Source of the DNA: a virus | DNA length: 64,000 nucleotides | Virus record (IMG/VR): IMGVR_UViG_3300044730_000222 | Location: 1 to 64,000 of that record | Reading direction: 5' to 3' (one strand) | In this document: positions 1 to 64,000 of the stretch, one piece after another | Layout of the letters: each line of letters starts with the position of its first letter | How positions within the stretch are numbered: the stretch's first letter is position 1 | Translations under genes and position numbers: made by a program | The notes under the pieces: generated by a model | The model's input: the letters and a program-made list of their open reading frames with translations, nothing else | Told to the model about the DNA's origin: nothing | The model's database searches: none

Positions 1-2
1 CC

Positions 3-1985
3 TTCAGCCTCTAAATTGTCTACCCCGTCATAAATGGCAGACCAATTAATCTTCTTTATCTCACCAACATAGGCGTTATATTCATCTTTTGTAATTTGAG
101 TGTATGGTTGCTGTGGGTATGTTTTATTACCCATAGGCAAAAATGACACAGCCTTGAGTTGACCCTCATACATATGAAGTGCTGGAGCAACATGCTCTGT
201 CTCTTTGTCCTTGTCAAATGAAAGGGTAACAGAAACACCATTGTCTGACCAATACTTTTGAGTTGTAGCAGCAAGACCAATCTTCTCAAATAAAGTGACA
301 TCTTTTTCAGATCTAGCATGTCCAGAATGAACAGGGAAATATACAACAGTTGTATTTTGTGATACAAGATCTGCTTCCATTTTATACCCTGCTGCTTTAA
401 ACAAACTAATCATTGGATCTTGATTGCCAAAGCGGATTGCACGAAGGAAGAAGTTTCCTCCTGGCCCCCAGTGAACTCCTGGAGTTGCACCAGACAACAA
501 TGATACTGAGCCTGATGGCTTAACAGTTGTCACACGAATAGACTCACGAACACATAGCCACTCAGAGTAAGAATGATCATATTTACGAATAGTCTTGTAT
601 CCTTCATCCATCCATTCACGAACTGCTGGTAAACCTTTTTGATCTGCAAAAGAAGCAATACCAGTAAGCGATGTTCCAATACGACGGTTGCGTTGCATAA
701 TGCCATTTGTAATCTGCCAATGTGTAGGAACAAGAGTAACGGTCTTGCCATATAGATAAGCAAACTTTAAAGTACGCAAGAAATCTTCTTTAGATTCATG
801 ACGATTTAAATGTACTTCTACCAGTGTGCAGAGTTCATATGATTCCAATGGCTGCTCAGCACAAGGATTGAAGCCCATTACACGATAATCTTTTCCATCT
901 GCAGGATCTGCAAGACGGCCATAGTTACGAGCAACATCAAGCCAAATAAATCCTGGCTCTCCATTGTCTGCAATTAAATCTACATAATCTTCATACTTGG
1001 TTCCAACTTCTGCTGCAATAGAATTATTGCTCATCCATGCCCATCCAGGATTTTCTGGATCAAATGAGTTGCGCTCTGGAAACATCTCTGAATTCTTTAA
1101 ATTAATAAATCCATCATCTGACGGACTTCCAAGTGCGAGTGTAGCAGAACGACGAACATTACCAGCAACCACACAAGTTCCAATAAGATTTACAATATCA
1201 ACAATTGCACGAGAATCAAAAATATCTCCTGCTCTATCTCCAATTACTTTACGAATGGTTTCATGTAATTTAATCAATGGTGCTGGACCTGAAGCGGTAC
1301 CACCAAAACCTTTAATAGGTGCACCCAATGGTCTAATCAAAGAATAATCAAAATTAATCTTAGCCTGACCTTGTTTCAAATATGAATTAATAAGTAGTCT
1401 TACAGATTCTACCCATCCTTCTCTTGTATCAGGTATTTGATATGATATTTCTTCTTTGGTATTAGCATATATTTCCATACCCTTTTCTTGTCCAAGGGTG
1501 TCAAATCCTACTCCTACCCCAAGCATCAGAGCATCCATAACCCAGCCAAAAAGGGCTCCAGGGTCGTTTCTATCAATGTCCCTAGTAGATACCATGGCAC
1601 AGTTCTGTAAGGCCGCAGAATTGCGTCTCTCCATCGTCATAGGGGTGCCAAAGGCCCATAGTCCACGACCTGGGGGAGTCCATTTAAGATTAAACATACG
1701 ATCATAGGCTTCTTGGGCAGACTTCTGCGCTTTATTGTCATTCCAAGGAAGGCGGTTTTCTTTAGCATGATTCTTTTGAACAGAATACATTCCTTCAATT
1801 ACCCGCTTACAAACCTCATGCCAGCGTTCTTTTGTACCATCTTCTTTGACTCTTGAATATGTACGGATAAAAGTTATCTCACCTAAAGAGTTGCCACCTG
1901 CGTCAGTAAAGCCAAAAGGGGCCTCAACATCTTTATATTTATTAACAAATTCATCCAATAGCCTAAAAGAAAATACATCTGACAT
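3..1985 (-). CDS. nrdJ: Class II (adenosylcobalamin-dependent, RTPR-type) ribonucleotide reductase, C-terminus runs off the window
   Basis: Not in the ORF track because it is partial. Manual translation from ATG 1985 gives MSDVFSFRLLDEFVNKY...GEITFIRTYSRVKEDGTKERWHEVCKRVIEG...WTPPGRGLW, with NPCAEQ and TVKPSG motifs further on. Confidence 0.9.
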   Translation of the reverse strand, partial: MSDVFSFRLLDEFVNKYKDVEAPFGFTDAGGNSLGEITFIRTYSRVKEDGTKERWHEVCKRVIEGMYSVQKNHAKENRLPWNDNKAQKSAQEAYDRMFNLKWTPPGRGLWAFGTPMTMERRNSAALQNCAMVSTRDIDRNDPGALFGWVMDALMLGVGVGFDTLGQEKGMEIYANTKEEISYQIPDTREGWVESVRLLINSYLKQGQAKINFDYSLIRPLGAPIKGFGGTASGPAPLIKLHETIRKVIGDRAGDIFDSRAIVDIVNLIGTCVVAGNVRRSATLALGSPSDDGFINLKNSEMFPERNSFDPENPGWAWMSNNSIAAEVGTKYEDYVDLIADNGEPGFIWLDVARNYGRLADPADGKDYRVMGFNPCAEQPLESYELCTLVEVHLNRHESKEDFLRTLKFAYLYGKTVTLVPTHWQITNGIMQRNRRIGTSLTGIASFADQKGLPAVREWMDEGYKTIRKYDHSYSEWLCVRESIRVTTVKPSGSVSLLSGATPGVHWGPGGNFFLRAIRFGNQDPMISLFKAAGYKMEADLVSQNTTVVYFPVHSGHARSEKDVTLFEKIGLAATTQKYWSDNGVSVTLSFDKDKETEHVAPALHMYEGQLKAVSFLPMGNKTYPQQPYTQITKDEYNAYVGEIKKINWSAIYDGVDNLEAE

Positions 1986-2147
1986 TTAATTTACGAACCT
2001 CTCACTAAAAATAATATTAGAACTTTACAAATCGTAAAGTACTCCCAAGTATAGCACAAAGTTTTATTTAAAAACAAATTGATTTATAACGATTTTATAA
2101 ACTTTAACTATAAAGTTAAGGTTGAGTACTTTTAATTTTACAAAGTA

Positions 2148-4442
2148 CTAGCATCCAACAAGCATTAATTCACTAAATGCTGCTCCAGATGCTGGGGTTG
2201 ACCAAGACAGTGTGCCAGATCCGTTTGTTGATAATGTTTGTCCACTTGTTCCATCTGTAGATGGTAGTGTCCAAATTCTATTTGTGCTGACAGTTTCTGG
2301 TGCCTTAAATCCAACATAGTGGCTTGAATCTGTGTCTGCAAGTCTTAACTCACCTGTAGCGTTAAGTGTAATTGCTGTTGTAAATGAAGGTGCTGTACCA
2401 AAAACTAATGATCCTGATCCAGTTTCATCTGTTACTGCAGATGCAAGGTTGGCAGATGAAGGTGTAGCCAAAAATGTTGCAACTCCTGTACCCATTCCGC
2501 TGATACCTGAAGTTACAGGCAAGCCAGTTGCGTTTGTCAATGTTAATGCAGAAGGAGTTCCAAGATTTGGAGTTGTAAGAGTTGGGGATGTTGCAAATAC
2601 GAGAGAACCAGTGCCAGTTTCATCAGTAACTGCTGCAATTAAGTTAGCAGACGATGGAGTAGCCAAGAATGTTGCTACGCCAGTTCCTAAACCTGAAATA
2701 CCACTTGTTACAGGCAAGCCAGTTGCATTTGTCAATGTTCCTGAAGATGGGGTTCCAAGGGCACCGTTAAAGAGAACGGGCGCTCCAGCACTTCCAGTAT
2801 TTACAGCAAGAGCATTTGCAACTCCAGTTCCAAATCCAGAAATATCATTTGCAAGTCTTACTGTTAAAGTATTATTTGCTCCGTTAATTGTTTTGTTTGT
2901 AAGAGTTTGAGCAGTACTTAAATCAACAGTTGTTTCAGTATTAATACTAAAGGTATTTCCAGTTAAGGTTAGTCCAGTACCAGCCAAATATGTACCAGCA
3001 CCAGAGAACTGAGTAAACACGATAGGGTCTGTTCCTAGAGTGGTAACTACTTGAGTCTGAACCCAGCCAGTATTATCATTTACTGTACCACCAGAAACGA
3101 ATACGAAATCACCTGGATCAATTTCTGCTGCTGTATTGTAGTCTGCTGCACGAGCAAGATCTCCATTAATTACAACATAAATACCATTTTCCGACGTTGT
3201 GCTCTGATTCTTAAGAAGAACACGATCATTGATAGAAAGTGAAACGCCGTCTAATGTTGCTGGAGCAGTTGGCAAAGCAACATTGCTAGTTGAAGCAGCA
3301 ACTACAGAAGCATGAACGTGCAATCCTTCTGCCACTCCATCAACATAAGCCTTTGTAGCAGCATCTGACGCATTTGTAGGAGTACCAAGGCCAGTTACTT
3401 TATAAGTTGCTGCTGACAAGTCTGCAGAAAGTGCTGTTCCAGATCCAAGTGTTTTATTTGTAAGAGTTTGAGAACTTGATGTTGTGGCTATTGTAGAGTC
3501 AACGGCAATTGTTACTGCAGCAGATCCATCATAAGAGGTTCCAGAAAGCCCTGTGCTAATGGTTAAAGCATTTGGATTTACAGCGGTAACAGTAGCAGAT
3601 CCACCTAGTGAAATTGAACTACCATTTACTGTAATTAAAGAATTAGTTAGTGATGTGTTAGCAAGGTTTGTTATTGTATTGCTAGTACCTGAAATTGATT
3701 TATTGCTTAATGTTTCAGAGCCAGAAATGGTTGCAAAATCTGCATCCGTAAGTGCTGAGTTGAACTCTGCTAGTGTTCCAGAAACAGTATTTGAACCAAG
3801 AGCAATTGTTTTATTAGTAAGGGTAAGGGCATTATTTGTGGTAGCAACGACTGTAGTATCAACATTAAGAGTTACGGTACCACTTGTACCTCCTCCTGTT
3901 AAACCTGTGCCCGCTGTAACTCCTTCAATGTCCGCTGGTATTGAAATTGTTCCACCAAGAGAAACTGATGTTCCATTAATTGTGATTGCAGAATTAGAAA
4001 GTTTTTCATTAGCAATAGAACCAGCAAGCATAGTATTTGTGACTGTTCCAGTATCTCCACTGGTAATCATATTTCCAGTAACATTTGGAATCGTGATTGT
4101 TCTATCTTCTGTAGGATCTACTACAGTTACAGTTGTTTGATATGAATTTGTTGTTGCACCTTCAAAAATTACAGACTCTCTGGTTAATACATTTTTATTT
4201 GAATCAAGTTCTGCAACACCATCTGCAGAGCCTTTTTCTATAAGTTCAATATAGTCTGCAAGACTGCTATTAAGTTGTGCATCTGTAGCCATATAATCAA
4301 GGGCAGACCAAACAGATGAACCATCACCAATTTTGATTTGACCTAGGGTAGTATTGTATCCAACTTCACCTTCATTGAGAATTGGGTCTGCGGTATTCCA
4401 ATCAGAGGTGCTACCTCTACGCATTTGAATTCTAACGGCCAC
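2148..4442 (-). CDS. Tail fibre protein with Mtd-N/hyaluronidase-N-like N-terminus
   Basis: N-terminal RIQMRRG...W...PIL..GE.G......KIGDG...W..L.Y motif; Ser/Thr/Gly-rich repeats such as QTLTNKT and ATKAYVD. Confidence 0.85.
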   Translation of the reverse strand: MAVRIQMRRGSTSDWNTADPILNEGEVGYNTTLGQIKIGDGSSVWSALDYMATDAQLNSSLADYIELIEKGSADGVAELDSNKNVLTRESVIFEGATTNSYQTTVTVVDPTEDRTITIPNVTGNMITSGDTGTVTNTMLAGSIANEKLSNSAITINGTSVSLGGTISIPADIEGVTAGTGLTGGGTSGTVTLNVDTTVVATTNNALTLTNKTIALGSNTVSGTLAEFNSALTDADFATISGSETLSNKSISGTSNTITNLANTSLTNSLITVNGSSISLGGSATVTAVNPNALTISTGLSGTSYDGSAAVTIAVDSTIATTSSSQTLTNKTLGSGTALSADLSAATYKVTGLGTPTNASDAATKAYVDGVAEGLHVHASVVAASTSNVALPTAPATLDGVSLSINDRVLLKNQSTTSENGIYVVINGDLARAADYNTAAEIDPGDFVFVSGGTVNDNTGWVQTQVVTTLGTDPIVFTQFSGAGTYLAGTGLTLTGNTFSINTETTVDLSTAQTLTNKTINGANNTLTVRLANDISGFGTGVANALAVNTGSAGAPVLFNGALGTPSSGTLTNATGLPVTSGISGLGTGVATFLATPSSANLIAAVTDETGTGSLVFATSPTLTTPNLGTPSALTLTNATGLPVTSGISGMGTGVATFLATPSSANLASAVTDETGSGSLVFGTAPSFTTAITLNATGELRLADTDSSHYVGFKAPETVSTNRIWTLPSTDGTSGQTLSTNGSGTLSWSTPASGAAFSELMLVGC

Positions 4443-4481
4443 AATAAACCTCCAAGTTAACTTCTATTATACCAAAATTTG

Positions 4482-4883
4482 TCATGCTGCACTACCGCCA
4501 TCTATTACTGATGTAAATGATGTTGTTGCTGGTGTCCCGCCGTCAATTGCGGTACCAAGAAGTGGGCCTGAAGCACCGTTTCCTTGATATTGATAAACAT
4601 ATTCAACAAACTCTGTTTCTGTATTATGAGTGTGATCTGTTACGCCAGAAGTATCATCATAATTAGCCATTGCATACCAAGTAGAACTATAATAATAATA
4701 AATACGATTTGTATTTGTATCTAAATGCATTGCCCCATTTGATGGGCTTACAGGAAAAGTACTTCCTACAGTAATAGCAGAGCCTGTAAAGGCTGTGGTT
4801 TGAACTGTATTATCTGGAAAGGTAACTCCAGTGGCGACCTTAAGGCCTTGTTTTACTACAAAGTCTCTATCAGTTGTTGCCAC
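4482..4883 (-). CDS. Tail-associated virion protein
   Basis: N-terminus resembles the 823-aa fibre (MATTDRDFVVKQGL vs MATVDKAFRIKNGL); contains FPDNTVQTTA fibre motif; module context. Confidence 0.6.
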   Translation of the reverse strand: MATTDRDFVVKQGLKVATGVTFPDNTVQTTAFTGSAITVGSTFPVSPSNGAMHLDTNTNRIYYYYSSTWYAMANYDDTSGVTDHTHNTETEFVEYVYQYQGNGASGPLLGTAIDGGTPATTSFTSVIDGGSAA

Positions 4884-4912
4884 TGAAGTTCACTGTCCCT
4901 TCGTGGTTCACT

Positions 4913-7384
4913 TTACGCTTCGATTAGCGTTCTGTGTACCTTTACTGTTGTTCCGTTTGTTGATGTTACGAGTAGACGAACATCTGATCCTGAGTAATCT
5001 GCATCAATTGTGCCGATTTCTGCATTGCTTTGAACATCTGCATACTCAGTGATATAAACATTGTTATTTCCATCAACTGTTACTAAAGCCTCAAGAACTT
5101 CAATGTCATTTCCATTACGCATTTGAACTACATACTTAGCAGACTTAAATGTTGCTGCTGCCCATGAATCTACTACAGTTGCGCTAGTTGTTGTAACGCT
5201 TGTTGTAGCAGTGCCCATAAGAGCATCTGTAAGTGTTACATATCCAACTCCAACGCTTGCAAATGCTGGGCTAGATGTTGTAGCAATACTCTGTGGTAGA
5301 GATAGTGTTACCGAACCAGTAGAAGCAGATGCTATAACCTGATCTGCAGTTCCTGCAAGGCTTGTTACACCTGCGTTTGTAATTGTTAGAACATTGTTTG
5401 TTGTTGCATAAGATGCTGTAATTCCAGTACCGCCAGTTACTGCGTTACCAAAGTTATCTACAGCAGTTTCAATATCTGATGTAAAGGCTAGTGTGCCTGT
5501 TCCATCCTGAAGAGTAATTGTACGATCTGCTGTTGGATTTACAACTGAAAGTGTTGTTTCAAAGTCATCCGCAGAAGATCCTTCAAACACGATGCTTGAG
5601 TCATTTAACTTAAGTCCAGTTACTGTTGGTGTAGTAATTGATGGACTTGTAAGAGTCTTGTTTGTTAATGTCTGCGCTGTATTAAGATCTACTGTAACTC
5701 CAGTATTAATGCTGAATGTATTGCCAGTTAGAGTTAATCCATTACCAGCAAGATAAGTACCAGCACCAGAGAACTGTTCGAATGTAATTGGGTCTGCTCC
5801 CAATGTTGTTACTACTGCTGTTTGTACCCAGCCAGTATTATCGTAATTAGTACCACCAGTTACGAAGAAAAAGTCACCTGGATCAATTTCTGACGCTGTG
5901 TTATAGTCGCTTGCACGAACTGCAACACCAGACGTTGAAGCAATATAGATACCGTTTTCTGATGTTGTGCTCTGATTCTTAACAAGAACACGGTCACCAG
6001 CAACAAGAGTTACGCCGTCGATTACATCTCCAGCCTCAAGACCAGTTGATAGATCAACATTTGCGGTTGTTGCTGCTACTACAGAAGCATGAACATGTAG
6101 TCCCTCTGCAACTGCATCAACATATTGCTTGGTTGCTGCATCAAGAGCGTTTACTGGATCTGCATTAAGTGTTACAGAACCTGGAAATACTACTGCGTTT
6201 GGAAGAGATAGAGTAATGTCACCAGTTGTAGAACTTACAGCAATTTGACTTGATGTACCGCTTACGCTAGAAACACCAGCGGTAATATTGATTGATCCAC
6301 CAAGAGAAGTTGGAGTTCCATTAATTGTAATGCTTGAATTTTGAAGCATTGCATTTGTAACAGTTCCAGAATCACCTGTTGTAATTACTGTACCGCTTAC
6401 GTTTGGAAGAGTAATTGTGCGATCTGCAGTAGGATCTACTACTGTAAGAGTTGTCTCATAGTCATCTGCTGTTGCACCTTCAAAAACAACTCCATTACCA
6501 TTAATTAGTGGAGATGTAAGAGTCTTATTTGTAAGAGTTTGTGTGCCAGATGTTGTTGCTACCGTTGAATCAATTGCTACCGTTACCGCTGAAGATCCAT
6601 CATAAGATGTTCCTGAAAGACCAGTTCCAATTGTAAGAGCATTTGGATTTACTGCAGTGATTGTTGTAGATCCTCCAAGAGATACTGAAGAACCATTTAC
6701 AGTTACTGAAGAATTTGAAAGTTTATCGTTTGCAATTGAACCTGCAAGCATTGTATTTGTTACAGAACCAGTATCGCCAGTCGTAACGACAGTTCCAGTA
6801 ACTGCTGGGAATGTAATTGTTCCGCTTGCAGTGCTTTGTGCCAAAAGTTGTGTGTGTCCAGTTGTTGAACCATTTAGGTTAAGACCAGAGTTAACAAATA
6901 GGCTAGAAATTGTTGGGGTATTATTAAGAATAACTGTACTTCCAGAACCAGAATATGAGTTAATTGTATTATTCTGAATTTGGAATACGTTTCCTGTATC
7001 ACCTGTATCAAAAGTTTTGTTTGTAAATGTATCTGTTGTAGCCTTACCTACAAGAGTATCTGTTGCATTTGGAAGAGTTACTGTAACATCTTGTGTTGGT
7101 TCTGGTGCAAGAAGTGTTAACTCATAATCATCTGGTGTATTTCCTTCAAAGATGATTCTATCTGCAAATGTTGGGGTTGTTGATACTGTAGCAGTAATTT
7201 TTCCTGTTGTATCATTGTAACTAAATGCAATACCGCTTTGAGCGCCATCAAACATGGCCGCCGTAGTGTCTTGCAAGAATTCTGTGCTCGCTTCTGTAAG
7301 AACATTAGAGCCATTAACTGTAGCAGATGATCCTTCTACTACCAGGCCGTTCTTAATGCGAAAGGCTTTGTCGACTGTTGCCAT
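4913..7384 (-). CDS. Tail fibre protein, paralogous to 2148..4442
   Basis: Shares long blocks with 2148..4442 (FEGAT...DRTIT.P, YVD.VAEGLHVHASVVAA, ENGIY, IDPGDF.FV.GG); AAGGAG RBS. Confidence 0.85.
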   Translation of the reverse strand: MATVDKAFRIKNGLVVEGSSATVNGSNVLTEASTEFLQDTTAAMFDGAQSGIAFSYNDTTGKITATVSTTPTFADRIIFEGNTPDDYELTLLAPEPTQDVTVTLPNATDTLVGKATTDTFTNKTFDTGDTGNVFQIQNNTINSYSGSGSTVILNNTPTISSLFVNSGLNLNGSTTGHTQLLAQSTASGTITFPAVTGTVVTTGDTGSVTNTMLAGSIANDKLSNSSVTVNGSSVSLGGSTTITAVNPNALTIGTGLSGTSYDGSSAVTVAIDSTVATTSGTQTLTNKTLTSPLINGNGVVFEGATADDYETTLTVVDPTADRTITLPNVSGTVITTGDSGTVTNAMLQNSSITINGTPTSLGGSINITAGVSSVSGTSSQIAVSSTTGDITLSLPNAVVFPGSVTLNADPVNALDAATKQYVDAVAEGLHVHASVVAATTANVDLSTGLEAGDVIDGVTLVAGDRVLVKNQSTTSENGIYIASTSGVAVRASDYNTASEIDPGDFFFVTGGTNYDNTGWVQTAVVTTLGADPITFEQFSGAGTYLAGNGLTLTGNTFSINTGVTVDLNTAQTLTNKTLTSPSITTPTVTGLKLNDSSIVFEGSSADDFETTLSVVNPTADRTITLQDGTGTLAFTSDIETAVDNFGNAVTGGTGITASYATTNNVLTITNAGVTSLAGTADQVIASASTGSVTLSLPQSIATTSSPAFASVGVGYVTLTDALMGTATTSVTTTSATVVDSWAAATFKSAKYVVQMRNGNDIEVLEALVTVDGNNNVYITEYADVQSNAEIGTIDADYSGSDVRLLVTSTNGTTVKVHRTLIEA

Positions 7385-7403
7385 TCTTTATCTCCTTGTG
7401 GGT

Positions 7404-7841
7404 CTATGCCTTCAAACCAGTGCGGTAATACCGTATGGTCATCGGCGTTAGTGTTGGTGTCACCGTCATGCTAATTGTACCAGAATTTAAACTAGCAGTT
7501 ATATTTCCTACATTATCTCCAGTATTTGCTACTGAGGCAAATTCTGTAATATTTTGATTGGTACCATCAAAAACTAAGTTTATTTCAGTGCTTCTATAAG
7601 CACTTCCTGAAGCATTGGATAATTGGATAAGGTATTTAACTGTTCTCCAGGTAGATGTGTCTATTGTGTCAAATACTGTGGCTGATTCAATACCGTTGAT
7701 TGTTACGGAGTTATTTCCATCCCCGCCTAAAGCGTCAGCACGATAAGAAGTTGTGTCAATTAAATCGGAATAGTCTTGGCCAGTAGGTCTGTCGCCTGTT
7801 TCAAACTTTGCTTTTAACTGGTTGATGGGTAGGATGGCCAT
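7404..7841 (-). CDS. Tail fibre-associated protein
   Basis: LKAKFETGDRPT..DY.DLID N-terminal motif; C-terminus resembles the C-terminal domain of the 823-aa fibre; leaderless promoter. Confidence 0.65.
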   Translation of the reverse strand: MAILPINQLKAKFETGDRPTGQDYSDLIDTTSYRADALGGDGNNSVTINGIESATVFDTIDTSTWRTVKYLIQLSNASGSAYRSTEINLVFDGTNQNITEFASVANTGDNVGNITASLNSGTISMTVTPTLTPMTIRYYRTGLKA

Positions 7842-7853
7842 ATTAGGATTATA

Positions 7854-8021
7854 TCATAAAATGTAGTTATTAATACCAACAAGAGCAAGGCCAATAGGTG
7901 GTACGTTTGTGGGGGTATAAGAAGGAACCGTTATATTTGTAACTTTTATTTTAAAGGGTACTTTATAAATTACTTTTGCAAGACGACTACAATCATCCTG
8001 TATAACAGTTGCTGTAGCCAT
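7854..8021 (-). CDS. Small hypothetical virion-module protein (55 aa)
   Basis: Manual translation MATATVIQDD...PPIGLALVGINNYIL; fills the gap with a TAATG stop/start overlap. Confidence 0.6.
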   Translation of the reverse strand: MATATVIQDDCSRLAKVIYKVPFKIKVTNITVPSYTPTNVPPIGLALVGINNYIL

Positions 8022-8398
8022 TAATCTGTAAAGTCTTCAATCATTTTTATCTTACCCTGCAAAACTGTCCAGACAATTAGGTTTGCAGTTGTAGCCATTT
8101 GAATATCATATTCATCATTGGTTTCTAAAATCTCAGTTTCATCATGTGCCAAGTTAACGGTAAATTCTCCTGGACCGTCATCTTCGTCTGCTTCTGGGAA
8201 AATCTCTAAAACAATTGCACTACTTGAAGATCTATAAAAATCCATTTTGATTGACCAATCATCAATTACTAAAGGCTGTCCTGCGTCATCTTGAACATAC
8301 ATTTTAAAAGATGCAGTATCGCCTCTAACCATTGTCCAGATAGACTGTGGTGGCGCTGAACCTATAGCAACATCTTTTTGACTTCTGTATTGTGCCAT
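8021..8398 (-). CDS. Baseplate/tail adaptor-like protein (GDT motif), paralogue of 13232 and 13677
   Basis: RGDTASF...YDIQM...GKI pattern. Start moved to ATG 8398, which overlaps the upstream stop. Confidence 0.55.
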   Translation of the reverse strand: MAQYRSQKDVAIGSAPPQSIWTMVRGDTASFKMYVQDDAGQPLVIDDWSIKMDFYRSSSSAIVLEIFPEADEDDGPGEFTVNLAHDETEILETNDEYDIQMATTANLIVWTVLQGKIKMIEDFTD

Positions 8399-8931
8399 TA
8401 TGATAATCCTGTCTTTATTGATCCCCAAGTTCCGTTACCCTTGGTCATTCCTACAAGTATAATTCCATTTACATCAACATATGCAACAATACCAACTGCG
8501 CCAGAACCTGAAATTGGTTGAACATCTGTAAGACCCCCACCATCGGCGGTATACAAAATAGAACTAGAAGTAAAAGCAGCAGTGTTAATTCCTGAAAATA
8601 CACCAGATAGAACAATTACTCCACTAGATCCATCTGCTATTGCTGTTTGTGCTAATCCTGCTACAGGAAAAGTATTTATATCTGTTGAATCACATCTAGA
8701 TACTTCTGGCTTATTTTCTATAGAATCATATCCTGATATAAATACAGGATCACCTTTAGAAATATTTTCTCCACTATTGTTTGAGATTTCAAGGGTATGT
8801 AAAGGAAGTCCAATAGAAGGCAAAACATTTTCAATTTGTTCTGCTAATGCTTGTATATCTGAAGATACTGCTACAGGATCAGATAATACTGGATAAGGCA
8901 GATCGTATACGGGAGTTGAACCAGATGACAT
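8398..8931 (-). CDS. Virion structural protein
   Basis: TPVYDLPYP...D...DIQ.LAE motif typical of actinophage minor tail proteins; I.KG.PV.I.G capsid-cement-like motif. Confidence 0.55.
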   Translation of the reverse strand: MSSGSTPVYDLPYPVLSDPVAVSSDIQALAEQIENVLPSIGLPLHTLEISNNSGENISKGDPVFISGYDSIENKPEVSRCDSTDINTFPVAGLAQTAIADGSSGVIVLSGVFSGINTAAFTSSSILYTADGGGLTDVQPISGSGAVGIVAYVDVNGIILVGMTKGNGTWGSIKTGLS

Positions 8932-9017
8932 AGTTATTATATTATAGCACTTACATGAGTTGTACTTATGAGTAATTTTGTGTTATACTAGGTGTATGAC
9001 ACCGTATATGGTGTCAT

Positions 9018-9593
9018 ATGCATTTTAGGAGGATAAACTTGACAAATAATAAAATGCTTGTAGGGGTAATAGGTGGTGCGTTTCTGTTGGTATCTATTTT
9101 AGGTTCTATACCGTCTCATGCTACCAAAAACAATTTATCAAAACAGGGAGTAGTTACGCTTGCCACCCCAGAGGTGGCTTTTCTGCTTTCTAAGGATAAA
9201 AATGAAAAAATACTTACTAAGTATAAAAATGCGACAAGTTTGACTGACAGCCAGTTAGTTGAATTACTTGAGGCAGTGGGGTTCAAAGGAAAGGCTTTAA
9301 GAACTGCCTATGCAGTTGCTAAGGCTGAATCCAATGGTCGCCCGTTTGCTTTTAACGGAAACATCAAAACTGGAGACTCCTCATTTGGCGTCTTTCAAAT
9401 TAATATGCTAGATGTTCTTGGAGAAGATCGCCGTGAGCGATTTGATCTAGAGCATAATGCTGATCTTTTCAATCCCGTCATAAATGCTCAAATTGCATAT
9501 CGTATGACAAAAGGCGGTATTGATTGGAGTTCATGGTCATCCTATAACAAGGGTGCTGTGAATAAATGGCTAGATAAATTCCCTAATCAATAA
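9018..9593 (+). CDS. Secreted lysozyme-like / lytic transglycosylase
   Basis: N-terminal signal/TM segment; AVAKAESNG (catalytic Glu), GVFQIN, NP..NA..AY and W.SW motifs. True start may be a few codons downstream. Confidence 0.8.
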   Translation: MHFRRINLTNNKMLVGVIGGAFLLVSILGSIPSHATKNNLSKQGVVTLATPEVAFLLSKDKNEKILTKYKNATSLTDSQLVELLEAVGFKGKALRTAYAVAKAESNGRPFAFNGNIKTGDSSFGVFQINMLDVLGEDRRERFDLEHNADLFNPVINAQIAYRMTKGGIDWSSWSSYNKGAVNKWLDKFPNQ

Positions 9594-9603
9594 TTTAGGG
9601 CAT

Positions 9604-9650
9604 AAAAATACCCCCAGGCTTCAAGGTCTGGGGGATATTTTTTTTTCTTA
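9604..9650. terminator. Bidirectional intrinsic terminator
   Basis: A-tract, CCCCCAGGC/GTCTGGGGG stem, then T-tract, between convergent genes. Confidence 0.8.
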
Positions 9651-9651
9651 T

Positions 9652-10098
9652 TTAAACTTGTTCATCCCAAGAATTTGTTTCTTCGTTCCATATGTATATT
9701 TTAGGATTTTCTGGATCTTGTTCTGGGGGTGCTGGCCTTGTGTCATCCCATAGCAATGTTTCTGGGTTTAGTTGCCACCATGAATCGTTACTTGGTTTTG
9801 GAGGTATAAATCCATCTTTTTCTGGATCATATACAGACCCAGTTATAGCATAATTAAACCTATATCCTGATTCTTCAGTTAATTCATTTGTCTCAGGATT
9901 TTTTCTTTTACCACCAAAAGAGTTATACGATGTTCTTTTACAATTAAAGCCACTTTGTTGTGAATAAAATGCTTCCCATGCTTCAGATGATCCACCAACT
10001 TCTGTACCATCTAAATCAAGTTGTACTAGATTTTCATCAATGCCAACTATCACATTGACTACAATATTGTTTTCATCTAAAAAAGCATAGTGTGCCAT
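9652..10098 (-). CDS. Conserved tail-fibre-associated hypothetical protein
   Basis: MAHYAFLDENN.V..VIVG...RTSYN...RFNYA..G..YD...D.FIPPKP pattern typical of partners of Gly-rich fibres in aquatic phages. Confidence 0.6.
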   Translation of the reverse strand: MAHYAFLDENNIVVNVIVGIDENLVQLDLDGTEVGGSSEAWEAFYSQQSGFNCKRTSYNSFGGKRKNPETNELTEESGYRFNYAITGSVYDPEKDGFIPPKPSNDSWWQLNPETLLWDDTRPAPPEQDPENPKIYIWNEETNSWDEQV

Positions 10099-11258
10099 TA
10101 GAAAGTCACCGTTCCTGACCCTCCAGTAAATTTATAAACATAATATCCTGAACGACTTGATGTGCTAACTGTATAAGTTAACCCAGCACCTACTGTAAGA
10201 CCTTTAAATGTGTTTGGATAAGCAATAATTACAATTCCAGAGCCACCGCTGGTGTATCTGCCACCGCCACCACCGCCAGTATTTGTTCCGCCATTTGATC
10301 CATTAAAACCTGAAACATATGGTGTATTTTGTCTTCCACCTGATCCTCCACCACCTGCTCCTCCACCGCCAGGACCACCTTCTTCTTGAGCATAAAATTT
10401 ATTTCCGCCTCCACCGCCACCACCAGAATATGTTTGTGCATTTCCATCAATATTAGTTGTAGAGCCGCTTCCTCCTCCACCACCCCATGATCCAAAATTA
10501 GCCTGTGATCCGCTGCCACCGCCACCAGCAGCACCGCCGCCGCCACCACCGCCGAAATTGGACCCACCACCATTATTTCCTTGTGAAGGAGATGTTGAAG
10601 GTGTATTTCCAGCGCCACCGCCACCAGTTACTCCACCGCCACCACCAGAACCACCAGATTGTCCATTGCTACCCCAGTCAGCGTTTCCACCTCTTCCACC
10701 ACGAGTAGATGTTATATTAGAAAATACTGAATCTCCTTCTCCGCCACCGACAGTTACTGTGTAACTTGTACCACCAGTTACTGCAAATGCATTACTTGTT
10801 CTATAACCACCTGCACCACCGCCACCAGAGTTTTCATTGCCAGATTGTTGTCCTTGTCCTCCTCCAGCGCCGCCAGCAACCACTAAATATTCAGTAGATG
10901 TAGCAGAAGGAATAATTACCGAAACACTTGGAGATGCACTTGAATATTGTCCAATTCCAGATGTATTAACACCTGCGATTGTAAAAGTATAAGTTCCGTC
11001 TGCTGTAATATTTGTAAATGTTATTGGAGTTGATGTTGATGTTGAAACAAAACTACCTGGAGAAGATACTGCTCTAAATGATGTTGTTGCCCCGCCAGTT
11101 AGGGCTGCTGTAAATGGCAGAGTTACGGCTGTGCCAGAAGATGTCGGAGTACCTGGTGTAGGTGGATCTGCCAAATCTGGAATTTTTGTGTTTCCAGCAG
11201 AAGCATCTCTATACTTTTTACCAGTTGTATTTGAGTCGCTTGGCTTGCTGGTTGACAT
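10098..11258 (-). CDS. Glycine-rich tail protein with fibronectin-III-like domain
   Basis: YTFTIAGVN..G.G.YS FN3 motif followed by EYLVVAGG...GGSGIVIIAY glycine-rich domain. Confidence 0.75.
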   Translation of the reverse strand: MSTSKPSDSNTTGKKYRDASAGNTKIPDLADPPTPGTPTSSGTAVTLPFTAALTGGATTSFRAVSSPGSFVSTSTSTPITFTNITADGTYTFTIAGVNTSGIGQYSSASPSVSVIIPSATSTEYLVVAGGAGGGQGQQSGNENSGGGGAGGYRTSNAFAVTGGTSYTVTVGGGEGDSVFSNITSTRGGRGGNADWGSNGQSGGSGGGGGVTGGGGAGNTPSTSPSQGNNGGGSNFGGGGGGGAAGGGGSGSQANFGSWGGGGGSGSTTNIDGNAQTYSGGGGGGGNKFYAQEEGGPGGGGAGGGGSGGRQNTPYVSGFNGSNGGTNTGGGGGGRYTSGGSGIVIIAYPNTFKGLTVGAGLTYTVSTSSRSGYYVYKFTGGSGTVTF

Positions 11259-11590
11259 TATGAAATCTCGCTACCAAATGCGCTAAATGAAAGGTTTGCA
11301 GTTGATGCATAAACTCGAATTACATCACTTGCTGCTAGAGTAATTCCTAGGGTAAGCAAAACAGAATCTGATGCTGCTACAGTTGCACCGTATACAATCC
11401 AATTCTTTGCCGTAGTCGTACCCTCTGCTGATGGACGAACTGCAATTCTATATGTTGCAGATGATCCTGCTTGATTGCAAATTGCAATTGTAGAAACAAC
11501 CGTTGCAGCACTTGTGCTGGCAGTGTAAAGAGTTGTTTCTGTTGTGGCAGCAGGATTGCTTTGCGCTAAAACCTTATATGTTGTTGGCAC
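11258..11590 (-). CDS. Small virion protein
   Basis: YKVLAQSNP...AFGSEIS; AAGGAG RBS; tail-module context. Confidence 0.6.
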   Translation of the reverse strand: MPTTYKVLAQSNPAATTETTLYTASTSAATVVSTIAICNQAGSSATYRIAVRPSAEGTTTAKNWIVYGATVAASDSVLLTLGITLAASDVIRVYASTANLSFSAFGSEIS

Positions 11591-11679
11591 TTATATTCTC
11601 CTTTTTCCTGATCCACCTTTATTTTTTTATAAAAATGTGAACCCTATTACTATCAAAATTATACCATGTTTTTGGCTGG

Positions 11680-12606
11680 TTACCCGCCCATTAATAAAAA
11701 TGTATCAGATAATCCACTGGTAGTCTGTTTCCAAGCCATCCCAGAAGTCTCATTTGAGTCTGCTGTAAGAATATATCCATTTGGACCTATTGATAAAACC
11801 GCTATCGTGTCGTTTGCTGTTCCTGTAAGTAAATCCCCTTTAGCGCCAATTATGCTTTCTGGTATGGCAGCATCTGCTAAATCGTATGCAGACTTTACGC
11901 TATTTGGCGTTGCTGCTGTTGTAACAGAAGTGCTTGCAGTTGAGTCGGTTAATTGGACTATGCCAGCAGTGCTTGTAGTAGCAGTTGGTATGGTGATCCA
12001 CTCAAGTCCTGTTGTTGTTGCAGTATTAACAGTTAGGTACTGGCCTTGTGATCCAAGGCCTAAAACAGATGGTGTAGAAGTTCCTGATCCTGATAATATA
12101 TCACCCTTAGCGCCAATTATGCTTTCTGGTATGGCAGCATCTGCTAAATCGTATGCAGACTTTACGCTATTTGGCGTTGCTGCTGTTGTAACAGAAGTGC
12201 TTGCAGTTGAGTTTGTTAATTGAACTATTCCAGCAGTGCTTGTGGTGGCAGAAGGAAGAGCGCTCCACTGCAAACCTGTTCCTGTTGCAGTATTCACACT
12301 CAAATATTGTCCTTGTGATCCAATATCTAAAACAAGTGGTGTAGAGGCTGCTGATGCTGATAATATTTGTCCTTTTGCAGTGAAAACACTTGGCAAGATT
12401 CCAGTTGATACGTTATCTATTTGCTCTTGTAGATCATTGATTGTATATGCAATAGACGGATTAACTAAGGCTGCCGTAGATGTATTTGCTGGATCATATC
12501 CATAAGAACCGTAATGATATAATCTTAGCGCTGCCTGAATATCGGCAGCATCTGAATAGCCTGGAATTGATGTCTGAATTAAATTACCAATTGATTCTGC
12601 TGCCAT
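11680..12606 (-). CDS. Tail fibre protein with internal repeats
   Basis: Two ATTSTAGIVQL...AATPNSVK.AYD fibre repeats and three AKG(D/Q)(I/L)L repeats. Confidence 0.8.
   Translation of the reverse strand: MAAESIGNLIQTSIPGYSDAADIQAALRLYHYGSYGYDPANTSTAALVNPSIAYTINDLQEQIDNVSTGILPSVFTAKGQILSASAASTPLVLDIGSQGQYLSVNTATGTGLQWSALPSATTSTAGIVQLTNSTASTSVTTAATPNSVKSAYDLADAAIPESIIGAKGDILSGSGTSTPSVLGLGSQGQYLTVNTATTTGLEWITIPTATTSTAGIVQLTDSTASTSVTTAATPNSVKSAYDLADAAIPESIIGAKGDLLTGTANDTIAVLSIGPNGYILTADSNETSGMAWKQTTSGLSDTFLLMGG
11840..12212. repeat. Identical ~106-bp direct repeat (11840-11945 and 12107-12212)
   Basis: Nucleotide-identical copies 267 bp apart inside the fibre gene. Confidence 0.9.
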
Positions 12607-12635
12607 TAGGTCACCTCTCCAAAATTATACCATAA

Positions 12636-13232
12636 TCAAGGGACTATTGTTATTTGTAAGTGAGTTGTAACTTGCACTCCACTAGTATATGTTCCAGTAT
12701 CCCCTAGGGGTAACCAAGTAGAACTATCATATTCTACAGCATGTAGGTTGATTATTAAATTGCTACCAGCCAAAGCGGGAATCTCCATAGAAGAAGCAAT
12801 TGGATTTTCATATGCAATACTATACTTAACATTAAAATTTTCTGCAGTTAGCGGGGTACCAGAAACAGTAACAATGTCCTCTACAGGTATTACTATCTGA
12901 GCATCTCCATCTTCAAAGGTAGTTAAAGCATTCTCTGAATAAATAGTAGGGTTAATATCTAATACTTCTACCCAAGTATTTCCACCAGGTTCTGCTACAT
13001 ATTGAAAAATATATCCGTAGGTAGCACTTGGAGAAACGTTTACATAAAGATCATTAAGAATTAAGGTTTGTCCACCCAATTCTCCCCCAGAGGTTTGAGC
13101 ATTCGGGTCGCCAGAGCCTACAAAAAATTTGTTTCCACGAGTACCTTGGGCTCCAATGTTAAGTTGGAGTTCAATTAAACTTGGGGGTCCAAGGACGGTG
13201 ATATCATCGTTAGATAATAATACATCTACCAT
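12636..13232 (-). CDS. Tail/baseplate-module protein
   Basis: GAQGTRG collagen-like triplet, NDLYVN motif; operon context. Confidence 0.55.
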   Translation of the reverse strand: MVDVLLSNDDITVLGPPSLIELQLNIGAQGTRGNKFFVGSGDPNAQTSGGELGGQTLILNDLYVNVSPSATYGYIFQYVAEPGGNTWVEVLDINPTIYSENALTTFEDGDAQIVIPVEDIVTVSGTPLTAENFNVKYSIAYENPIASSMEIPALAGSNLIINLHAVEYDSSTWLPLGDTGTYTSGVQVTTHLQITIVP

Positions 13233-13579
13233 TATTCAGCGCCTGAGACTTGCTCTGTTACTGTAATTGTTCCAGTTAAAAGAGTAAAAACAACAGTTGG
13301 TCCAGAAGTAATTTCAACATCGTATACATATGTCCCAGCATCAAGAGTAGCCCCAACTGCTGGCAATATTGTACAGGTGACAATATCGCTTACAGTATTT
13401 ACAACTGTTTGAGCCGCAACACTAAAAGTTGGATTATCTCCACGGCTTGATGCAATAACAAAATTGGCGGTATAGCCAGTTAAATCAAATGCTCCACCAT
13501 TAGAAGTCTTTGGGCGAATAACAAATTCATTGGTATCCCCTTTATAATAATTAAAATTATATGTTCCTGGAAATGCCAT
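13232..13579 (-). CDS. Baseplate/tail adaptor-like protein (GDT motif)
   Basis: KGDT...DLTGYTA...YVYDVEI...LLTGTITV. Confidence 0.6.
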   Translation of the reverse strand: MAFPGTYNFNYYKGDTNEFVIRPKTSNGGAFDLTGYTANFVIASSRGDNPTFSVAAQTVVNTVSDIVTCTILPAVGATLDAGTYVYDVEITSGPTVVFTLLTGTITVTEQVSGAE

Positions 13580-13676
13580 TATGCTTCTACCTTAAATATT
13601 TCGTCGTTAACTTTAACTAACGGCGGAAGTAAATCATTGCTATCATCAACCTTAATTACGGGTGGTAGCGAAACTG

Positions 13677-14084
13677 TCATAAACTTCCTCCTGGAGTTAC
13701 ATCACCTAGTACACTAATTGTACCAATAACTGGTGTCCAAATATAAGCATTTGGGTTACTTCCAATTTGTACAGATAAATCAAAGGATAATTCTGCAACA
13801 ACATTTTTATAGCCTATACCCCAATTTTGAGTAATACACGAATCGGCAGTAATCACAACAGATCCAGTTGTAGCGGTCACATCAAGGTTATCTAGCACAT
13901 CACCTAGGGGATCATAAACTGTGGCCTTATAGGTCCAACTAGAGGTGTCAAAAGGGGTAGTCTCATCAAGTTCTAAAAAGTCAACTGTCAAAGTTGCGGT
14001 ATCGCCACGAACCACTCGCCACTGAATGTTAGCAGGATTAGCGCCATATTTTTCTATATCATTTGAGCAGCAAGAGTTAGCCAT
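13677..14084 (-). CDS. Baseplate/tail adaptor-like protein (GDT motif)
   Basis: RGDTATL...GTISV.GDVT; near-leaderless TGATATAAT promoter. Confidence 0.55.
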   Translation of the reverse strand: MANSCCSNDIEKYGANPANIQWRVVRGDTATLTVDFLELDETTPFDTSSWTYKATVYDPLGDVLDNLDVTATTGSVVITADSCITQNWGIGYKNVVAELSFDLSVQIGSNPNAYIWTPVIGTISVLGDVTPGGSL

Positions 14085-14110
14085 AATGTTTGATTATATC
14101 ATAAAATAAG

Positions 14111-14165
14111 GCTGAAACCCGCTAGGAGCAGTGGGGGTGGGTAGAGAGCAACCTAGCGGGCCAGC
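14111..14165 (-). ncRNA. Putative hairpin sRNA with C-rich loop
   Basis: Own TGTTATAAT promoter (14172-14180); CCCGCTAGG/CCTAGCGGG stem closing a CUCUCUACCCACCCCCAC loop; no ORF. Confidence 0.5.
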
Positions 14166-14242
14166 ACATTGATTATAACATTTCTTTATTATAAAAACGG
14201 ACAAAAGGTATAAAAACTTTTAAACCAGACAGCATTTCTAAA

Positions 14243-14260
14243 TTGTTATCAAATTGTTAT
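14243..14260 (-). promoter_or_regulatory. ATAACAA-tttg-ATAACAA direct repeat (MtrA-type response-regulator box)
   Basis: 11-bp-period repeat matching the corynebacterial MtrA consensus RTAACAAtttnRTAACAA as I recall it. Confidence 0.45.
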
Positions 14261-14380
14261 AAAGAAAAAACGGTATAGAGTTGAAAACTGTAAAACCAGA
14301 GTGTATAATTGAAATATATAAAAGAAAAGAATATACTAACTATCAAGATATCTTTTATATATTATATATAGAGAAAAATA

Positions 14381-14608
14381 TTATTTCTTAGAATGATCTG
14401 CAAGGTGTTCAAGCATCATATCAAAAACCTTGTCCATTTTATCTTCAAGCCGTGTTACTTGATCTTTCATTGAACTTCCACTATTTGGCTTTAATTCGGA
14501 CATAATATCCTCAACGTATTTTTTCACAATCCACCTTCCGACAAGTCCGACGGCGCCAAGAATGGATATAAGTGTTAATATAAATCCAGCCCAGTCTTGT
14601 GCAGTCAT
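14381..14608 (-). CDS. Small membrane protein (holin-like or lysis/tail accessory)
   Basis: One TM helix followed by ELKPNSGSSMKDQVTRLE coiled coil, a common actinophage family; leaderless. Confidence 0.6.
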   Translation of the reverse strand: MTAQDWAGFILTLISILGAVGLVGRWIVKKYVEDIMSELKPNSGSSMKDQVTRLEDKMDKVFDMMLEHLADHSKK

Positions 14609-14800
14609 GAGAGAAATTATATCATTATTTGAGATTAAATTCGGGCGGTATACAACAAAGCCGAAAATAGAACATTAAACCACACCTAGACAATGTATGA
14701 ATGAAACATTCACCATGTCCTGAATGTTGTCAATATCTCTGGTATAGGCTATAATAGGGATATAAAGATAGAATTATTTATTATTGGAGTATTATAAAAA

Positions 14801-15517
14801 GTGTTTTTTAAAAAATCAGAAAAGATAGAATTTATAAGTACCGTCGAAGGATTAGACGATATAGAGGAATGTAGGCCTAAGCCTGCTAAAAAATATATAC
14901 CAGAATGGTTTAAGCAAATGCCATCAAAAGATGGGATTCCAACTGTCAGGCAATGTCCTTCATTCCCCGATTTTTTTTCGCAAGGATATATTGTTCCTAT
15001 GTGGGTTGATTCTAAAATTTGCTATAATCCAGAATTACAAACATGGGAATGGTTAAATGCTACTGAAGCCTATAGGTGGGAAGTACATCAAAATTCACAA
15101 ATGATAGATCATGTAAAACCAAATTTTAATGGCATTGATGGACAGTTTATTTTTAAAGCACTTTGCCCATGGAGAGTTATAACTCCTCCTGGATGGTCTG
15201 TTTTACAACTACCGCTTTTTTATCACTTTAATCAAAAATGGTCTATATTGCCAGGAGTTATAGATACTGATATACACAATCAAATAAATCAGCAGGTGCT
15301 GTATCATGGAAATGGAATGGAAGTAGATATTAAACGTGGAGAACCATTTGCTTTATATATACCGTTTAAAAGAGATAGTAAACTTGATCTGACTGTAAGA
15401 CACTGGAATGAAGATGATAAAAGTTTTTTTCATAAAAGAGAACTTAATATAGCATCTAAATTTATTGGCAGTGGTGTTTATAGACAAGTACAAAGGTTAA
15501 GAGATAAAAATGAGTGA
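14801..15517 (+). CDS. DUF6065-like protein (paralogue 1 of 5)
   Basis: CP.F.D...GY, W...TPPGWS, PGVIDTD and RGEP...IP.KR motifs. Confidence 0.6.
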   Translation: MFFKKSEKIEFISTVEGLDDIEECRPKPAKKYIPEWFKQMPSKDGIPTVRQCPSFPDFFSQGYIVPMWVDSKICYNPELQTWEWLNATEAYRWEVHQNSQMIDHVKPNFNGIDGQFIFKALCPWRVITPPGWSVLQLPLFYHFNQKWSILPGVIDTDIHNQINQQVLYHGNGMEVDIKRGEPFALYIPFKRDSKLDLTVRHWNEDDKSFFHKRELNIASKFIGSGVYRQVQRLRDKNE

Positions 15518-15710
15518 CGATGTCAAGCCATGGGATTTATTAAATCCAAATAAACCTAGATCATCAGAAGAATTGGCTGAATACCGTTTGGAAATTTGTA
15601 GGGCTTGTCCTATGTACCGTCCAAAATCCAATACCTGTAAAAAATGTGGATGTTTTATGAAATTGAAAACTACTCTGGAACATGCTAAATGTCCTATTGG
15701 GAAATGGTAG
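15510..15710 (+). CDS. Small Cys-rich metal-binding protein (DUF6171-like)
   Basis: R..IC..C...C..CGC....K......CP.GKW. Confidence 0.65.
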   Translation: MSDDVKPWDLLNPNKPRSSEELAEYRLEICRACPMYRPKSNTCKKCGCFMKLKTTLEHAKCPIGKW

Positions 15711-15847
15711 ATTTTTTATATACCGCTTTAAAAATTACTCTTTGTAGATTATGGATTTGATCCAATGCCAGATAATAACCAATGTTATAAATCCAAGAGT
15801 AAGACCTAAACCATAAAACCAGAAATACATTATTCTGGCAAATAGAT

Positions 15848-16033
15848 CTATATAGACCACCAGCCTCTTATAGTACCGCCCTCTACTGGGCAAATATATT
15901 CTTTGTTTTTACCAGATGCATAATATTCTTTAAATAGTCTTAGATCTAATTCTCTATCAGGTTCATGGGTATACCGCCCACAATCAGGGCATGTTTCATG
16001 ATGAACATATTCATATACATGGCGGCAAGGCAT
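15848..16033 (-). CDS. Small Cys/His-rich hypothetical protein
   Basis: Likely start MPCRH (ATG 16033), directly after a TATAAT (leaderless); contains CPDCG. Confidence 0.55.
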   Translation of the reverse strand: MPCRHVYEYVHHETCPDCGRYTHEPDRELDLRLFKEYYASGKNKEYICPVEGGTIRGWWSI

Positions 16034-16225
16034 TTTTCTATTATACCCTGGAAAATCTGAATATTTTTTCATTTTGGGAAAATCTGAATATTTTGCTAAG
16101 ATGTATGATGTGTGTATTTTGAAAATAAAATAAAAAAAATTAGTGCGCCCACCCGCCACCCTTAATAAAAAAAATAAAAAAAAATAACCCGCCAATTTTC
16201 TCGGCGGGCTATTCTTTCGCTGGGT

Positions 16226-16612
16226 TTATTCTAACCCTCTCTCTTTGGCGGTCTTGATAGCGTGGCAATTAGCGCAACGAATAACACACTTTGCGACTTC
16301 GGCAACGAATACGGCAACGGCGCAGGAGTAAAATAAATCGCTAGGGTTTATTTTCTTTCCGCTCTTTGTCTTATATTTTGTAGCGTGGTCTATGTGGTCA
16401 TATTGTAAAGCGAAAGCAGATTTTGAAAATCCGCAATTTTCGCAACCGATAGCAGACTTTAACACTTTAGAGAAATCTCTAGGTGTTAGATTATTTTCTA
16501 CCATAAAGCAATTTAGGCAGATAGTATCCGCAACGAAATCAGAAGCGGAAAGAATAGCCGAGCAATTAGCGCATAAAGTTAGGTTTTGCGCTCTTGTAAT
16601 TTTTGCGTTCAT
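16226..16612 (-). CDS. HNH endonuclease-like protein with N-terminal Zn knuckle
   Basis: GCENCG....ALQYDH...E..KC...CANCH; AGAAAGG RBS before ATG 16612. Confidence 0.75.
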   Translation of the reverse strand: MNAKITRAQNLTLCANCSAILSASDFVADTICLNCFMVENNLTPRDFSKVLKSAIGCENCGFSKSAFALQYDHIDHATKYKTKSGKKINPSDLFYSCAVAVFVAEVAKCVIRCANCHAIKTAKERGLE

Positions 16613-16659
16613 TGTTTTTGCCTTTCTGTCGGTCTGGCGGTTTGCCATTGAGAGAATTA

Positions 16660-16940
16660 AAGCCTAAATCTAGGCAGGGCGCAACTAGGCAGACCCCTAG
16701 ACTTTCAGCGTGTCGCAACCCCTAACCCTTAGCCCTAGACCTAGACCCCTAGACCCTAGACCTAGCGCAACGCCTAGCCCATAGGCAGACCCTAGACCTA
16801 GCGCCTAGCCGATAGGCAGACCCTAACCCCTGCCCCTAATTGGTAGCCCGTAGCCCTAGACCTTAGCCCTAGACCTTAGCCCGTAGCCCCTAACACTTAG
16901 ACCCTAGACCTAGACCCTAGACCTATGCTCAACCCTTAGC
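16660..16940. repeat. Degenerate 6-7 bp tandem repeat tract (CCTAGA / CCCTAG / CCTTAGC / CCCTAA)
   Basis: About 280 bp, non-coding, C-rich top strand, TAG or TAA every 6-7 bp. Confidence 0.9.
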
Positions 16941-16941
16941 C

Positions 16942-17007
16942 TGTGGATAACCTTGTTGATAACCCTGTGGATAAACCTAGCCTGTGGATAACTTTACCTG
17001 TGGATAA
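16942..17007 (-). promoter_or_regulatory. DnaA-box cluster (4 perfect TTATCCACA plus 1 mismatch)
   Basis: TGTGGATAA at 16942, 16966, 16983 and 16999; TGTTGATAA at 16954. Confidence 0.85.
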
Positions 17008-17010
17008 CTT

Positions 17011-17027
17011 TCTCAGGCAATTCTCAG
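17011..17027 (+). promoter_or_regulatory. TCTCAG-N5-TCTCAG direct repeat (MprA-type box)
   Basis: Exact hexamer repeat with 11-bp period, OmpR-family geometry. Confidence 0.4.
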
Positions 17028-17059
17028 GAAGTCCCTAAAGTGGGGAAATGGGGGCGCTT

Positions 17060-17168
17060 ATTTATGACAGATCAAAAAAAGCCCCTAATTTATGACGAGC
17101 AAAAAATTTTCCCAATTTATGAAAAGAAAAATTTGCTCCCTAATTTATGAGAGCAAATTATTTTTCCC
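17060..17168 (+). repeat. Four iteron-like units ATTTATGA-N14/15-CCC, period 27-28 bp
   Basis: ATTTATGA at 17060, 17088, 17115 and 17143, each followed by an A/T tract and CCC. Confidence 0.8.
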
Positions 17169-17176
17169 GATTTTTT

Positions 17177-17359
17177 TTATCTAACGGGGGCAGTTCCTTG
17201 AACATAGCCGTCAATAGATAAAACATCACAAGTAATTTTTACTCTTTGATTTTTCTTTAATGATTTCTTATAAAGATTTATAAAGTGATAAACATTTTCC
17301 TTAGTAGGTAAGTTCATCTCAAAAGTATTTCCGTTCATACTAGTTATTGTTATTTTCAT
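17177..17359 (-). CDS. Early hypothetical protein
   Basis: ORF track; AGAAAGG RBS. Confidence 0.7.
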   Translation of the reverse strand: MKITITSMNGNTFEMNLPTKENVYHFINLYKKSLKKNQRVKITCDVLSIDGYVQGTAPVR

Positions 17360-17483
17360 TTAATACCTTTCTTTTTTCTGTATCGGTTGCTTTATCATAC
17401 CCCGCAACACTTCCGTGTTTAATAATCCAAGCCTTGCGGAGTTTTTGTTCTTGCGAATAATAGTAATAAATAACGCTATTCAT
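17340..17483 (-). CDS. Early micro-protein (47 aa)
   Basis: Manual translation MNSVIYYYYSQEQKLRKAW...; TAATG coupling to the upstream gene. Confidence 0.55.
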   Translation of the reverse strand: MNSVIYYYYSQEQKLRKAWIIKHGSVAGYDKATDTEKRKVLNENNNN

Positions 17484-17593
17484 TAGGCTACACACTCGCA
17501 AGGTTCAACACCATAGTTATCTTCATCGCCGTAAAAAATAACGCCGTGTCCATAACACTCATCACAATTTATTCTTTCTATTGCGTTTATCAT
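17483..17593 (-). CDS. Early micro-protein, CxxCxGxG...CxC zinc finger (36 aa)
   Basis: MINAIERINCDECYGHGVIFYGDEDNYGVEPCECVA; AGAAAGGA RBS and own promoter. Confidence 0.7.
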   Translation of the reverse strand: MINAIERINCDECYGHGVIFYGDEDNYGVEPCECVA

Positions 17594-17613
17594 TTTTAGT
17601 TATCCTTTCTTTC

Positions 17614-17772
17614 TTAAAGTGTAGCAGGGGCTACTGACATAGCCTCTACTGTAAATCCGTTAGCCACTAGGCTTTCCATAAGGTCATTTATCTGACGCTC
17701 ATTTATCATCAACATGTTTGATGTTGTAAGTATGGTATCCTCTTTGGATACTGTGTAATTTAGTGTTAGCAT
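17614..17772 (-). CDS. Early micro-protein (52 aa)
   Basis: MLTLNYTVSKEDTIL...; AGAAAGG RBS and own promoter. Confidence 0.65.
   Translation of the reverse strand: MLTLNYTVSKEDTILTTSNMLMINERQINDLMESLVANGFTVEAMSVAPATL
17618..17639 (-). promoter_or_regulatory. PafBC/RecA-NDp-type promoter
   Basis: TGTCAG-tagcccctgc-TACACT. Confidence 0.75.
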
Positions 17773-17808
17773 TTTTTGCTACCTAACCTTTCTTTTTGTT
17801 ATACTGTA

Positions 17809-17830
17809 ATTCTATCTGTTGCCACTGACA
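17809..17830 (-). promoter_or_regulatory. PafBC/RecA-NDp-type promoter
   Basis: TGTCAG-tggcaacaga-TAGAAT. Confidence 0.8.
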
Positions 17831-17858
17831 TTTTGAGGGGTCTGTGGGGTATCGCCCC

Positions 17859-17874
17859 TGTGATTTACATCACA
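17859..17874. promoter_or_regulatory. CRP box
   Basis: TGTGA-tttaca-TCACA. Confidence 0.75.
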
Positions 17875-17979
17875 CTAGGAAGCGTAATACTCTAGGTAGC
17901 AACCTGAGCAGACGACACGCCCAGAAGTCATAACCTGAGTGTATTTTCTATCTAGTTCACAGATTTCACATTTTTTCAT
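17875..17979 (-). CDS. Early micro-protein, CxxC...CxxC (34 aa)
   Basis: MKKCEICELDRKYTQVMTSGRVVCSGCYLEYYAS; AGAAAGGA RBS. Confidence 0.7.
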   Translation of the reverse strand: MKKCEICELDRKYTQVMTSGRVVCSGCYLEYYAS

Positions 17980-18014
17980 TTTATCTGTTCCTTTCTTTAG
18001 TTTCTATACTGCGT

Positions 18015-18036
18015 ATTCTAGTGGATACCACTGACA
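18015..18036 (-). promoter_or_regulatory. PafBC/RecA-NDp-type promoter
   Basis: TGTCAG-tggtatccac-TAGAAT. Confidence 0.8.
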
Positions 18037-18074
18037 TTTTGGGGGATATTTAGGGCGTGTCGCCCTTTTATTTT

Positions 18075-18090
18075 TGTGACTTACCTCACA
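18075..18090. promoter_or_regulatory. CRP box
   Basis: TGTGA-cttacc-TCACA. Confidence 0.75.
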
Positions 18091-18188
18091 CTTTGTAGGG
18101 AATCTACACAATTTGGACAAATCGCAATAATGTTGCGTTTTGATACATGGGTGGTCTTACCACATAACTTACAATTTTTCTTACTCAT
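18081..18188 (-). CDS. Early micro-protein, CxxC...CxxC (35 aa)
   Basis: MSKKNCKLCGKTTHVSKRNIIAICPNCVDSLQSVR; AGAAAGG RBS. Confidence 0.7.
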   Translation of the reverse strand: MSKKNCKLCGKTTHVSKRNIIAICPNCVDSLQSVR

Positions 18189-18222
18189 TTTAGAACCTTT
18201 CTGTTCATTTCTTATACTGCGT

Positions 18223-18244
18223 ATTCTACACGATAGCACTGACA
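18223..18244 (-). promoter_or_regulatory. PafBC/RecA-NDp-type promoter
   Basis: TGTCAG-tgctatcgtg-TAGAAT. Confidence 0.8.
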
Positions 18245-18353
18245 AAATCAAGGCGACACGCCGATAAAATAAAATAAATTTTTGTTATAGAACAAAACGG
18301 ACATTTCGGACAGGGACCTCCCCGACACGCCCGACCTCGGGGGTGGGGGATTT

Positions 18354-18369
18354 TGTGATAATCCTCACA
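18354..18369. promoter_or_regulatory. CRP box in the divergent promoter region
   Basis: TGTGA-taatcc-TCACA. Confidence 0.75.
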
Positions 18370-18407
18370 AAAAAAGATTTCCGACACGCCCGAAATACAG
18401 GGCAAAA

Positions 18408-18429
18408 TGTCAGTGCCCCGTGTTAGACT
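18408..18429 (+). promoter_or_regulatory. PafBC/RecA-NDp-type promoter
   Basis: TGTCAG-tgccccgtgt-TAGACT. Confidence 0.8.
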
Positions 18430-18449
18430 TACAGTATCAAAATTAAATA

Positions 18450-18511
18450 GTGCTAAATGAGCCTAGCAAATAAGTCTAGAAATAGAATGAGCCTAGCAAA
18501 TAAGTTAGCAC
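18450..18511 (+). repeat. Structured 5' leader with 20-bp direct repeat AATGAGCCTAGCAAATAAGT
   Basis: Copies at 18456 and 18486, separated by a TCTA-GAAA-TAGA hairpin and closed by GTGCTAA/TTAGCAC. Confidence 0.7.
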
Positions 18512-18536
18512 ACTAAATAGAAAGGTAGGTCAGAAA

Positions 18537-18731
18537 ATGACTACACTAAATAAAACTACGATAGAAATCGTTTTAGAAAATGGTTTCAATATTCAGGATA
18601 AAATCTGCGTATTTTGCTCAAATACCCTTGATCGCTGGGATACTTTTTGCTTCCCTTGCCAAGAGTATAAAGGCGTGATGAAAGTCATAGACGCCGTTGA
18701 TTACTACGGAGTAGATATTCTAGGTGTGTGA
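18537..18731 (+). CDS. Early small Zn-finger protein
   Basis: CVFC...CFPC; AGAAAGG RBS. Confidence 0.7.
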   Translation: MTTLNKTTIEIVLENGFNIQDKICVFCSNTLDRWDTFCFPCQEYKGVMKVIDAVDYYGVDILGV

Positions 18732-18742
18732 GGCAAATCACA
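18727..18742. promoter_or_regulatory. CRP box
   Basis: TGTGA-ggcaaa-TCACA upstream of a TTGACT -35. Confidence 0.75.
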
Positions 18743-18829
18743 CTCCCCAAGCGTGGGTCTAATTTGACTTTAACGCTAAAAAATGAAATAATAGAATTAT
18801 TAGAAAGTATCTTAGAAAGGATAACTTAA

Positions 18830-19027
18830 ATGAAAACTTATTCAATTCCAGACTTGCTCGTGGGTCAAGTTTATTATCCACGCTCTCTCGCTCGTAAATA
18901 CCAATACGGCGAAATTAACTACGCTGAAAAGCGTGATGATATTTATTTTGCTGATGGCTATGAAGCCTACGCAATTCGCTTCAATGGTCATCGTTGGGCT
19001 ACTGTCGCAGTAAAGGTGGCAGACTAA
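18830..19027 (+). CDS. Early hypothetical protein
   Basis: ORF track; AGAAAGGA RBS. Confidence 0.7.
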   Translation: MKTYSIPDLLVGQVYYPRSLARKYQYGEINYAEKRDDIYFADGYEAYAIRFNGHRWATVAVKVAD

Positions 19028-19146
19028 TGAAATTAGATGAATTCAAGGCTCTTATTGAGAGCCAGCGTAAAGCGCAACAATTGACAAACTTAGAGAAAAT
19101 CGCTAAAATAGTATCAACAACAAATACCAAGAAAGGTAAAAACTAA
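19027..19146 (+). CDS. Early micro-protein (39 aa)
   Basis: MKLDEFKALIESQRK...; TAATG coupling. Confidence 0.55.
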   Translation: MKLDEFKALIESQRKAQQLTNLEKIAKIVSTTNTKKGKN

Positions 19147-19148
19147 AA

Positions 19149-19403
19149 ATGACTAACTATAAAGACTTTCCATTCACAACTAACGGCGTGAATTTTATTT
19201 CAAGAGTTTATTCTGACTCTCCATTTCTATCCACTATTGAGCGCCTGCCTGAAGGTGCATTTGCCTCACTAAATATTCAAGCACTAACAGAATTAGTGGG
19301 TGACGCTTCACTTCTAACTCATGATGAATTACTAATAGCACTAACTAAAATAAATGATGGTGGAACTCATGCGTTTATTCTACTAGATGAGGGGTCTAAC
19401 TAA
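19149..19403 (+). CDS. Early hypothetical protein
   Basis: ORF track; operon context. Confidence 0.7.
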   Translation: MTNYKDFPFTTNGVNFISRVYSDSPFLSTIERLPEGAFASLNIQALTELVGDASLLTHDELLIALTKINDGGTHAFILLDEGSN

Positions 19404-19594
19404 TGATGACACGCAAAGACTATGTCAAGACCGCTGAAATTCTAAAAGGTTTCAGCGAGGAAATTCACCCACAAGTTTTTGAGGATTTGGTAGAGGAGTT
19501 TTCTCAATACTTTAAATCTGATAATGATAGATTTGATTTCGCAAGATTTGAAAAGGCTTGCGGAATTGACGAATTGGGGTTGATTCCTGTATGA
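19403..19594 (+). CDS. Early hypothetical protein (MTRKDY...DN.RFD..RF..AC family)
   Basis: Motif common in phage early regions. Confidence 0.7.
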   Translation: MMTRKDYVKTAEILKGFSEEIHPQVFEDLVEEFSQYFKSDNDRFDFARFEKACGIDELGLIPV

Positions 19595-19838
19595 CAAATT
19601 TAATTTTAACTGTCGCAATAATTTCATTTGGAACTTTATTCGGAATGAGTTTAATTACTATGAGAAAATTAGAAATTGAAAATAAAAAATTGCGAAAAGA
19701 AAATGCTGAAATGAAATGGAATCAAATTAAAGTTTGATTAAGTTGCGTTAAAAATTTTTCCTGAAATTTCTTTATGATATTTTGGGAAAAACCCCCGCAA
19801 CATCGGGAGGTCCCGCACTCGGGCGTGTCGTCCACAGG

Positions 19839-19847
19839 TTATCCACA
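19839..19847 (+). promoter_or_regulatory. Perfect DnaA box inside an early promoter cassette
   Basis: TTATCCACA, with a degenerate copy 11 bp upstream. Confidence 0.65.
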
Positions 19848-19909
19848 GGGGGGCAATTTACGAAGGGTGTGATTTTTCCCACATTTTTTGGGCGTGTCTA
19901 ATTGGAAAT

Positions 19910-19931
19910 TGTCAGTAGAAAATGATAGGCT
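19910..19931 (+). promoter_or_regulatory. PafBC/RecA-NDp-type promoter
   Basis: TGTCAG-tagaaaatga-TAGGCT. Confidence 0.8.
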
Positions 19932-19961
19932 GGAAGCCTAAAAATGAAAGAAGGTAATCTA

Positions 19962-20459
19962 ATGGGATTAGATATGTATCTCTCTGCTAAGAAAAATGTA
20001 GAGAAAGTAAATTGGAAGGCTCTTAGAGATAATGAGGAATTATCCTATGAAAGTCCTGAAGTGATTAATCCGCTATGGAAAAATATTGTAGATGTTGCTG
20101 ATATGGCAGATGTTGCTACAGATATTTATGGCGTTAATGTTGAAGTGACTTGTGCTTATTGGCGCAAGGCTAATCAGATTCATAAATGGTTTGTTGATAA
20201 TGTTCAAGGCGGTAATGATAATTGCGGTGAATACTATGTGTCGCAAAATAAATTAGAAGAATTGCTAGCGCTAGTTAATAGAGCATTGGCAGAGCGTAAT
20301 CCTACTTTGCTATCACCACAAGGGGGATTCTTCTTTGGCTCTACTGATATTGATGAGTGGTATTGGCGTGATTTAGAAAATACCAAAACTAAGTTAGAGC
20401 GCATATTTGCTCTGCCCCAATTGTCCGATTTGTCCTTTTACTACTCTTCTTCGTGGTAA
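19962..20459 (+). CDS. Conserved phage early protein (MGLDMYL...YWRKANQIH.WF...GFFFG...YYSSSW)
   Basis: Recognisable widespread hypothetical family. Confidence 0.75.
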   Translation: MGLDMYLSAKKNVEKVNWKALRDNEELSYESPEVINPLWKNIVDVADMADVATDIYGVNVEVTCAYWRKANQIHKWFVDNVQGGNDNCGEYYVSQNKLEELLALVNRALAERNPTLLSPQGGFFFGSTDIDEWYWRDLENTKTKLERIFALPQLSDLSFYYSSSW

Positions 20460-20480
20460 AAGGGCGAGGGGATTTGAAAA

Positions 20481-20502
20481 TGTCAGCCCCCTATGATAGG
20501 AT
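20481..20502 (+). promoter_or_regulatory. PafBC/RecA-NDp-type promoter
   Basis: TGTCAG-ccccctatga-TAGGAT. Confidence 0.8.
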
Positions 20503-20532
20503 TTCAGTATGAACAGAAAGAAGGAAAGAAAA

Positions 20533-20751
20533 ATGGATAAATTGGAATACGCACTAAGTATTATTGCTAATTGTGTTTTATGTAATGGAAAAGGTTATCA
20601 GTATTGGGCTAATGGAGATGACTTTGATACTGAATCTTGTGAGTGTAATGTCTATGATATTATTCTTGATGATGACGGAGATGTAATTTGGGATAATGGT
20701 TTATTATCTCAAAATGAATTATCAATTTACGCAACAAGCGAGGCTAACTAA
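20533..20751 (+). CDS. Early CxxCxGxG...CxC protein, paralogue of 17483..17593
   Basis: NCVLCNGKG...SCEC. Confidence 0.7.
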   Translation: MDKLEYALSIIANCVLCNGKGYQYWANGDDFDTESCECNVYDIILDDDGDVIWDNGLLSQNELSIYATSEAN

Positions 20752-20752
20752 A

Positions 20753-21034
20753 ATGGGAAGTAATTTTGCTAATGATTTGGCTCTTGCTGATAACTTGGAT
20801 ATTGAAACTCAGATAGGAATACACCTATCTAGTAATCATTACCCACCCGTTCCTAGTTTTATGGTCAAGACTTGTATTGAGGCTATTGACGCAGTAAATG
20901 ACGCAGGGCTTTGGTACTTGGAAATACCTCTACCTGAAGGGGTATTCTATAAGGGTAATTTGACTACCGCACCAGCACACGCTATTATTGAACAACACCA
21001 CCTAGATTCGTGGCTTATTGAAAGGGAATACTAA
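20753..21034 (+). CDS. Early hypothetical protein (HL..NHYPP...HHL)
   Basis: Start moved to ATG 20753. Confidence 0.7.
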   Translation: MGSNFANDLALADNLDIETQIGIHLSSNHYPPVPSFMVKTCIEAIDAVNDAGLWYLEIPLPEGVFYKGNLTTAPAHAIIEQHHLDSWLIEREY

Positions 21035-21035
21035 A

Positions 21036-21245
21036 ATGGAATATAACTATGTCTTGACTACTGCGTATGATGGAGAATTATTCTCTACCATGCGCCTTAG
21101 CGATTTTATGGAAGCACACGAGGCTTGGGCTAAATGCTCAGACCACGGAAATGCTAAAGAATACGCAACCTATAATCTTACAGACCCAACAGGTAAAATG
21201 TTCACTAAAAACTTTTATTCTGATGGCAGAGTATCGGTTAAATAA
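21036..21245 (+). CDS. Early hypothetical protein
   Basis: GAAAGGG RBS before ATG 21036. Confidence 0.65.
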   Translation: MEYNYVLTTAYDGELFSTMRLSDFMEAHEAWAKCSDHGNAKEYATYNLTDPTGKMFTKNFYSDGRVSVK

Positions 21246-21473
21246 ATGTCTGCTACACTAACTTCTATGGATTACAGATTTGTAGATATTCTAAATGCTG
21301 ACCAATTAGAAGTAGGAGATCTAATTGGTTTAGGCATTATTGGAATTGTAAAAATTATTTCAACTACTCCAACTAAAGATGGATTCTTACTTGTAATTGA
21401 AAATGAATTTAATGAAAAAGAAGATGTTGAAATTTTAGATAATGAAAAATTTGAATTGTTTATTTTAGAATAA
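21246..21473 (+). CDS. Early hypothetical protein (small beta-barrel-like)
   Basis: ADQLEVGDLI motif. Confidence 0.6.
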   Translation: MSATLTSMDYRFVDILNADQLEVGDLIGLGIIGIVKIISTTPTKDGFLLVIENEFNEKEDVEILDNEKFELFILE

Positions 21474-21564
21474 AAATCCCCCGTTAAAAATCGGGACCTC
21501 CCCGCCCGATTTGTCCCTATTGTCCGATTTGATTTTTGTGTTATTTTATGATAAGATTTTATTT

Positions 21565-21696
21565 ATGTGGAAAAAAACTAGTAATGATTTACGAAGGCTA
21601 TTAGATTTACGAAGATCTAATGCTTCTCAGCCATTACGGAATAAGAAAAAATATTCCCGAAAAGTTAAGCACAAGAAAATTGACAATTCAGAATAA
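21565..21696 (+). CDS. Small basic protein (RRSNA...KKKYSRK.KH)
   Basis: Leaderless start after TGATAAGAT. Confidence 0.55.
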   Translation: MWKKTSNDLRRLLDLRRSNASQPLRNKKKYSRKVKHKKIDNSE

Positions 21697-21728
21697 AAAT
21701 GTTATTATGATATTAGAAAGGAAACCCC

Positions 21729-22448
21729 ATGAAACTAAAACGCTCTAATGATAGGAAGGTGGCTAATGCCGTATCAAAAAATGGAAAGACCGCAACAATT
21801 GCCAACACTTTTGGATTGCCTGCTGGAAAGGCTTACTCGTGCCCTGGTGCCACAAGTGTTTGTGAAAGTGTTTGCTACGCAGGAAAACTTGAAAAGATAT
21901 ACAAGGGAGTAAGAGATAATCTCCTTCATAACTGGAACCTGCTAAAAGACGCAGACCATGACACTATGGAAAACTTATTGCAAGATATGATTAATGACTT
22001 TAAGATTGATTGTGATAAGAAAGACGCTCCTAAACTATTCCGTATACACTGGGACGGCGACTTCTTTAATGATACTTATACTTTTGCATGGAAGCATGTC
22101 ATATTAAATAATCCTGATATTCAATTCTGGGTTTATACTCGTGTGGCTACCGCCGCAGATATGCTTAAAGATATAGATAATCTATCTCTCTACTTCTCAA
22201 CAGATAAAGAGAATAAAGATATTGCTATTAATCTTAATAAAGATAAGGGTATTCGATTAGCATACCTTGCAGATACCTTCGCAATTGGGCAGGCAGATAT
22301 GAAAGCAATGATAGGAAGACCTGGCGCTAAGTGCCCTGAAAACCTAAAAGCAATTCCGCTTATCTCTACTAATGGCTCTGCTTGCGTATCGTGTGGCTTG
22401 TGTATTTATGAGAAATCTGATATAGTATTTAGCGCAAAGAAAAAGTGA
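21729..22448 (+). CDS. GP88-family (radical-SAM-like Fe-S) phage protein
   Basis: CPGA...C...CYA, FRIHWDGDFF, FWVYTR and C..CGLC motifs. Confidence 0.75.
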   Translation: MKLKRSNDRKVANAVSKNGKTATIANTFGLPAGKAYSCPGATSVCESVCYAGKLEKIYKGVRDNLLHNWNLLKDADHDTMENLLQDMINDFKIDCDKKDAPKLFRIHWDGDFFNDTYTFAWKHVILNNPDIQFWVYTRVATAADMLKDIDNLSLYFSTDKENKDIAINLNKDKGIRLAYLADTFAIGQADMKAMIGRPGAKCPENLKAIPLISTNGSACVSCGLCIYEKSDIVFSAKKK

Positions 22449-22513
22449 GGGTAGAGTGGATAAAACAATATTATTCTTCATGGGCTTATGGATATTTATG
22501 TATCTATTTACCT

Positions 22514-22529
22514 TGTGATTAATATCACA
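22514..22529. promoter_or_regulatory. CRP box
   Basis: TGTGA-ttaata-TCACA upstream of TTGACA-N17-CATAAT. Confidence 0.75.
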
Positions 22530-22639
22530 AAGAATAAATCTCAAAATGTGAGATTTTTTAGATTTGGATTTGACAATAAATCTCAAAAATGTCATAATTA
22601 GACAGTAAGCAAAAACAACTAACGAAAGGAAATAAAGAA

Positions 22640-22804
22640 ATGGCAGTAAATACAGCACTATACAAGGTAGGCGATACTTATACTTCTCAGAAGTCTAAGA
22701 TTACAGGCTCTATCAAAGAAATCGTGCCAAACCCAAATGGTTCGGTTCGTGTCAAACTTGATGTTGAAGGCAAGACACGCTGGACAACTTGGAAAGCAAA
22801 GTAA
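22640..22804 (+). CDS. Early small protein, paralogue of 23404..23571
   Basis: YKVGDTYTSQKSKITG vs YRVGDLFTTSKTGITG; GAAAGGA RBS. Confidence 0.7.
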   Translation: MAVNTALYKVGDTYTSQKSKITGSIKEIVPNPNGSVRVKLDVEGKTRWTTWKAK

Positions 22805-22820
22805 TTCCTAATACAGGAAA

Positions 22821-22850
22821 AGACCTGAGCAAGTCTGCTAAAACTGCTCA
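22821..22850 (+). ncRNA. Small H-type pseudoknot motif, copy 1
   Basis: AGAC-CTGAGCAA-GTCT-GCTAAAAC-TGCTCA. Confidence 0.7.
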
Positions 22851-22907
22851 ACTTGATTTTCTATCATAGAAATGCTAAGATAGAACCCCATACAGAAAGG
22901 AAAACAA

Positions 22908-23330
22908 ATGGCTAGAAATGGCAAAAGTATAAATGTCAAGATTGCTACAACTAAAGTAATCAAGGCACTTGAAACTAAATTGGCTCAACTCCAAAAGGAT
23001 AAGGCTAATCAGAAAGTAAATGAGGAAAAGTTGCTGAAGGCACAAGAGAAGTATAATAAGGAAGTTGCTAAGTTAGCACTTGCTCAAATCTCTAAGGCAA
23101 CAGACTTATCTGCTAATGTTCGCTGGAACGGCGAAGTAAATGTTGATTTCAATTTACCAAAAGGTTCTATTGAATTACCTGAAATGCCTGAGAAAGATTT
23201 TGAGTCTTTCAATGATTGGCAATACAAGGAAATGGTAGATGAAATTGAAAACGCTATCCGTATCCTAAAGATGACAGATGAGGAAGTAGTTTCTACTTCT
23301 ACTTACAACACTATCGCAAGATACTTGTAA
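22908..23330 (+). CDS. Early coiled-coil protein
   Basis: ORF track; AGAAAGGA RBS. Confidence 0.75.
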   Translation: MARNGKSINVKIATTKVIKALETKLAQLQKDKANQKVNEEKLLKAQEKYNKEVAKLALAQISKATDLSANVRWNGEVNVDFNLPKGSIELPEMPEKDFESFNDWQYKEMVDEIENAIRILKMTDEEVVSTSTYNTIARYL

Positions 23331-23403
23331 TTCTATGGGGGAAGGGTATTTGACTTCCCCCCTAAAAAATGTTAAACTTGATTATCACAGAAAGGATAAA
23401 CAA

Positions 23404-23571
23404 ATGACCCTTGGAGGCTATACTTACAGAGTAGGCGATTTATTCACTACTTCCAAAACAGGTATTACAGGTCGCATTGAAAAGTTTGTGCCACAAACTA
23501 GAAATGTCACTAAGGTAATGCTACGCTTAGCAAATAACCAAACAAGATTTGCTATGGTAAAAACTTACTAA
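23404..23571 (+). CDS. Early small protein
   Basis: AGAAAGGA RBS before ATG 23404; TTGACT-N17-TAAACT promoter. Confidence 0.7.
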   Translation: MTLGGYTYRVGDLFTTSKTGITGRIEKFVPQTRNVTKVMLRLANNQTRFAMVKTY

Positions 23572-23576
23572 TAGAA

Positions 23577-23702
23577 TTGTGGCGGGTTTGAACTGTGTAA
23601 TCATCTAGATTCCCGCCACAACTTTTCTCTCCTGCGTTCATGGCAGATCTATCTGCGAAAGTCCCCTGGAGAGATTGTCCTGAGTATGACAATAAACTGC
23701 TC
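23577..23702 (+). ncRNA. Structured intergenic RNA ending in pseudoknot copy 2
   Basis: TTGTGGCGGG/CCCGCCACAA and TCTCTCC/GGAGAGA stems, then ATTGTC-CTGAGTAT-GACAAT-AAAC-TGCTC. Confidence 0.65.
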
Positions 23703-23734
23703 TTTAAAAATACCGCAAAAAATCGGGAGGCCCC

Positions 23735-23750
23735 TGTGATTATTCTCACA
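23735..23750. promoter_or_regulatory. CRP box
   Basis: TGTGA-ttattc-TCACA. Confidence 0.75.
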
Positions 23751-23845
23751 TGGCTGCGACACGCCGATATTTATTTACGAAGGAATTTGTATTTTTCCCA
23801 TATTTCTGCTAAACTTAATAGATAACCAACAGAAAGGAACGCCCC

Positions 23846-24127
23846 ATGATAGCAACCGCTATTAAATTACAAGAAGCATCAAGAGATGCAGTTCATGATG
23901 ACATGATAATGGAAATTGTCAAACACATTGTCAGTATTAGAGATGTAGTAGATGAAGAAAGTTTTATCAAAGAGATGTATAACTATTCCGCTATGCTCTC
24001 TGCTATGACAACAACTCTAGTTACTCACGCATTATTGACAGAGGAACAAATAAATGATATGCTGGAAGCCATTAAAGAAATGGATACAGTAGGAGAGGAA
24101 CTCTTAAATGAATACAGAAACAACTAA
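23846..24127 (+). CDS. Early hypothetical protein
   Basis: ORF track; AGAAAGGA RBS. Confidence 0.7.
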   Translation: MIATAIKLQEASRDAVHDDMIMEIVKHIVSIRDVVDEESFIKEMYNYSAMLSAMTTTLVTHALLTEEQINDMLEAIKEMDTVGEELLNEYRNN

Positions 24128-24572
24128 TGAAATAGTAGTGCCAGCACACTACAACCCTAATCAAATCGTAACCTATAAGATTATTGATTCTGAAGCACAC
24201 CAAGCAGACTATGCGAATTGGTATCCCACAGTAAAGGTTAGCGACCTTGAATATGAATTACACCAACACCGCAGAGAAAGACGGGAACTTAATAGATATA
24301 CTCAGCATGTAGGTATGTTAGAAAGTCGCCTACCTGATTACCTTGATATGGATTCAGAGGAAATCGTTGCTGATATTTGTAGTATCTTTGGATTTAATCC
24401 TACTAAGGAAATTCAATTTGAGGCTACCGCCACAATTACAGGAACAATATCAGTTCCGTTAGATGAAGTTGCTAACTTTGATGTTAGTGATATTGACTTA
24501 AATGTTTATGCTGAACTAAGTTCATATGACGGAGAAGCAGATGTTGAGATAGATAATATCTATAAAGTGTGA
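24108..24572 (+). CDS. Early acidic hypothetical protein
   Basis: ORF track. Confidence 0.7.
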   Translation: MNTETTNEIVVPAHYNPNQIVTYKIIDSEAHQADYANWYPTVKVSDLEYELHQHRRERRELNRYTQHVGMLESRLPDYLDMDSEEIVADICSIFGFNPTKEIQFEATATITGTISVPLDEVANFDVSDIDLNVYAELSSYDGEADVEIDNIYKV

Positions 24573-24587
24573 TAGTGGGGCTATCCA

Positions 24588-24615
24588 AGATCCTGGGCAT
24601 GATTTAAAACTGCCC
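24588..24615 (+). ncRNA. Pseudoknot motif, copy 3 (compensatory GGGCA/TGCCC)
   Basis: AGATC-CTGGGCAT-GATTT-AAAAC-TGCCC. Confidence 0.7.
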
Positions 24616-24753
24616 CTCGCAAAATTGCGGACCTCCCGCAAATTTTTTATTTTGTCAAATTTACGGCGTGTCGGGACAAATGATTAACAGGACTTGCTTT
24701 TATTAATCTTATATGTTAAACTTGAGATTCATAACTAATGAAAGGAAATAAAA

Positions 24754-25770
24754 ATGGCTCATGAATTAGAAACGCAAAATGGCGTTGCTTCTTTTGCTTC
24801 TTTTAGAGAACCTGCTTGGCACGGCTTAGGCACAGTTTTCACAGAAGAAAAAACAACAAGCGAAATGCTTGCTGCTGCTAATCTAAATAATTGGAATGTT
24901 AGATTGGTTGATGTTGAGATTCCAAACACTCTTACCTCAGACAAGAATTATTCTTATGTCGTAAGGACTAACCCTACTGAGAATAATCAGACAGATATTC
25001 TTGGTGTTGTAGGTGAGCGTTATCATGTTTTACAGAATGAAGATTTATTTTCATTCGGTGATAATATCCTAGATGGCGGTGGGCGTTGGGAAACTGCTGG
25101 CTCAATTCGTGGTGGGCGTGTAGTATTCGGCTCTCTTGCTCTTGAGCGTGAAACAGTATTAGACCCTAATGGTGTTGCGGATAAAGTAAAGACTTATTTA
25201 CTTATCAACACAAGCCACGATGGCTCAATTGCTATTCAAGCGTCAATAACACCCGTTCGTGTTGTATGCGCTAACACTCTCAATCTTGCTCTTGGTTCTA
25301 AGCGTGGCAAAAATGCTATCAAGCAATCATTCAAGATTCGTCATACACAGACCGCTAATGGCAAGGTTGCTATTGCTCGTGAGGCTCTTGGTCTTGCTAA
25401 TAAGTATATGGACGCTTTTGATATTATGGCTAAGGCTATGATTGAAAAAGAAATTACAGCGCAACAGTTCAATGATATTGTTCTCGCTGCTTATCCTAAG
25501 CCTGAGAAAGACGCTAAGGGCGCAATCAAAAAGTGGGAAAATAAAATTGATGTTATCAATGATATTTACACAGGGCAATTTAATGGAATGATTGCTAACA
25601 CCGCTTGGGGCGCTTTCAATGCTCTAACTGAACGCCTTGATTGGCACAGAAATGCTCGTGGTGGTTCTAACGAATCCCTACTCGCTGCTGCTAGTGGTTT
25701 TGACGCAACAATTACCGCAGAAAAAAATCGTCTGCTAAGTGTTGTAAAAAATACTTTAGAATTAGTTTAA
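24754..25770 (+). CDS. DUF932 (phage/plasmid-like, TIGR03299-type) protein
   Basis: REPAWHGLG, WETAGS, NTSHDGS, TPVRVVCANTL and TAWGAFNALTE motifs. Confidence 0.85.
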   Translation: MAHELETQNGVASFASFREPAWHGLGTVFTEEKTTSEMLAAANLNNWNVRLVDVEIPNTLTSDKNYSYVVRTNPTENNQTDILGVVGERYHVLQNEDLFSFGDNILDGGGRWETAGSIRGGRVVFGSLALERETVLDPNGVADKVKTYLLINTSHDGSIAIQASITPVRVVCANTLNLALGSKRGKNAIKQSFKIRHTQTANGKVAIAREALGLANKYMDAFDIMAKAMIEKEITAQQFNDIVLAAYPKPEKDAKGAIKKWENKIDVINDIYTGQFNGMIANTAWGAFNALTERLDWHRNARGGSNESLLAAASGFDATITAEKNRLLSVVKNTLELV

Positions 25771-25779
25771 TCTAATTCA

Positions 25780-25807
25780 ACTCCTGAGTAAGAGTATAAA
25801 CTGCTCA
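25780..25807 (+). ncRNA. Pseudoknot motif, copy 4
   Basis: ACTC-CTGAGTAA-GAGT-ATAAAC-TGCTCA followed by a T-tract. Confidence 0.7.
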
Positions 25808-25889
25808 ATTTTTTTTTGTAAAAAAATCCCGTGATCATAAATTAAAATTTGCAATTAAAAAAATGCGGACCTCCTTATAGGGAGGCCCC

Positions 25890-25905
25890 TGTGACCTACA
25901 TCACA
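25890..25905. promoter_or_regulatory. CRP box
   Basis: TGTGA-cctaca-TCACA. Confidence 0.75.
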
Positions 25906-25988
25906 AAATGAAAAATAGTATAACATTTCTTAAAATTTTCTATTACGAAGGATTTGATTTTTCCCCAGTTTTTTGCTAAAATTTATCT

Positions 25989-26207
25989 ATGACCCTAAAT
26001 GTAGAAATATATGAAATGGAATATTCTGTATCCCCTGGTGGAGTTGACTGCTGGGAAATGACTATTGGGAATAAATGCTATTCAGGTTTTAAAACTGCTG
26101 GACATGCATTGGACCACTTGCTAATTATGCACCCTTCTGATACCCTTGACTTATCAGTAACTTCACTTAATGTTTATTATAAAGAACTAGAAAGGATCCA
26201 ATGTTAG
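25989..26207 (+). CDS. Hypothetical protein
   Basis: ORF track; leaderless after TGCTAAAAT. Confidence 0.65.
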   Translation: MTLNVEIYEMEYSVSPGGVDCWEMTIGNKCYSGFKTAGHALDHLLIMHPSDTLDLSVTSLNVYYKELERIQC

Positions 26208-26362
26208 GATATACAGAAGAACAAATAAACAAAATGATGACTACTCTTAACTATACTATTCATCATCATATGACTGGTGTATTTGCAGATGAGGATAGAG
26301 CAGTGCTAAAAGATCTAGAGGACTTCTTAGAGGGATTAATTGCAGAAGGGCATGTGAGGTAA
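26201..26362 (+). CDS. Small hypothetical protein (MLGYTEEQ...EGLIAEGHV)
   Basis: Manual translation; AGAAAGGA RBS. Confidence 0.65.
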   Translation: MLGYTEEQINKMMTTLNYTIHHHMTGVFADEDRAVLKDLEDFLEGLIAEGHVR

Positions 26363-26368
26363 ATCACA
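26353..26368. promoter_or_regulatory. CRP box
   Basis: TGTGA-ggtaaa-TCACA upstream of TTGACA. Confidence 0.75.
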
Positions 26369-26531
26369 TTACGAAGACTTGACAAAGTCCCACATTTTTG
26401 AGAAAATTGGATTAAGAACAGAAAGGAAAAAATCGTGGAACACCAACACTACTGGGACACACCCAACACGACACAACTAGACCTAGTCGCACAATGCGCC
26501 TGCGGTGAAGAACTATTGAGGGAGACGGATA

Positions 26532-27254
26532 ATGCCTAACTGGTGTTATAACACTCTTTCTATAGAAGGTAAGCCTGAACTCATTGCGGATGTTAAGCGT
26601 ATGCTTAATAGACCATTTAAGAAATCTCATGATTCATGGAACATGGCTACAGGACAAATGGAAGTATCAGAAACCGCATACTCTAATCCTGTTTTTGCTT
26701 TTCATAATATATATAATCATATTCAGGACGGTGTCTCTGATGAGGAGTATCTAAAGCAACCTGACCATAGCCTACCATTAGAAGAATCTCTTATGTTCAA
26801 AGGCAACCATTGGTATGACTGGAATGTAAGAAACTGGGGAACCAAATGGGATGTAGCAATTAGACATGGTGAGGAGTATCCTGAGACTGAGTTAATGGAA
26901 GAAGATGAGACTTCTCTTTCATACCGTTTTAATACCGCTTGGTCTCCACCAGTGCCTGCTATTATCAAACTATCTGAACAGTATCCTGACTTAGATTTTA
27001 ATCTATACTATCAAGAAGAAACTGGTTGGGGTGGAGAAACAGAATTCAAAAATGGTTTTATTACTAATAGTGAAGAGTATGAGACTAAGTGTATGGATTG
27101 TGATTCATTAGATACCCTTGAATATTGTGACAATGATTGTGGTCAGATTTGTTCAGAGTGTAACTATATGGGCGAAGCAGACCTTGACCAAGTTGCGGAA
27201 TGTGAAGACCACAAGATATACTTAGACAACGTTCCTGAATACAGAAAGGTATGA
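26532..27254 (+). CDS. DUF1281/YubB ferredoxin-like fold protein
   Basis: MPNWCYN, WYDWNVRNWGTKW, F.TAWSPP motifs; Cys-rich tail. Confidence 0.8.
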   Translation: MPNWCYNTLSIEGKPELIADVKRMLNRPFKKSHDSWNMATGQMEVSETAYSNPVFAFHNIYNHIQDGVSDEEYLKQPDHSLPLEESLMFKGNHWYDWNVRNWGTKWDVAIRHGEEYPETELMEEDETSLSYRFNTAWSPPVPAIIKLSEQYPDLDFNLYYQEETGWGGETEFKNGFITNSEEYETKCMDCDSLDTLEYCDNDCGQICSECNYMGEADLDQVAECEDHKIYLDNVPEYRKV

Positions 27255-27255
27255 A

Positions 27256-27474
27256 ATGGAATCAGAATACATCAATAGAAAAGTTAAACTAATAGAATAT
27301 ACCAAACTACATGTTATTAGTTTAGAACAGGATTTGGAACAAATATCTATTGAAATGGAAGCATTAGATATGAACTCTAAAGATTGGGATGAGTTAGATT
27401 TTGAATATAATCATATGGGAGGACAGATTCTTTCTGCCCGTCATCTTTTACAAGTTATGGAGGAAATGCTCTAA
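27256..27474 (+). CDS. Small acidic helical protein
   Basis: ORF track; resembles the next gene (GQI/GQL). Confidence 0.65.
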   Translation: MESEYINRKVKLIEYTKLHVISLEQDLEQISIEMEALDMNSKDWDELDFEYNHMGGQILSARHLLQVMEEML

Positions 27475-27728
27475 TGGAAGAATATCTGCAGAAACAGGTA
27501 GACATGGGTAGTTCTGGTTTAGATATCATGCATGGGCACCTCAAAGTTCTAATGCTAGAGGCTGAACAAGAACTGGCGGAGGCACAAGCAATCGAAGATG
27601 AATCAGAAGAGGCTATGGATTCTATGGAGCGTAAGTATTGGGAAGGCCAATTAGACGCACTTGCTAATCTATATAGTTTGACATATGACTTGTCATTTGC
27701 CATTGCAGCCAAGGAGGCAGCAAAATGA
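27474..27728 (+). CDS. Small acidic helical protein
   Basis: ORF track; TAATG coupling. Confidence 0.65.
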   Translation: MEEYLQKQVDMGSSGLDIMHGHLKVLMLEAEQELAEAQAIEDESEEAMDSMERKYWEGQLDALANLYSLTYDLSFAIAAKEAAK

Positions 27729-28021
27729 AACTATATCAAATAGAACTAATTCATGAGGCTACAGGTGAGTACATGAATTTTGAATATACATCAGACGCAA
27801 AAAGCGATGACGCTGTCTGTTCTGAGATTCTGTCAGATCTATCTGTAGTTATTCTAAGTAAAGAGGATTTGACAGAGGAAGAGGAATTTGATACTATTAA
27901 AGCAAACCAACTACAGAAAGGTAGTGAAATGCAACACGAACATTATTGGGATACACCGTCAGACAAGTCACTCGTAGCAGAGTGTGCCTGTGGAGAACAA
28001 CTAGAAAGGGTTCAAGATTAA
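27725..28021 (+). CDS. Hypothetical protein, possibly with an internal start at 27929
   Basis: Internal TTGACA promoter and AGAAAGG RBS precede MQHEHYW. Confidence 0.55.
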   Translation: MKLYQIELIHEATGEYMNFEYTSDAKSDDAVCSEILSDLSVVILSKEDLTEEEEFDTIKANQLQKGSEMQHEHYWDTPSDKSLVAECACGEQLERVQD

Positions 28022-28383
28022 TGGGTGCCCGCTGTAACTTTGTATTTAAACAATCAGATAACTATGCTGTGGCTTTGTACAGTCACTGGGATGAAGACAA
28101 CATGTATGAACTACTTGCTGCAGCCCTAGACCATGCACGTCCACGTCTACAAATGGGAGACATTCCATATGCGACTCGTATGGCCATTAGTTATATTATT
28201 AAAGATTCTATTTTGGATGAGACTGGTTACGGTATTACTGCCATGGACCCGTCAGACCAAGGATTCTTAGACCATCCAATCACAATCGACCTAACAGATA
28301 TGACTGTGGGCAGTGGTGAGGATTGGCACACTATTGAAGATTTTATTAAATATCATTCAATACAACTGGTTAAACAATCTTAA
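28021..28383 (+). CDS. Conserved phage hypothetical protein (MGAR...LYSHW...ETGYGI)
   Basis: Start moved to ATG 28021. Confidence 0.7.
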   Translation: MGARCNFVFKQSDNYAVALYSHWDEDNMYELLAAALDHARPRLQMGDIPYATRMAISYIIKDSILDETGYGITAMDPSDQGFLDHPITIDLTDMTVGSGEDWHTIEDFIKYHSIQLVKQS

Positions 28384-28505
28384 CTGAGGGCCTAGCGTGG
28401 TGAACTAGGCTGAATGCGTGGGGTGGGTCCCTCACGTGATATAAGGGTAGAGCGCAGGTGTGGGGCTTGCGCTCTCCCAACATCTTTGATACAATGAGGA
28501 GGAAT

Positions 28506-28742
28506 ATGTCAAGATACTCAATCCGTAAGCCTGCGGTAACTAAAGAACAACAAGTAGCCAAGAAAGTCGCAAGGGCATTAACAGAAGATTTTAATAGCGA
28601 CTTAGAAGGAGTTGGCTACTCTATTAGTGCTGACCATGCGCCTATTATTTTTCACAGACTAGAAACAATGTATTTGGCTTCTAAAGATGAACATGATAGA
28701 ATTATGGGTAGAGAAGTAGAAACGGAAGGTTTTGGCAGATGA
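28506..28742 (+). CDS. Hypothetical protein
   Basis: GAGGAGG RBS before ATG 28506. Confidence 0.65.
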   Translation: MSRYSIRKPAVTKEQQVAKKVARALTEDFNSDLEGVGYSISADHAPIIFHRLETMYLASKDEHDRIMGREVETEGFGR

Positions 28743-29023
28743 TAGAGTTTGCGAACAAATGCGGTATCCTAGGAGAAGTCTGGATTAATTATAAGGATGA
28801 TAAGCAATTCGGAGACTTTATAGAATACAATGATTTAGGACTGCCCCTGGCATACATGATAGCCGAGGGTCTAATAAAAGAAATAACTCCTCTAGGAGAA
28901 CAATACATAGATGAAACCTTTACTTTGTTTATTGCTGGTTTAGAAATAAATGAAAATGAAGTAGATGAAGAAATGAATTTAGCAGACTTATTAGACTATG
29001 TAGAAAAGAAAAAGAAGAAATAG
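28739..29023 (+). CDS. Hypothetical protein (FIEYNDLGLPLAY)
   Basis: ORF track. Confidence 0.7.
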   Translation: MIEFANKCGILGEVWINYKDDKQFGDFIEYNDLGLPLAYMIAEGLIKEITPLGEQYIDETFTLFIAGLEINENEVDEEMNLADLLDYVEKKKKK

Positions 29024-29029
29024 ATTATT

Positions 29030-29700
29030 TGATATCGGGACCTCCGTATAGGGAGGACCCCATATTCAAACCATAAAACCTTTCAAACCATATTTTTTAA
29101 AAGACATTACGAACAAATCTAAAAAAATCCCAGAAGTTTATCAAATAAATTTTTATTTGTCAAATCAGATCTATATCCTATAGGTAGTATATGTAGTATG
29201 ATATGTTTTTTTGTATACCCCGCCGCAGGCGTGTCTGTTAATTTAGATAGACATTACGAACCGCCTCAAAGTCCCCCCCTCTGAACGGCCCGTAAAAGCG
29301 GCGGTATAAAAAACATTACGAACACCCTATATCTTTCCCCATATATACAAACCATATATACATTACGAAGGACATATATTTTTTCCTGGATTTTTAGAAT
29401 ATTTCCCATATGTTTTATAACTTTTTGTTATACTTTTCCACAGTTTTGGACAGGTTTTATAACATTTCTATATCAAATATTGAGACAATTTTGTCCATAT
29501 TGTGGATATAAATAGGTTTGACAATATGAATTTTATATGGTATAGGGTTTGGGAACTGGGTTGGTTTGAACTGCCAGTATTACGAACGCACTCTAGAAAG
29601 TGCTCCATTCCCCACTTTCCTCCATTTTCCTCCACCTATTTCCTATGATATTTATATCAGTAAGATTTTTCTGTGGATAAACCTGTGGATAACTATACAA
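29030..29700. promoter_or_regulatory. Non-coding control region with five (C/T)ATTACGAA repeats and DnaA boxes
   Basis: Repeats at 29105, 29252, 29314, 29361 and 29578; TGTGGATAA at 29672 and 29684; TTTTCCACA at 29434. Confidence 0.75.
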
Positions 29701-29728
29701 ATTTGCCTATATCTGCTATACTTTTTAC

Positions 29729-29944
29729 ATGCCTAGTCAACATACAAAATGGTTTAAAGATGATCGCCTTGTAAAGGCTCTAGATGATATGCGCCAACGC
29801 AATATGGAATTTATGTCCAAGTGTTATTATTGTGGCGCAGAAGCGGTAGCCATAAAATCTATAGGTGAAAGACTATATCCAGCCTGTGATATTCATCCAG
29901 GAGTAGATGAAGTTATTCAATCAGAATCTTTCTTTAAAGACTAA
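29729..29944 (+). CDS. Small Zn-binding protein
   Basis: CYYC...C..H; leaderless. Confidence 0.6.
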   Translation: MPSQHTKWFKDDRLVKALDDMRQRNMEFMSKCYYCGAEAVAIKSIGERLYPACDIHPGVDEVIQSESFFKD

Positions 29945-30156
29945 TTTTTAGGCGGTATACCCAAAGGCATATCCGTAACATTATCAAATGCCTCTTCACA
30001 TAATGGGCAATAGGAATTAGGCAATCTTCCACTTCTTAAAGTTGATCCACCCAATAATATCAAACCTGCTTCACTTAAATCCAAGGTCTTCTGGCTTACT
30101 ACTCCATAGACTATAGGTATTAGTTTTGTCTTACATCTAGTACATATACTACTCAT
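29941..30156 (-). CDS. Small Zn-ribbon protein (C..C...IPIVYG...LGG...C..C)
   Basis: ORF track; near-leaderless TGCTATACT promoter. Confidence 0.65.
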   Translation of the reverse strand: MSSICTRCKTKLIPIVYGVVSQKTLDLSEAGLILLGGSTLRSGRLPNSYCPLCEEAFDNVTDMPLGIPPKN

Positions 30157-30214
30157 ATAGGGTTAGTATAGCAGTTCTTGGTATACCGTGGTATTTTTTG
30201 ATATACCCCTTGAT

Positions 30215-30243
30215 TTGCATACTTGCCCATAGTTGTGTATAAT
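30215..30243 (+). promoter_or_regulatory. Sigma-A-type promoter of the sRNA
   Basis: TTGCAT-N17-TATAAT. Confidence 0.75.
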
Positions 30244-30250
30244 TGGATAT

Positions 30251-30358
30251 AGAAGGGCCTAGAAACCCTTCTCTCCCCTCCCTTTCTGGGGGAGCAAGTC
30301 GTCCCTCCCTTTCTGGGGATGCGCTCCTGAGCATGAGCGATAAACTGCTCATCTTTTT
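30251..30358 (+). ncRNA. Putative anti-Shine-Dalgarno sRNA: three hairpins (two CCCUUUCU loops), 3' pseudoknot copy 5, U-tract
   Basis: Promoter directly upstream; stems read from the sequence; no credible ORF. Confidence 0.7.
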
Positions 30359-30692
30359 ATTGTATAATGCCTTAATGCATTTACATAGATATTTAACAAA
30401 AGAACTAGGTAATAAGATCATATATTATTGCCAAAGATGTGGATGGGAAAAAGTAGTTGACATACCGCCCCCTACATGGGATAATTGAGGTATGAAACTA
30501 ACTAATGAATATATCAAGACAGAACTTATTAAGATCAATGAGTTATTAATATCAGGCTCTCTTCATGATGTAGATGAGGCTAGTCATATATCAGCAAGGT
30601 TAATAGGGGAACTTAGTTCTTCTTGACATACCGCCGACTTTCTGATACACTGAAAGCACGTGGATTATATATCGTAGAAAAGTGAGAATAAC

Positions 30693-31070
30693 ATGAATCC
30701 AAAAATGACAATCGTAGGGCGCTTAGGAAAAGATCCTGAAGCAATCGGCACATCAGGTGCTCGTTTTAGCGTAGTAACACAAGACCGTGTAAAAAATGAC
30801 AAGGGCGAATGGGAAGACCGTGACACTACTTGGCATAGCATTAAGGCTTGGAAAACGCTAGGACAACAGGCTCTATCTACTTTGAAAAAGGGTCAAGAAG
30901 TAATTGTTTATGGAACATTCAGTGCAGATGAGTGGGTTGATAAAGAAGGCCAGAAGCGTGTCACAAATGAGGTACACGCCGAAAGCATTGCCGTTACGGT
31001 ATATACTTTATCCAAGATGAACACAACTCCTGTCAATGATCCTTGGGTCAAGGAAACAGTAAACGCATAA
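30693..31070 (+). CDS. ssb: Single-stranded DNA-binding protein
   Basis: IVGRLGKDPE, LKKGQEVIVYG and W.DKEGQKR motifs. Confidence 0.9.
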   Translation: MNPKMTIVGRLGKDPEAIGTSGARFSVVTQDRVKNDKGEWEDRDTTWHSIKAWKTLGQQALSTLKKGQEVIVYGTFSADEWVDKEGQKRVTNEVHAESIAVTVYTLSKMNTTPVNDPWVKETVNA

Positions 31071-31321
31071 TGTTTGACGATGATGCTACTGAGTGGGAGA
31101 CGAGGCGTATTGATAACTCTCGTCCCCCACTTCGGTGGATAGCAAATCTAGCAGGACACTTTGCATCAGGTGCAATGGTCCGTATGTTTAATAGAGAAGA
31201 AGATGGAATAGATTCTTCTTTTGGATATGAAGTAGATAAAATTATCTGGGACAAACTTTGGCCTATTTATGAAAAATATGGCACGGTATATGAAATGAAG
31301 TTTGGAGAAGATTATGAATGA
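31070..31321 (+). CDS. Hypothetical protein
   Basis: TAATG coupling to ssb. Confidence 0.6.
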   Translation: MFDDDATEWETRRIDNSRPPLRWIANLAGHFASGAMVRMFNREEDGIDSSFGYEVDKIIWDKLWPIYEKYGTVYEMKFGEDYE

Positions 31322-31529
31322 ACAAGAACTAAGAGATAAGATAGCAAAAGAAATTCAAGACTTTGATTTAAGTGAGGGTAGCAATATTCATTTAAATGCT
31401 TTAGGTATGAAAATGATTGCTGTAGACATAGCAAAAGGAAAGTAATAAACCATATTGCCCCGCAAAGGGGCAAATGGTGGTTTTATTGTTCTATTTTGCG
31501 CCGAACTTTAATGCTGTTATAATCAAATT

Positions 31530-31811
31530 ATGACTACAAACCGAATAGTTGCTCTTAGCACAACTTCCCCAATATTGCTAAGTCCAGCAGGCACACACTC
31601 TGGAGTTGACATTACTGTTCAAAACATTAATGCTGAAGGATATGTTTATATTGGCGGATCAAACTTAACTAATGGAAACTATGGTTTTAGAATTGATCCA
31701 AGCCATGCAATTTCAGTTGAATTAAATGGAAGAGACTCTTTGTATGCCCTTGGTTCTACCAGCGGACTATCTGCTTCTATTCTTATGACTAACTTAGAAC
31801 AAGGTATGTGA
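31530..31811 (+). CDS. Small beta-rich, possibly virion, protein
   Basis: VQN.....VYIGG......YGFR motif; leaderless. Confidence 0.55.
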   Translation: MTTNRIVALSTTSPILLSPAGTHSGVDITVQNINAEGYVYIGGSNLTNGNYGFRIDPSHAISVELNGRDSLYALGSTSGLSASILMTNLEQGM

Positions 31812-32383
31812 TGGCACGTTTTTATACACCGCCAGATGGTGGAGCAATTCCTGGTCCACAAGGACCAACTGGTGCAACAGGTGCAACTGGACCGCAAGGA
31901 CCACAGGGAATACCTGGAACAGCAGGTGGATTTGGATCCTATGGATCTTGGTATGATATTGGAGATCAAATCGTAAACACAGTTTCTGTTGGTCAGCCAG
32001 TTCTAATTAGACAGCAAGACATTGTTAGTGGTTTTTCTAGAAGTGGCGATAGCAGAATAGTAGCAGCAAATGCTGGAGTATATAATCTTATGTTTTCATT
32101 TCAATTACACAACAATGGTGGTGGTGGACCTGGAACCACGGCTGAAATATGGTTTGCAAAAAATGGAATAGCAATTCCTGAATCAAATACCCGTATTGCA
32201 GTAAATACAAATAGTCCCTATGTTGTTGCTGCATGGAATTTATTTCAGCAGTTAAGTGCATCAGATTATTTAGAGATTTACTGGGCTACAGACAACGCTA
32301 ATATAAGATTAGAGCATAATACAGGTGCAATGGGTGGACCAGCGATTCCATCTGCTATTGTTACTATAAATCAAGTGGGATGA
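31808..32383 (+). CDS. Collagen-like repeat plus C1q/TNF-like head protein
   Basis: GPQGPTGATG repeats; GVYNL.FS.Q...DYLEIYW. Confidence 0.7.
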   Translation: MMARFYTPPDGGAIPGPQGPTGATGATGPQGPQGIPGTAGGFGSYGSWYDIGDQIVNTVSVGQPVLIRQQDIVSGFSRSGDSRIVAANAGVYNLMFSFQLHNNGGGGPGTTAEIWFAKNGIAIPESNTRIAVNTNSPYVVAAWNLFQQLSASDYLEIYWATDNANIRLEHNTGAMGGPAIPSAIVTINQVG

Positions 32384-32395
32384 TACAATTGAGGT

Positions 32396-33136
32396 ATGCC
32401 TGAATTAAATGCAAACATACCCCCAATTGAATGCTATGTAAGAGGAAATTTCTTACGTGATCAAAAAGACAGCCACGATAAATATTTTCCTTGTGTAATC
32501 TTTGGTGTATCCAGCGTACCAAACAGAAGCCCTTTGTTTCATTTTATGATGGAAGATGGCGGTATCTGGTGGAGAATGCCTATCAATGCTTTTTGTACCA
32601 AGCCTGGTGTTAAGGAAGAAGATATACATAACTTAGTATTGTGGAATTCATTTAGTCCTTTTGTTACCGTCACAAAATTCTCAAACCTTGCAAACCTTCG
32701 CATGTTTTATATGGACAGAACTAAGACTAAGATATCTGGTAAGTATTTATTTACTTTGGATTGGTATAGCGGAGATGCTAACAGCCTTGATGATGGCTAC
32801 TCTGAAAATCCTGGTCAGCATAAGTGTGGTCATGTTATTCAGCGTGATGATGGTAACTTTGCTATTCAGCCTAATAACCGTATCTTTGCTTTAGAACCTT
32901 CATTTACTACTAAGCCTGGTAAACCTGTTATACATCGCCTTATCAATACCCGCAAATGGGATGTAGAAGATGCTGCAAAGTGGGTAACAGAAGATTCAGA
33001 TGCCTATCATTACGACATTACGAACACAGATGAAATGCGCCCAGTAGTTAAAGAGGCTCTTGATAAGTTGTTGGCTGATCCAAATACTGATGTTATTATG
33101 GAAAGATTAAAGTATATGGAAGATAATGGTATATGA
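32396..33136 (+). CDS. Conserved aquatic-phage hypothetical protein
   Basis: LNANIPP...GKYLFTLDW...HKC.H...GNFA.QPNNR; leaderless. Confidence 0.7.
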   Translation: MPELNANIPPIECYVRGNFLRDQKDSHDKYFPCVIFGVSSVPNRSPLFHFMMEDGGIWWRMPINAFCTKPGVKEEDIHNLVLWNSFSPFVTVTKFSNLANLRMFYMDRTKTKISGKYLFTLDWYSGDANSLDDGYSENPGQHKCGHVIQRDDGNFAIQPNNRIFALEPSFTTKPGKPVIHRLINTRKWDVEDAAKWVTEDSDAYHYDITNTDEMRPVVKEALDKLLADPNTDVIMERLKYMEDNGI

Positions 33137-33290
33137 GAGAATCTTTTGAATTCCCTGAAACTTTAAACGAAGTAGTTTTAGTTGTACAAACATTATCTCC
33201 AACAAAATGGTTACTTGTAGATAGAGAAACTGGACAGGTGTATCAGGGTAGTCCTTCTGGTAACTGGGATAAGTTAGAGCCTAAACAAAG

Positions 33291-34016
33291 ATGAATAAAC
33301 TGGGTGGGTTTGGTCCTGTATACGTAATTAATCTAGCACGTAGAACTGATAGACGTGAGCATATGGAAAAACTATTTAAAGGTTACGATATAACTAATTA
33401 TACTTTCATAGATGCTTTTGATGGACAAGAAAATATTCATCAGCATATGTATGAAGGAGAAAGAAAAAATGACAAGGCTGCAAAAAGAACAGAAACTGCT
33501 GCCTGTATGTCCCATCTTAAAGCCATTAAGCATTGGTTAGACACTAGTGATAGTGAGTATGCCATGTTTGCAGAAGATGATCTTTCTATGGATACCGTTC
33601 AATATTGGCCATGGACTTGGCAAGAATTTCTAGATGCAATATATTTTGATTACGATGTTCTGCAACTTTGTTTAACACAGTTTAATCAAAAGAAATTGTC
33701 AATGCATAAAAGATATAGGACAGATTACAGCGCTGGGCTCTACATGTTAAAAAGATCTCATGCACAAGCAGTCATTGATAGGATGATTATTGATGGCAAA
33801 TACAATGTTAACATAAAAAGAGATGATGTAATAGTAGATCACGGTGTTATTATGGGCGGTACTGATAGGGCCTATGCCTGTGGATTATTTACATATGATG
33901 TTTCTATGCCTTCTGATATCAATCCATCTGGGCTTAGACTACATACTAAGTGCAGAGATTCTGTGATTACCTTCTGGAAACAAAATAAAATGTCATTGAA
34001 AGAGTTCATTGACTAA
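33291..34016 (+). CDS. Glycosyltransferase family 25-like
   Basis: YVINL..R.DRR, A.DG, C..SH and EDD motifs. Confidence 0.85.
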   Translation: MNKLGGFGPVYVINLARRTDRREHMEKLFKGYDITNYTFIDAFDGQENIHQHMYEGERKNDKAAKRTETAACMSHLKAIKHWLDTSDSEYAMFAEDDLSMDTVQYWPWTWQEFLDAIYFDYDVLQLCLTQFNQKKLSMHKRYRTDYSAGLYMLKRSHAQAVIDRMIIDGKYNVNIKRDDVIVDHGVIMGGTDRAYACGLFTYDVSMPSDINPSGLRLHTKCRDSVITFWKQNKMSLKEFID

Positions 34017-34150
34017 TGAGATTTTGTTTGGTATCATAGAGTAATGAAAAAAGAAAAACTTCCAGATTTAAGAGATCCAAGAACATTTCTTAAAGAAATT
34101 ATTATTGGTGCATTTATTCTTGGCTTTATTATAGGAGCGTTAATCGCACA

Positions 34151-34366
34151 ATGACAGATAAAAGTTTTTTAGATGAACTAACAGAAGATCAGCGCAATGA
34201 GGTGTGGAAACTGCTTGTGTATACCATAAAAGAAATGCGTGAAGAGATTGCAAAAGAGATTGAGAATACCGCAGCAGATTGGAAAATGGCTGGTAAGGTA
34301 AAAAGTCGTAATACACTAAAGGCTTTTAAGGAATCTGCCAGTATTGCTAGAGGTGTTGAAAATTAA
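34151..34366 (+). CDS. Hypothetical protein
   Basis: ORF track. Confidence 0.6.
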   Translation: MTDKSFLDELTEDQRNEVWKLLVYTIKEMREEIAKEIENTAADWKMAGKVKSRNTLKAFKESASIARGVEN

Positions 34367-34439
34367 TAAATATGATATTTTTATAACTTTACAAAATAAA
34401 ATTTTTACTGTATAATAGAAATAAGGACTAGGAGAAAAA

Positions 34440-34682
34440 ATGTACATTAAAGCAAGATTTGCCATACAGTTTGATGAGCAGTTAAAAAATATTGATCCGA
34501 AGATAGTTGAGACATTGCTTGATAAACATGGTGCGCCCGTTATTCAAAAAGTCGCAGATTGGGCATCTGAAATAGTAACACAAACAGTAAAAGATATAGT
34601 CGAAAAAGATAAAATAAAAGATTATATTGTTTGGGATATTAGTAGCGAACCAAACTCTGAAATTACACCATTCTCATCATGA
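34440..34682 (+). CDS. Hypothetical protein
   Basis: AGGAG RBS and TATAAT promoter. Confidence 0.6.
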   Translation: MYIKARFAIQFDEQLKNIDPKIVETLLDKHGAPVIQKVADWASEIVTQTVKDIVEKDKIKDYIVWDISSEPNSEITPFSS

Positions 34683-34894
34683 CTAGCGATAGCGTAGATG
34701 AAGAATATATAAAAGATTCTTACTATACTATTAGAGAAGTAATTAAAAAAGCATTAGCAGAATCCTTTCCTACCAGCGTAAAGGTGGATAGGGTAGACGA
34801 AGAAACTTCTATATTTACGGTAGACTATGATTATATTGCTAACACAATGATAAAGTTTTTTGAAGAAAGAAATTTTGTAATATTCTATCCTTAG
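34679..34894 (+). CDS. Hypothetical protein
   Basis: ORF track. Confidence 0.55.
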   Translation: MTSDSVDEEYIKDSYYTIREVIKKALAESFPTSVKVDRVDEETSIFTVDYDYIANTMIKFFEERNFVIFYP

Positions 34895-34920
34895 TGATAT
34901 AATAAGTTTATGGGGGAAAT

Positions 34921-35613
34921 ATGGCAATAACAGTTTACTGGACCTCTCTTGAACCAGAGTGGATGAGGGCTGAAGAGCCACTATCTATGTATAAAAAATT
35001 AATAAGAGATCCCAAAATAGATGGTTCTGGAATACATCTTTGTGGTGGTTCAAAAAAATATTTATCAAAAGTTTATGGATTAAAATCTATATATGAATAT
35101 GACTTTTCGATATCTGAAACATTAGAAGTAAGATCAGACAAATATAATCAAGAATTTTTTGATAGTCATGTTGTAATTAGATCTGCGCCAAATAAACTCT
35201 TTTCATTTGCACAAGATACTGTATTTTTTACTGAAGAAAAATCTTTAGAACTTTCTGTCGGTATTGCTCCTTTTATGGAAGATAATAGTATTTCAGAAAG
35301 GTGTCTAACTGTTCCAGGTACTTTAGATATAGGTAAATGGTTTAGGTCTATAGATTTTGCTTTTTTCTTAAAAAATAATTTTAACGAGTTTAAAGTTAAT
35401 GAGGGTGATATATATCAATATATACACTTCAATACAGAAGAAAAGATTATATTTAAAAAGTTTATACCTACACAAAAAATAAAATTTTTTGCAGAATCTA
35501 CAACTAAAACAACGCATAGGAGAAAGCAAAGAATTCGCCCATTAGAGAACTATTATGATATGCTTAAACATAAGAGACATATAATAAAAGAAATCAAGGC
35601 AAATTTAGCATAA
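34921..35613 (+). CDS. Divergent DUF6065-like protein (paralogue 2)
   Basis: PG.LDIGKWFR and EGD...YI.F motifs, weakly matching the other four. Confidence 0.45.
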   Translation: MAITVYWTSLEPEWMRAEEPLSMYKKLIRDPKIDGSGIHLCGGSKKYLSKVYGLKSIYEYDFSISETLEVRSDKYNQEFFDSHVVIRSAPNKLFSFAQDTVFFTEEKSLELSVGIAPFMEDNSISERCLTVPGTLDIGKWFRSIDFAFFLKNNFNEFKVNEGDIYQYIHFNTEEKIIFKKFIPTQKIKFFAESTTKTTHRRKQRIRPLENYYDMLKHKRHIIKEIKANLA

Positions 35614-35729
35614 GGAGATAATTATGAGTTCTAGATCTGTAGTGTGTAGTAAATGTAGTAAAGAAATAGACGTGCGCTGGGGAATATTTGCTCACGATAC
35701 TTTAAATAGGCACCTAAAGGAGCATAAGA

Positions 35730-36524
35730 ATGGCTAAATCAAAATCTAAAAAAATAACAGACAAACCAACATCTGGACATAGCAGTAAAGAAACAGTTAG
35801 TTTTGGTTGGTGTGATAATGGAATGGTGGAAGGAAGATTTGCTACCGCTGTAATTGGCACAATAACAGAATCACAGAAGGCTGGAATTAATGTAGTAAAC
35901 CATCTTCGTGTAAATGGAAATCAGATTGCAAGACAGCGTCAGGCACTATTTGATGCATGGGAAACGATGGGCACAGATTGGCTGCTTTGGATTGACTCAG
36001 ATATTATTATTACACCACAAGTATTTAAAATTATTTGGAATGCAGCAGATAAGATAACAAAACCTGTGGTTTCTGGATTATATTTTGTTAGTAATGAAAA
36101 TGAACAACCGCTTATGGAGCCTTTGCCTGCTATGTATATGGAAACAGGAAATGAATTTTTAACTCAGCCAATTCACCCATTTCCCCAAAATCAACTTATT
36201 CCAGTAGATATTACTGGTTTTGGTTTTATTTTAATGCATAAATCAATTATTCCAAAAATAAAAGAGGTTGCACAAGGACACTCTGTATTTGGTGAAAAAC
36301 AAAATCCTGGGCTTAAATTTGTTAGTGAGGATGTTGCATTTTGTCGTTATTTAAAAAAGGCTGGAATTCAGTTGTATGTTCATACAGGCGCCATGGTTCA
36401 ACACATGAAGACTTTTTCGTTTGACTATAACTATTATTATGTATATTGGCGTGGGGTGCAAGATAATACAATTTTTAGAAAATCCAGACTAAGTGAATCC
36501 CAACCAGACAAGCCAAAAGAGTAA
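35730..36524 (+). CDS. GT-A fold (GT2-like) glycosyltransferase
   Basis: WLLWIDSDI, GFGFIL and SEDVAFC motifs. Confidence 0.8.
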   Translation: MAKSKSKKITDKPTSGHSSKETVSFGWCDNGMVEGRFATAVIGTITESQKAGINVVNHLRVNGNQIARQRQALFDAWETMGTDWLLWIDSDIIITPQVFKIIWNAADKITKPVVSGLYFVSNENEQPLMEPLPAMYMETGNEFLTQPIHPFPQNQLIPVDITGFGFILMHKSIIPKIKEVAQGHSVFGEKQNPGLKFVSEDVAFCRYLKKAGIQLYVHTGAMVQHMKTFSFDYNYYYVYWRGVQDNTIFRKSRLSESQPDKPKE

Positions 36525-36677
36525 TTGGCTATGCCCTTGCAATGGCTGTGTTAAAGCCAGAAAGCAAGCATTTAAAGAGGTAGCAGACATACTTGAAGGT
36601 GGCGGTGATGCCTACTCCAGAATACATGCTATTAAAAAACTAATAGACAATGGTATAATGATTAAAAAGGGGTAATC

Positions 36678-37631
36678 TTGGCTAAAATTGCTTTTCTTGG
36701 CAACTTTCAGGTTGACTATAGTAGTGAGACTCATCATGTAAAGTCTTTGGAATCTATTGGGCATACCGTCGTAAAATTGCAAGAGCGTCATGCGACTGCT
36801 CAAGAAATCTATAGAGAAGCGTCTAGGTGTGATCTTTTTATTTGGGTACATACACATGGATGGAAAACTCCTGGTAATACAGGAATGGATGTAGTTCTTG
36901 CTAAGTTAAATAGACATGGCATACCAACAATGACATATCATCTTGATCTTTGGTTTGGTTTGCGTAGACAACAAGATTTAGAAAAAGATAATTTCTATAA
37001 AACAATTGGACATTTTTTTACAGTAGATAAACTAATGGCTGATTGGTTTAATGAAAATACAGAAGTAAAGGGACATTTTATACCTGCTGGGGTATATGAT
37101 AAAGAATGTTATTTACATAAAGATTACGATGCAAATAAATTTGATCACGATGTTATATTTGTTGGAAGCAAAGGCTATCATCCAGAGTATCCATACAGGC
37201 CACAACTAATTGACTACTTAAGGGAAACTTATGGTAAAAGATTTTTGCATGTGGGAGGCGATGGAGATACGGGAACTATTCGTGGTGACAAATTAAATAA
37301 GATTTATGCCCGTAGCAAAATCGCAGTTGGCGATAGTTTAAATATTGGATTTAATTATCCATACTATTCTAGTGATAGAATGTTTGAAAGCACTGGTCGT
37401 GGTGGCTTTACAATATATCCAGCAATTAAAGGACTAGAAGATCTGTTTAAGCCAACAGAATTAGTTCTATACGAACACGGTAACCTAGAAGATTTAAAAA
37501 CAAAAATTGACTACTATTTATTTCATGATGCTGAAAGAGAGCAGATTAGAATACTTGGTCATCAAAGAACAAAGAATCATCACACTTATGTAAATAGATG
37601 GACAACAATCCTAAAGGAGTTTAATTTATGA
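36678..37631 (+). CDS. GT-B glycosyltransferase (CgeB/YkvP-like)
   Basis: DVIFVG, SDRMFE..G.G and HTY..R motifs. Confidence 0.8.
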   Translation: MAKIAFLGNFQVDYSSETHHVKSLESIGHTVVKLQERHATAQEIYREASRCDLFIWVHTHGWKTPGNTGMDVVLAKLNRHGIPTMTYHLDLWFGLRRQQDLEKDNFYKTIGHFFTVDKLMADWFNENTEVKGHFIPAGVYDKECYLHKDYDANKFDHDVIFVGSKGYHPEYPYRPQLIDYLRETYGKRFLHVGGDGDTGTIRGDKLNKIYARSKIAVGDSLNIGFNYPYYSSDRMFESTGRGGFTIYPAIKGLEDLFKPTELVLYEHGNLEDLKTKIDYYLFHDAEREQIRILGHQRTKNHHTYVNRWTTILKEFNL

Positions 37632-38341
37632 CAGAAATGATTAAAGCAACTATCAATGGAGAATTTGAAATAACATTACCAAAGCATCGTGCAGATAGGC
37701 CAGACTGGTATCAACCACAGGGTTGGGAAAAACCCAGACTTAAGTCAATGAGTGAAAATATTGGAAAGGGTGACGTTGTTTACTATGTGGGTGCAGAAGA
37801 AGGAGAAATGCCAGCACTATGTCAAATGTGGGGGGCTGAGGTTGTTTTGTTTGAGCCTAATCCAAAGGTTTGGTCACACTTTCCATTGTTGTGGAGTGCC
37901 AATAATTTAGAAATGCCACTTGCCTCTATTCCTGGGTTTGCATCTGATAAAGATAACAAACTTGCACGTATTTATTATAGTGAGTTTCCACCAGAGGCTG
38001 ATGCACCAATTGAGGCAGCACATGGATTTAAAGAACTGCAATATGAAGCAGACAAGTATGGTCAAACAAAGATTGATACTTTAGTTTATGAAAAGGGATT
38101 AAAACCACCTACAGCAATTTCACTTGATGTTGAAGGAAGTGAATGGCGTGTACTTGGCGGAGCAGAAAAGGTTATGAGAGAGTTTAGGCCAAAGATTTGG
38201 CTATCTGGTCATCCAGAGTTTATGATGATGTACTGGAAAGAATATTTGTATGATCTAAGGCAATTCATTAAAGGTATTGGGTATACAGAAACTTTGCTTG
38301 ATTATCAACATGAGGTTCACCTTTACTATGAATCATGCTAA
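37628..38341 (+). CDS. FkbM-family methyltransferase
   Basis: VG...G, FEPNP and LDVEGSE..VL.G motifs. Confidence 0.85.
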   Translation: MTEMIKATINGEFEITLPKHRADRPDWYQPQGWEKPRLKSMSENIGKGDVVYYVGAEEGEMPALCQMWGAEVVLFEPNPKVWSHFPLLWSANNLEMPLASIPGFASDKDNKLARIYYSEFPPEADAPIEAAHGFKELQYEADKYGQTKIDTLVYEKGLKPPTAISLDVEGSEWRVLGGAEKVMREFRPKIWLSGHPEFMMMYWKEYLYDLRQFIKGIGYTETLLDYQHEVHLYYESC

Positions 38342-38876
38342 AACTTTTTGGGATAATGCTGCATTGGATCCAGAAGTAAGATATAAATATATTGCAGATG
38401 AATGGGCATTTACTGAAACATTTTTAGATCTTATAGAAAATAATAACGATAGTTGGAGTAATGTTTTAGAGATTGGTTGTGGAATAGGAAGATTGCTTGA
38501 TCCACTTTCAGAAAAATATAAAGAATGTAATTTTTATGCAATAGATATCTCTGATGAAATGATAAAACTTGCACCTAAAAAAGATAATATAAAGTATCAA
38601 GAGGTTGCAAACAATCTTGACCTAGTATATTCAATGTTAGTTTTTCAGCATATTGAACATCAAGAAAAAATTAACTATGTAAGACTTGCTTACGATAACT
38701 TAAAAAATGGTGGCAACATATATTTTCAATTTGTTATTGGGGAAGAAAATTCACCATACTCTTATCAAACATCTAAGTCAGAAATTCAAAAGATGTTGAC
38801 TGACATAGGATTTAATAATTTAATTTTTGAAAACCATATGCATCCACAATGGATGTTTGTTAAGGCTACAAAATGA
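38328..38876 (+). CDS. Class I SAM-dependent methyltransferase
   Basis: VLEIGCGIGR, DIS..M, VFQHI and LKNGG motifs; start moved to ATG 38328. Confidence 0.85.
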   Translation: MNHAKTFWDNAALDPEVRYKYIADEWAFTETFLDLIENNNDSWSNVLEIGCGIGRLLDPLSEKYKECNFYAIDISDEMIKLAPKKDNIKYQEVANNLDLVYSMLVFQHIEHQEKINYVRLAYDNLKNGGNIYFQFVIGEENSPYSYQTSKSEIQKMLTDIGFNNLIFENHMHPQWMFVKATK

Positions 38877-39721
38877 TTAAAGCCTATCTATATTCTATTG
38901 ATCCACTTGATTCTGCTGATGGTAAATGGGATTATGGTCTATTAAAACAAACCTTTGATAGAAATCATATTGAGCAGGTAACTGTAAAGCAGATACCAAA
39001 TGAAGAACGTGCCTTTGTTGTTATTCCTGGACAGGGAAATGCAGGGGCAGAAGAAAAAATAAATCAACAACTATCTAATATACAAAGAGTAGTGTTGTTT
39101 ATTACGGGTGATGAGTCTGCAAAGTTTAATGTAGATAAAATAAAACATCCTAATATTAGTATTTGGGTTCAATACCCTCACAAAAAACATGAAAAATATA
39201 ATAGATTTTTTATAGGTGTTCCACAGCATTTAAAACAAAATCTTCCAGCCTATCCTAGCAAGAAATATGACGTTTATTTTGGTGGACAGATAACTCATCA
39301 ACGCCGTAAACAGTTAGCAGAGGCTATGCCAAGCCTTCAAAATGCCCTTTATAAGCCCACAGAAGGCTTTGCACAGGGAGATACACCCAAAGACTACTAC
39401 CAACACCTTTCTACAGCCAGAATCGCCCCGTGCCCCGCTGGAGCACAGGTTGTTGATACCTTTAGATTTTTTGAAGCAATAGAAATGTTAGCCCTACCAG
39501 TAGGAGATCTCATAGATTCAAAGGGTGTAGAAAATGATTATTTTCATTATGTATATCAAGCAGATACCCCTATAGTAAAAGTTAAAGATTGGAATATTTT
39601 ATCTAGTATGGTTCCAGATTTAATTGATCAATACCCTGCAAATATGCACAAGGTAGTGTGCTGGTGGATCAAGTACAAAAGAGACTTTGGCATAAAAATA
39701 ATGGAGCAAGTAAATGAATAA
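38873..39721 (+). CDS. Exostosin (GT47)-like glycosyltransferase
   Basis: F.GQ, PCPAG, DTFRFFEA.E...LP motifs. Confidence 0.7.
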   Translation: MIKAYLYSIDPLDSADGKWDYGLLKQTFDRNHIEQVTVKQIPNEERAFVVIPGQGNAGAEEKINQQLSNIQRVVLFITGDESAKFNVDKIKHPNISIWVQYPHKKHEKYNRFFIGVPQHLKQNLPAYPSKKYDVYFGGQITHQRRKQLAEAMPSLQNALYKPTEGFAQGDTPKDYYQHLSTARIAPCPAGAQVVDTFRFFEAIEMLALPVGDLIDSKGVENDYFHYVYQADTPIVKVKDWNILSSMVPDLIDQYPANMHKVVCWWIKYKRDFGIKIMEQVNE

Positions 39722-40472
39722 AAATGATATAACAGTTGTATTAGTAACTTCTGTATTGCCAAGTCATCCAGACACACATATTATTGATGAAACTATTAGT
39801 AGTATTAGATCTCATTTTCCAGATAATGAAATTATTTTACAGATTGATGGATTAAGGGATGAACAAAAACATCGCAAGGATGCGTATGATGAATGGAAAA
39901 ATCGTGTGCTTTGGAAATGTATGCATCAATGGAAAAACGTTCTGCCATTTGTATTTGAAGAACACTGTCATCAAACAACCATGATGTCAAGAACTATTAA
40001 TGAAATAACAACACCTATTCTTTTGTATGTTGAAGGAGATGCCCCGCTGGTTCCTGATAGGCATATAGATTGGGACAAATGTTTGTCAATGTTGTCTAGC
40101 AATAGAGCATACACAATTAGATTTCATTTTGAAGAAACTATTCCAGTAGAGCATAATCATTTAATGCTAGGTCACGAAGATGATTTTATGAAAACAATTC
40201 AGTGGAGTCAACGACCACACCTTTCTTTTGTAAATTACTATAAAGAAAGTGTGCTTAGATTTTCCAAACAAAACTTTTTTATTGAAGACATCTTCCATGG
40301 TGTGGTTCAAGATGATTATTCTAAATATGGAAATGCTGGTTGGAGTAGACATAAACTTTGGATATATTATCCAGATGGTGGAAATAAAATAAAAAGATCT
40401 TATCACTTGGACGGCAGAGAGGGAACTAGAAAGTTTACTTCAGATGATGATGTTTGGGGATACAAAGAATGA
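39714..40472 (+). CDS. GT-A-like glycosyltransferase
   Basis: ITV...TS..PSHP, LYVEGD, WSQRPH and HLDGR motifs. Confidence 0.6.
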   Translation: MNKNDITVVLVTSVLPSHPDTHIIDETISSIRSHFPDNEIILQIDGLRDEQKHRKDAYDEWKNRVLWKCMHQWKNVLPFVFEEHCHQTTMMSRTINEITTPILLYVEGDAPLVPDRHIDWDKCLSMLSSNRAYTIRFHFEETIPVEHNHLMLGHEDDFMKTIQWSQRPHLSFVNYYKESVLRFSKQNFFIEDIFHGVVQDDYSKYGNAGWSRHKLWIYYPDGGNKIKRSYHLDGREGTRKFTSDDDVWGYKE

Positions 40473-41500
40473 GATTGGGCATTATTGCAAGATCAGATAA
40501 CACAGGTCTTGGAAACCAAACAAGAGATTTGGTTACAATGTTAAATCCTCATAGAATTATGCTAGTAAACTCTATGAACTTTAACAGAAACAAACAACAT
40601 CCAGAGTGGTACAACGGATACGAATGTTTTCATGTTCGTGGATTACCAAGAACTGGAGATTTAGAGCCTTTTATTCGCAGCGTTGATATTGTTTTAACCT
40701 GTGAAACATTTTATAACAATAGTTTTATTGAACTTGCAAGAAGAAGAAATGTAAAAACAGTTCTTCAATACAACTTTGAGTTTTTGGAGTATATTCATAA
40801 TCAAAAGTTAGCATTTCCAGACATCATGATCGCTCCTAGTTTGTGGAACTATGACAAAGTTGCAGAGATTTCTGAAGGCAAAACTAAACTAATTCATCTA
40901 CCGCCACCAACCAATACAGCAATATTTGATAATGTTAGAAAAATTAATCTATCAAAAAGCCATGGCAGGCTACTTCATGTCGCTGGCAATCCAGCAACAA
41001 AAGATCGTAACGGAACACATAGCATATTAGATATGTTAAAGTATTCTAAAACAGATTATGAACTTGTTGTTACTGCTCAGAAAGATCTAGGAATTGTTCC
41101 TAAAGACTCTAGATTAAAGATAGTGGTAGGCAACTCAGACAACAGGCAAGACCTTTACTCTGGGTATGATGCAATGGTTTTGCCTCGTAGATATGCAGGC
41201 TTATGTCTTCCCATGAATGAAGCACTTATAAGCGGATTGCCAGTTTTTATGACAAATATATCTCCAAACAACACAATACTTCCTCAAGAGTGGCTTGCAG
41301 CATCAGAAAAACATGATGAGTTTAGAGCAAGAACAACTATTGATGTTTATAATGCGGATCCAAAACATTTAGCAAAGATTGTAGACAACTATATGCACTC
41401 TAGAAAGAAAGATGAGATTAAAGAACAAGCAGTTGAAATAGGATTTAAAAACTTTGCTATGGAAAATCTAAAAGATAAGTATCTTGATATATTAAAATAG
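40469..41500 (+). CDS. GT4-family glycosyltransferase
   Basis: D.MVLP....GL.LP..EAL..GLPV; start moved to ATG 40469. Confidence 0.8.
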   Translation: MRLGIIARSDNTGLGNQTRDLVTMLNPHRIMLVNSMNFNRNKQHPEWYNGYECFHVRGLPRTGDLEPFIRSVDIVLTCETFYNNSFIELARRRNVKTVLQYNFEFLEYIHNQKLAFPDIMIAPSLWNYDKVAEISEGKTKLIHLPPPTNTAIFDNVRKINLSKSHGRLLHVAGNPATKDRNGTHSILDMLKYSKTDYELVVTAQKDLGIVPKDSRLKIVVGNSDNRQDLYSGYDAMVLPRRYAGLCLPMNEALISGLPVFMTNISPNNTILPQEWLAASEKHDEFRARTTIDVYNADPKHLAKIVDNYMHSRKKDEIKEQAVEIGFKNFAMENLKDKYLDILK

Positions 41501-41530
41501 GGCGAGTCCATTTCTAGACCCGCCCCATTA
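41498..41530. terminator. Hairpin at convergence of the two large transcription arms
   Basis: GGGCGAGTC/GACCCGCCC stem. Confidence 0.55.
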
Positions 41531-41542
41531 TGACTAACTAAA

Positions 41543-41794
41543 TTACTTAGCAGCCTTCTTCTTTGCCTTTGCAGACTTGAGAGCCTTATCAACGGCTGCT
41601 GCTGCTGGCATACGACCAAATGCTGGATCGTTTGGATTAACTGCACGTGCTAGTACTGGGATAACCGCTCCTACGAGTGCTGCCCATAGATCCTTTGGAT
41701 CTGTTACTCCTGCAACGTATAATGCTGATGCTGCACCTACAACTGAACGGCCATATGATGCGAGCATTGCCTTGTGTTCTTTTTTAAGTTCCAT
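41543..41794 (-). CDS. Small membrane protein, holin-like
   Basis: SYGRS...PVL.R..NP.D..FG with basic tail; GGAGG RBS. Confidence 0.55.
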   Translation of the reverse strand: MELKKEHKAMLASYGRSVVGAASALYVAGVTDPKDLWAALVGAVIPVLARAVNPNDPAFGRMPAAAAVDKALKSAKAKKKAAK

Positions 41795-41803
41795 TTTTTC
41801 CTC

Positions 41804-41962
41804 CTAGGATAGAACCTTTATTAGTATAGCATAACCAGCCCAAAGACCAATAATTCCTGCGACTCCCGCAAAAACTGGTGGCGCTGGGACTGGTAATTTG
41901 AATGCTGCGAATATTGCGCCACATCCAAAACCTGTTAACACTGATAAGATTATTTGATTCAA
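41804..41962 (-). CDS. XapX/DUF1427-family membrane protein
   Basis: Manual translation: G...GAIF....LPVPAPP...GV.GI.GL..GY. Confidence 0.75.
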   Translation of the reverse strand: MNQIILSVLTGFGCGAIFAAFKLPVPAPPVFAGVAGIIGLWAGYAILIKVLS

Positions 41963-42174
41963 AACTTTTCCCCCTTGTTTTTAGCATCTGGATCTGTTTC
42001 AGGATTGTCTAGAGGAGTTGGTGCGGTAGCCAAAGCACCACACTCATGACACTGAATATCTAAATGGTACATTCCTACAGTATAGGTCTCAGGATCAAAA
42101 GAAACAAGTGCTCTAAACAAAGTTCCTCCACAGTTTGGGCACACGCAGGTGGGAATACCCCTAGCGTCTATCAT
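41959..42174 (-). CDS. Zn-ribbon protein
   Basis: CPNCG...CHECG.L.TAPTP. Confidence 0.65.
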   Translation of the reverse strand: MIDARGIPTCVCPNCGGTLFRALVSFDPETYTVGMYHLDIQCHECGALATAPTPLDNPETDPDAKNKGEKF

Positions 42175-42595
42175 TAGAACTTTCTGGTAAGAATTTTTTT
42201 AACTGTTCAATTTCTTTAGAAATTTTCTTAATTGTAAAATCATGTGAGGGAATTATACCTTCAATAACCGATCCATACTTATTGTAGTATTCTAATTGAG
42301 GGCTAATTTCTTTTATAAATTTCTGTAATCCATTTTGCACATCTTCAATATACTGATAAGCCCAATCTCTAGAATCAGAAAGAAACTTGATAAAGTTTTC
42401 TTTATGAATTTCTTCATCGCTTCTTTCTAGTCCCACACTTTCTCTGTTGTTAACTAAAAACTCTTCTAAGGTTGCTTGTGATATATAGAGTTTAGCAAAA
42501 GCCTTGGCTAATTTTCTTATCTTTATAATAGAAAAAATGAAGGCACTAAAAAAAGAGATGCTTGCCACCCCTAAAACAACGACTAGTATTTCCAT
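42161..42595 (-). CDS. Membrane-anchored hypothetical protein
   Basis: N-terminal TM segment; FIKFLSDSRDWAY.YIE motif. Confidence 0.7.
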   Translation of the reverse strand: MEILVVVLGVASISFFSAFIFSIIKIRKLAKAFAKLYISQATLEEFLVNNRESVGLERSDEEIHKENFIKFLSDSRDWAYQYIEDVQNGLQKFIKEISPQLEYYNKYGSVIEGIIPSHDFTIKKISKEIEQLKKFLPESSNDRR

Positions 42596-42597
42596 AC

Positions 42598-43548
42598 CTA
42601 TCTCTTTTCTGACAGTACTATTGTACTATCATTCTCAGAATTTGTCAAACCATACATTTTCTTAAAGTCAAAACCTATAAGTTTTTCGTATGCCTTTAAA
42701 TGCCTATAGTTTCCAGCACCAAAGGTACCTTTTTCTATACCGCATAAAACACGCTTTTGCTTATCTTTTGAGATATCCTCTATCTCTTTCCATGATAATT
42801 TTCTTATATTACGGTCTTTCCATATTTTTTTATAGTTACCACGGTGATAAAAATGATGAAGTATTGTCACGCTTGGAGAATAAATATCCCAACCTCTTGT
42901 CCAAGCCCTCATAGCAAAACATATTTCTTCTCCAAAGAATGATATCTCTGGATCATATGGAACTTCTTCTACAATGCTTCCAAGGGTAAAAACAAAACCA
43001 GCAAGTATGGTGCTTGAAACTTCTGGATAGGATTTATTCTTGTCGGACAGTTCAACTCTTTTAGCCGTCCACTCATTTCTCCTGTTTAGGCTTGGCACTT
43101 GTTTAGTTGCATAAGGGGGCTTGTCTTTGTCTTTTGTAATGTAACTAATAACATTGTTTGTTTCAACATAAAATCCTGGTGGAAAATGAGACAAGATTAT
43201 ATTTTTATTTTTAGCAATTTCTTGAGCCTTTTGTAATTGACTGATGCACATTATATCCCAATTCTTTTCAAAAATTGTATGCGAATCAATCTGAAGATAA
43301 TAGTCTTGCTCAGAATAAAGAGACATTGCTTTTGCTCTTGCAAACCCCGCACCCCTTGCTTCTCTTGGGTGCATAGTAATAATCTTAGAATTTTTTAACC
43401 AAGACAAATCTGGAATTTCTTTATCAAAGTCTTGTATTACTAAACCAAAATATATTTCATTTAGTTTTGATGCGTTATCAATAGCAGACTTGATAGTTCT
43501 AACTAACTCAGGATCACGATAACTTGCTATTGATATAAAAATGCTCAT
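42598..43548 (-). CDS. Polypeptide GlcNAc-transferase-like (GT60/'GlcNAc' family) glycosyltransferase
   Basis: IFISIASYRD, QIDSH..F, PYDP...F.GEE and R.WTRGWD motifs. Confidence 0.8.
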   Translation of the reverse strand: MSIFISIASYRDPELVRTIKSAIDNASKLNEIYFGLVIQDFDKEIPDLSWLKNSKIITMHPREARGAGFARAKAMSLYSEQDYYLQIDSHTIFEKNWDIMCISQLQKAQEIAKNKNIILSHFPPGFYVETNNVISYITKDKDKPPYATKQVPSLNRRNEWTAKRVELSDKNKSYPEVSSTILAGFVFTLGSIVEEVPYDPEISFFGEEICFAMRAWTRGWDIYSPSVTILHHFYHRGNYKKIWKDRNIRKLSWKEIEDISKDKQKRVLCGIEKGTFGAGNYRHLKAYEKLIGFDFKKMYGLTNSENDSTIVLSEKR

Positions 43549-44036
43549 TGATTATGGGTTGGCCAGTAATATTTACATGGCTCTTTGCGGTCTGGGCAGC
43601 ATGGAGCATTATTAATACTAGTTACTGCATATTGAAAGTGTACATAATACAAAGGATCTTTCTTAAAAAGATTAGCACGATGAGTTGTCACAACCCTAAG
43701 AAGTTTATTGTCATCATGCCAGAATGCTGGCACTTCATTACCCCAGTCTTCCCAACACTGATCTTTTAGATTATTAAGATTAGCCTCATTGTTTTCTGTT
43801 TTAATACCACGAAACTTTGCTTGAGCAATCATAGCCTGAACATACTCCCACAGACCACGCTCATATCCACGCCACATTAGAACTGCTGGATGATTGCGCC
43901 AACCACCAGTTTTATATTTACCAGATAATACATTAAGAATTTGATAGCCCTCTAATATCTGTTTATTTAGTCTCTTATTATCAAGCATGTGAGCAGATAC
44001 ATGAAAATCTTTTTGTGGTAAAAATGTTTGCACCAT
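43545..44036 (-). CDS. Pyrimidine-dimer DNA glycosylase / endonuclease V family (MSMEG_6728-like)
   Basis: QTFLP, LD.KRL.KQ..E..Q, HPAV.MWRG and HR.NL..KDP..Y motifs. Confidence 0.8.
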   Translation of the reverse strand: MVQTFLPQKDFHVSAHMLDNKRLNKQILEGYQILNVLSGKYKTGGWRNHPAVLMWRGYERGLWEYVQAMIAQAKFRGIKTENNEANLNNLKDQCWEDWGNEVPAFWHDDNKLLRVVTTHRANLFKKDPLYYVHFQYAVTSINNAPCCPDRKEPCKYYWPTHNQ

Positions 44037-44087
44037 ATCTCCTTTTTAATAAACAACTATACACTGTTTTGTGTATAAAATCAAATA

Positions 44088-44789
44088 CTACTTAAATATT
44101 TTTCTTGCTCTTTTTGATGAGTAATATCCATAAATTTTTGTTTTTAACTTATCAATTTCAAATAATGTTTTATCCTTTCCAGGATTTGTAAATTCAGACT
44201 CCCAAGACTCTCTTTTAAATGGTATAAGTTGAACCATAGGTGTGCCTTTTTCAATTACTCCCTCAAAACCATCTTTGATAAAAAATGGACAGTTTATCGG
44301 AGTAGTTAAAATATCTGTATCAACAATACCAGCAATTGATCTTATTGGTAGATTCTCATATGCTGGTGGATGAATAAACATCGTTGACCAGCCTGGTGGA
44401 GTTTTTATGTTCCATCCATGCAAATACTTAAATGCTGGCGTACTAAATCCATCTGGTATTCTGAAACCAGAAAGTTGCTCATTAGGCCATGCGTCAATTA
44501 TTGGCTCAGATATTTCTATATGGCTAATCAAGGGTTGATAGTTTACTTGTCTAACTAAAATATCTGAGCATAGCGTTATTATATAGCCAGAAGTGAACAT
44601 GTCAATGGTTGGAGCGCATTGTTTTACCGTTATATTTGCTGCTGGATTTATTACAAGTTCTTTGTTTCCAATATACTTTGAAATATTTTTCCACCACTCT
44701 GGAACAAGTTTTGCTGCAGGAATAGGCCTTTCTCTAACATTAAAAACATGATCATTTTTTGCTTCAAAAATAATTTTGTTTGCTTTCAT
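44088..44789 (-). CDS. DUF6065-like protein (paralogue 3)
   Basis: W.IKTPPGWS, GIVDTD and KGTP.VQ.IPFKR motifs. Confidence 0.6.
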   Translation of the reverse strand: MKANKIIFEAKNDHVFNVRERPIPAAKLVPEWWKNISKYIGNKELVINPAANITVKQCAPTIDMFTSGYIITLCSDILVRQVNYQPLISHIEISEPIIDAWPNEQLSGFRIPDGFSTPAFKYLHGWNIKTPPGWSTMFIHPPAYENLPIRSIAGIVDTDILTTPINCPFFIKDGFEGVIEKGTPMVQLIPFKRESWESEFTNPGKDKTLFEIDKLKTKIYGYYSSKRARKIFK

Positions 44790-44916
44790 TCTGCAATTGC
44801 CATTTCTTCACACCTAGTGCACATTTTATAATTGTTGCCTGTAAAAGGGCACTTGCCAATTTCAACAAAAGAATGATCTTTTACTATGCAAATAAAAGAA
44901 TTGAGTATATTACGAA

Positions 44917-45186
44917 TCATCGTATAACCTCTCTAGTTACTAACACAATAGCACCCTCCATCTCTAAAGCCTTTTTTACCATAGCAACGTATTTCACTGC
45001 GTCTAGTTTTTCATCATGACTCATATGAATAAAAGACCTTTCATCTAGTTTTATCGTAATAAAAGCCCCATTGTCAATAAGATCAACACCGAAATTTTTG
45101 GGTGCAGATATAGAATGAAAAGCCCTACGCATATCATTTGTATACACAATTACTCCATTGTTAATGCTTGCCAGGTATAAGACCAA
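44917..45186 (-). CDS. Hypothetical protein
   Basis: ORF track; true start probably at VYTNDM. Confidence 0.6.
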   Translation of the reverse strand: MVLYLASINNGVIVYTNDMRRAFHSISAPKNFGVDLIDNGAFITIKLDERSFIHMSHDEKLDAVKYVAMVKKALEMEGAIVLVTREVIR

Positions 45187-45431
45187 TCTTTTTTAGTCTT
45201 ATGATTGTTAAACTCTTTAGATATTTCTCCGCTTTCTAGATAAATACCGCCCCAAACGCCCCACTCTTTACCAGACACACCAACAGCAAAACATTGTCTT
45301 GCTACTGGGCATGTTCTACAAAGAGCATCTACAAATTCTCTTGACTCTAAATTTTCTTCATAGTTATCAAAAAATATATTTGTGTCAGATCCAAGACATT
45401 CAGCATTATCTTTCCATAAATGCTGTTTCAT
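45150..45431 (-). CDS. whiB: WhiB-family Fe-S transcription factor
   Basis: W...A.C, FF, C..CPV...C and GVWGG motifs. Confidence 0.9.
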   Translation of the reverse strand: MKQHLWKDNAECLGSDTNIFFDNYEENLESREFVDALCRTCPVARQCFAVGVSGKEWGVWGGIYLESGEISKEFNNHKTKKDWSYTWQALTME

Positions 45432-45434
45432 GGC

Positions 45435-45644
45435 TTATCCCTTATACTTGTTCGGAATATCCCATCCATTGCGAGTAACTGTGTAAATGCGCTGAACATA
45501 CCAGACTCCATCTACCCTAACCCCATTGACGGCAGTACGACCTGCTTCAGAACGTTTACGATCCGCTACATCCCAGCCAACCCAATATAGGTTGTTGTTG
45601 CGAGCAACGATCTTTTCCATTCTTTCTAAATTATTTACAATCAT
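45435..45644 (-). CDS. Hypothetical protein
   Basis: ORF track; AGGAG RBS. Confidence 0.65.
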   Translation of the reverse strand: MIVNNLERMEKIVARNNNLYWVGWDVADRKRSEAGRTAVNGVRVDGVWYVQRIYTVTRNGWDIPNKYKG

Positions 45645-45652
45645 TGTTTCTC

Positions 45653-46003
45653 CTAATATCTAAAAATTCCTACTTCAACATTTTTTAGTTCTGCTTCAGC
45701 AACCAATTTTGATATAGGCTGTTTTGGCTTACTTAAGAATGCAAAGTAATTTATGTATTCCATATTCTTACTAATCCAAGAAGGAGGAACTTTGTAGTTT
45801 TTTATTTTCATTCCACGGGCCTTCATACCACGTTCAGAAAGATTACAAAATTCTAAAACCATAGAATTAATTTTTACTGGGCCAGCAGAATAAATATTTA
45901 GTTCTTTGTCTTCGCTATTCATGCTAGACATCGCTACACCCATAGCACGTAAAAATACATTATAGTCACTAAAATCACTAGTGCCTTGAACTGCTACTAT
46001 CAT
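45653..46003 (-). CDS. SLOG/DUF2493-like protein
   Basis: I.V.G...F.DY N-terminal motif. Confidence 0.5.
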   Translation of the reverse strand: MIVAVQGTSDFSDYNVFLRAMGVAMSSMNSEDKELNIYSAGPVKINSMVLEFCNLSERGMKARGMKIKNYKVPPSWISKNMEYINYFAFLSKPKQPISKLVAEAELKNVEVGIFRY

Positions 46004-46006
46004 TCT

Positions 46007-46387
46007 CTACCCCCTTTTTAAATTATCCAATACAAACATCATTTTGTCAACATCTTGTTGAGACATTTTTGATGTATCAACTGGCTCAGCATTAGCAAAA
46101 TCTGGAGAATCTTTTATTAGTTCTGCAGTATAAAAAATATTATCTGCTACCCAATATGCTCTGTCTTCAATTACTACTACCTTTATTGAATTTTTTCTTG
46201 CATGTTTTTTCAATTGAGAATCTGGCTTTTCTTCCATCTTCTCTGGAACATATCTTCTTAAAAGATTGTGCATATCGCTCTGACTATGCATAACACTTTT
46301 TGCAGATATCTTACTTTTTTGATTAACTATAACAATTATAGCAAAGGACACTATAAAAGTCAATATGATTGACCATAAATAGTCCAT
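46007..46387 (-). CDS. Membrane-anchored hypothetical protein
   Basis: N-terminal TM segment. Confidence 0.65.
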   Translation of the reverse strand: MDYLWSIILTFIVSFAIIVIVNQKSKISAKSVMHSQSDMHNLLRRYVPEKMEEKPDSQLKKHARKNSIKVVVIEDRAYWVADNIFYTAELIKDSPDFANAEPVDTSKMSQQDVDKMMFVLDNLKRG

Positions 46388-46571
46388 TTATTTCCTACTA
46401 CTCAGATTTTGTTTTTGTTGTTTTAATTGCTGGAACTGGCGCAGCCTGATTAATGATTAGTTTGTTTAACTTCAATTGAAGTTGTAAAACTTGAAATTCT
46501 AGATCAGATGCTTTTTGTTTGTAGAAGTTAACTAATTGTTTAACTTCATCAATACCTAAGTCTTCCATTGC

Positions 46572-47006
46572 CTACCCCCTTTTTGTGCTAAATGCAGAAC
46601 CCTCCCAGGTCTTTTCCGCTTTGCGCTTTTCACGCTCTACGATTGCACGAGACCAAGAAAATCCTGCGTCTCCACCCCAAGCATCCCACATAATCCTACC
46701 ATTTGAAGGATTACTATTATTATAGAAGTCTTTTCCCTTTTTGTCAACTTCATGACGAGAAAAGAAAGAAAACATTCTTTTTACAGTAGATAATGACATT
46801 GATCTACCAGCAACAATATCTGTGGCACGACCCCAACCAACTGGGGTTCCAGCACCAGTTGCCTTGCCCTCTTCTTTCCAGCGAAGGGCACGTCGTGCTG
46901 CTGATTTCATACCAGATGTAGGGGTATATGTTTCTGCTTTATGAACATCTGATGGTTGTACTACCTTTGTTCTACTTTCCATTTTTTTTCTCCCCATATT
47001 TTCCAA
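46572..47006 (-). CDS. Conserved phage head-associated-like domain protein
   Basis: P..GM..AA.RAL.W...GT.VG..RA...TVKRM.SFF.RH...W..WGG; start uncertain. Confidence 0.55.
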   Translation of the reverse strand: MENMGRKKMESRTKVVQPSDVHKAETYTPTSGMKSAARRALRWKEEGKATGAGTPVGWGRATDIVAGRSMSLSTVKRMFSFFSRHEVDKKGKDFYNNSNPSNGRIMWDAWGGDAGFSWSRAIVEREKRKAEKTWEGSAFSTKRG

Positions 47007-47108
47007 GAACTGCTTTTAAAGTTCCATCTTTACGAAGTCTAACAATCATGCCGTCTTTAATTTGCACGGTATTAAAACCATCATGTCTTTTAAATTTTCC
47101 AGATGACA

Positions 47109-47933
47109 TTATTTTTTAAATGGATTAGGATCTAAAAATGATCCGCTCCAAAGACCTTTCGTTGTTTCACCTTCTTGAGACTTGTATGTTCCTCCACGAC
47201 GTTTATATTCTTGCACTACCCATCCATTAGCAACTGCTGAAGGATAAACGTCAAACTTATCTTTTGCTTCTTGTACAATTCGTGCATAAAGTCTTGGATT
47301 TGAGGGAGTGCTTCCACCTCTACGTGGCTGAATCATTTCTCCATAGTTAGGCTTTTTAGCCTTATCAAGTTCCTCATTAATCATTCTGCGTCTTGCCTCT
47401 TCAATCTCATCATCTTCGTCTTCCATTTCTCTTTCAGAATTTGCATCTTGGTATGGGGCATTTGCAAGTGTTTTTTTATCAATATTAGATTTCATTGTTT
47501 CTTCTGCATCCATTTCGTGCTCCTTAATATCTATTTTTTGTGCATCTGCATACATCATGCCAATACTATATGCAGTTGGTTCCCATTCGCCATCTTCTTC
47601 TTCATAAATTCTTACAGACATAGCAGGATTTTCTGGTGGCATAGAAACAAGAGCATATTCAGATCCAGGAGTTCCAAGAGTTCCACCTTCAGTCATGATA
47701 TGTTCAATCATTCCATGAATAAGACCTTCTGTTGTAGCACCCATAACAAAATCACCCTCTTTAAGAGTGTGCATAGTTTTGCCTATATTGCCCTCAGATT
47801 GGTTTATAGCGTAGATCTGTGCTGCTGCCTGTGTACGAGTATCATGACAGCCCATTACCTCATTGGTACCCACCTTTAAAGCAGGGTAGCCAGAACAACC
47901 GTATGAACCCTTAGCACCTACACGATATGGCAT
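47109..47933 (-). CDS. Multi-domain hypothetical protein (C-terminal DUF5872-like)
   Basis: GCH.T...A..Q at N-terminus; PSA.A....VQEYK.RGG.YK at C-terminus; leaderless. Confidence 0.6.
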   Translation of the reverse strand: MPYRVGAKGSYGCSGYPALKVGTNEVMGCHDTRTQAAAQIYAINQSEGNIGKTMHTLKEGDFVMGATTEGLIHGMIEHIMTEGGTLGTPGSEYALVSMPPENPAMSVRIYEEEDGEWEPTAYSIGMMYADAQKIDIKEHEMDAEETMKSNIDKKTLANAPYQDANSEREMEDEDDEIEEARRRMINEELDKAKKPNYGEMIQPRRGGSTPSNPRLYARIVQEAKDKFDVYPSAVANGWVVQEYKRRGGTYKSQEGETTKGLWSGSFLDPNPFKK

Positions 47934-47945
47934 ACTCTGATTATA

Positions 47946-48320
47946 TCAGAGTTCTTGGCTTTTAAGCAGCCTCTTTATTTCCTCTATAGACCACTGATCT
48001 TCTTTAGATAGTTTAGATATTTCTTCAAGATCATGGGATTTTGGAGCAAGCCTAACGATGGGGGTATCAGACATAAGATCTATGTCAAGAAATCCTTTTT
48101 CCCATAACCCCATAAGTTTATTGTTAACATCATTAAGATGTTCATGATATAGTTCTGGCATTATTTCTTGTATTTTAGGGGTAAATGAGTATAAGAATTC
48201 CCCAGTATTTTTATCTATGCCAGATACCTGTAGGCCACCATTTAAAAGTAAATAGTCAATTGCTGTTTGCTCATCAGGAATTTCTTTTTTATCCCATGAA
48301 TCAGACATCATGTTCAGCAC
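47946..48320 (-). CDS. Hypothetical protein, paralogue of 61192..61428
   Basis: LLL......GID..TG..LY..TPK..E..P shared. Confidence 0.65.
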   Translation of the reverse strand: MLNMMSDSWDKKEIPDEQTAIDYLLLNGGLQVSGIDKNTGEFLYSFTPKIQEIMPELYHEHLNDVNNKLMGLWEKGFLDIDLMSDTPIVRLAPKSHDLEEISKLSKEDQWSIEEIKRLLKSQEL

Positions 48321-48579
48321 TCCCCCTATGTCCTATAAAAATTTCTAAATCTTCTCTAGTTTGTGAACCAATTATTCTTTTTACTTCTATACCGTTTTCA
48401 AACAAAACAAAGGTTGGAACAGACTGAACTGTAAATGTTTTAACTAAATCAGGATTGTCATCAACATCTATTATTTGAAAACGAGCAGTTGTTTGTTCAG
48501 TATTTAACTCTTCAACAATTGGGCGTGTCTTTCTACAAGGCTGACACCAGTCAGCGGTAAAGTAGTAAACTGTTTTCAT
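48301..48579 (-). CDS. Thioredoxin
   Basis: WCQPC, IDVD and SVPTF motifs. Confidence 0.9.
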   Translation of the reverse strand: MKTVYYFTADWCQPCRKTRPIVEELNTEQTTARFQIIDVDDNPDLVKTFTVQSVPTFVLFENGIEVKRIIGSQTREDLEIFIGHRGSAEHDV

Positions 48580-48983
48580 TTTCCAGACTTTTTTCTCTGT
48601 GCTGCTAAGGCAGAAAAATCTTTAACCTTGGTTTCTCCCATGTATCCCCAAGCATATCCATCATTGATCATCATGTCGTTAAGAGATACGGTGTCTCCAT
48701 TTATATATACCCAGCCCAAAATGCGACCATACTTTTCAGAAGAATCCATCTTTTCAGTTTTAATTACAATAGACTTGGCATCTTTAAGATGTTTCTTTAA
48801 ATACTCTTTTGATTCAATTCCCAAACTTTTTTCAAATTTGTCTTTGGTGCGAGATTCTGGAGTGTCTATTCCAGCCATACGAACACGCTGCTCAAAAAGA
48901 ATATTAAAACCAAGATCAATTACAACATCAATGGTATCTCCATCAACTACTGCCCTTACTTCTCTAACGTAGTATTGATACAT
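48576..48983 (-). CDS. Thermonuclease (SNase-like)
   Basis: VVDGDT, R..GIDTPE and KYGR.L motifs. Confidence 0.9.
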   Translation of the reverse strand: MYQYYVREVRAVVDGDTIDVVIDLGFNILFEQRVRMAGIDTPESRTKDKFEKSLGIESKEYLKKHLKDAKSIVIKTEKMDSSEKYGRILGWVYINGDTVSLNDMMINDGYAWGYMGETKVKDFSALAAQRKKSGK

Positions 48984-49246
48984 TAATTGTGACTTCCTAT
49001 CAATTTATTCTCTATCAAACGATCACGCTCATCTACAACTTCTAACATAAAAGCCATCATCTTGGTATAGGCATCTGGATTATTCATAATCTTTTCATAG
49101 TGATGCCCACAGAACATTAGGTCGCCAGTAGAGCCTTTAACCTGAACATATGCTTGTGCTCCGCAACTATCACATCTATCAATAGCCTTAAGCACATATT
49201 CTTTTTTAGTTTCCTTAGAAAACTGATCTAGTATTTGGCTACTCAT
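48983..49246 (-). CDS. Small Zn-binding protein of actinobacterial type
   Basis: DRCD.CGAQAY...L.FCGHH; leaderless. Confidence 0.7.
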   Translation of the reverse strand: MSSQILDQFSKETKKEYVLKAIDRCDSCGAQAYVQVKGSTGDLMFCGHHYEKIMNNPDAYTKMMAFMLEVVDERDRLIENKLIGSHN

Positions 49247-49270
49247 TCTTATATTATACTCCTAGTTTGA

Positions 49271-49975
49271 TTATTCATAATTTTTTTTCTCCCAAAACAT
49301 TTTTTTATAAGCATCAATAAATACACTTTTTAATCTTCTAAAGGATCTGTCTAAATTAGCCACTCCAAACTCTGATTTCCAAGAATCCCTTTTTATTGGA
49401 ATAACCTGTGCAATTGGGGTTCCTTTTGGTATTACACCATTAAAATTTGAATCAGACAAAAAGAATGGAAACTCTATTGCTAAATCATATGAATCTGTAT
49501 CAACAATTCCAGGAAGTATTACCATTTTATTATCATGATGCATTGGTGGAATAAAAAGTGAAGAGTATCCAGGTGGTGTTTTAACTACCCATAAATTGTT
49601 AAATTTTGCAATTTTTAAATTTTCATTAAAACTTGTACTTGGATAGTTTGGAATCTGTACTGTATCATGAAAAGTAATAGTTGGTTGATCTACTGGAGCC
49701 ATACCCCATTTATAAAACGGTATGCCCTCAACAAATGTAATCTCTATATCGCAATATGTTTTTATTAAATAGCCAGAACTCATAGAGTCTAAAAACGGTA
49801 TGCATTTTTTAACTGACAGATTATTGACTTTTCCATAGTCATTTATTGTAGGATATTTAGAATCTATATATGGCTTAACATCCTTATACCATTCTGGTAT
49901 CATAGTTTTTGCTGGTACAGGCTTAATATCATCAAAAGCATCAAAGTCACAATAAAATTTTATGATTTTATCCAT
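49271..49975 (-). CDS. DUF6065-like protein (paralogue 4)
   Basis: KKC.PFLD....GY, KTPPGYS, PGIVDTD and KGTPIAQ.IP.KR motifs; start moved to ATG 49975. Confidence 0.6.
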   Translation of the reverse strand: MDKIIKFYCDFDAFDDIKPVPAKTMIPEWYKDVKPYIDSKYPTINDYGKVNNLSVKKCIPFLDSMSSGYLIKTYCDIEITFVEGIPFYKWGMAPVDQPTITFHDTVQIPNYPSTSFNENLKIAKFNNLWVVKTPPGYSSLFIPPMHHDNKMVILPGIVDTDSYDLAIEFPFFLSDSNFNGVIPKGTPIAQVIPIKRDSWKSEFGVANLDRSFRRLKSVFIDAYKKMFWEKKNYE

Positions 49976-50164
49976 ATTATTTCCTATTATCCGTTCTATA
50001 AAAACCGCTGCCATTAAAAATTGCTGGAGTAGCATTCCAAACCCTCTGCATTAATTGAGAGCAACATGTCGGCCCTCTATCTTCTCCAAATTCTTTGCGA
50101 AACTCTATTACGGTTCCACATAAAATACATTTATAGTCATAAACTGGCATATATCAAGTATATC

Positions 50165-50440
50165 CTATGCGGTTCTCATTGTCAATCTAGTATATGTGCG
50201 TATTCTGTGGCAATTGGCACATACCACCTCACACTTTTTAATCTCTTTCATAATTGCCTTCCAAGAAAATCCATCGTGAATCATTCTAGAGACATTGTAT
50301 TTTTTGTCTCTTATGTGATCAAAATCTAATACTATGTGATTTTTTTCTCCGCAGTCTACGCATCCACTTGCTATCTTTATTTCAGCAAGTTTCTTTTTAT
50401 ACTGCTGTTTATTATAGTGTGCTAGTTCTTTTTCAGTCAT
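50165..50440 (-). CDS. HNH endonuclease-like protein
   Basis: GCVDCG...LDFDH...EI.KC.VVCANCHR.R; same family as 16226..16612. Confidence 0.8.
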   Translation of the reverse strand: MTEKELAHYNKQQYKKKLAEIKIASGCVDCGEKNHIVLDFDHIRDKKYNVSRMIHDGFSWKAIMKEIKKCEVVCANCHRIRTYTRLTMRTA

Positions 50441-50469
50441 AGCAATTACATTATAGCAAAGATTATTTG

Positions 50470-50548
50470 AGCCCCGCATAGGAATTCAAGCACGAAGGCC
50501 GAATTTAAGGAAAAGGTAACTAGTCCATCCCAAGGCCTATGCGGGGAC
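50470..50548 (-). ncRNA. Putative ~78-nt structured sRNA
   Basis: Perfect 11-bp terminal stem CCCCGCATAGG/CCTATGCGGGG; TATAAT at 50553-50558 just upstream; the next gene has its own promoter. Confidence 0.55.
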
Positions 50549-50563
50549 TTCTATTATACTCTT

Positions 50564-50995
50564 TTACTTTTTAGCAACTTTAATAGCAATTTCCTTTGGC
50601 TTTTTTTCCTCTGGAACAATGCGATCAATGTCAATGTGAAGCATTCCATCTTTCATCTCTGCTCCAGTTACTTCCATATATTCACCAAGAGCAAATGTGC
50701 GGGTAAACTTGCGTGTTGCAATACCCTTATGAATTGCTTCTCCTTCAGTTTCTGTAGTGATTTCTCCCTTAACCACAAGAGTTCCATCTTCAACAGTTAC
50801 TTTTACATCATCTTTTGTGAAGCCAGCAACCGCTACAGACAACTTAAAGGTATCTTCATCTACCTTAATTAAATCATAAGGTGGATAAGATTGACGTGTT
50901 GCGGTATTGTGTACATGATTAAAGCGGTTCAATTCACGATTGAAACCAATAAAAAAAGGATCTTTAAAAAGATCCAGGGTATACGAACTTACCAT
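50564..50995 (-). CDS. Small heat-shock protein Hsp20
   Basis: YPPY, AVAGF, H.GI..R.F.R.F.L and DG.L motifs; AAGGAG RBS before ATG 50995. Confidence 0.9.
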   Translation of the reverse strand: MVSSYTLDLFKDPFFIGFNRELNRFNHVHNTATRQSYPPYDLIKVDEDTFKLSVAVAGFTKDDVKVTVEDGTLVVKGEITTETEGEAIHKGIATRKFTRTFALGEYMEVTGAEMKDGMLHIDIDRIVPEEKKPKEIAIKVAKK

Positions 50996-51053
50996 TTTAT
51001 TCTCCTTTTCAGCGAGTTTGTATGCGTACCCCCATTTGGCGGGTACAAAATAA

Positions 51054-51419
51054 TTATAGCATATCCTTAGCCAAATACGCAATAGCCCTATTAAGTCTAT
51101 CTATGCTATCTTGAAATACTCCAAGACCTCTATTACAATTATGGCATAAATGTCCTCTAAAACTATCTTTGATATGGTCATGATCTACTACCCAAACACT
51201 AGCATTTCCACCAGTACCTTTTAATTCTTCTTCATTTTTTAAACAAATAGGACATACATATCCTTCTGGTGGATAACCATGTAATTTTTTAAGAATATCT
51301 CTTTCTTTAGATAATTTATTTGCACAAGACTTACATTCAGGTCTTAAATATTTACCACCTGAAGATGGAGAAAATTGAGAATCATCTAAACTTGTTTTAC
51401 ATTTACTGCAAGTCTTCAC
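51054..51419 (-). CDS. Endonuclease VII-like protein
   Basis: CPIC...VDHDH....RG.LC..CN.GLG.F.D. Confidence 0.85.
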   Translation of the reverse strand: MKTCSKCKTSLDDSQFSPSSGGKYLRPECKSCANKLSKERDILKKLHGYPPEGYVCPICLKNEEELKGTGGNASVWVVDHDHIKDSFRGHLCHNCNRGLGVFQDSIDRLNRAIAYLAKDML

Positions 51420-51420
51420 G

Positions 51421-51492
51421 AGCCTCCTATAGGATTTGAACCTATGACAACCCGCTTACAAGGCGGGTACTCTACCCCTGAGTTAAGGAGGC
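51421..51492 (-). tRNA. tRNA-Thr(UGU)
   Basis: GCCTCCT/AGGAGGC acceptor stem; CCCGC-CTTGTAA-GCGGG anticodon arm; GGTTCAAAT T-loop; no encoded CCA. Confidence 0.92.
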
Positions 51493-51496
51493 AAAG

Positions 51497-51567
51497 AGCG
51501 GATAGCGAGAATTGAACTCGCACATTAACCTTGGCAAGGTTACGAACTACCACTATGCAATATCCGC
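51497..51567 (-). tRNA. tRNA-Gly(GCC)
   Basis: GCGGATA/TATCCGC acceptor stem; TAACC-TTGCCAA-GGTTA anticodon arm; GTTCAAT T-loop. Confidence 0.9.
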
Positions 51568-51586
51568 CTTAGCCTACAAAAATAGA

Positions 51587-52429
51587 CTAATTGTTTACAT
51601 CTACAAACAAATTAGTTGTAAATGATTCTAACGATGCAGGCTTAGCAACAGACTTTAGATAATTATAAGTATCAGAGAAGTTACCCTTATAATTCTTAGC
51701 CCAATAAGCAGCAAGTGCTGATGTAGCAGCAGAAGTTCCCATTGATCCGTTTACTGTGCCAAGGGCAAAGAAGTCCACTTCAGCAGATCTATTTGCATAC
51801 CGCTCAACATTGCCACGAACCCCCACAGAACTAACGGCAATTGCTTCCGCAACACAGGAAGGGTAGTCAATCCTTGAATAATCATAACGATTGCCAGTTG
51901 CAAACAATGAACCTACGCCCATATTTTGTAGATTTACAATGGCATTTCTCAATGCTGGATTTACTGGACAGTAATTGCCTTTGGTAGAAAACTTTGTTTC
52001 TCCCACTGCTGCAGATACTGCAACAATATTGAACTTAGTCTTATTCTTTGCTACCCACTCCAAAGCCTGACGAACTGTGCTATTTACATTTACTCCATTA
52101 CGCATGACATTTCCACGATTATCTTGTGGGAAAATACGAATAAACACAATGTTCATATTTGGATTTACCGACTGTGCAATTTGTACCATCTTAGTGCCAT
52201 GCTCAAAACCCTTTGTTGCTGGCATATGTGCAGATCCTGGACCTTCCATATATGACTGCTTATTTGGGCAACGCTTTTCTTCCATAAGGCAAACCTCATA
52301 GAAAACACTTACCTGTGTTGTATCAATTGCTGTATCAATAATTGCAATTGCTGGTTTTTCATTTGCTGATACCGCTGGTAAAAATGCAGCGATAAATAGC
52401 ATTGTTAATAGCCCCACTATTTTTTTCAT
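51587..52429 (-). CDS. Secreted S8 (subtilisin-like) serine peptidase
   Basis: Signal peptide; AIIDT, HGT, ATGN and GTS motifs (Asp/His/Asn/Ser). Confidence 0.8.
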   Translation of the reverse strand: MKKIVGLLTMLFIAAFLPAVSANEKPAIAIIDTAIDTTQVSVFYEVCLMEEKRCPNKQSYMEGPGSAHMPATKGFEHGTKMVQIAQSVNPNMNIVFIRIFPQDNRGNVMRNGVNVNSTVRQALEWVAKNKTKFNIVAVSAAVGETKFSTKGNYCPVNPALRNAIVNLQNMGVGSLFATGNRYDYSRIDYPSCVAEAIAVSSVGVRGNVERYANRSAEVDFFALGTVNGSMGTSAATSALAAYWAKNYKGNFSDTYNYLKSVAKPASLESFTTNLFVDVNN

Positions 52430-52437
52430 TGCTCTCC

Positions 52438-52641
52438 TTATATCATTATTCTAACTACGTGTTGACATGGGTCGCCTCCTGCTTCCCATTCTTCTAACTC
52501 TTCTTCACTCATGTATTGATAGCCACCATCATGAGTATTACAAAAAGGTTCTGTTACCCAGCCTCTTTCAATACCGTTTTGTAGCCAAATGCCAAACTCC
52601 TGATCCTCTGGAGTTAGATCTTCTTCATGAGTATTATTCAT
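52438..52641 (-). CDS. Conserved actinophage hypothetical protein
   Basis: WL..G...GW....C.THDG...DPC.HV.R; leaderless. Confidence 0.7.
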   Translation of the reverse strand: MNNTHEEDLTPEDQEFGIWLQNGIERGWVTEPFCNTHDGGYQYMSEEELEEWEAGGDPCQHVVRIMI

Positions 52642-52656
52642 ATATTTAGTATATAC

Positions 52657-53190
52657 CTAAATGCTCAGAATGTCAATAGGGCCTTTGCAAGATGGGGAGT
52701 GATTAATAGCAGCCTGAACTGCTGCTGCTGCTCTTTTTCGTGTATCTTTTGTTTTTTGTGTAGCATAAAGTGAGCCTAATGCAATATCTCCACCAGAACC
52801 CATTGTTAAATAATCTTGTTCGTATTGCGTTAATGACATGTCACCAGAACTATGCTCATAGATTTTGCCACGAACACAAATTATCATACCAAAATCAGCG
52901 GTTGATGTTGTGTCTACCCACCATTCTTCATAAAATTTTCTGAGGGCTTTAAGAAATCTACTATACATAAATTTATCAATACTGCCACGACCTTCAAATT
53001 CTGGCGGTACAAATAAATGTCTTATTCTATCTCCATCCATTGATCCAGCATATCCAAACAGATAGCCTTCTTTTTTCCAAATCTTTGGACTTGATCCAAC
53101 ACTAATAGAGTTGTCATCTGAAATACCACGATCACCAGCCATCCAGATTTTGTTGTCTATTTTATCTCTTACAGCAACTATACAAGTCAT
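52657..53190 (-). CDS. Proteasome-beta/HslV-like Ntn hydrolase
   Basis: N-terminal (M)TCIVA, D, K and GSG...ALG.L motifs. Confidence 0.75.
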   Translation of the reverse strand: MTCIVAVRDKIDNKIWMAGDRGISDDNSISVGSSPKIWKKEGYLFGYAGSMDGDRIRHLFVPPEFEGRGSIDKFMYSRFLKALRKFYEEWWVDTTSTADFGMIICVRGKIYEHSSGDMSLTQYEQDYLTMGSGGDIALGSLYATQKTKDTRKRAAAAVQAAINHSPSCKGPIDILSI

Positions 53191-53948
53191 TTATTTTTCC
53201 TAGGCAATTGATGATCTAAAAATTTATTTTTTCTTATATCCATACCTCTGTAATATAGTTTGTCCTGTCCAAGATTATTGTTATTTCTGTTATCCCTATC
53301 TATATTATGTTCATTAATTATGTCTAATTCTTCATTAATTGCTGATTCCTCTAAAATATCATATGCATTTTCTAACTTAAAAGAATCACAAAAGTATCTT
53401 GGTATAGGAAGTATTCCCATTATTGGATAGTTCTTTTTTACAGTAATTGGAGAATTTATAAGATCTATTTTAAAATTTAGTGTAAATGTAAATTTTAAAT
53501 TATCTGTTTCTATAACACCAGTCATTGGGCTTATTCCAGGTAATGGAAAATTTGGTGCTGCAATTGTCATTAAATTAACCCCTGGAGGAGTTTTTAAAAC
53601 TACTGGAAAATGAGCGGTAAAAATTCCATGTCCAAATTCTGACTTTAAATGAACATGGTTCATATCATATGGAGCATCACTATCATTTTCTGCAAATATT
53701 TTAATAGCATCTTCTCCATCGTTACCGTCCCATACAACAGTAAAAGTAAAAGGAACACTAAAGGCAAATCCCTGCATATTACCTATTGATAATGGCAAAC
53801 ATCTATAAAAATTAGCAGTAAACCATTCTCTTTCATGACTTTCATTTAATGGTTTTAAAAAAGTTGAAATATCTCCATCAAATCTATTTAAATTATTGCC
53901 TGGAGTCAAAGGTATAAATGCAACGGTTTTATCTGGAATATTTAACAC
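53187..53948 (-). CDS. DUF6065-family protein (paralogue 5)
   Basis: YRCLPL..GN..G, FG.G, TPPG.NL...A.PN, GVIETD and FT.N motifs. Confidence 0.7.
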   Translation of the reverse strand: MLNIPDKTVAFIPLTPGNNLNRFDGDISTFLKPLNESHEREWFTANFYRCLPLSIGNMQGFAFSVPFTFTVVWDGNDGEDAIKIFAENDSDAPYDMNHVHLKSEFGHGIFTAHFPVVLKTPPGVNLMTIAAPNFPLPGISPMTGVIETDNLKFTFTLNFKIDLINSPITVKKNYPIMGILPIPRYFCDSFKLENAYDILEESAINEELDIINEHNIDRDNRNNNNLGQDKLYYRGMDIRKNKFLDHQLPRKNK

Positions 53949-54047
53949 AAAAAAGTTTCCAATGTTTTTAAATAAAAAGTCATTCTAACTCCTTAGTTTT
54001 CTTGTCTTTATAGTATATCAGACAGATTTTTGTAAGTCAAATACCGT

Positions 54048-54623
54048 TTATTTTACAGTTTGTCCACAAGTTGGACAAGTCTTTGTTTCACTAACAGGAT
54101 TAGCAGTCTTTGCTTCTCCTGCTCCTTTAAATTTAGGACGACCAAAGCCTACGATAGAAATCATAACCCCAGCCTTATTTTTCTTGTAGGCACGAAGTTG
54201 TTTGCAAACTTCTCCACCATTTCTTTGGCTTCCCTTTTTACTTGAAGATGTATTTCCTTCAATGCACCAAACAGTTCCATCTTCATTATCTTTAATAACA
54301 ATACCAACATGAGAAATACGATCTACGCCATCTCCTGGAAAATCAAAATACGCAATATCTCCTGGTTCTGGATCACATATTTGTGCATCGTACCAACGTC
54401 CTGATTTCTTAAATGCTGCTGCACCTGAAGGAGTGTAAACAGTATTAGGAACTTTTACTCCTGCTTGATCTGCACACCACATTACGAAACTTCCACACCA
54501 AGGTTGAAAGTCTGACTTAGTAAACTTGCCATACTTTGTTTCATTATCTTTTGGACCTTCAATAGTTCCAACTTCTGCTTTAGCAACTTCAATAAGTTTT
54601 GCTGCTGTTCCCATATCTGCCAT
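54048..54623 (-). CDS. CHAP-domain endolysin
   Basis: PWC..FV.W, PGDI..F, HVGIV and IEGNT motifs. Confidence 0.85.
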   Translation of the reverse strand: MADMGTAAKLIEVAKAEVGTIEGPKDNETKYGKFTKSDFQPWCGSFVMWCADQAGVKVPNTVYTPSGAAAFKKSGRWYDAQICDPEPGDIAYFDFPGDGVDRISHVGIVIKDNEDGTVWCIEGNTSSSKKGSQRNGGEVCKQLRAYKKNKAGVMISIVGFGRPKFKGAGEAKTANPVSETKTCPTCGQTVK

Positions 54624-54625
54624 GA

Positions 54626-55036
54626 TTAATCCTTATCCCAATCTTCATCTACTGGTAGTTCATCTGGCATCTGATTATTAGGTTTAGTAGATACTACTTC
54701 TTCTACTTCGTCTACCGTTTTTTCAGCAACCTCTGACAAATCAGAAACCTGACTTACACTGTTGTTTTTTTCTTCAATAGCATTAATCATTTCTTGTGCA
54801 CCGCTACGACCAATCAGCAAACCTGCGAGGGTACCAGTAATAAATGTCGCAACACTACCAAGAACATTAAAAAACATCTTATCATTTTCAGATTGTGCTG
54901 TTACTGGTTGTGAAACAAAAACCAAGGCATATAGAATACCCATGGTTGTAAATAATAAAATTGCCCCTAAAATAATCCCTAAAATAAATTTTAATCTTGC
55001 ATCTAAATCAGATGGGGTTAGTCTTGGCTTACTCAT
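54626..55036 (-). CDS. Two-TM membrane protein (holin candidate)
   Basis: Two TM helices, directly upstream of the endolysin. Confidence 0.55.
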   Translation of the reverse strand: MSKPRLTPSDLDARLKFILGIILGAILLFTTMGILYALVFVSQPVTAQSENDKMFFNVLGSVATFITGTLAGLLIGRSGAQEMINAIEEKNNSVSQVSDLSEVAEKTVDEVEEVVSTKPNNQMPDELPVDEDWDKD

Positions 55037-55256
55037 TGTTTGTCTCTTCCTCTATTACGCTCTCATTTGATGTTCCGTTTACAACATCTTCCCCTACCAA
55101 ATCTTCTGGACAAGCACCGTTTACTGTACAAATTGGTGGCTTGCATTCAGGGTTACCCCAATTGGCTGGATCTTGGCAAGGATAGCGGTAGTGACCATCA
55201 TAGCCACATCCCACAAGCAATACTCCAAGAAAAGCAGTTAGGATTATTTTTACCAT
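55029..55256 (-). CDS. Small Cys-rich lipoprotein
   Basis: LVGC lipobox; YRYPCQDP.NW...C.PP.C....C; leaderless. Confidence 0.7.
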   Translation of the reverse strand: MVKIILTAFLGVLLVGCGYDGHYRYPCQDPANWGNPECKPPICTVNGACPEDLVGEDVVNGTSNESVIEEETNNE

Positions 55257-55273
55257 ACCCACCATTATAGCAG

Positions 55274-55654
55274 TTATTCGTCTTTTTCCTCACGAAGGGG
55301 TATTGTGACAAGCCATAAAATAGTAGCCGCTATTGTGGAAATTCCTACGATTTGTTGGGCGGTACCAGTAAGAGTAAGCCATGCAATAAAGAATCCTAGC
55401 AGTGTCCATACCTGAGCAATGCTTTCTTTTACAGCCTTACCAAACCATACAACAAAGCCCTTAACAAGCCTATAAGCCAATCCTGGAGCCTTTTTGAGTA
55501 GGTCTATAGCCTTTATTAAGGCTGGCTTTGCCTTATTAAGTAAAGGCTTAGCCTTCTCAAGTAAAGGTTTAAGGTTTGGTGTTTTTACCTTAATACCCTT
55601 TATTTTGCCAATAAGGGACTTTGCTTGATTAACTAACTTATCTATCATTGTCAT
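55274..55654 (-). CDS. Membrane protein
   Basis: Amphipathic N-terminus and two C-terminal TM segments. Confidence 0.65.
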   Translation of the reverse strand: MTMIDKLVNQAKSLIGKIKGIKVKTPNLKPLLEKAKPLLNKAKPALIKAIDLLKKAPGLAYRLVKGFVVWFGKAVKESIAQVWTLLGFFIAWLTLTGTAQQIVGISTIAATILWLVTIPLREEKDE

Positions 55655-55655
55655 A

Positions 55656-57272
55656 TTATAACCTCCTTAGTGACATAACAGAACTAACTATGTTGGATAC
55701 CAGAATTACTGGGATAATAACTTCTTGAGCCTTTTCCCTCTGGTCATCCGTCATATCTTTGCCCCATTCTGAAGGGCTAAATACTTTGTCAAAATCTATA
55801 TCTGTCAGTACTCCCAAAGGATCTGATAAAAATGCCTCTGTTTGAAGTTCAGTAACAGCATCTGCCAGAGTGTATGGCATAGGAGCATTTTCATTGTCTG
55901 CTGACATTTCTGCAAATTGAACCACTGCTGTAGCAACTGAAGGATTGTCTTTCGCCATTTCAGCAATCAATGCAATCTCTTCTGTTTTAACTCCAAGATC
56001 TAAAGCAAAAGATTTTTTATTTTCTGGAGATAATTCAATTAAAAGATTGGATACAGCAGCCATTAATTTAGAATCATTTACACTAATTAATTTATTTAGT
56101 TTATTGAGTTCTTCTTCTGATATACCGTTTTTATTTATATCATCCGTGTTATCATTATCAGATAATGGACCTACAACTTCTTCGTCAACAGGTTGCTCAG
56201 GTTCAGGCTCTTGAATTGAATCTGTACCCTCTGGCTGAGATGAAGGCTCTTCTGAGGGCTCTGGAGTTGGATCAGTCTCTTCGCTCTCCCCATCTGTGGT
56301 ATCAGGGCTTGGAGAAGGAGTGGACTCATCTGGTTCAGTTTGCTCAGGATCATCAGGAAATCTTGGATCCTCTGGAGTAATTACTTCTGGTTCTACTTCA
56401 ACATCTGGATCTGGAAAATCTGGTTCTTCTGTTGGTTCAGGTTCAGGTTCTTCTGTCGGCTCAGTAGTTGGTTCTGGTTCTGGCTCATTAACTTCTTCGC
56501 CATTTATTGCTGCAATAAGATTATTAAGATTGGCAATGTCATTTGCTAGGGTAACTGCTTCAACAATTTCTGCTTGTACTTCTTCTGGAGTCAATGGCTC
56601 TTCTGTGGGTGTTGGCGTAGGCTCTGGAATTGGTTCTGGTGCTAAGGTTGGAGTTGGATCTCCAGCCTGTATTTGCGTAGCACCCCATGCTTCAAGAGAA
56701 ACTATTGAGCCATCATGCAGACGAACCCCAGTTCTAAGATTTTGATACTCAGGTCCTTGATAACTATACGAAACTGCCAAGCCACCAGTATTTGTAATTG
56801 CTACTAATATATTAACTGTGCTTGGCTCTGCTCCGTAATTTCCAAATGGAACCATATTAAGATTTAATTGAAACCCGCCTTCTGAATAATATATATCTAA
56901 ACCAGTTGTATTGCTTACTCCTGGAAACCAGTCCATTGAATATAAAGAGATAGATGGTGTATTTGGATAAGCCCAGTATGTATTATCTGGTTGTCCAAAT
57001 GTAATTATAGAGTTTGTTGTTGCATAAATGTTTTCATACTGTACCCCGTCAAAAGTAACGGTGGTTGCAATTGGTATTTGATAAGATGTGTCGTCACCTG
57101 AGCAAGTATCCATATGATGCACTATAGGTTCAGCATCGCCTTCATATGCTGCTGCTATGGTTTGTGATTGAATATAGTTGACACAAGTTGCGTGTGCATT
57201 TTCTGGAAAACCAAAAAGACTTGCAAATAAAATTCCCACCACTGTGATTATGCGTAGGATTTTTTTGTTTAT
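55656..57272 (-). CDS. Secreted/surface protein with Pro-Glu-rich linker and C-terminal anchor; probable ATA start
   Basis: Signal peptide ending AHA; (PE/PT)n linker; C-terminal REKAQEVI...hydrophobic-RR. The ORF track starts at 57242. Confidence 0.7.
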   Translation of the reverse strand: MNKKILRIITVVGILFASLFGFPENAHATCVNYIQSQTIAAAYEGDAEPIVHHMDTCSGDDTSYQIPIATTVTFDGVQYENIYATTNSIITFGQPDNTYWAYPNTPSISLYSMDWFPGVSNTTGLDIYYSEGGFQLNLNMVPFGNYGAEPSTVNILVAITNTGGLAVSYSYQGPEYQNLRTGVRLHDGSIVSLEAWGATQIQAGDPTPTLAPEPIPEPTPTPTEEPLTPEEVQAEIVEAVTLANDIANLNNLIAAINGEEVNEPEPEPTTEPTEEPEPEPTEEPDFPDPDVEVEPEVITPEDPRFPDDPEQTEPDESTPSPSPDTTDGESEETDPTPEPSEEPSSQPEGTDSIQEPEPEQPVDEEVVGPLSDNDNTDDINKNGISEEELNKLNKLISVNDSKLMAAVSNLLIELSPENKKSFALDLGVKTEEIALIAEMAKDNPSVATAVVQFAEMSADNENAPMPYTLADAVTELQTEAFLSDPLGVLTDIDFDKVFSPSEWGKDMTDDQREKAQEVIIPVILVSNIVSSVMSLRRL

Positions 57273-57328
57273 TTAGGGCACTCCTAATTAACTAGTTAGT
57301 TAATCATATTATACCATTATAAAGAAAA

Positions 57329-57350
57329 AGGCGCAGATTTCTCTGCGCCC
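57329..57350. terminator. Intrinsic terminator after the S-layer-like gene
   Basis: GGGCGCAGA/TCTGCGCCC stem with a T-tract on the minus strand. Confidence 0.8.
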
Positions 57351-57368
57351 TAGTCTTTAATTTGTTAA

Positions 57369-58487
57369 TTACTTAACAAGTGTAACCTTTGCTGAAGGGT
57401 TTTTCTTATTCCACTTCTTAGCAAGATCATTGAATGCCTTCTTCATTGCAGCAATTGCAGCATTTGAATCAGCAAGAGCCTTTGCATTCTCAGCCTTAAC
57501 AGCATCTAGTTCTACCTTAGCAGCAGCCTTAGCATCTGAAATAGCCTTATCTGAAGCAACCTTAGCGGTTACAGCATCAGCCTTTAGAGTTACAACTTCT
57601 GCCTTAAGAGCAAGAATTTCTGCATCAGCAGCAGCCTTTGCATCAGCAAGAGCCTTAGCAGCAGCAGCCTTCTCAGCAGCGAGTGCAGCAGCAGATGCTA
57701 CCTTCTCAGCAGCAAGTGCAGCAGCAAGATCAACTGTTGAAACAATTGCAGATGCAGATGTTACTGCAGTAGCAAGTGTTGGAACAGCGGTTGGTGCTGT
57801 AATTGATGCTCCAACAGCAGATGATCCACCAGTTGCTGGAAGTGTGATCTTTGAAGTATAAAGACCAGTTGTAACTGTAGATGTTTCTACAGTACCAGCA
57901 GTTGCATTAATTGCTGTGAATGTTGGAGCAGTTGCTTTTGGATTACCAAAAATATCTGTAACAGTAGCAGAAGCAGTTACGGTTCCACCAATATTTCCTG
58001 AAGCAGGAACAGATAGTGCAACATTAAATGCTGGTCCAGCAATACCCTTTACATAAAGAGTTGTGCTTGCACCAAGAACAGAAACTGTAACAGCAGAAGC
58101 ACTTGTGCTTGTTGTATATAGATATGCAACAGCAGTAGTTGATGCTGGAGTTACTGTTAAAGAAGATACGCCAGAAGCCGAATTAGGCGCTGGAGTAAGA
58201 GTTGTAAGCAACTTAGCGTTGCCAGTTGTAGCAAATGTAACTGGTGTTCCAGATACAACAGTTGCTGTAAGAGTTAGTACCTCAGAAGTTGCGGTAGCGG
58301 TATCGCTAATAACATTATCAAAAGGAACATTTACTGTAAGTGGCGCTGTAGCAGATCCAGTGTCAGCATCAACGGCTTTCGTTGTTACTGCTACTGATAC
58401 TGTGTTGGCACTTGCAGGTGTTGCAACAATTGTGCCCAAAGTCATGGCTGCAACCAGACCAAGAGCAATTTTCTTAAATGAATTCAT
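57369..58487 (-). CDS. Secreted Ala/Thr-rich S-layer-like surface protein with C-terminal coiled coil
   Basis: MNSFKKIAL...ASA signal peptide; Ig-like beta region; Ala-rich coiled coil; AFN.LAKKWN.KNP tail; strong codon bias. Confidence 0.6.
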   Translation of the reverse strand: MNSFKKIALGLVAAMTLGTIVATPASANTVSVAVTTKAVDADTGSATAPLTVNVPFDNVISDTATATSEVLTLTATVVSGTPVTFATTGNAKLLTTLTPAPNSASGVSSLTVTPASTTAVAYLYTTSTSASAVTVSVLGASTTLYVKGIAGPAFNVALSVPASGNIGGTVTASATVTDIFGNPKATAPTFTAINATAGTVETSTVTTGLYTSKITLPATGGSSAVGASITAPTAVPTLATAVTSASAIVSTVDLAAALAAEKVASAAALAAEKAAAAKALADAKAAADAEILALKAEVVTLKADAVTAKVASDKAISDAKAAAKVELDAVKAENAKALADSNAAIAAMKKAFNDLAKKWNKKNPSAKVTLVK

Positions 58488-58503
58488 TTTTCTCCTTGTT
58501 TAT

Positions 58504-60285
58504 TTAAATTAGTTTATATTCATTTAGAAACTCCTGAATATCTTCAGGAATCTCCTTGTTATCCAATTCTACCATAGCCTTCTGCTTATCCGCAAGTCGG
58601 CTGGCAGAACTCCAAGTATGAACCTCAATTTCTAGATTAGAGTCCTTACTTGTATGGGATATTGCTCCAAATACCGCCCCACAAACGGCATCTGCCAAGT
58701 CCTTAGATTTCTTGCGTGGATGATCAACTCTATTATTTTTCATAATTTTAAGTTCACTCATCTCCTCAAGCAATAAAGGAATCATGGGCATTGCAATTCT
58801 CTCTTCATATATCATCATGGCTAGGTCTTCATAGTGTTTTTTAGCAACAGAAACAGTCTCTGTTTTTATGCCTACCGCTTTTAATTCCTGCTGAATATCA
58901 AAGGACTGCCAGCGGTCAAAGGTGACCATGCCAATGTTAAAACCTTCTCTGCGTAAATTCTGTATCCACTTTTTAACCTCAGATAAATCTACAGGACCCT
59001 CTACCTTTGGTTCCCACCAAGCAACGGCATCTACGATAACAATTGGCGCTACCTGCTCGTAATCTTTAATTACCTGAATGTTTACCCAGCGTTCAACGTG
59101 TGCGATAGCAACAGCACACTTATCATGTCTTTGTGCAAGGTCAGCATGGATATAATATATTTTTTCTGGATCTGGCTTAAAACCAGCATCAAATCTTCTG
59201 TGATTGTCTATAGGATTTCTTAATGTCATACACTTTTCTAGTTTTTCTTTTTGCTTAAAGAATGAATCAGAGGAATATGTGGGGGTACATAAAAATCTCA
59301 TCATTGCATCGCCTATATCAGTTAAAAATGCAATCTTAAAATCATCAATCTTTCTAGTAGGATTTACTTCCCATGTAGGTCTTTTTAATGCAAACATTCT
59401 GGGGTACTTATATGATTTGATATGGTCTTCTTCCCATACTATTTCAAATTCATTATCTGGTCCTTCTGGTAGTTCCTCATTAATAACAAACTTATATCTA
59501 CGTTCTATTACATCTTTTTCCATGATTACTTCTTCATACCGTTTTGAAATAAAGTCTCCGTTGTAGCGAGGGAATGAAAGAAGAACTACTTTGCCAAGAT
59601 CTGGAAAACGAGAGTCTACTGTACCTCTAAATGCTTTATATATATTGTCAGCAGTCTTACCCTGATCATTTCCTGTTCCTACTTCTGTAACGAAGCCAGA
59701 AATTTCATCAAGTACCGCCATAAATAAGTTAAGACCCTCGTGTGATTCACGCTCAGAGTGACCTGAGTAAACGGTAATAGATTTATCAAAACCAATAGAG
59801 TTTACCTTTGGATCATACTTTCCAGCAAACCATGGAGACTTCTCAATCTTAGTTTTAAAACCTTTGAAGAAAACATTTTTAGCCTGCTCAGCGTTAATAG
59901 CAACGTTGATAATATCTATGGCATCACCACTTGGTTTTCCATAATACCTTGCAGGATCTTTAAGGCAAAGAAGTTTATAAACAACATAGGCACAAGCAAC
60001 AGTAGAGACAAAGTCTTTTCCACTACCCTTTCCTAGTTGTAAAATAATCTCATTCTTAGTATATTTAGCAAAATGTTTGTCGCCCTCTTCATGCCCCATC
60101 AACATTTGCAAATCTTCTTTACGATAGATCTGGCTCATTGCTTCAACAATGTCATACTGAATGGCAGACAATGGCGGTTGATTTAGAAAGTCTGGAGACT
60201 CAACAAAGGTCTTTGCATCTACAGGGGTTTCTTCAAATTGATTATCTTGAAGGGCTTCAAAGAAATCATTGAACTTGGTGGACAA
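58504..60285 (-). CDS. terL: Terminase large subunit
   Basis: GKGSGKD Walker A; VLDE Walker B; HADLA...D, FDRWQS and DHP....KD.ADA nuclease motifs. Confidence 0.9.
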   Translation of the reverse strand: MSTKFNDFFEALQDNQFEETPVDAKTFVESPDFLNQPPLSAIQYDIVEAMSQIYRKEDLQMLMGHEEGDKHFAKYTKNEIILQLGKGSGKDFVSTVACAYVVYKLLCLKDPARYYGKPSGDAIDIINVAINAEQAKNVFFKGFKTKIEKSPWFAGKYDPKVNSIGFDKSITVYSGHSERESHEGLNLFMAVLDEISGFVTEVGTGNDQGKTADNIYKAFRGTVDSRFPDLGKVVLLSFPRYNGDFISKRYEEVIMEKDVIERRYKFVINEELPEGPDNEFEIVWEEDHIKSYKYPRMFALKRPTWEVNPTRKIDDFKIAFLTDIGDAMMRFLCTPTYSSDSFFKQKEKLEKCMTLRNPIDNHRRFDAGFKPDPEKIYYIHADLAQRHDKCAVAIAHVERWVNIQVIKDYEQVAPIVIVDAVAWWEPKVEGPVDLSEVKKWIQNLRREGFNIGMVTFDRWQSFDIQQELKAVGIKTETVSVAKKHYEDLAMMIYEERIAMPMIPLLLEEMSELKIMKNNRVDHPRKKSKDLADAVCGAVFGAISHTSKDSNLEIEVHTWSSASRLADKQKAMVELDNKEIPEDIQEFLNEYKLI

Positions 60286-60805
60286 CTGTAATCACTTCCC
60301 CATTTTTGGCAATTGCAGATAATCTTTGCATGATTAGGTCACGAACCTCTGGATGCTCAGAAGCGATATCACGAAGAATGCCAACAAGAACTTCTTGTCT
60401 CTTCTCAATTTCAACTATCTCTTCTGCTAATTCTTTATTTTCTAGCAAACCAGCCTTTTGTAGCATATCAATTCTTCTTGCCTCAATATCCATTACAAGT
60501 TTAATTGCACTAGTTTTAGCAGTCAGGTTTGCTGTAGTAGTTGCATCATCAATAACTTCATAGGCTTGCTGTATTAATCTTGTGTAATGTGCATCTGCTG
60601 CCACTAAAGCATCTTTTGCACGAGCACGAATAGCATCGTTTGCAGATGCCATGGTTTTCCATTCATTTAAATGTGCTACCACACGAGTTCTTGGAATAGC
60701 AAGATCTTTAGATATCTTAGTCGGATCATGACCTTTTAGATATTCTTCAACAACCTTATTTACTTCATCAAGATGTTTAACTAATTCAATTTCAGTGTCT
60801 GACAT
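60266..60805 (-). CDS. Terminase small subunit (putative)
   Basis: N-terminal HTH plus helical body, immediately upstream of terL. Confidence 0.65.
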   Translation of the reverse strand: MSDTEIELVKHLDEVNKVVEEYLKGHDPTKISKDLAIPRTRVVAHLNEWKTMASANDAIRARAKDALVAADAHYTRLIQQAYEVIDDATTTANLTAKTSAIKLVMDIEARRIDMLQKAGLLENKELAEEIVEIEKRQEVLVGILRDIASEHPEVRDLIMQRLSAIAKNGEVITVVHQVQ

Positions 60806-61040
60806 ATTTTCCCTCTAGTCTATTGATTTCATCCTGAATATAAAATATTGCCTTCTTTAAGTCTTCTATGTGTTTGGCTTCATCCTTTATGCCCGCCCTC
60901 CAAAGATACTTGATGGCGTTGCCAATATTGAAGTTTCTATGTCTTGTAATTTGTATAGCCTCTACACCACTTGGGTCAGACGTGTAATGGACAGGGTGAT
61001 TTACTTGATCAACCGTAATATGAAACTTGTCTTCGCTCAT
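60792..61040 (-). CDS. DUF3310 protein
   Basis: VNHP.HY, GNAIKYLWRAG.K and EDL.KA..Y motifs. Confidence 0.85.
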   Translation of the reverse strand: MSEDKFHITVDQVNHPVHYTSDPSGVEAIQITRHRNFNIGNAIKYLWRAGIKDEAKHIEDLKKAIFYIQDEINRLEGKYVRH

Positions 61041-61189
61041 CGCCTACTCTTTCTTAAACCAAATTTAGCAAGGTATACATAGATAGTTTCTACGCTTACC
61101 CCACACTCTTTAGCAATATCTTCTGGAGATTTTTTATCCATATGATATCTTTTTTTAAGCCATACCTCATTAGTATACATCTTCCCCAT
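61037..61189 (-). CDS. Small HTH DNA-binding protein
   Basis: Manual translation: WL..RY...KSPEDIAKECGVSVETIY.YL.KFG. Confidence 0.75.
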   Translation of the reverse strand: MGKMYTNEVWLKKRYHMDKKSPEDIAKECGVSVETIYVYLAKFGLRKSRR

Positions 61190-61191
61190 GA

Positions 61192-61428
61192 TTATTGCAA
61201 CCTAAGATTCCATGGAACTGACTCAGGGCCAGCGTCTAATTGTTTAAATAAATCTTCTTGATATTGTTTTTTTATGCCATAATAGGTGTCAGGGCTAACC
61301 TCTTTTAATTTAGGGGTTATGTTATAAAGAATATCCCCAGTTACCTCATCTATACCAGCAAACTCTATGGCATTTTGCAATAACAAATGTTCTATCATTG
61401 CTTCTCTTTGTAATGGCATTCTATTCAT
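61192..61428 (-). CDS. Hypothetical protein, paralogue of 47946..48320
   Basis: Shared GID..TG..LY..TPK motif. Confidence 0.6.
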   Translation of the reverse strand: MNRMPLQREAMIEHLLLQNAIEFAGIDEVTGDILYNITPKLKEVSPDTYYGIKKQYQEDLFKQLDAGPESVPWNLRLQ

Positions 61429-61999
61429 ATTTTATCGCTTTTTCCCAGTTATTAATGGCCCAGTGACCTATGCCAGCAGCATCAGCCACATCATAGTCAT
61501 CTATTGTTTTATCATAAGCCACTTCTAACAGTTTAATTGTTCTGCGTTTTCTAAAGTCACGCTCATAAGATTTATACCAAGATAATGATTTTCCAGGATT
61601 AACAGATCTTATCTGCAATTGTTCTTCTTTAGATAGTTTTTTATTACCCAAATAGTTTTGCCATGTTATTGGAGATACCCTGCCAATTGTAGAAATGCCA
61701 GCCAAACCAGCACCACCAAGAATTGCTCCCTGTACCAACGCAAGATCTGCTGCAGTTTTGGGGGAATTCATAAAAACGGTATGCTCAATAACAATGGCAC
61801 TAATCATATTATAATGATCAAACAATGCCTTAGTCTTAGCAGTAGCATCTATTACTTTTTGATATATATTGGCACCTTCAAAGTTTATTTTTCCATATCC
61901 AGTTAAGGTTTTATATGTATAAAATGCAAAGGCAAGACTATTGGTACTAGCATCAATAGCACAAATGTTAGATGGCTGACTAATCTTGCTCATAATCAA
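61421..61999 (-). CDS. RuvC-like Holliday junction resolvase
   Basis: AID.S, VIE and D.ADA..I acidic motifs. Confidence 0.8.
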   Translation of the reverse strand: MIMSKISQPSNICAIDASTNSLAFAFYTYKTLTGYGKINFEGANIYQKVIDATAKTKALFDHYNMISAIVIEHTVFMNSPKTAADLALVQGAILGGAGLAGISTIGRVSPITWQNYLGNKKLSKEEQLQIRSVNPGKSLSWYKSYERDFRKRRTIKLLEVAYDKTIDDYDVADAAGIGHWAINNWEKAIKYE

Positions 62000-62270
62000 T
62001 TATTCCTTTAAGTTCTTTTATCATTTTTTCTACTGCCTTTTGGCTTACATTGCAATTAGAACAAAATCCAGAATCGTTATATATTGAAAGTTGTACTCCA
62101 CAACCACCAAGACATCTGCGAATCTTACCTATTCTTTTTTGCCTGCGAGAAACATTATACCTTTCGGCAATCTTATCTTTTGTAGCAGAGTCTCTGCACT
62201 CTGGGCTACAGTATATTTGATAAGTTACCTTTGGCTGAAAGCGCTTATCGCATCTTTCACACAGTTTCAC
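61980..62270 (-). CDS. Zn-finger protein
   Basis: C..C...F......Q.YCS..C plus a second Cys cluster. Confidence 0.65.
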   Translation of the reverse strand: MKLCERCDKRFQPKVTYQIYCSPECRDSATKDKIAERYNVSRRQKRIGKIRRCLGGCGVQLSIYNDSGFCSNCNVSQKAVEKMIKELKGIIDYEQD

Positions 62271-63090
62271 TCAGCCCCTCCATAGATTTTATTTTAATAA
62301 CTCCTGGCTCTGCAGTAGCGCAAATAGCCTTTACTGGACAACCCTTACATATCTTAGAGTTAGCCCTGTAATTTTTTTGTGGTAAAGTTTTATCTTTCCA
62401 CGCTTGACGAACAACACGCATCCACTCAAATGTATTTTCAATCCATTGTCTGTAAAGATCTGTTACCTCTATAGGAAATACAATAAGTTCATGATTGTTC
62501 TTGTTTTCATAAATCAAAACACCCTTAGCCTTTTTTAATATTTTCATATATATTAATAACTGCATAAGATGTCCAGTTTTTGGCTCGCCTTTTATTCTAA
62601 AGTGTTCAAAAGCATCATGTTGCATTGTTTTGATTTCAGCAATAATCTCTTCTTCTTCCCAATTAAGAATGGCATCTCCCCATCCAAATATTGGTGGATC
62701 AGAGTGAGTAACCTTAAACTCTGTAGTCTCTACTTCTTTTCCAGTTTCTTCAAGAACCTTTTCATCAATAAACTTTTTTGCTACCCCAGAATCCATCATT
62801 GCCTGTTGAATTCTGTCATGAGAAAGTGTTCCACTAGTCATATTTGCTACACCGTATGGCGTGTTGTTATCTTCAAATATGTTTCCCTCAAAAGCAAAAT
62901 ACCAATATCTTGGACATTCTCCATGACCCCATACTAAAGTAGATGGAGCAAAGGTTTTCTTTTGAGTATGCTTTGGACCACGCTTTGCAACGTATCCAGA
63001 GTTAATCTTTTCTATCAAGGCCTTTGTGTCAATTATTTGTGGTCTATCTTCAGGCCTTATCATTATATTTTTCAGCAAGTTTTTAGTCAT
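62257..63090 (-). CDS. Cas4-like PD-(D/E)XK exonuclease
   Basis: CPR, GT..H, D...EIKT, QL..Y and C..CP....C Fe-S motifs. Confidence 0.85.
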   Translation of the reverse strand: MTKNLLKNIMIRPEDRPQIIDTKALIEKINSGYVAKRGPKHTQKKTFAPSTLVWGHGECPRYWYFAFEGNIFEDNNTPYGVANMTSGTLSHDRIQQAMMDSGVAKKFIDEKVLEETGKEVETTEFKVTHSDPPIFGWGDAILNWEEEEIIAEIKTMQHDAFEHFRIKGEPKTGHLMQLLIYMKILKKAKGVLIYENKNNHELIVFPIEVTDLYRQWIENTFEWMRVVRQAWKDKTLPQKNYRANSKICKGCPVKAICATAEPGVIKIKSMEGLSETV

Positions 63091-63116
63091 ATCATCCTTT
63101 TTATCTATTATATCAG

Positions 63117-63431
63117 TTAACGCATTATGTATTTGAGCGCTGAAACCAAGTCGTTGATTGACTCTGCTGCAGTGTAATAAATGTTTTTCTTGCCTCTGTC
63201 TGTCTTGTCAACATTTGTCATCCAAGTAGCCCTGAATGCCATCTTTGCTGCAATAGCCTGAAGCCTAACAATTTCAAGACTTGCTACCTGTGGTGGAATG
63301 TCTGGTTTTATAATTAACTTAGCAATCATTGTTAAAGCGGTAGTTAATTCTTCATCTTCCATATAAGTGGCTATCTCAGATAACCCATTAATCATCTGTA
63401 GTGTTGTTTGTCCACTTTCAGATTCCTTCAT
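63117..63431 (-). CDS. Hypothetical protein
   Basis: ORF track. Confidence 0.7.
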   Translation of the reverse strand: MKESESGQTTLQMINGLSEIATYMEDEELTTALTMIAKLIIKPDIPPQVASLEIVRLQAIAAKMAFRATWMTNVDKTDRGKKNIYYTAAESINDLVSALKYIMR

Positions 63432-63723
63432 TTTTAGCCTCCCATGTTAATTGATCTAGTAGTTCAAATTCTATAACTGCAAGCCTGGTCTTTTTATTAC
63501 CCTCTCCTAATATAACTACTATGGCTGGAGATTTATCAGTACCCGCTTTTATTGAATCGGTAACAGCCTTTGCCCAAACATCTTGATTTAGAGTAAAGGA
63601 CTTAGATGTTTCTTTAAAATCAATAACAAAATTTCTCCAGGTTGCATCACCCTTCTGATTATTACGACCAGAATTTTTGTGCTGTTTAGCACCTATTCTT
63701 TTACTCTCGTTCTTCTCGCTCAT
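63418..63723 (-). CDS. Archaeal-type Holliday resolvase-like PD-(D/E)XK nuclease
   Basis: E...A..IG.....SG....KGD....DFK motif. Confidence 0.65.
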   Translation of the reverse strand: MSEKNESKRIGAKQHKNSGRNNQKGDATWRNFVIDFKETSKSFTLNQDVWAKAVTDSIKAGTDKSPAIVVILGEGNKKTRLAVIEFELLDQLTWEAKNEGI

Positions 63724-63886
63724 AATCCTTCTTTGTTTTAATTAATGCTGCTCTAGAAACGTGTTTCTTGCTACACATCCATGTAAGATCTGTAGTCTCA
63801 AGCCAAAGCCTTAAAGATGTAACCTCTTCCTTACAGGTATGACAAGGAAACTTTCCTTCAAAAACCTTAAATTTAACATCAGACAT
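63701..63886 (-). CDS. Small Zn-ribbon protein
   Basis: CHTC...C...H. Confidence 0.6.
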   Translation of the reverse strand: MSDVKFKVFEGKFPCHTCKEEVTSLRLWLETTDLTWMCSKKHVSRAALIKTKKDYEREERE

Positions 63887-64000
63887 TATTTAGTTTGGCC
63901 TTTAATGCTTCCTGTAAATCTAAGTCTTCTCTAACTCTAGCGATAAGTCCATCACGACCTTGAACCTTTGTGCCATCATCTAGTTGATACCAGGCCCCAG
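63879..64000 (-). CDS. recA: RecA/UvsX-like recombinase, C-terminal fragment
   Basis: GAWYQL....KVQGRD matches the RecA C-terminal GAWY...QG(R/K) motif. Confidence 0.7.
   Translation of the reverse strand, partial: GAWYQLDDGTKVQGRDGLIARVREDLDLQEALKAKLNNV

Follow-up and report, generated by a model that had tools for sequence, protein, structure and literature searches.

The promoters read by PafBC in Mycobacterium, Streptomyces and other Actinobacteria are the closest described counterparts of the sites analyzed here. Their in vivo consensus is tGTCgg(N10)tA(N3)T, with the upstream element at -28 to -23 (PMC8635444), and they are non-palindromic, with a near-invariant GTC and no -35 element (PMC8635444; PMC6789036); for the UV-inducible RecA-NDp promoter of S. 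coelicolor SCO6735, the authors' primer contains TGTCAGTG-N8-TACGGT (PMC5087735). The genes served by PafBC promoters form a DNA-repair regulon. Other WYL regulators, including DriD, CapW and BrxR, resemble PafBC in that their ssDNA signal is tied to phage infection and DNA damage; however, these regulators bind palindromic sites to control genes that the host uses in defence or in response to damage, and none has been reported to drive phage genes.

Among phage systems, the middle promoters of T4 resemble the promoters described below in that the -35 element is replaced by an element nearer the -10 box, namely the MotA box at -30, which is read together with a sigma70 -10 via a protein sitting on sigma region 4. 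T4 encodes its own factors (AsiA and MotA) and remodels sigma, whereas no candidate phage factor was found in the present case, and the element involved, unlike the MotA box, equals the site of a host activator. The host-takeover modules of SPO1 and T5 consist of many tiny genes, each with a strong early promoter of the canonical housekeeping-sigma type. The lake phage analyzed here is likewise a large tailed phage with very small genes, many of which have their own promoter, but, unlike in SPO1 and T5, a second, apparently activator-type promoter class is mixed in.

Seven TGTCAG sites in a lake actinophage

The phage is uncultured, comes from lake water and has a genome of about 101.6 kb with 37% GC; the window comprises the first 64 kb of its 101,845-nt record. 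Judging by its genes, it is an actinophage with an actinobacterial host, given the presence of WhiB (E 5e-14) and of a GP88-family gene and the 53% identity of its terminase TerL to those of Streptomyces phages.

A motif scan recovered TGTCAG-N10-TAnnnT at the seven positions reported in the first-pass annotation, four directed leftward and three rightward from a divergence point near 18.3 kb. All seven sites are intergenic and, as had been claimed, each is followed, in the same orientation, by a small gene with its ribosome-binding site. The pattern TGTCAGNNNNNNNNNNTANNNT has eight matches in the window compared to a mean of 0.93 in shuffled sequences (sd 0.96, maximum 5), with none of 100 shuffles reaching eight, so that seven sites within 17,618-20,502 are indeed far beyond chance when 0.93 are expected in the whole 64 kb. 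The eighth match (3397-3418, minus strand) is located within a 764-aa ORF (2148-4442) and is probably due to chance. The remainder of the record beyond the window contains no matches, and when the spacer was set to 9 or 11 nt, none was obtained across the whole phage genome.

On the minus strand, promoter 1 (17618..17639; TGTCAG-TAGCCCCTGC-TACACT, with TGn) precedes small ORFs at 17593-17483, 17483-17340 and 17359-17177. The next three promoters share TGTCAGTG-N8-TAGAAT: promoter 2 (17809..17830) is followed by a 52-aa ORF (17772-17614), promoter 3 (18015..18036) by a 34-aa zinc-ribbon ORF (17979-17875), and promoter 4 (18223..18244), which has a weak TTGATT at -35, by a 35-aa zinc-ribbon ORF (18188-18081). 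The resulting leftward block (17177..18188) consists of six tiny genes of 34-60 aa, three of which encode CxxC zinc-ribbon or DnaJ-type CxxCxGxG motifs; a family search with the genes of this block gave no match. On the plus strand, promoter 5 (18408..18429; TGTCAGTG-N8-TAGACT, with TGn) precedes six small ORFs (18537-19737), promoter 6 (19910..19931; TGTCAG-TAGAAAATGA-TAGGCT, with TGn) precedes a conserved 165-aa protein (19962-20459; phrog_7971), and promoter 7 (20481..20502; TGTCAG-CCCCCTATGA-TAGGAT, with TGn) precedes ORFs 20533-20751, 20753-21034 and 21036-21245. Given the TTGAAA at its -35 position in addition to TGTCAG, promoter 7 may be a hybrid. The rightward block (18537..21245) comprises about 10 small genes under promoters 5-7, with only weak PHROG matches, to families without assigned function; the 165-aa early protein had no match among cultured phages. 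Altogether, about 18 small genes are probably driven from the seven promoters, and probably early.

TGTCAG is present in all seven sites, extended to TGTCAGTG in four, and the motif is non-palindromic. Four sites have a TGn extended -10. A weak -35-like hexamer with 17-nt spacing (TTGAAA, TTGATT or TGGAAA, each matching TTGACA in 4-5 of 6 positions) can be recognized at two or three sites, and the other four match TTGACA in at most 3 of 6 positions. The distance from the end of the -10 box to the start codon is 24-36 nt (107 nt for the promoter at 18408), and the start codons are preceded by GAAAGG or AAGGA. These features suggest that the seven sites represent a separate promoter class, here named P26, predicted to combine TGTCAG at -28 to -23, a gap of precisely 10 nt, and a SigA-type TAnnnT, often with TGn and lacking a good -35 element. 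Given the weak -35-like hexamer in two or three of these promoters and TGn in four, some of them may fire without an activator.

The surrounding region contains additional repeated elements. A perfect CRP-type palindrome, TGTGA-N6-TCACA, is located at 17859..17874, 44 nt ahead of the TGTC in promoter 2, and sister CRP-type boxes (18075-18090 and 18354-18369) lie 54 nt ahead of promoters 3 and 5. The distances noted for CRP-type boxes are 44, 54 and 65 nt. A small hairpin, AGGGCGTGTCGCCCT (18052..18066), contains the 8-mer GACACGCC, of which 7 of the 11 copies in the genome fall within 17.9-19.9 kb, in most cases at a distance of 10-30 nt ahead of a P26 promoter. The adjoining region (21.5-30.6 kb) is filled with canonical TTGACA-N17-TGnTAnnnT promoters; because these need no activator and crowd next to the P26 genes, the earlier designation of the latter as the first genes of the phage has to be treated as an assumption, and their rank in the infection is uncertain.

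The P26 class across related lake phages

In 54 non-redundant related lake-phage loci (565 kb), the motif with the 10-nt spacer occurs at 435 sites compared to 22 in shuffles, whereas spacers of 7-9 and 11-13 nt yield 11-31 sites each, which is the background level. Position 5 of the element is A in 84% and G in 16% of the family sites, and position 6 is G in 94%, as counted with a search pattern that admitted only A or G at position 5 and G or C at position 6. An unbiased count over 1,898 TGnTAnnnT contexts revealed just two upstream elements that stand out, namely TTGA(C), placed where a canonical -35 element would be (about 300 contexts), and TGTCAG at -16 (about 222 contexts), with GTC as the top trinucleotide at the TGTCAG offset.

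Among 35 distinct related loci, 24 have the orthologue of promoter 6 directly upstream of the gene for the 165-aa protein; ahead of these genes, TGTC(A/G)G, TAnnnT and the distance between them are retained while the spacer sequence and the flanks vary. TGn precedes the -10 box in about 70% of the family promoters, hybrids that carry TTGA(C/T) together with TGTCAG occur in some relatives, and the density of P26 sites reaches 21 per 12 kb. Among the matches listed by an exact 14-base scan of IMG/VR, 80 loci were fetched; 33 of these contain at least three sites, nearly all of them with 36-41% GC. The P26 class is real and strongly constrained, and a large group of lake phages with 36-41% GC has it as its signature promoter. 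Streptomyces phage Karimac, a cultured relative, showed no enrichment within its first 50 kb, with 6 sites versus 7.7 expected.

Four metatranscriptome runs yielded contigs that align to parts of 17-23 kb; their identity is mostly 85-95%, and they accordingly come from relatives. Such assembled contigs cannot reveal transcript starts or strands, and one 267-nt contig from a single run that starts at 19940, 9 nt past the -10 box of promoter 6, is an anecdote rather than evidence. Loose ends reveal TGTCGG variants among relatives.

Candidate readers of the element and the host

The phage sites and the PafBC promoters have in common the 22-nt bipartite layout with an invariant GTC, an exact 10-nt gap, a SigA-type -10 and a non-palindromic form, and four of the seven sites share TGTCAGTG with the S. 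coelicolor SCO6735 promoter. The P26 sites differ in that they lie in a virus, at seven per 2.9 kb, rather than in a DNA-repair regulon, in AT-rich DNA with an A/T tract just upstream, often with TGn and sometimes with phased CRP-type boxes. From this likeness, we infer, with a probability of roughly 0.55, that host PafBC together with RNA polymerase-SigA reads the P26 promoters by sigma adaptation. Under this mechanism, the housekeeping SigA polymerase alone would use these promoters poorly; the ssDNA-bound PafBC heterodimer, a wHTH-WYL-WCX pair, would wedge itself between the DNA and region 4 of sigma, read the GTC triplet and thereby switch on the approximately 18 small genes that lie leftward and rightward of 18.3 kb. 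Possible sources of the ssDNA signal are host DNA damage, for example, by UV in surface water, or phage DNA that is entering, replicating or being processed by nucleases. The canonical TTGACA-N17 promoters at 21.5-30.6 kb would fire without PafBC, so that the phage would hold two promoter sets, one unconditional and one conditional on ssDNA. Counting against the PafBC reading, PafBC is inactive without ssDNA, an awkward requirement for the very first genes of a phage. The weak -35-like hexamers and the TGn of some of the seven promoters, the lack of enrichment in the part of Karimac scanned and the results from host sampling and from the stand-in genomes, described below, also weigh against it.

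The first-pass annotation offered a phage-encoded PafBC mimic as an alternative source of the activator. A six-frame search of the phage for WYL (PF13280) and HTH_11 (PF08279), in which the controls matched, produced no hit with an E value as high as 1; sigma70 region 2 (PF04542) likewise had none up to this value, and none of the 76 phage ORFs scanned matched a transcription-factor family. Given these missing domains, a recognizable PafBC copy is absent from the phage, and the mimic is not supported. An adaptor unrelated to PafBC, made by the phage or delivered by the virion, could still read TGTCAG and bridge to sigma region 4, with the likeness to PafBC promoters resulting from convergence or mimicry of geometry. 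The T4 MotA/AsiA system, where a phage-read element at -30 lies between -35 and -10 (PMC8635444), provides a precedent; the early block encodes dozens of small proteins without families, several of them zinc ribbons, and the nearby canonical SigA promoters could express such a factor first. The confinement of P26 to one phage group, with Karimac not enriched in its first 50 kb, also fits an adaptor. Nevertheless, this origin appears unlikely: the search of the phage detected no WYL, HTH_11, sigma domain or DNA-binding family, and the match spans TGTCAGTG, the invariant GTC, the 10-nt spacer and the SigA -10, features that a new adaptor would have no reason to reproduce.

The designation of the sites as host PafBC promoters holds for the motif geometry, which equals the published one, whereas the reference to the host is an inference at the level of the phylum; pafBC and the motif are shown only in other actinobacteria. 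M. smegmatis, previously proposed for reporter fusions, is ruled out as the host by the 37% GC of the phage and its origin from lake water. WYL proteins are encoded in 344 of 401 sampled genomes of the phylum (13 of them unpublished). TGTC..-N10-TAnnnT is present ahead of recA in 4 of 14 WYL-bearing genomes (G314, G341, G024 and G363), including low-GC ones, none of which is shown to be the host, and in none of the six WYL-less genomes sampled. G363 has tandem PafB/PafC-like genes; in the alignment of its PafB, Arg50 is retained and Arg46 is aligned with Gln. A comparison with the phage WhiB gave no match in the low-GC genomes with the recA motif, one of which possesses an anaerobic ribonucleotide reductase, so these genomes serve as stand-ins rather than as hosts, and their lack of a match to the phage counts against the PafBC reading; TGTCRS-N10-TANNNT showed no genome-wide excess in the stand-ins G341, G024 and G244.

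Neither Nanopelagicales nor another likely lake host was recognized in two 401-genome samples of the phylum, and a rhodopsin screen of the same samples identified no small low-GC rhodopsin-bearing genome. Five small rhodopsin-bearing genomes for which recA loci were fetched were rejected, with 52-78% GC at recA, and G190 was placed in the acIV/Ilumatobacteraceae group, not in acI, by a rhodopsin protein search. The WhiB matches in species genomes turned out to be phage contigs mis-binned into MAGs labeled Methylococcus, Saccharibacteria, Acidimicrobiaceae, Polynucleobacter and Chitinophaga; apart from these contigs, no close homologue of the phage WhiB was detected in the sampled genomes, and an ESM Atlas search with WhiB returned viral clusters only.

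As WYL regulators are numerous in actinobacteria (up to 11 hits per genome), another host factor could read the element, either a different WYL/wHTH activator or the machinery of an unrecognized promoter class of low-GC lake actinobacteria; a second WYL activator, SiwR, has been described in mycobacteria (PMC10693628). We regard this possibility, too, as improbable, considering that the 22-nt bipartite geometry with a SigA -10 is known for PafBC only and that the same geometry is seen ahead of recA in several WYL-bearing actinobacteria. Least probable are ordinary extended -10 SigA promoters in which TGTCAG is a phage or host repressor operator or a structural (A-tract or bending) element, as could be suggested by TGn in four of the seven sites and about 70% of the family, the weak T.GAAA at -35, the TTGA(C/T)-TGTCAG hybrids of some relatives and the asymmetric, TGTCAAG-containing operators of mycobacteriophage L5: for a repressor site, there would be no need to fix the distance to the -10 box to the nucleotide over 435 promoters, and three of the seven sites, without TGn or a good -35 element (a weak TTGATT in promoter 4), keep TGTCAGTG-N8-TAGAAT.

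Implications for lake phage infection

No description of PafBC-type promoters in a phage was encountered in a literature search. If PafBC indeed reads P26, the hundreds of natural promoter variants would be a resource for studies of sigma adaptation, and the course of infection by these very abundant lake phages would be tied to UV or DNA damage and to cAMP-type signals in their hosts. PafBC and other WYL proteins are regarded as alarms that alert the host to DNA damage and to attack by phages; under the PafBC reading, a defence signal would become a phage cue, with phage genes plugged into the host alarm. A broader and more doubtful proposal, which we advance only tentatively, is that the host ssDNA sensor PafBC serves as the transcription switch of this entire, globally abundant group of lake actinophages: activated by incoming, replicating or nuclease-cut phage DNA or by sunlight damage to the host, it would redirect SigA polymerase to dozens of phage promoters, alongside helically phased CRP-type sites. 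No virus is yet known to employ sigma adaptation and a WYL-domain alarm protein in its own gene expression, and if the proposal is true, these phages would be the first to do so.

The P26 promoters and their conservation

The motif TGTCAG-N10-TAnnnT, denoted P26, occurs eight times in the window compared to 0.93 expected, a count reached in none of 100 shuffles, and is absent from the other 38 kb of the record. As the first-pass annotation had reported, seven of these sites lie within 17,618-20,502, starting at 17618, 17809, 18015 and 18223 on the minus strand and at 18408, 19910 and 20481 on the plus strand. All seven are intergenic and aimed at a gene, with 24-36 nt (once 107 nt) between the end of the -10 box and a start codon preceded by a ribosome-binding site (GAAAGG/AAGGA). 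The spacing is indeed invariant: no copy with a 9- or 11-nt spacer was found anywhere in the record. The eighth site (3397, minus strand), probably a chance match, falls within a tail-fibre-like ORF of 764 aa.

Six tiny genes (34-60 aa, three of them zinc-ribbon-like) lie under the four leftward promoters, and about 10 small genes, including that of a conserved 165-aa protein, under the three rightward ones; Pfam and PHROG scans yielded no known function for any protein of either block. Tiny cysteine-rich proteins (CxxC...CxxC) are encoded at 17483-17593, 17875-17979 and 18081-18188 (minus strand) and at 20533-20751 (plus strand), mostly with a promoter of their own; two carry a DnaJ-like CxxCxGxG motif, and family matches were limited to weak zinc-ribbon hits.

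IMG/VR contains 151 relatives of the 165-aa protein. Across 54 non-redundant related loci (565 kb, 35-41% GC), there are 435 copies of TGTC[AG][GC]-N10-TAnnnT, compared to 22 in shuffles, and just 11-31 when the spacer is set to 7-9 or 11-13 nt. When signals upstream of 1,898 extended -10 contexts (TGnTAnnnT) were counted without regard to the element, only two emerged, namely TTGA(C) placed as in a canonical -35 box (~300 cases) and TGTCAG 16 nt before the -10 box (~222 cases). Among 35 distinct relatives, 24 keep (A/T)(A/T)TGTC(A/G)G-N10-TA(T/G)(A/G)(A/C)T upstream of the orthologous 165-aa gene, with wholly divergent spacer and flanks around the conserved boxes. The family profile also includes an A/T tract directly 5' of TGTC and, in about 70% of the sites, TGn before the -10 box. 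Judged by their sequence, the P26 sites behave as promoters under strong constraint, and the window is rather promoter-poor compared with other members of its phage group. Three to four sites were also detected in 11-14 kb of two IMG/VR viral contigs of higher GC content (L196, 51%; L187, 48%), so this promoter type may exist beyond the low-GC group.

Candidate readers of the P26 promoters

The in vivo motif of PafBC, the actinobacterial heterodimeric activator of RecA-NDp promoters, is tGTCgg(N10)tA(N3)T, with the SigA -10 box as its 3' half, a 5' half at -23 to -28, no -35 box, and a GTC triplet that is near-invariant in actinobacteria and is read by PafB Arg46 and Arg50 (Müller et al., 2021; PMC8635444). 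This published motif has no palindromic symmetry (PMC6789036). In 'sigma adaptation', PafBC is placed between DNA and sigma region 4, and ssDNA is what activates it (PMC11804915). The phage sites share the sequence-level features of this class; a -35 box is lacking in four of the seven, and the other three match TTGACA at 4-5 of 6 positions with 17-nt spacing. The UV-inducible RecA-NDp promoter of Streptomyces coelicolor SCO6735, TGTCAGTGGTGGCCCGTACGGT, taken from the authors' primer abutting the start codon (PMC5087735), reads TGTCAGTG-N8-TAnnnT, with an octamer that recurs in four of the seven P26 sites. No report of PafBC-type promoters in a phage was found in the literature searched. Host PafBC is the most probable reader of the P26 promoters, with a probability of roughly 0.55; the observation in the first-pass annotation is confirmed, and its interpretation is supported in part.

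The same annotation had suggested a phage-encoded PafBC mimic as an alternative, but six-frame searches of the whole phage genome, with positive controls, detected neither a WYL domain nor HTH_11 (the family of the PafB/PafC wHTH) nor sigma70 region 2, and Pfam or PHROG scans found no transcription factor among 76 ORFs. The only informative matches in the early block are SSB, GP88, DUF932 and a DUF1281-type domain. Because small proteins of no assigned function are plentiful in the phage, a novel phage-made adaptor retains some probability, though a low one. That another host factor reads these promoters is likewise doubtful. Least probable is a class of extended -10 promoters that need no activator, in which TGTCAG would be an operator or a structural element; single-nucleotide spacing points to one protein assembly contacting both boxes rather than a roadblock operator. 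The SSB match is the gene at 30693-31070 (plus strand; PF00436, E 4e-21), which closes the small-gene block; one may speculate that its product could damp an ssDNA signal to PafBC.

Phage genome and host lineage

The virus record (101,845 nt, 37% GC; the window is its first 64 kb) has ends (1-282 and 101564-101845) that match at 277 of 282 positions, so the contig is closed and represents a complete genome of ~101,563 bp. The record class 'linear, 94% complete' was rejected because of these overlapping ends; the contig end cuts a class II ribonucleotide reductase gene. A large glycosyltransferase/methyltransferase cluster (31808-43548; GT2, GT25, GT1-like, FkbM, GlcNAc transferase) precedes a gene for a pyrimidine-dimer DNA glycosylase (43548-44036). 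Phage DNA was detected in at least 14 lake/freshwater metagenome runs from about 12 studies.

A WhiB gene (45150-45431, E 5e-14), a GP88-family gene (E 7e-55) and a large terminase (58507-60285, minus strand; no Pfam hit at E 0.01) with 53% identity to TerL of the Streptomyces phages Karimac and Coruscant together indicate an actinophage. These two are 130-kb Stanwilliamsviridae; Karimac likewise opens with an 11.6-kb run of small genes, ~100 nt apart, but this run lacks the TGTCAG motif. Prediction of hosts from whiB reaches phylum level only (PMC12143481). The obvious host candidates are Nanopelagicales and similar low-GC actinobacteria from lakes; cultured Planktophila phages have 44.8% GC vs 46.5% in the host (PMC10202952). 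Contigs of phage relatives (L011-L016) binned in MAGs labelled Methylococcus, Saccharibacteria, Acidimicrobiaceae, Polynucleobacter and Chitinophaga likely reflect binning contamination and were not taken as host evidence.

WYL proteins are encoded in 344 of the 401 sampled actinobacterial genomes, a phylum-level tally that takes in 13 unpublished genomes, none of them among the genomes named below; a rhodopsin tally over a 401-genome sample of the phylum takes in one further unpublished genome (G322). TGTC..-N10-TAnnnT precedes recA in 4 of the 14 WYL-bearing genomes examined (G314, G341, G024 and G363), 31-34 nt upstream (~60-100 nt in model coordinates), and in none of the six WYL-less genomes examined, several of which have LexA-type boxes instead. 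These four genomes, three of which (G341, G024, G363) have 37-42% GC, are only stand-ins for the host, given that none has a match to the phage WhiB and that G024 encodes an anaerobic ribonucleotide reductase; G341, G024 and G244, the stand-ins scanned, show no genome-wide enrichment of the motif. G363 has two tandem WYL genes, and the product of the first matches M. smegmatis PafB (PafBC-polymerase structure 7P5X, E 2.8e-13); the alignment retains Arg50 and places Gln opposite Arg46.

Neighbouring elements and the second promoter class

Perfect CRP-type palindromes, TGTGA-N6-TCACA, number eight compared to 0.12 expected (17859, 18075, 18354, 18727, 22514, 23735, 25890 and 26353). In the phage family (loci L022-L082), a palindrome of this kind lies no more than 150 nt upstream of 142 out of 510 P26 promoters, and the preferred start-to-TGTC distances, 44, 54 and 63-65 nt, are in helical phase; the distances in the window are 44, 54 and 54 nt. 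The 8-mer GACACGCC/GGCGTGTC is present in 11 copies vs 0.8 expected (17914, 18061, 18255, 18324, 18383, 19829, 19898 and four more) and in 234 copies in 652 kb of related loci, and it is often part of a short hairpin, GGGCGTGTCGCCC, that precedes a P26 promoter by 10-30 nt. Perfect DnaA-box-like 9-mers, in part clustered, comprise four copies of TGTGGATAA in 66 nt (16942-17007), two copies within 29672-29692 (at 29672 and 29684) and, located between two promoters, TTATCCACA (19839).

The P26 promoters of this phage are limited to 17.6-20.5 kb. Canonical SigA-type promoters, TTGACA-N17-(TGn)TAnnnT, occupy 21529-30651 of the same small-gene block on the plus strand (for example 21680, 22570, 24035, 26379, 27869, 30457 and 30623), and further TTGACA-N17 promoters are scattered elsewhere; in the relatives both classes occur intermingled, with a few promoters carrying both boxes. 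The genes under P26 sites, which had been described as the first genes of the phage, need not be the earliest expressed, given the canonical class alongside. One plausible arrangement would combine an unconditional SigA promoter set with an ssDNA-conditional one.

Follow-up and report, generated by a model that had tools for sequence, protein, structure and literature searches.

The window analysed here, the first 64,000 nucleotides of the IMG/VR virus record IMGVR_UViG_3300044730_000222, carries five copies of a small H-type pseudoknot at or near the ends of genes and in non-coding stretches. All five had been predicted from the sequence, and all are present on the plus strand at the positions given in Table 1. 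Copy 1 starts 16 nt past the stop codon of a 54-aa ORF (22640–22804) and adjoins a small hairpin (22806–22820), with a weak promoter-like TTGATT-17-TAAGAT on its 3′ side. Copy 2 lies inside the 274-nt spacer after the ORF at 23335–23571, about 60 nt beyond a hairpin with a T-rich tail, and its P1 helix could extend to 6 bp. Copy 3 starts 15 nt past the stop of the ORF at 24108–24572 and is followed, 9 nt downstream, by a canonical terminator (24625–24641 plus a T-run). Copy 4 starts 9 nt past the stop of a DUF932 gene (24754–25770) and is directly followed by nine Ts (25809–25817); in related phages, a tRNA-Asp occupies this following position in place of the T-run. Copy 5, with a T-run at 30354–30358 behind it, closes a promoter-driven, hairpin-rich non-coding stretch beginning near 30215, and its P2 3′ strand could alternatively take part in a plain hairpin (30333–30352).

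Table 1. Pseudoknot copies in the window, with helix positions and covariance-model E values.
Copy	Position	Strand	P1 (5′ strand/3′ strand)	P2 3′ strand	E
1	22821–22850	+	22821–22824/22833–22836 (AGAC/GUCU)	22845–22849	1.2e-11
2	23674–23703	+	23674–23679/23688–23693	23698–23702	6.1e-11
3	24588–24616	+	24588–24592/24601–24605	24611–24615	1.3e-8
4	25780–25817 including T-run (knot 25780–25807)	+	25780–25783/25792–25795	25802–25806	4.3e-11
5	30322–30358 including T-run (knot 30322–30351)	+	30322–30326/30335–30339	30346–30350	2.6e-9

The original prediction placed the motif on the sense strand, at the ends of genes or sRNAs, and the window copies bear this out. The statement that each copy directly follows a hairpin applies to about four of the five, and the family as a whole shows no enrichment of upstream structure. 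Likewise, the U-tracts after copies 4 and 5 and the canonical terminator behind copy 3 agree with a location at transcript 3′ ends, the ends themselves being putative. The 3′ half of the motif (AAAC plus UGCYC) occurs five times on the plus strand versus 1.0 expected, a count reached in none of 100 shuffles. Across the whole 101,845-bp phage genome, both a regex scan and the covariance model return these five copies only, with model E values of 1e-11 to 1e-8 and a next best match at 0.27.

The motif is 27 to 29 nt long, with the consensus nnnC-CUGRGYAW-Gnnn-nnAAAC-UGCYC-A. P1 comprises 3 to 6 bp of free sequence and an almost invariant closing C–G pair (C7–G16, present in 129 of 137 sequences among the matches listed and in 81 of 82 model matches beyond the search pattern). 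Its loop, CUGRGYAW, has a G at position 3 and contributes the 5′ strand of P2, GAGCA, which pairs with UGCUC and may gain an extra U–A pair; the U preceding the P2 G is invariant. L1 measures 1 to 2 nt, a one-nucleotide junction separates the helices, and the A-rich L3 has an invariant AAAC at its 3′ end, giving about 20 near-invariant nucleotides in all, unpaired ones included. As had been proposed, P1 pairs in all five window copies with five different sequences, and copy 3 carries the compensatory change in P2 (GGGCA with UGCCC). Among the matches listed, 96.7% of cells are paired versus 80% in shuffles (0 of 500 shuffles reach the observed value). Three P1 pairs display all Watson–Crick types, and in model matches outside the search pattern P2 shows double compensatory changes at four of five pairs and zero unpaired cells. 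The small repeats are hereby confirmed as a real, covarying and strongly conserved H-type RNA pseudoknot. A DNA-level reading is ruled out by the motif's strand specificity, by its G–U pairs, and by the compensatory changes that both interlocked helices show.

The motif had been described as belonging to no known family, and Rfam 15, its riboswitch, ribozyme, GP20-a/b, and PK-motif models included, indeed contains no match over it, either at gathering score or at E ≤ 10; a search of loci L018, L094, and L098 against Rfam at E ≤ 1 likewise gave no match over the motif. Membership in GP20-a/b was considered and rejected, as the leaders of Lactobacillus phage scaffold (GP20) genes bear the knot yet fail those models. 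A full-text literature search, which included the motif's own letters, found no description of it, and nothing recognisable as the motif appears in the main text of the 10,006-motif IMG/VR survey (PMC10690425) or in the main text of the 224-motif paper.

Exact-core matches number at least 145 in at least 120 IMG/VR loci; the copy statistics below (n = 127–142) refer to motif copies among the matches listed. Cultured Lactobacillus phages carry the knot too, among them phi jlb1 of Lactobacillus gasseri ADH at 19168–19201 of NC_024206.1, as do Planktothrix phage PaV-LD at 15222–15255 and some bacterial contigs, and the hosts come from many phyla. Far from being special to this phage, the family is very widespread among a great many unrelated phages. 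Pattern matches in bacterial genomes are mostly chance hits, with P1 present in about 20 to 30 of 123. A family of bacterial mini-ORFs that end in or at the knot matches no family in Pfam or NCBIfam. No copy was found in Streptomyces phage Riptide, which represents the nearest cultured clade by TerL and DUF932, in cyanophage P-SS2, or in SPO1; a match in T5 lies inside a gene and is a false positive. Megablast of the region against cultured phages gave no match.

Among the matches listed, the distance from stop codon to invariant C has a sharp minimum of 8 nt, with 16 copies at that value and none at 6 or 7, and the first P1 pair therefore begins 4 to 6 nt after the stop. By the established geometry of the ribosomal helicase, a structure 4 to 6 nt past the stop escapes unwinding by a ribosome on the stop codon. 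The listed copies near an upstream stop only number 32 and those near a downstream start only number 7, a gene-end context that points to a tie with the upstream gene. The genes upstream of listed knots encode DUF932 (16) and Hsp20 (7) proteins, major head protein, RecT, RNR, and many unknowns. These unrelated genes, together with the tRNAs and sRNA ends that also form its context, make up no coherent regulon, and the motif is not tied to any particular gene.

The 3′ side is equally patterned. A U-tract follows the knot directly in 27 of 139 listed copies (19%), starting 1 to 3 nt from the last P2 pair and including window copies 4 and 5, versus 0 to 4 of 139 (≈2%) at control offsets; it is absent from this position in the other 81%. 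A tRNA starts 4 to 13 nt downstream in 12 of 142 listed copies, with a 13th at 33 nt; in none of the 142 do the 60 nt upstream contain a tRNA. Type III hammerheads occur 0 to 6 nt downstream in loci L020 and L003 and, among the matches listed, never just upstream. The 30 nt downstream of knots are less structured than elsewhere.

With U-tracts, tRNAs, and hammerheads just downstream, the knot would end up 3′-terminal wherever its fate can be read. Of the five functions that the original prediction put forward, these context statistics favour a 3′-end cap or exonuclease block and, for about one fifth of copies, also a non-canonical terminator, and lend little support to a ribozyme or a processing signal. 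We regard it as close to an even call, falling just short, that the knot is a self-contained roadblock, capping mRNA 3′ ends and in some cases doubling as the terminator structure. In phages it would serve as all-purpose punctuation after genes. Whether a 3′ end is made beyond the knot by termination, by RNase P cutting at a tRNA, by a hammerhead, or by an endonuclease, 3′-to-5′ exonucleases would trim back to the knot, a protein-independent mechanical obstacle retained at the end of the upstream RNA, and halt there, sparing the coding region. Where a U-tract adjoins the knot, as at copies 4 and 5, the knot probably also forms the structured part of an intrinsic terminator. Window copies 3, 4, and 5, at or beside T-runs or a terminator, support the cap.

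Several observations count against it. PNPase or RNase II is blocked by any stable hairpin, so a 3′ cap alone leaves the near-invariant nucleotides, conserved across many phyla, unexplained. About 30% of listed copies have a Shine–Dalgarno sequence and start codon within 55 nt and no visible route to a 3′ end, and in Lactobacillus phages the knot, which stands after a canonical terminator and ahead of the scaffold gene, is placed more like a 5′ leader element. The bacterial mini-ORFs run into the knot, which ribosomes have to unfold at those sites. Moreover, its closest analogue, the coremin motif of eukaryotic viruses, blocks a 5′-to-3′ exonuclease and ribosomes, not 3′ exonucleases. A bolder reading, which we put somewhat below even odds, is that phages and some bacteria possess a prokaryotic counterpart of xrRNAs, a 27-nt triplex-type knot convergent with or related to coremin that on its own stops bacterial exonucleases and perhaps ribosomes, doubles as a pseudoknot-based intrinsic terminator where a U-tract follows, and sets message boundaries and lifetimes in polycistronic phage transcripts.

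The positional data bear on two other roadblocks. The knot might instead act as an xrRNA-like 5′ stabiliser, blocking RNase J, a 5′-to-3′ enzyme, as it arrives from the upstream cistron, and so protecting downstream RNA, or even as a two-way roadblock. RNase J is present in the probable hosts (actinobacteria, cyanobacteria, and Firmicutes), 44 of 127 listed copies stand 20 to 39 nt ahead of a start codon, and the Lactobacillus scaffold-gene leader would suit such a role. So would the resemblance to coremin and its Watson–Crick variant (C–G closing pair, A-rich linker ending in AAAC, GAG/CUC in S2), which stall Xrn1 and ribosomes (PMC6546385, PMC10520033, PMC10321173). However, U-tract copies leave no downstream RNA to protect, tRNAs and hammerheads 3′ of the knot would sever it from what follows, no listed copy follows a tRNA, and the 32-to-7 asymmetry favours the upstream gene; the hairpin hp2 on which coremin's Xrn1 resistance depends is not enriched either, a hairpin starting 0 to 6 nt past the knot in 17 of 139 listed copies (12%) versus 19 to 35 of about 135 (14–25%) at control offsets. 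On balance we consider a 5′ stabiliser unlikely. Somewhat more doubtful is a ribosome barrier or insulator, in which the knot, sitting at the mRNA entrance while the A site holds the stop codon, would halt post-termination sliding, either uncoupling neighbouring cistrons or shielding tRNA, ribozyme, and terminator structures from ribosomes. The 8-nt minimum after stop codons fits, as do the mini-ORFs and the fact that coremin stalls scanning ribosomes and stimulates frameshifting, but any element that needs to stay folded predicts that minimum equally well. In about a quarter of listed copies the nearest ORF end is more than 100 nt away, and neither copy 2 nor copy 5 of the window follows an ORF. 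Slippery heptamers, moreover, are not enriched (8 of 139 listed copies versus 3 to 5 in shifted controls) and are mostly A-runs after a stop, and a frameshift signal is ruled out.

The conserved nucleotides themselves invite three further readings. Their number, with some unpaired as in aptamers, and a topology like that of the preQ1-I and SAM-II aptamers could indicate a site bound specifically by a universal host factor, a phage protein, or a small molecule, tuning termination, processing, or decay; the direct U-tract in 19% of listed copies would suit a ligand-controlled terminator. Rfam gives no riboswitch match even at E ≤ 10, though, the contexts form no coherent regulon, and the many-phyla host range argues against a phage-specific protein, all of which makes the idea improbable. 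A mimic of the tRNA acceptor, read by RNase P (or by RNase Z or the CCA enzyme), would take P2 as the acceptor stem, with U at −1, G1:C72, and A73 then CC. The invariant U before P2 is as required, P2 is followed by A in 71%, ACC in 18%, and ACCA in 11% (15 of 142) of listed copies, far above chance, and the TYMV acceptor pseudoknot has the same H-type topology. Yet CC is missing in most copies, including all five in the window, the A can simply extend P2 by pairing with the invariant U, U-tract copies do not fit, and the P1 plus P2 stack is 9 to 10 bp with no T-loop equivalent, versus a 12-bp coaxial stack with a T-loop; we think this very improbable. Least credible of all is a very small self-cleaving ribozyme that would cut polycistronic phage RNA at gene boundaries. 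It could account for the highly conserved, pseudoknotted core, hammerheads adjoin some knots, and phages tend to carry ribozyme classes in clusters, but a hammerhead 0 to 6 nt away would be redundant, Rfam gives no ribozyme match, and 27 to 29 nt is, to our knowledge, far below any natural self-cleaving class.

If the knot proves to be a roadblock that needs no protein, bacteria and their viruses would have their first described xrRNA-like element, and phages one of their most widespread small structured RNAs. The knot would explain how phages give neighbouring genes on one transcript different stabilities, mark transcript boundaries for the annotation of uncultured phage genomes, and provide synthetic biologists with an mRNA stabiliser or insulator of 27 nt that does not depend on the host.

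Known elements resemble the knot in part. The preQ1-I aptamer (RF00522) shares its size of about 30 nt and a hairpin followed by an A-rich tail that pairs, at its end, with the loop, but differs in its conserved nucleotides, in the lack of any covariance-model match at E ≤ 10, and in the absence of queuosine-related genes from the knot's context. Intrinsic terminators likewise place a structure before a U-tract, as 27 of 139 listed copies do; here, however, the structure is a pseudoknot and not a GC-rich hairpin, most listed copies have no U-tract, and tRNAs 4 to 13 nt downstream need read-through. Luteoviruses and enamoviruses use −1 frameshift pseudoknots such as that of BWYV, at 28 nt. The phage knot matches this type in size, H-type plan, 1- to 2-nt L1, one-nucleotide junction, A-rich L3 over a short S1, and position 5 to 9 nt downstream of the A-site codon (PMC10321173), yet has a stop codon upstream in place of a slippery heptamer, no overlapping ORF, and many copies far from ORFs.

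By comparison of features, the closest known analogue is coremin (xrRNA_C), which together with its Watson–Crick variant (xrRNA_WCC) is found in beny-, cucumo-, and many other eukaryotic RNA viruses (PMC6546385, PMC10520033, PMC10321173), although two defining coremin features do not hold here. The coremin loop has the consensus YGAD or YGNNAD with G at position 2, whereas the phage loop has 8 nt with G at position 3, and coremin loops with an extra 5′ C are Xrn1-sensitive (PMC10520033). Coremin S2 has 2 to 3 Watson–Crick pairs and the phage knot 5 to 6; coremin needs hp2, of at least 4 bp and directly downstream, for Xrn1 resistance; and the phage knot belongs to DNA phages, in a context that suggests protection of upstream, not downstream, RNA. 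Both nonetheless have a tiny size and sites in UTRs or intergenic regions, a short first hairpin of free sequence with a C–G closing pair (3 to 5 bp in coremin hp1, 3 to 6 bp in phage P1), a loop running from pyrimidine/G at its start to A-D at its end, and an A-rich linker of about 6 to 7 nt ending in AAAC, behind which the 3′ nucleotides pair with the loop. With GAG/CUC shared between the phage knot and the Watson–Crick variant, the resemblance raises the question of whether these RNA elements of phages and eukaryotic viruses arose by convergence or from a shared origin.

Reading the sequence at 22500-26100 and 30000-30600, we found the five H-type pseudoknots of the original prediction (hereafter knots, with stems P1 and P2 and loops L1 and L3) exactly as described and all on the + strand. 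The P1 sequence is unlike in every copy yet paired in each, and the compensatory change claimed for P2 is carried by copy 3. The small hairpins said to precede the knots do adjoin four of these five copies, but they are not a trait of the knot family as a whole. On its + strand, the window contains five instances of the 3′ half of the knot (AAAC plus an adjoining UGCYC) versus 1.0 expected, and 0 of 100 shuffles reach five. Scans of the full 101,845-bp record with a regular expression and a covariance model returned the same five copies (E 1e-11 to 1e-8) and no sixth, the next best match having an E value of 0.27. This record is a single IMG/VR phage genome of 37% G+C, rated 94% complete, whose large terminase and DUF932 protein are ≈53% identical to their counterparts in Streptomyces BE-cluster phages. 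This similarity and the low G+C content fit an uncultured phage whose putative hosts are low-G+C freshwater actinobacteria. Five relatives of ≈100 kb carry three to eight knots each, mostly grouped in the early region.

Knots and associated features (window coordinates for copies 1-5 and the 14-nt word; L numbers are loci bearing knot or pattern matches, with coordinates within each locus)
Feature	Position	Setting
Copy 1	starts 22821	16 nt behind 54-aa ORF; then weak promoter-like site
Copy 2	starts 23674	within 274-nt spacer, ~60 nt past hairpin with T-rich tail; then spacer
Copy 3	starts 24588	15 nt behind ORF 24108-24572; canonical terminator 9 nt downstream
Copy 4	starts 25780	9 nt behind DUF932 gene; nine T directly after; tRNA-Asp at same place in relatives
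Copy 5	starts 30322	closes promoter-driven, hairpin-rich non-coding stretch; then T-run
14-nt G+C-rich word	23726-23739 and 25881-25894 (+)	25-75 nt downstream of copies 2 and 4
Lactobacillus phage phi jlb1, Lj771, AQ113 knots	L250:1207-1240 (NC_024206.1 19168-19201), L251:1203-1236, L252:1202-1235	
Planktothrix phage PaV-LD knot	L258, NC_016564.1 15222-15255	variant with compensated first P2 pair
Mini-ORF + knot	L150:999-1073 (+); also L155, L187, L222, L229, L241, L148	
Type III hammerheads	L020:955-1012, L003:13778-13836	start 0 and 6 nt downstream of knot
A/G sub-variant	L040:3672-3705, L076:1974-2007, L005:11345-11378, L066:2947, L089:4529	

Several further features surround the window copies. 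Owing to a resemblance between the P1 3′ strand and the P2 5′ strand of copy 5, two folds are open to its P2 3′ strand: the pseudoknot, or a simple terminator hairpin of 7 bp (30333-30352, +) ahead of the T-run. A weaker form of this ambiguity exists in copy 4. The 14-nt word is present in two exact copies (0.09 matches expected by chance) and continues into a TGTGA-N6-TCACA box, and the terminator after copy 3 is a related GCGGACCTCC hairpin. Two neighboring tRNA genes (51421-51567, -; 69 and 58 bits) lie well away from the knots, unlike in related phages, where a cluster of tRNAs begins right behind the knot of the DUF932 gene.

An exact-core pattern that fixed most of P2 but did not demand P1 pairing gave at least 145 matches in at least 120 IMG/VR loci, and among the matches listed, P1 is paired in 134 of 137 aligned copies. 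Pairing covers 96.7% of cells in the resulting alignment (A1) versus 80.3% in shuffles (0/500). The four Watson-Crick types all occur at the three variable P1 pairs, and when the partners are shifted by 1-3 columns, pairing falls to 25-44%. Because the pattern had fixed most of P2, we built a covariance model with P1 only (R1) and collected matches outside the pattern into a second alignment (A2, 83 sequences). Here, both partners vary in four of the five P2 pairs, at columns 10-83 (GC 73, AU 2, GU 2), 11-82 (AU 71, GC 7, GU 1), 12-81 (GC 77, AU 2), and 13-80 (CG 63, UG 13, UA 3), with no unpaired cell at these four; double changes occur at 8 pairs versus 4.2 in shuffles (0/500). Given covariation of P1 and P2 in A1 and A2, the pseudoknot fold is well supported.

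P1 comprises 3-6 bp, mostly 4, with an almost invariant closing C-G pair; L1 is C or CU; and P2 pairs GAGCA with UGCUC, where an invariant U ahead of P2 and an A after it (71% among the matches listed) could add a sixth pair. The stem junction consists of a single nucleotide, mostly A or U but sometimes C, and L3 usually has six, ending in the invariant AAAC. Additional hairpins are tolerated within the knot loop and L3 (L075, L077, L083). A recurrent sub-variant changes the last L3 nucleotide from C to A and the first P2 3′ nucleotide from U to G, turning the A-U pair beside the junction into an A/G opposition. G is scarce in the first 8-10 nt behind the knot, and the next 30 nt show less structure than other regions.

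The knot is real and widespread. R1 matches three Lactobacillus phages, in which the knot lies between a terminator hairpin and the GP20-family head-scaffold gene, with a further conserved stretch of ≈45 nt before the start codon; such knots in cultured phages make bench tests possible. T5, SPO1, P-SS2, and Streptomyces phage Riptide yielded no true copy. Pattern matches in a bacterial genome collection are mostly chance, with ≈20-30 real ones (Calothrix, Saccharibacteria, Alistipes, Flavobacteriaceae, Eubacteriales, Chloroflexi, and Desulfobacterales). At seven of these, in Desulfobacterales, Aminicenantes, and related MAGs, a promoter-driven mini-ORF enters the knot or stops at it, in some copies with a UGA stop codon within the knot loop. 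This ORF of 20-30 codons is preceded by a strong SD, is conserved in its N-terminal half (M-K-R-F-x-I-P-R-x-A-H-C-x-x-G-C), and matched no family in Pfam or NCBIfam; its neighbors at L150, the one locus examined for them, are chromosomal (panC, alr).

The knot also obeys position rules. Among the matches listed, a same-strand ORF ends within 400 nt upstream in 126 of 139 copies, and only 8 of 139 lie within a sense ORF; 32 copies are near an upstream stop only versus 7 near a downstream start only. The genes ahead are diverse, including DUF932 (16) and Hsp20 (7) among the matches listed, as well as major head, RecT, ribonucleotide reductase, transglycosylase, and many unknowns. Distances between stop codon and invariant C break off abruptly at 8 nt, as at a wall (among the listed cases, 16 have a distance of exactly 8 and one of 5, with none of 6-7), which places the first P1 pair 4-6 nt behind the stop. 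Given the established location of mRNA entrance and helicase on the ribosome (about +11 to +13, counted from the P site), no structure can lie nearer to a stop codon and remain folded under a terminating ribosome. Downstream, a U-tract begins within 3 nt in 27/139 listed copies versus 0-4/139 at twelve control offsets. A tRNA gene, mostly tRNA-Asp and usually first in a cluster, begins 4-13 nt downstream in 12 of 142 listed copies (a 13th at 33 nt), and none lies within 60 nt upstream (0/142). Full-length type III hammerheads follow two knots (32-33 bits, E ≈1e-5, below the Rfam gathering score of 48.5); L006 probably has one too.

Where its fate is legible from sequence, the knot would come to lie 3′-terminally on the upstream RNA, standing before a U-tract, an RNase P site, or a hammerhead cut. 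Because of this, and because the spacing rule ties the knot to the upstream stop, we tentatively favor a self-contained 3′ cap that would halt 3′-to-5′ exonucleases and, with a U-tract, would supply the terminator structure. What the data show is the fold, the position rules, and the neighbors of the knot, whereas its nuclease resistance and its role in termination are inferred. The main weakness of the 3′ cap is that a plain hairpin could serve equally, so ≈20 near-invariant nucleotides across phages of many phyla ask for more: possibly a mechanically rigid triplex fold, by analogy with luteoviral and coremin knots, or a universal partner.

Foremost among the rivals is an xrRNA-like block to 5′-to-3′ decay by RNase J, or a roadblock in both directions, which we consider unlikely. 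A barrier against post-termination ribosomes seems slightly less probable again, and a protein or ligand binding site ranks just below it. That the knot is an RNase P or tRNA-like signal is improbable; what points to it is solely that ACC(A) is enriched behind P2, where it stands in 11-18% of the matches listed. A mini-ribozyme is the least probable.

As far as searches can show, the knot, which the original prediction could not assign to a known family, is without prior description in Rfam 15, which has no matching entry, or the full-text literature searched. The present analysis adds the covariation of four P2 pairs, the wall 8 nt behind stop codons, the asymmetric placement of U-tracts and of tRNAs and hammerheads, and a failed test for hp2, the second hairpin of coremin (xrRNA_C of eukaryotic RNA viruses). 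Luteoviral frameshift knots of the BWYV type have the same plan, but a frameshift signal was rejected because the phage knots lack slippery sites. PreQ1-I aptamers share the topology, and their covariance model gave no match to the knot. The closest analogue is coremin, above all its Watson-Crick variant: both have a free-sequence 3-5-bp hairpin with a C-G loop-closing pair, a pyrimidine-G...A-D loop, an A-rich linker ending in AAAC, and linker-to-loop pairing with GAG/CUC. However, G occupies loop position 3 in the knot and position 2 in coremin, where loops of the position-3-G type are inactive in assays (PMC10520033), and hp2, obligatory in coremin, is not enriched after the knot (12% versus 14-25% in controls, among the matches listed). 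With both of these defining features failing, we rejected coremin membership; by analogy, the phage knot may nonetheless act like coremin.

Follow-up and report, generated by a model that had tools for sequence, protein, structure and literature searches.

A conserved phage RNA gene with two identical seed loops complementary to the ribosome-binding tag of a block of the phage's own genes

Lytic phages are known to time their gene expression with proteins, among them sigma factors, RNA polymerases, RegA and RegB. In phage T4, RegB is an endoribonuclease that cuts GGAG and RegA is a translational repressor. To our knowledge, actinobacteria are without Hfq-type chaperones. Among small RNAs, the closest described systems are the following. 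NfeR1/α-r14 silences mRNAs with three identical CCUCCUCCC motifs carried on dissimilar stems (PMC10746234), and the actinobacterial 6C sRNA silences mRNAs through C-rich loops, with no known chaperone (PMC6486639). In the wider α-r14/cuckoo group (NfeR1, CcsR1–4; PMC10746234, PMC8034643), redundant seeds occlude the ribosome-binding sites (RBSs) of many mRNAs. The phage RNA described here resembles this group in displaying the same unpaired motif of anti-Shine–Dalgarno (anti-SD) type on hairpins with dissimilar stems. The α-r14/cuckoo motif is CCUCCUCCC, the anti-SD core, whereas that of the phage RNA is the terminal CCUUUCU; the former RNAs are chromosomal, stress-regulated and alphaproteobacterial and lack a pseudoknot module, whereas the latter is phage-encoded and has as its obvious targets the phage's own gene class. 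With 6C/B11 (PMC6486639) the phage RNA shares an actinobacterial setting and two C-rich loops suited to purine-rich RBSs, but the 6C loops are C-runs for G-rich sites, whereas the phage loops contain three or four C plus UUUCU (CCCUUUCU) for a putative AGAAAGG target. Furthermore, 6C is host-encoded, whereas a family model of the phage RNA finds no host-encoded counterpart in 141 genomes of the candidate host order (a single 21-bit match covers the pseudoknot only). No Rfam family, including 6C, ar14 and CcsR1, matches the RNA at the gathering threshold or at E ≤ 10, and BLAST of an 800-nt region against 50,697 GenBank phage records returned no match. The T4 RegB/RegA shut-off shares the proposed logic, in that early messages are inactivated via their ribosome-binding sites, but its agents are proteins and here the agent would be an RNA. 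We regard the phage RNA as a putative multi-seed anti-SD sRNA of a known kind, new in being phage-encoded and apparently aimed at its own gene class. The assertion of the first-pass annotation that no such phage system has been described holds among the papers that could be searched, which include none on a phage anti-SD sRNA.

The window analysed here comprises the first 64,000 nucleotides of one phage contig of 101,845 bp, whose G+C content is 37%. The RNA gene within it is predicted to encode a transcript of ~110 nt, running from 30250 to ~30360 on the plus strand, and consists of the following elements.

30215–30243 (+): promoter, with −35 box TTGCAT (30215–30220), a 17-nt spacer and −10 box TATAAT (30238–30243), from the sequence and a promoter scan
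30251–30272 (+): hairpin 1, AGAAGGG (30251–57) with CCCUUCU (30266–72), from the fold and the alignment; probable 5′ cap hairpin
30273–30294 (+): hairpin 2, CUCCCCU (30273–79) with GGGGGAG (30288–94), loop CCCUUUCU (30280–87)
30300–30321 (+): hairpin 3, CGUCCCU (30300–06) with GGGGAUG (30315–21), loop CCCUUUCU (30307–14)
30322–30351 (+): H-type pseudoknot, S1 CGCUC (30322–26) with GAGCG (30335–39) and S2 UGAGCA (30328–33) with UGCUCA (30346–51); loops L1 C, L2 U and L3 AUAAAC
30352–30362 (+): U-rich tail UCUUUUUAUUG, a probable terminator tract (terminator-like match)

The promoter is near-consensus, and the tail reads CUUUUUAUUG at 30353–62. Hairpins 2 and 3 have unlike stems but the same loop, CCCUUUCU, so that the seed CCUUUCU lies twice within an 8-nt loop. 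The minimum-energy structure given by RNAfold contains these hairpins (−41.7 kcal/mol, z of −2.97, with one of 200 shuffles as good), and both seed loops are predicted to be unpaired with a probability of 0.90–0.95. The promoter, three hairpins, twin loops, pseudoknot and U-tract reported in the first-pass annotation are therefore all present as it described them. The bare 8-mer CCCTTTCT is not enriched in the window (three copies against 2.1 expected); what goes beyond chance is its placement in two adjoining loops and its conservation in relatives. Open reading frames that cross the locus at 30243–30488 (+) and 30149–30421 (−) were considered as coding and rejected, since the stems covary and relatives show a 23-nt difference in hairpin 1; a coding reading is excluded because the length differences of hairpin 1 are not multiples of three. 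The 5′ arm of hairpin 1, AGAAGGG, equals the early-gene tag AGAAAGG (see below) minus one A, and its 3′ arm, CCCUUCU, equals the seed minus one U; relatives with two seed hairpins mostly begin with (U)AGAAGG as well. This AGAAGGG could be an internal target mimic or merely a favoured transcript start.

To collect relatives of the RNA, viral and metagenome contigs were scanned with patterns three times, and the neighbouring SSB protein served as a further query. The resulting family comprises 38 sequences, 36 of them distinct, all from lake or other freshwater samples. Thirty have the two-hairpin architecture (hairpin 1, two seed hairpins, pseudoknot and tail), and the remaining eight (type B) are without hairpin 3 and have one seed hairpin followed by UUUCCUCUCC, the pseudoknot and the tail. 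In a model-based alignment, 93% of the cells at paired positions can pair, compared with 81% in shuffles (none of 500 shuffles reaches 93%), and 91 cells are changed on both sides of a pair against 32 expected, with compensatory changes in nine pairs; sliding the partners by one to three columns leaves at most 14 double-changed cells. A MAFFT alignment built without the model gives the same picture. In hairpin 2, 99.6% of cells are paired and four of the seven pairs show compensatory changes, with stem variants CUCCCC/GGGGAG, CUACCC/GGGUAG, CGCCCC/GGGGCG, CAUCGUC/GGCGAUG, CUGCCC/GGGCAG and CUCCGC/GCGGAG; in hairpin 3, 99.5% are paired and two pairs show such changes. S1 and S2 of the pseudoknot also covary, and hairpin 1 is highly variable, measuring 19–45 nt. 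The plus strand is taken as functional because the frequent U–G and G–U pairs would be A–C mismatches on the other strand. The loop core CCUUUCU is invariant in all 38 sequences; in each of the 30 two-hairpin members this includes the loop of hairpin 2, which was left out of two of the scans' search patterns. Two relatives reached via the SSB protein alone (L133 and L137) also carry the seed. The seed is thus constant while the stems around it are rewritten, the combination of loop conservation and stem covariation that the first-pass annotation had proposed to look for in relatives. Two further relatives linked by SSB (L135 and L136) have no RNA nearby and almost no tags.

Every relative has a promoter of the form TTGACA/TTGCAT-N17–18-TATAAT/TATACT at the same distance from the RNA. 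Which gene follows the RNA depends on the relative, and in each case a separate −10 box stands at the spacing expected of a leaderless start. We conclude from the RNA's own promoter and the varying downstream gene that the RNA is an autonomous unit and not the leader of one gene. By these comparisons the RNA gene is conserved, structured and promoter-driven, and its hairpins are not chance features. In most relatives the tail contains (C/A)CUUUCUGU, a third seed-like copy. The sequence after the pseudoknot is CCUUUCUGU in most relatives and complements the commonest form of the tag, ACAGAAAGG; this match is given less weight because the GU there also abuts the next promoter.

The gene 3′ of the RNA begins 13 nt after the tail. 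It is a conserved leaderless ORF of 37 residues (MHLHRY...CQRCGW...; 30375–30488, plus strand) that starts 6 nt past a TATAAT box at 30363–30368, and MHLH.Y homologues lie behind the RNA in L003, L005, L006, L010, L137 and others, although not in all relatives. On the other side, a divergent gene for a 71-residue zinc-ribbon-like protein (CxxC...CxxC; 29941–30156, minus strand) has its ATG 7 nt past TGCTATACT and is apparently leaderless; many relatives have the same divergent pair of −10 box and ATG upstream of the RNA. PHROG annotation places SSB, ferredoxin-like and glycosyltransferase genes after the RNA, and on either side of it shows no clean early and middle modules. The RNA and the genes behind it have promoters of one and the same ordinary type. 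Seven RNA-labelled runs match parts of 29500–31500; contigs from four such runs include none that spans 30237–30571, although contigs cannot show absence. Further along, a promoter TTGACA-N17-TACACT occupies 30623–30651; in two studies, metatranscriptome contigs that extend into the SSB gene have their starts just past it, at 30673 and 30678, a weak hint that this promoter is in use.

The proposed targets share a tag, AGAAAGG, in front of their start codons.

16621–18202 (−): six AGAAAGG tags, 6–14 nt before the start codons of divergent small genes (proposed targets)
18519–28009 (+): twelve AGAAAGG tags, 5–12 nt before the start codons of small early-region genes (proposed targets)

The window has 24 copies of the motif where 10.2 are expected, and none of 100 shuffles reaches 24. 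Eighteen of the 24 copies are placed as RBSs, 5–14 nt before start codons, and all 18 fall within 16.6–28.1 kb, where the tagged genes diverge around 18.3 kb. In rough gene calls, 13 of the 33 genes in this block are tagged, compared with none of 136 elsewhere in the 102-kb genome (Fisher 6e-11); genes without the tag have GGAGG-type sites or are leaderless, in the latter case with TATAAT 6–7 nt ahead of the ATG. The tags lie in G-poor, C/A-rich leaders, usually after a pseudoknot. We call the tagged genes early from their position and size only. The RNA gene sits 2 kb beyond the end of the tagged block, and in relatives it is always just downstream of such a block: on the strand of the RNA gene, the 137 kb upstream contain 79 tagged ORFs and the 195 kb downstream 17, and the opposite strand has 11. 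The pairing of CCUUUCU with the RBS of the early region, as claimed in the first-pass annotation, is borne out at the level of complementarity, the seed being the exact complement of AGAAAGG, which has 18 RBS-placed copies in this block and none elsewhere in the genome.

Three further sets of features lie in the phage genome.

7404, 13677 and 14381 (−), 21565 and 31530 (+), and 97454 of the genome (−): probable leaderless genes, with a TATAAT-like box 6–8 nt before the ATG and no SD
45150–45431 (−): WhiB-family gene, 49.7 bits, above the Pfam cut-off
51420–51567 (−): tRNA-Thr(UGU) and tRNA-Gly(GCC), side by side

WhiB proteins and leaderless genes are typical of actinobacteria, and WhiB is a marker of actinobacterial phages. 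Since the phage encodes WhiB and has leaderless genes, its host is probably actinobacterial. Its structural genes mostly have GGAGG/AAGGAG sites. The same pseudoknot occurs beside tRNAs on a contig of a metagenome-assembled genome (MAG) labelled Nanopelagicales, and GGATCACCTCCTTTCT is present in 19 of the 61 genomes searched from the order of that MAG, compared with none of 61 for a reversed control. The 16S gene of one such genome reads ...CACCUCCUUUCU followed by AAGG, and that genome has a G+C content of 35.6% (from a 237-kb contig), close to the 37% of the phage. As read from these genomes, the 16S rRNA of the probable host ends in the heptamer CCUUUCU. The mimicry of an actinobacterial 16S 3′ end suggested by the first-pass annotation agrees with this identity. 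Because CCUUUCU forms the last 7 nt of 16S rRNA it is the exact complement of AGAAAGG, and the tag would be an SD sequence that uses that terminus only. Consistent with this, position +8 of the tags is A in 72% and G in 4% of cases (4 of 111 sites, window and relatives); the avoidance of G there indicates that the tags stop short of the CCUCC core and pair with the extreme 16S terminus only. In 237 kb of one genome of the candidate host order, AGAAAGG precedes three of 234 long ORFs, so that the tag looks like a phage-private signal and not a common host SD, and the further suggestion of the first-pass annotation that AGAAAGG-led host mRNAs, which look rare, are silenced is weak.

The flanks of the tags were compared between 111 distinct tagged sites in RNA-bearing loci and 141 sites in loci fetched for the pseudoknot alone; the latter include at least one locus (L034) whose contig has the RNA at another place. 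C occupies position −1 in 50% of sites in RNA-bearing loci and in 21% of controls (Fisher 2e-6), position +7 is G in 25% and 6%, respectively (Fisher 2e-5), and position −2 is A in 73% and 65%; the RNA-bearing phages are kin to one another, so these sites are not phylogenetically independent. These two flanking bases, C at −1 and G at +7, are complementary to the ends of the loop C-CCUUUCU-G. Neither is predicted by pairing with 16S rRNA, which would call for U, if anything, at −1 and for A at +7. In these comparisons the tag flanks of RNA-bearing phages extend the match to the loops and not to 16S rRNA. RNAduplex energies for the whole RNA show a weak contrast (−18.4 versus −15.9 kcal/mol, p = 0.01), to which we give no weight because the calculation ignores the RNA's own structure.

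The pseudoknot is not confined to this RNA. Four further copies, each after a hairpin at the end of a gene, are found in the window.

22821–22861 (+): pseudoknot copy
23674–23705 (+): pseudoknot copy
24588–24619 (+): pseudoknot copy
25780–25811 (+): pseudoknot copy

One of them has a compensatory S2 (GGGCA/UGCCC) and two have A in place of U in L2. The consensus comprises S1 as N-N-U-C/G-A-N-N, which covaries freely, S2 as UGAGCA/UGCUCA with GGGCA/UGCCC variants, L1 as C, L2 as U and an A-rich L3. At least 119 viral loci contain the fold, often in two to four copies each, as do at least 119 loci in bacterial genomes of many phyla; Saccharibacteria (many), Clostridia, Aminicenantes, Thermodesulfobacteriota and Actinobacteria are among the matches listed. 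The bacterial copies usually start 7–13 nt past a stop codon and sometimes lie just before a tRNA. The fold is absent from Rfam, and BLAST with the 36-nt pseudoknot as a query gave marginal matches only. The RNA's own copy has no ORF in front of it, which implies that its action would be independent of a terminating ribosome; our guess is that its role is in 3′ end formation or protection.

The nearest published fold is the coremin motif (xrRNA-C) of plant and fungal RNA viruses, a compact block to enzymes that move along RNA (PMC10520033). Both have a short hairpin closed by ..UC/GA.. and then a spacer with (G/A)UUAAACU; the published coremin reads GUCCGAAGACGUUAAACUAC and many copies of the present fold GUCC-UGAGCAU-GAC-GUUAAACU-GCUCA. 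The first hairpin of coremin has 4 bp and a YGAD or YGNNAD loop, a rule from which the 8-nt loop here, CUGAGCAU, departs. The coremin spacer GUUAAACUAC has (G/A)UUAAACU in common with the present fold, the remainder of which pairs back into the loop. The loop pairing past the spacer makes this a true H-type pseudoknot with no second hairpin, and it is found in the DNA genomes of bacteria and phages. An HDV-like theta ribozyme (PMC10879173) was considered and rejected on topology, as it needs a nested double pseudoknot, P3/P4 and a catalytic C in J4/2; there is no room for P3 because one nucleotide separates the 5′ strand of S2 from the 3′ strand of S1. Rfam gave no HDV match.

Two other settings of the pseudoknot were noted. 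On bacterial MAG contigs from several phyla, a tiny ORF (M-K-R/K-F-x-x-P-R-x-A-H-C-x-E/S-G-C and approximately three more residues) lies directly before it in a fixed frame (L206, L209, L218, L221, L223, L232, L235, L249, L255, L262, L267, L269 and L272); it ends at the UGA within the conserved UCCUGAGCAUGA or at a stop just before UCC, and the genes upstream are unrelated housekeeping genes (SerRS, UvrC, peptidase C26, DUF72 and prismane). In other freshwater phages (L051:3334–3402 and similar), a hairpin with a pyrimidine loop (UCUUCU) directly precedes the pseudoknot, and the leaders downstream are C/A-rich with no SD; another phage group may here have arrived at a solution of its own.

The locus has the attributes of an sRNA gene: its own promoter and a terminator-like 3′ end, no ORF and an open conserved seed with class-specific complementary tags. 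With about even confidence, we propose that it encodes a trans-acting, 16S-tail-like sRNA that occludes the ribosome sites of early genes. Transcription from its own promoter would yield an independent RNA of ~110 nt, in which the 5′ hairpin and the 3′ pseudoknot with its U-rich tail would frame two open-loop CCUUUCU hairpins. Either loop could base-pair with AGAAAGG tags, as could the third copy in the 3′ tail of relatives. The paired RNA would then compete with the 30S subunit and lower the translation, and perhaps the stability, of the tagged class, and genes with GGAGG-type sites or leaderless starts would be unaffected. What this scheme takes by inference is that the RNA is made, that it pairs with the tags in vivo, and when and in which direction it acts. 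Several observations count against occlusion. The predicted duplex is only 7–9 bp and is thermodynamically equal to the competing SD/anti-SD duplex; since the loop and tag would form the same duplex as the 30S subunit does, the RNA would be a competitor and would have to be abundant, which is plausible, if unproven, given the near-consensus promoter and very small cells. The seed is invariant, so that the family offers no covariation between seed and tag, which would be the strongest comparative test. Finally, the genes after the RNA form no clean 'middle' module.

The same pairing might have another outcome, namely control of mRNA fate through recruitment or blocking of RNase E/J or processing of the polycistron, or else protection or activation. 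All of the loop–tag pairing evidence applies equally to these outcomes, and regulated processing of early transcripts is suggested by the tagged leaders, which usually come after a pseudoknot and C/A-rich spacer; nevertheless, the seed spans the ribosome-binding site itself, the classic geometry of occlusion, and neither a nuclease site nor an activating rearrangement is identifiable, so that we consider an effect on mRNA fate unlikely.

Still less probable, in our estimate, is a decoy of the 16S 3′ tail, in which the CCUUUCU copies would titrate a protein that binds the 16S tail or pyrimidine-rich single strands (candidates are a host abortive-infection anti-SD nuclease, a 3′-end maturation RNase or ribosomal protein S1) and thus protect ribosomes or favour leaderless translation. 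The anti-SD CCUCC core is not kept in the loops, which have an extra C, and its 5′ part is buried in stems that change freely; moreover, RNA–RNA pairing, and not a decoy, accounts for the tag flanks and for the conserved siting of the RNA next to the tagged block. A decoy would fit the identity of the seed with the 16S terminus in genomes of the candidate host order, the many leaderless genes of the phage and the several relatives that have CCUCCUUUCU or CCCUUUCU straight after the pseudoknot, resembling a free 3′ tail, but no candidate partner was found, and ribosomal protein S21, sought as one, is absent from the phage genome.

A cis-acting element, in which the hairpins and pseudoknot serve as a leader, a terminator or a put-like processive antiterminator controlling read-through downstream, is suggested by the location between gene blocks and by the U-rich tract after the pseudoknot with the next gene only 13 nt on. 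We think it quite improbable, given that the downstream gene differs among relatives, each time with its own −10 box for a leaderless start, and that termination needs no exact 7-nt loop repeated two or three times. That the hairpins are functionless stacked terminators whose loops resemble an anti-SD by chance, as the lack of enrichment of the 8-mer in the window might suggest, is scarcely credible against 36 distinct variants with an invariant seed, covarying stems and a promoter each.

If occlusion by a 16S-tail-like sRNA is correct, an RNA that imitates the anti-SD tail to shut off a class of phage messages would be a new phage regulatory principle and would account for the unusual and uniform ribosome-binding tag of the early genes. 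In the fullest form of this reading, which we offer as a tentative possibility somewhat short of even odds, the phage would write its early genes in a private code, a tag for the last 7 nt of 16S rRNA, and later outcompete that tag with an RNA copy of the 16S tail, giving an RNA-only, class-wide switch from early to later expression built from reusable modules, namely the seed hairpins and a universal coremin-like pseudoknot cap. The tag and the RNA would together make a compact orthogonal translation switch for actinobacteria. Few uncatalogued small RNA folds are as widespread in phages and bacteria as the pseudoknot itself, and the present RNA indicates that this fold works without an upstream ORF.
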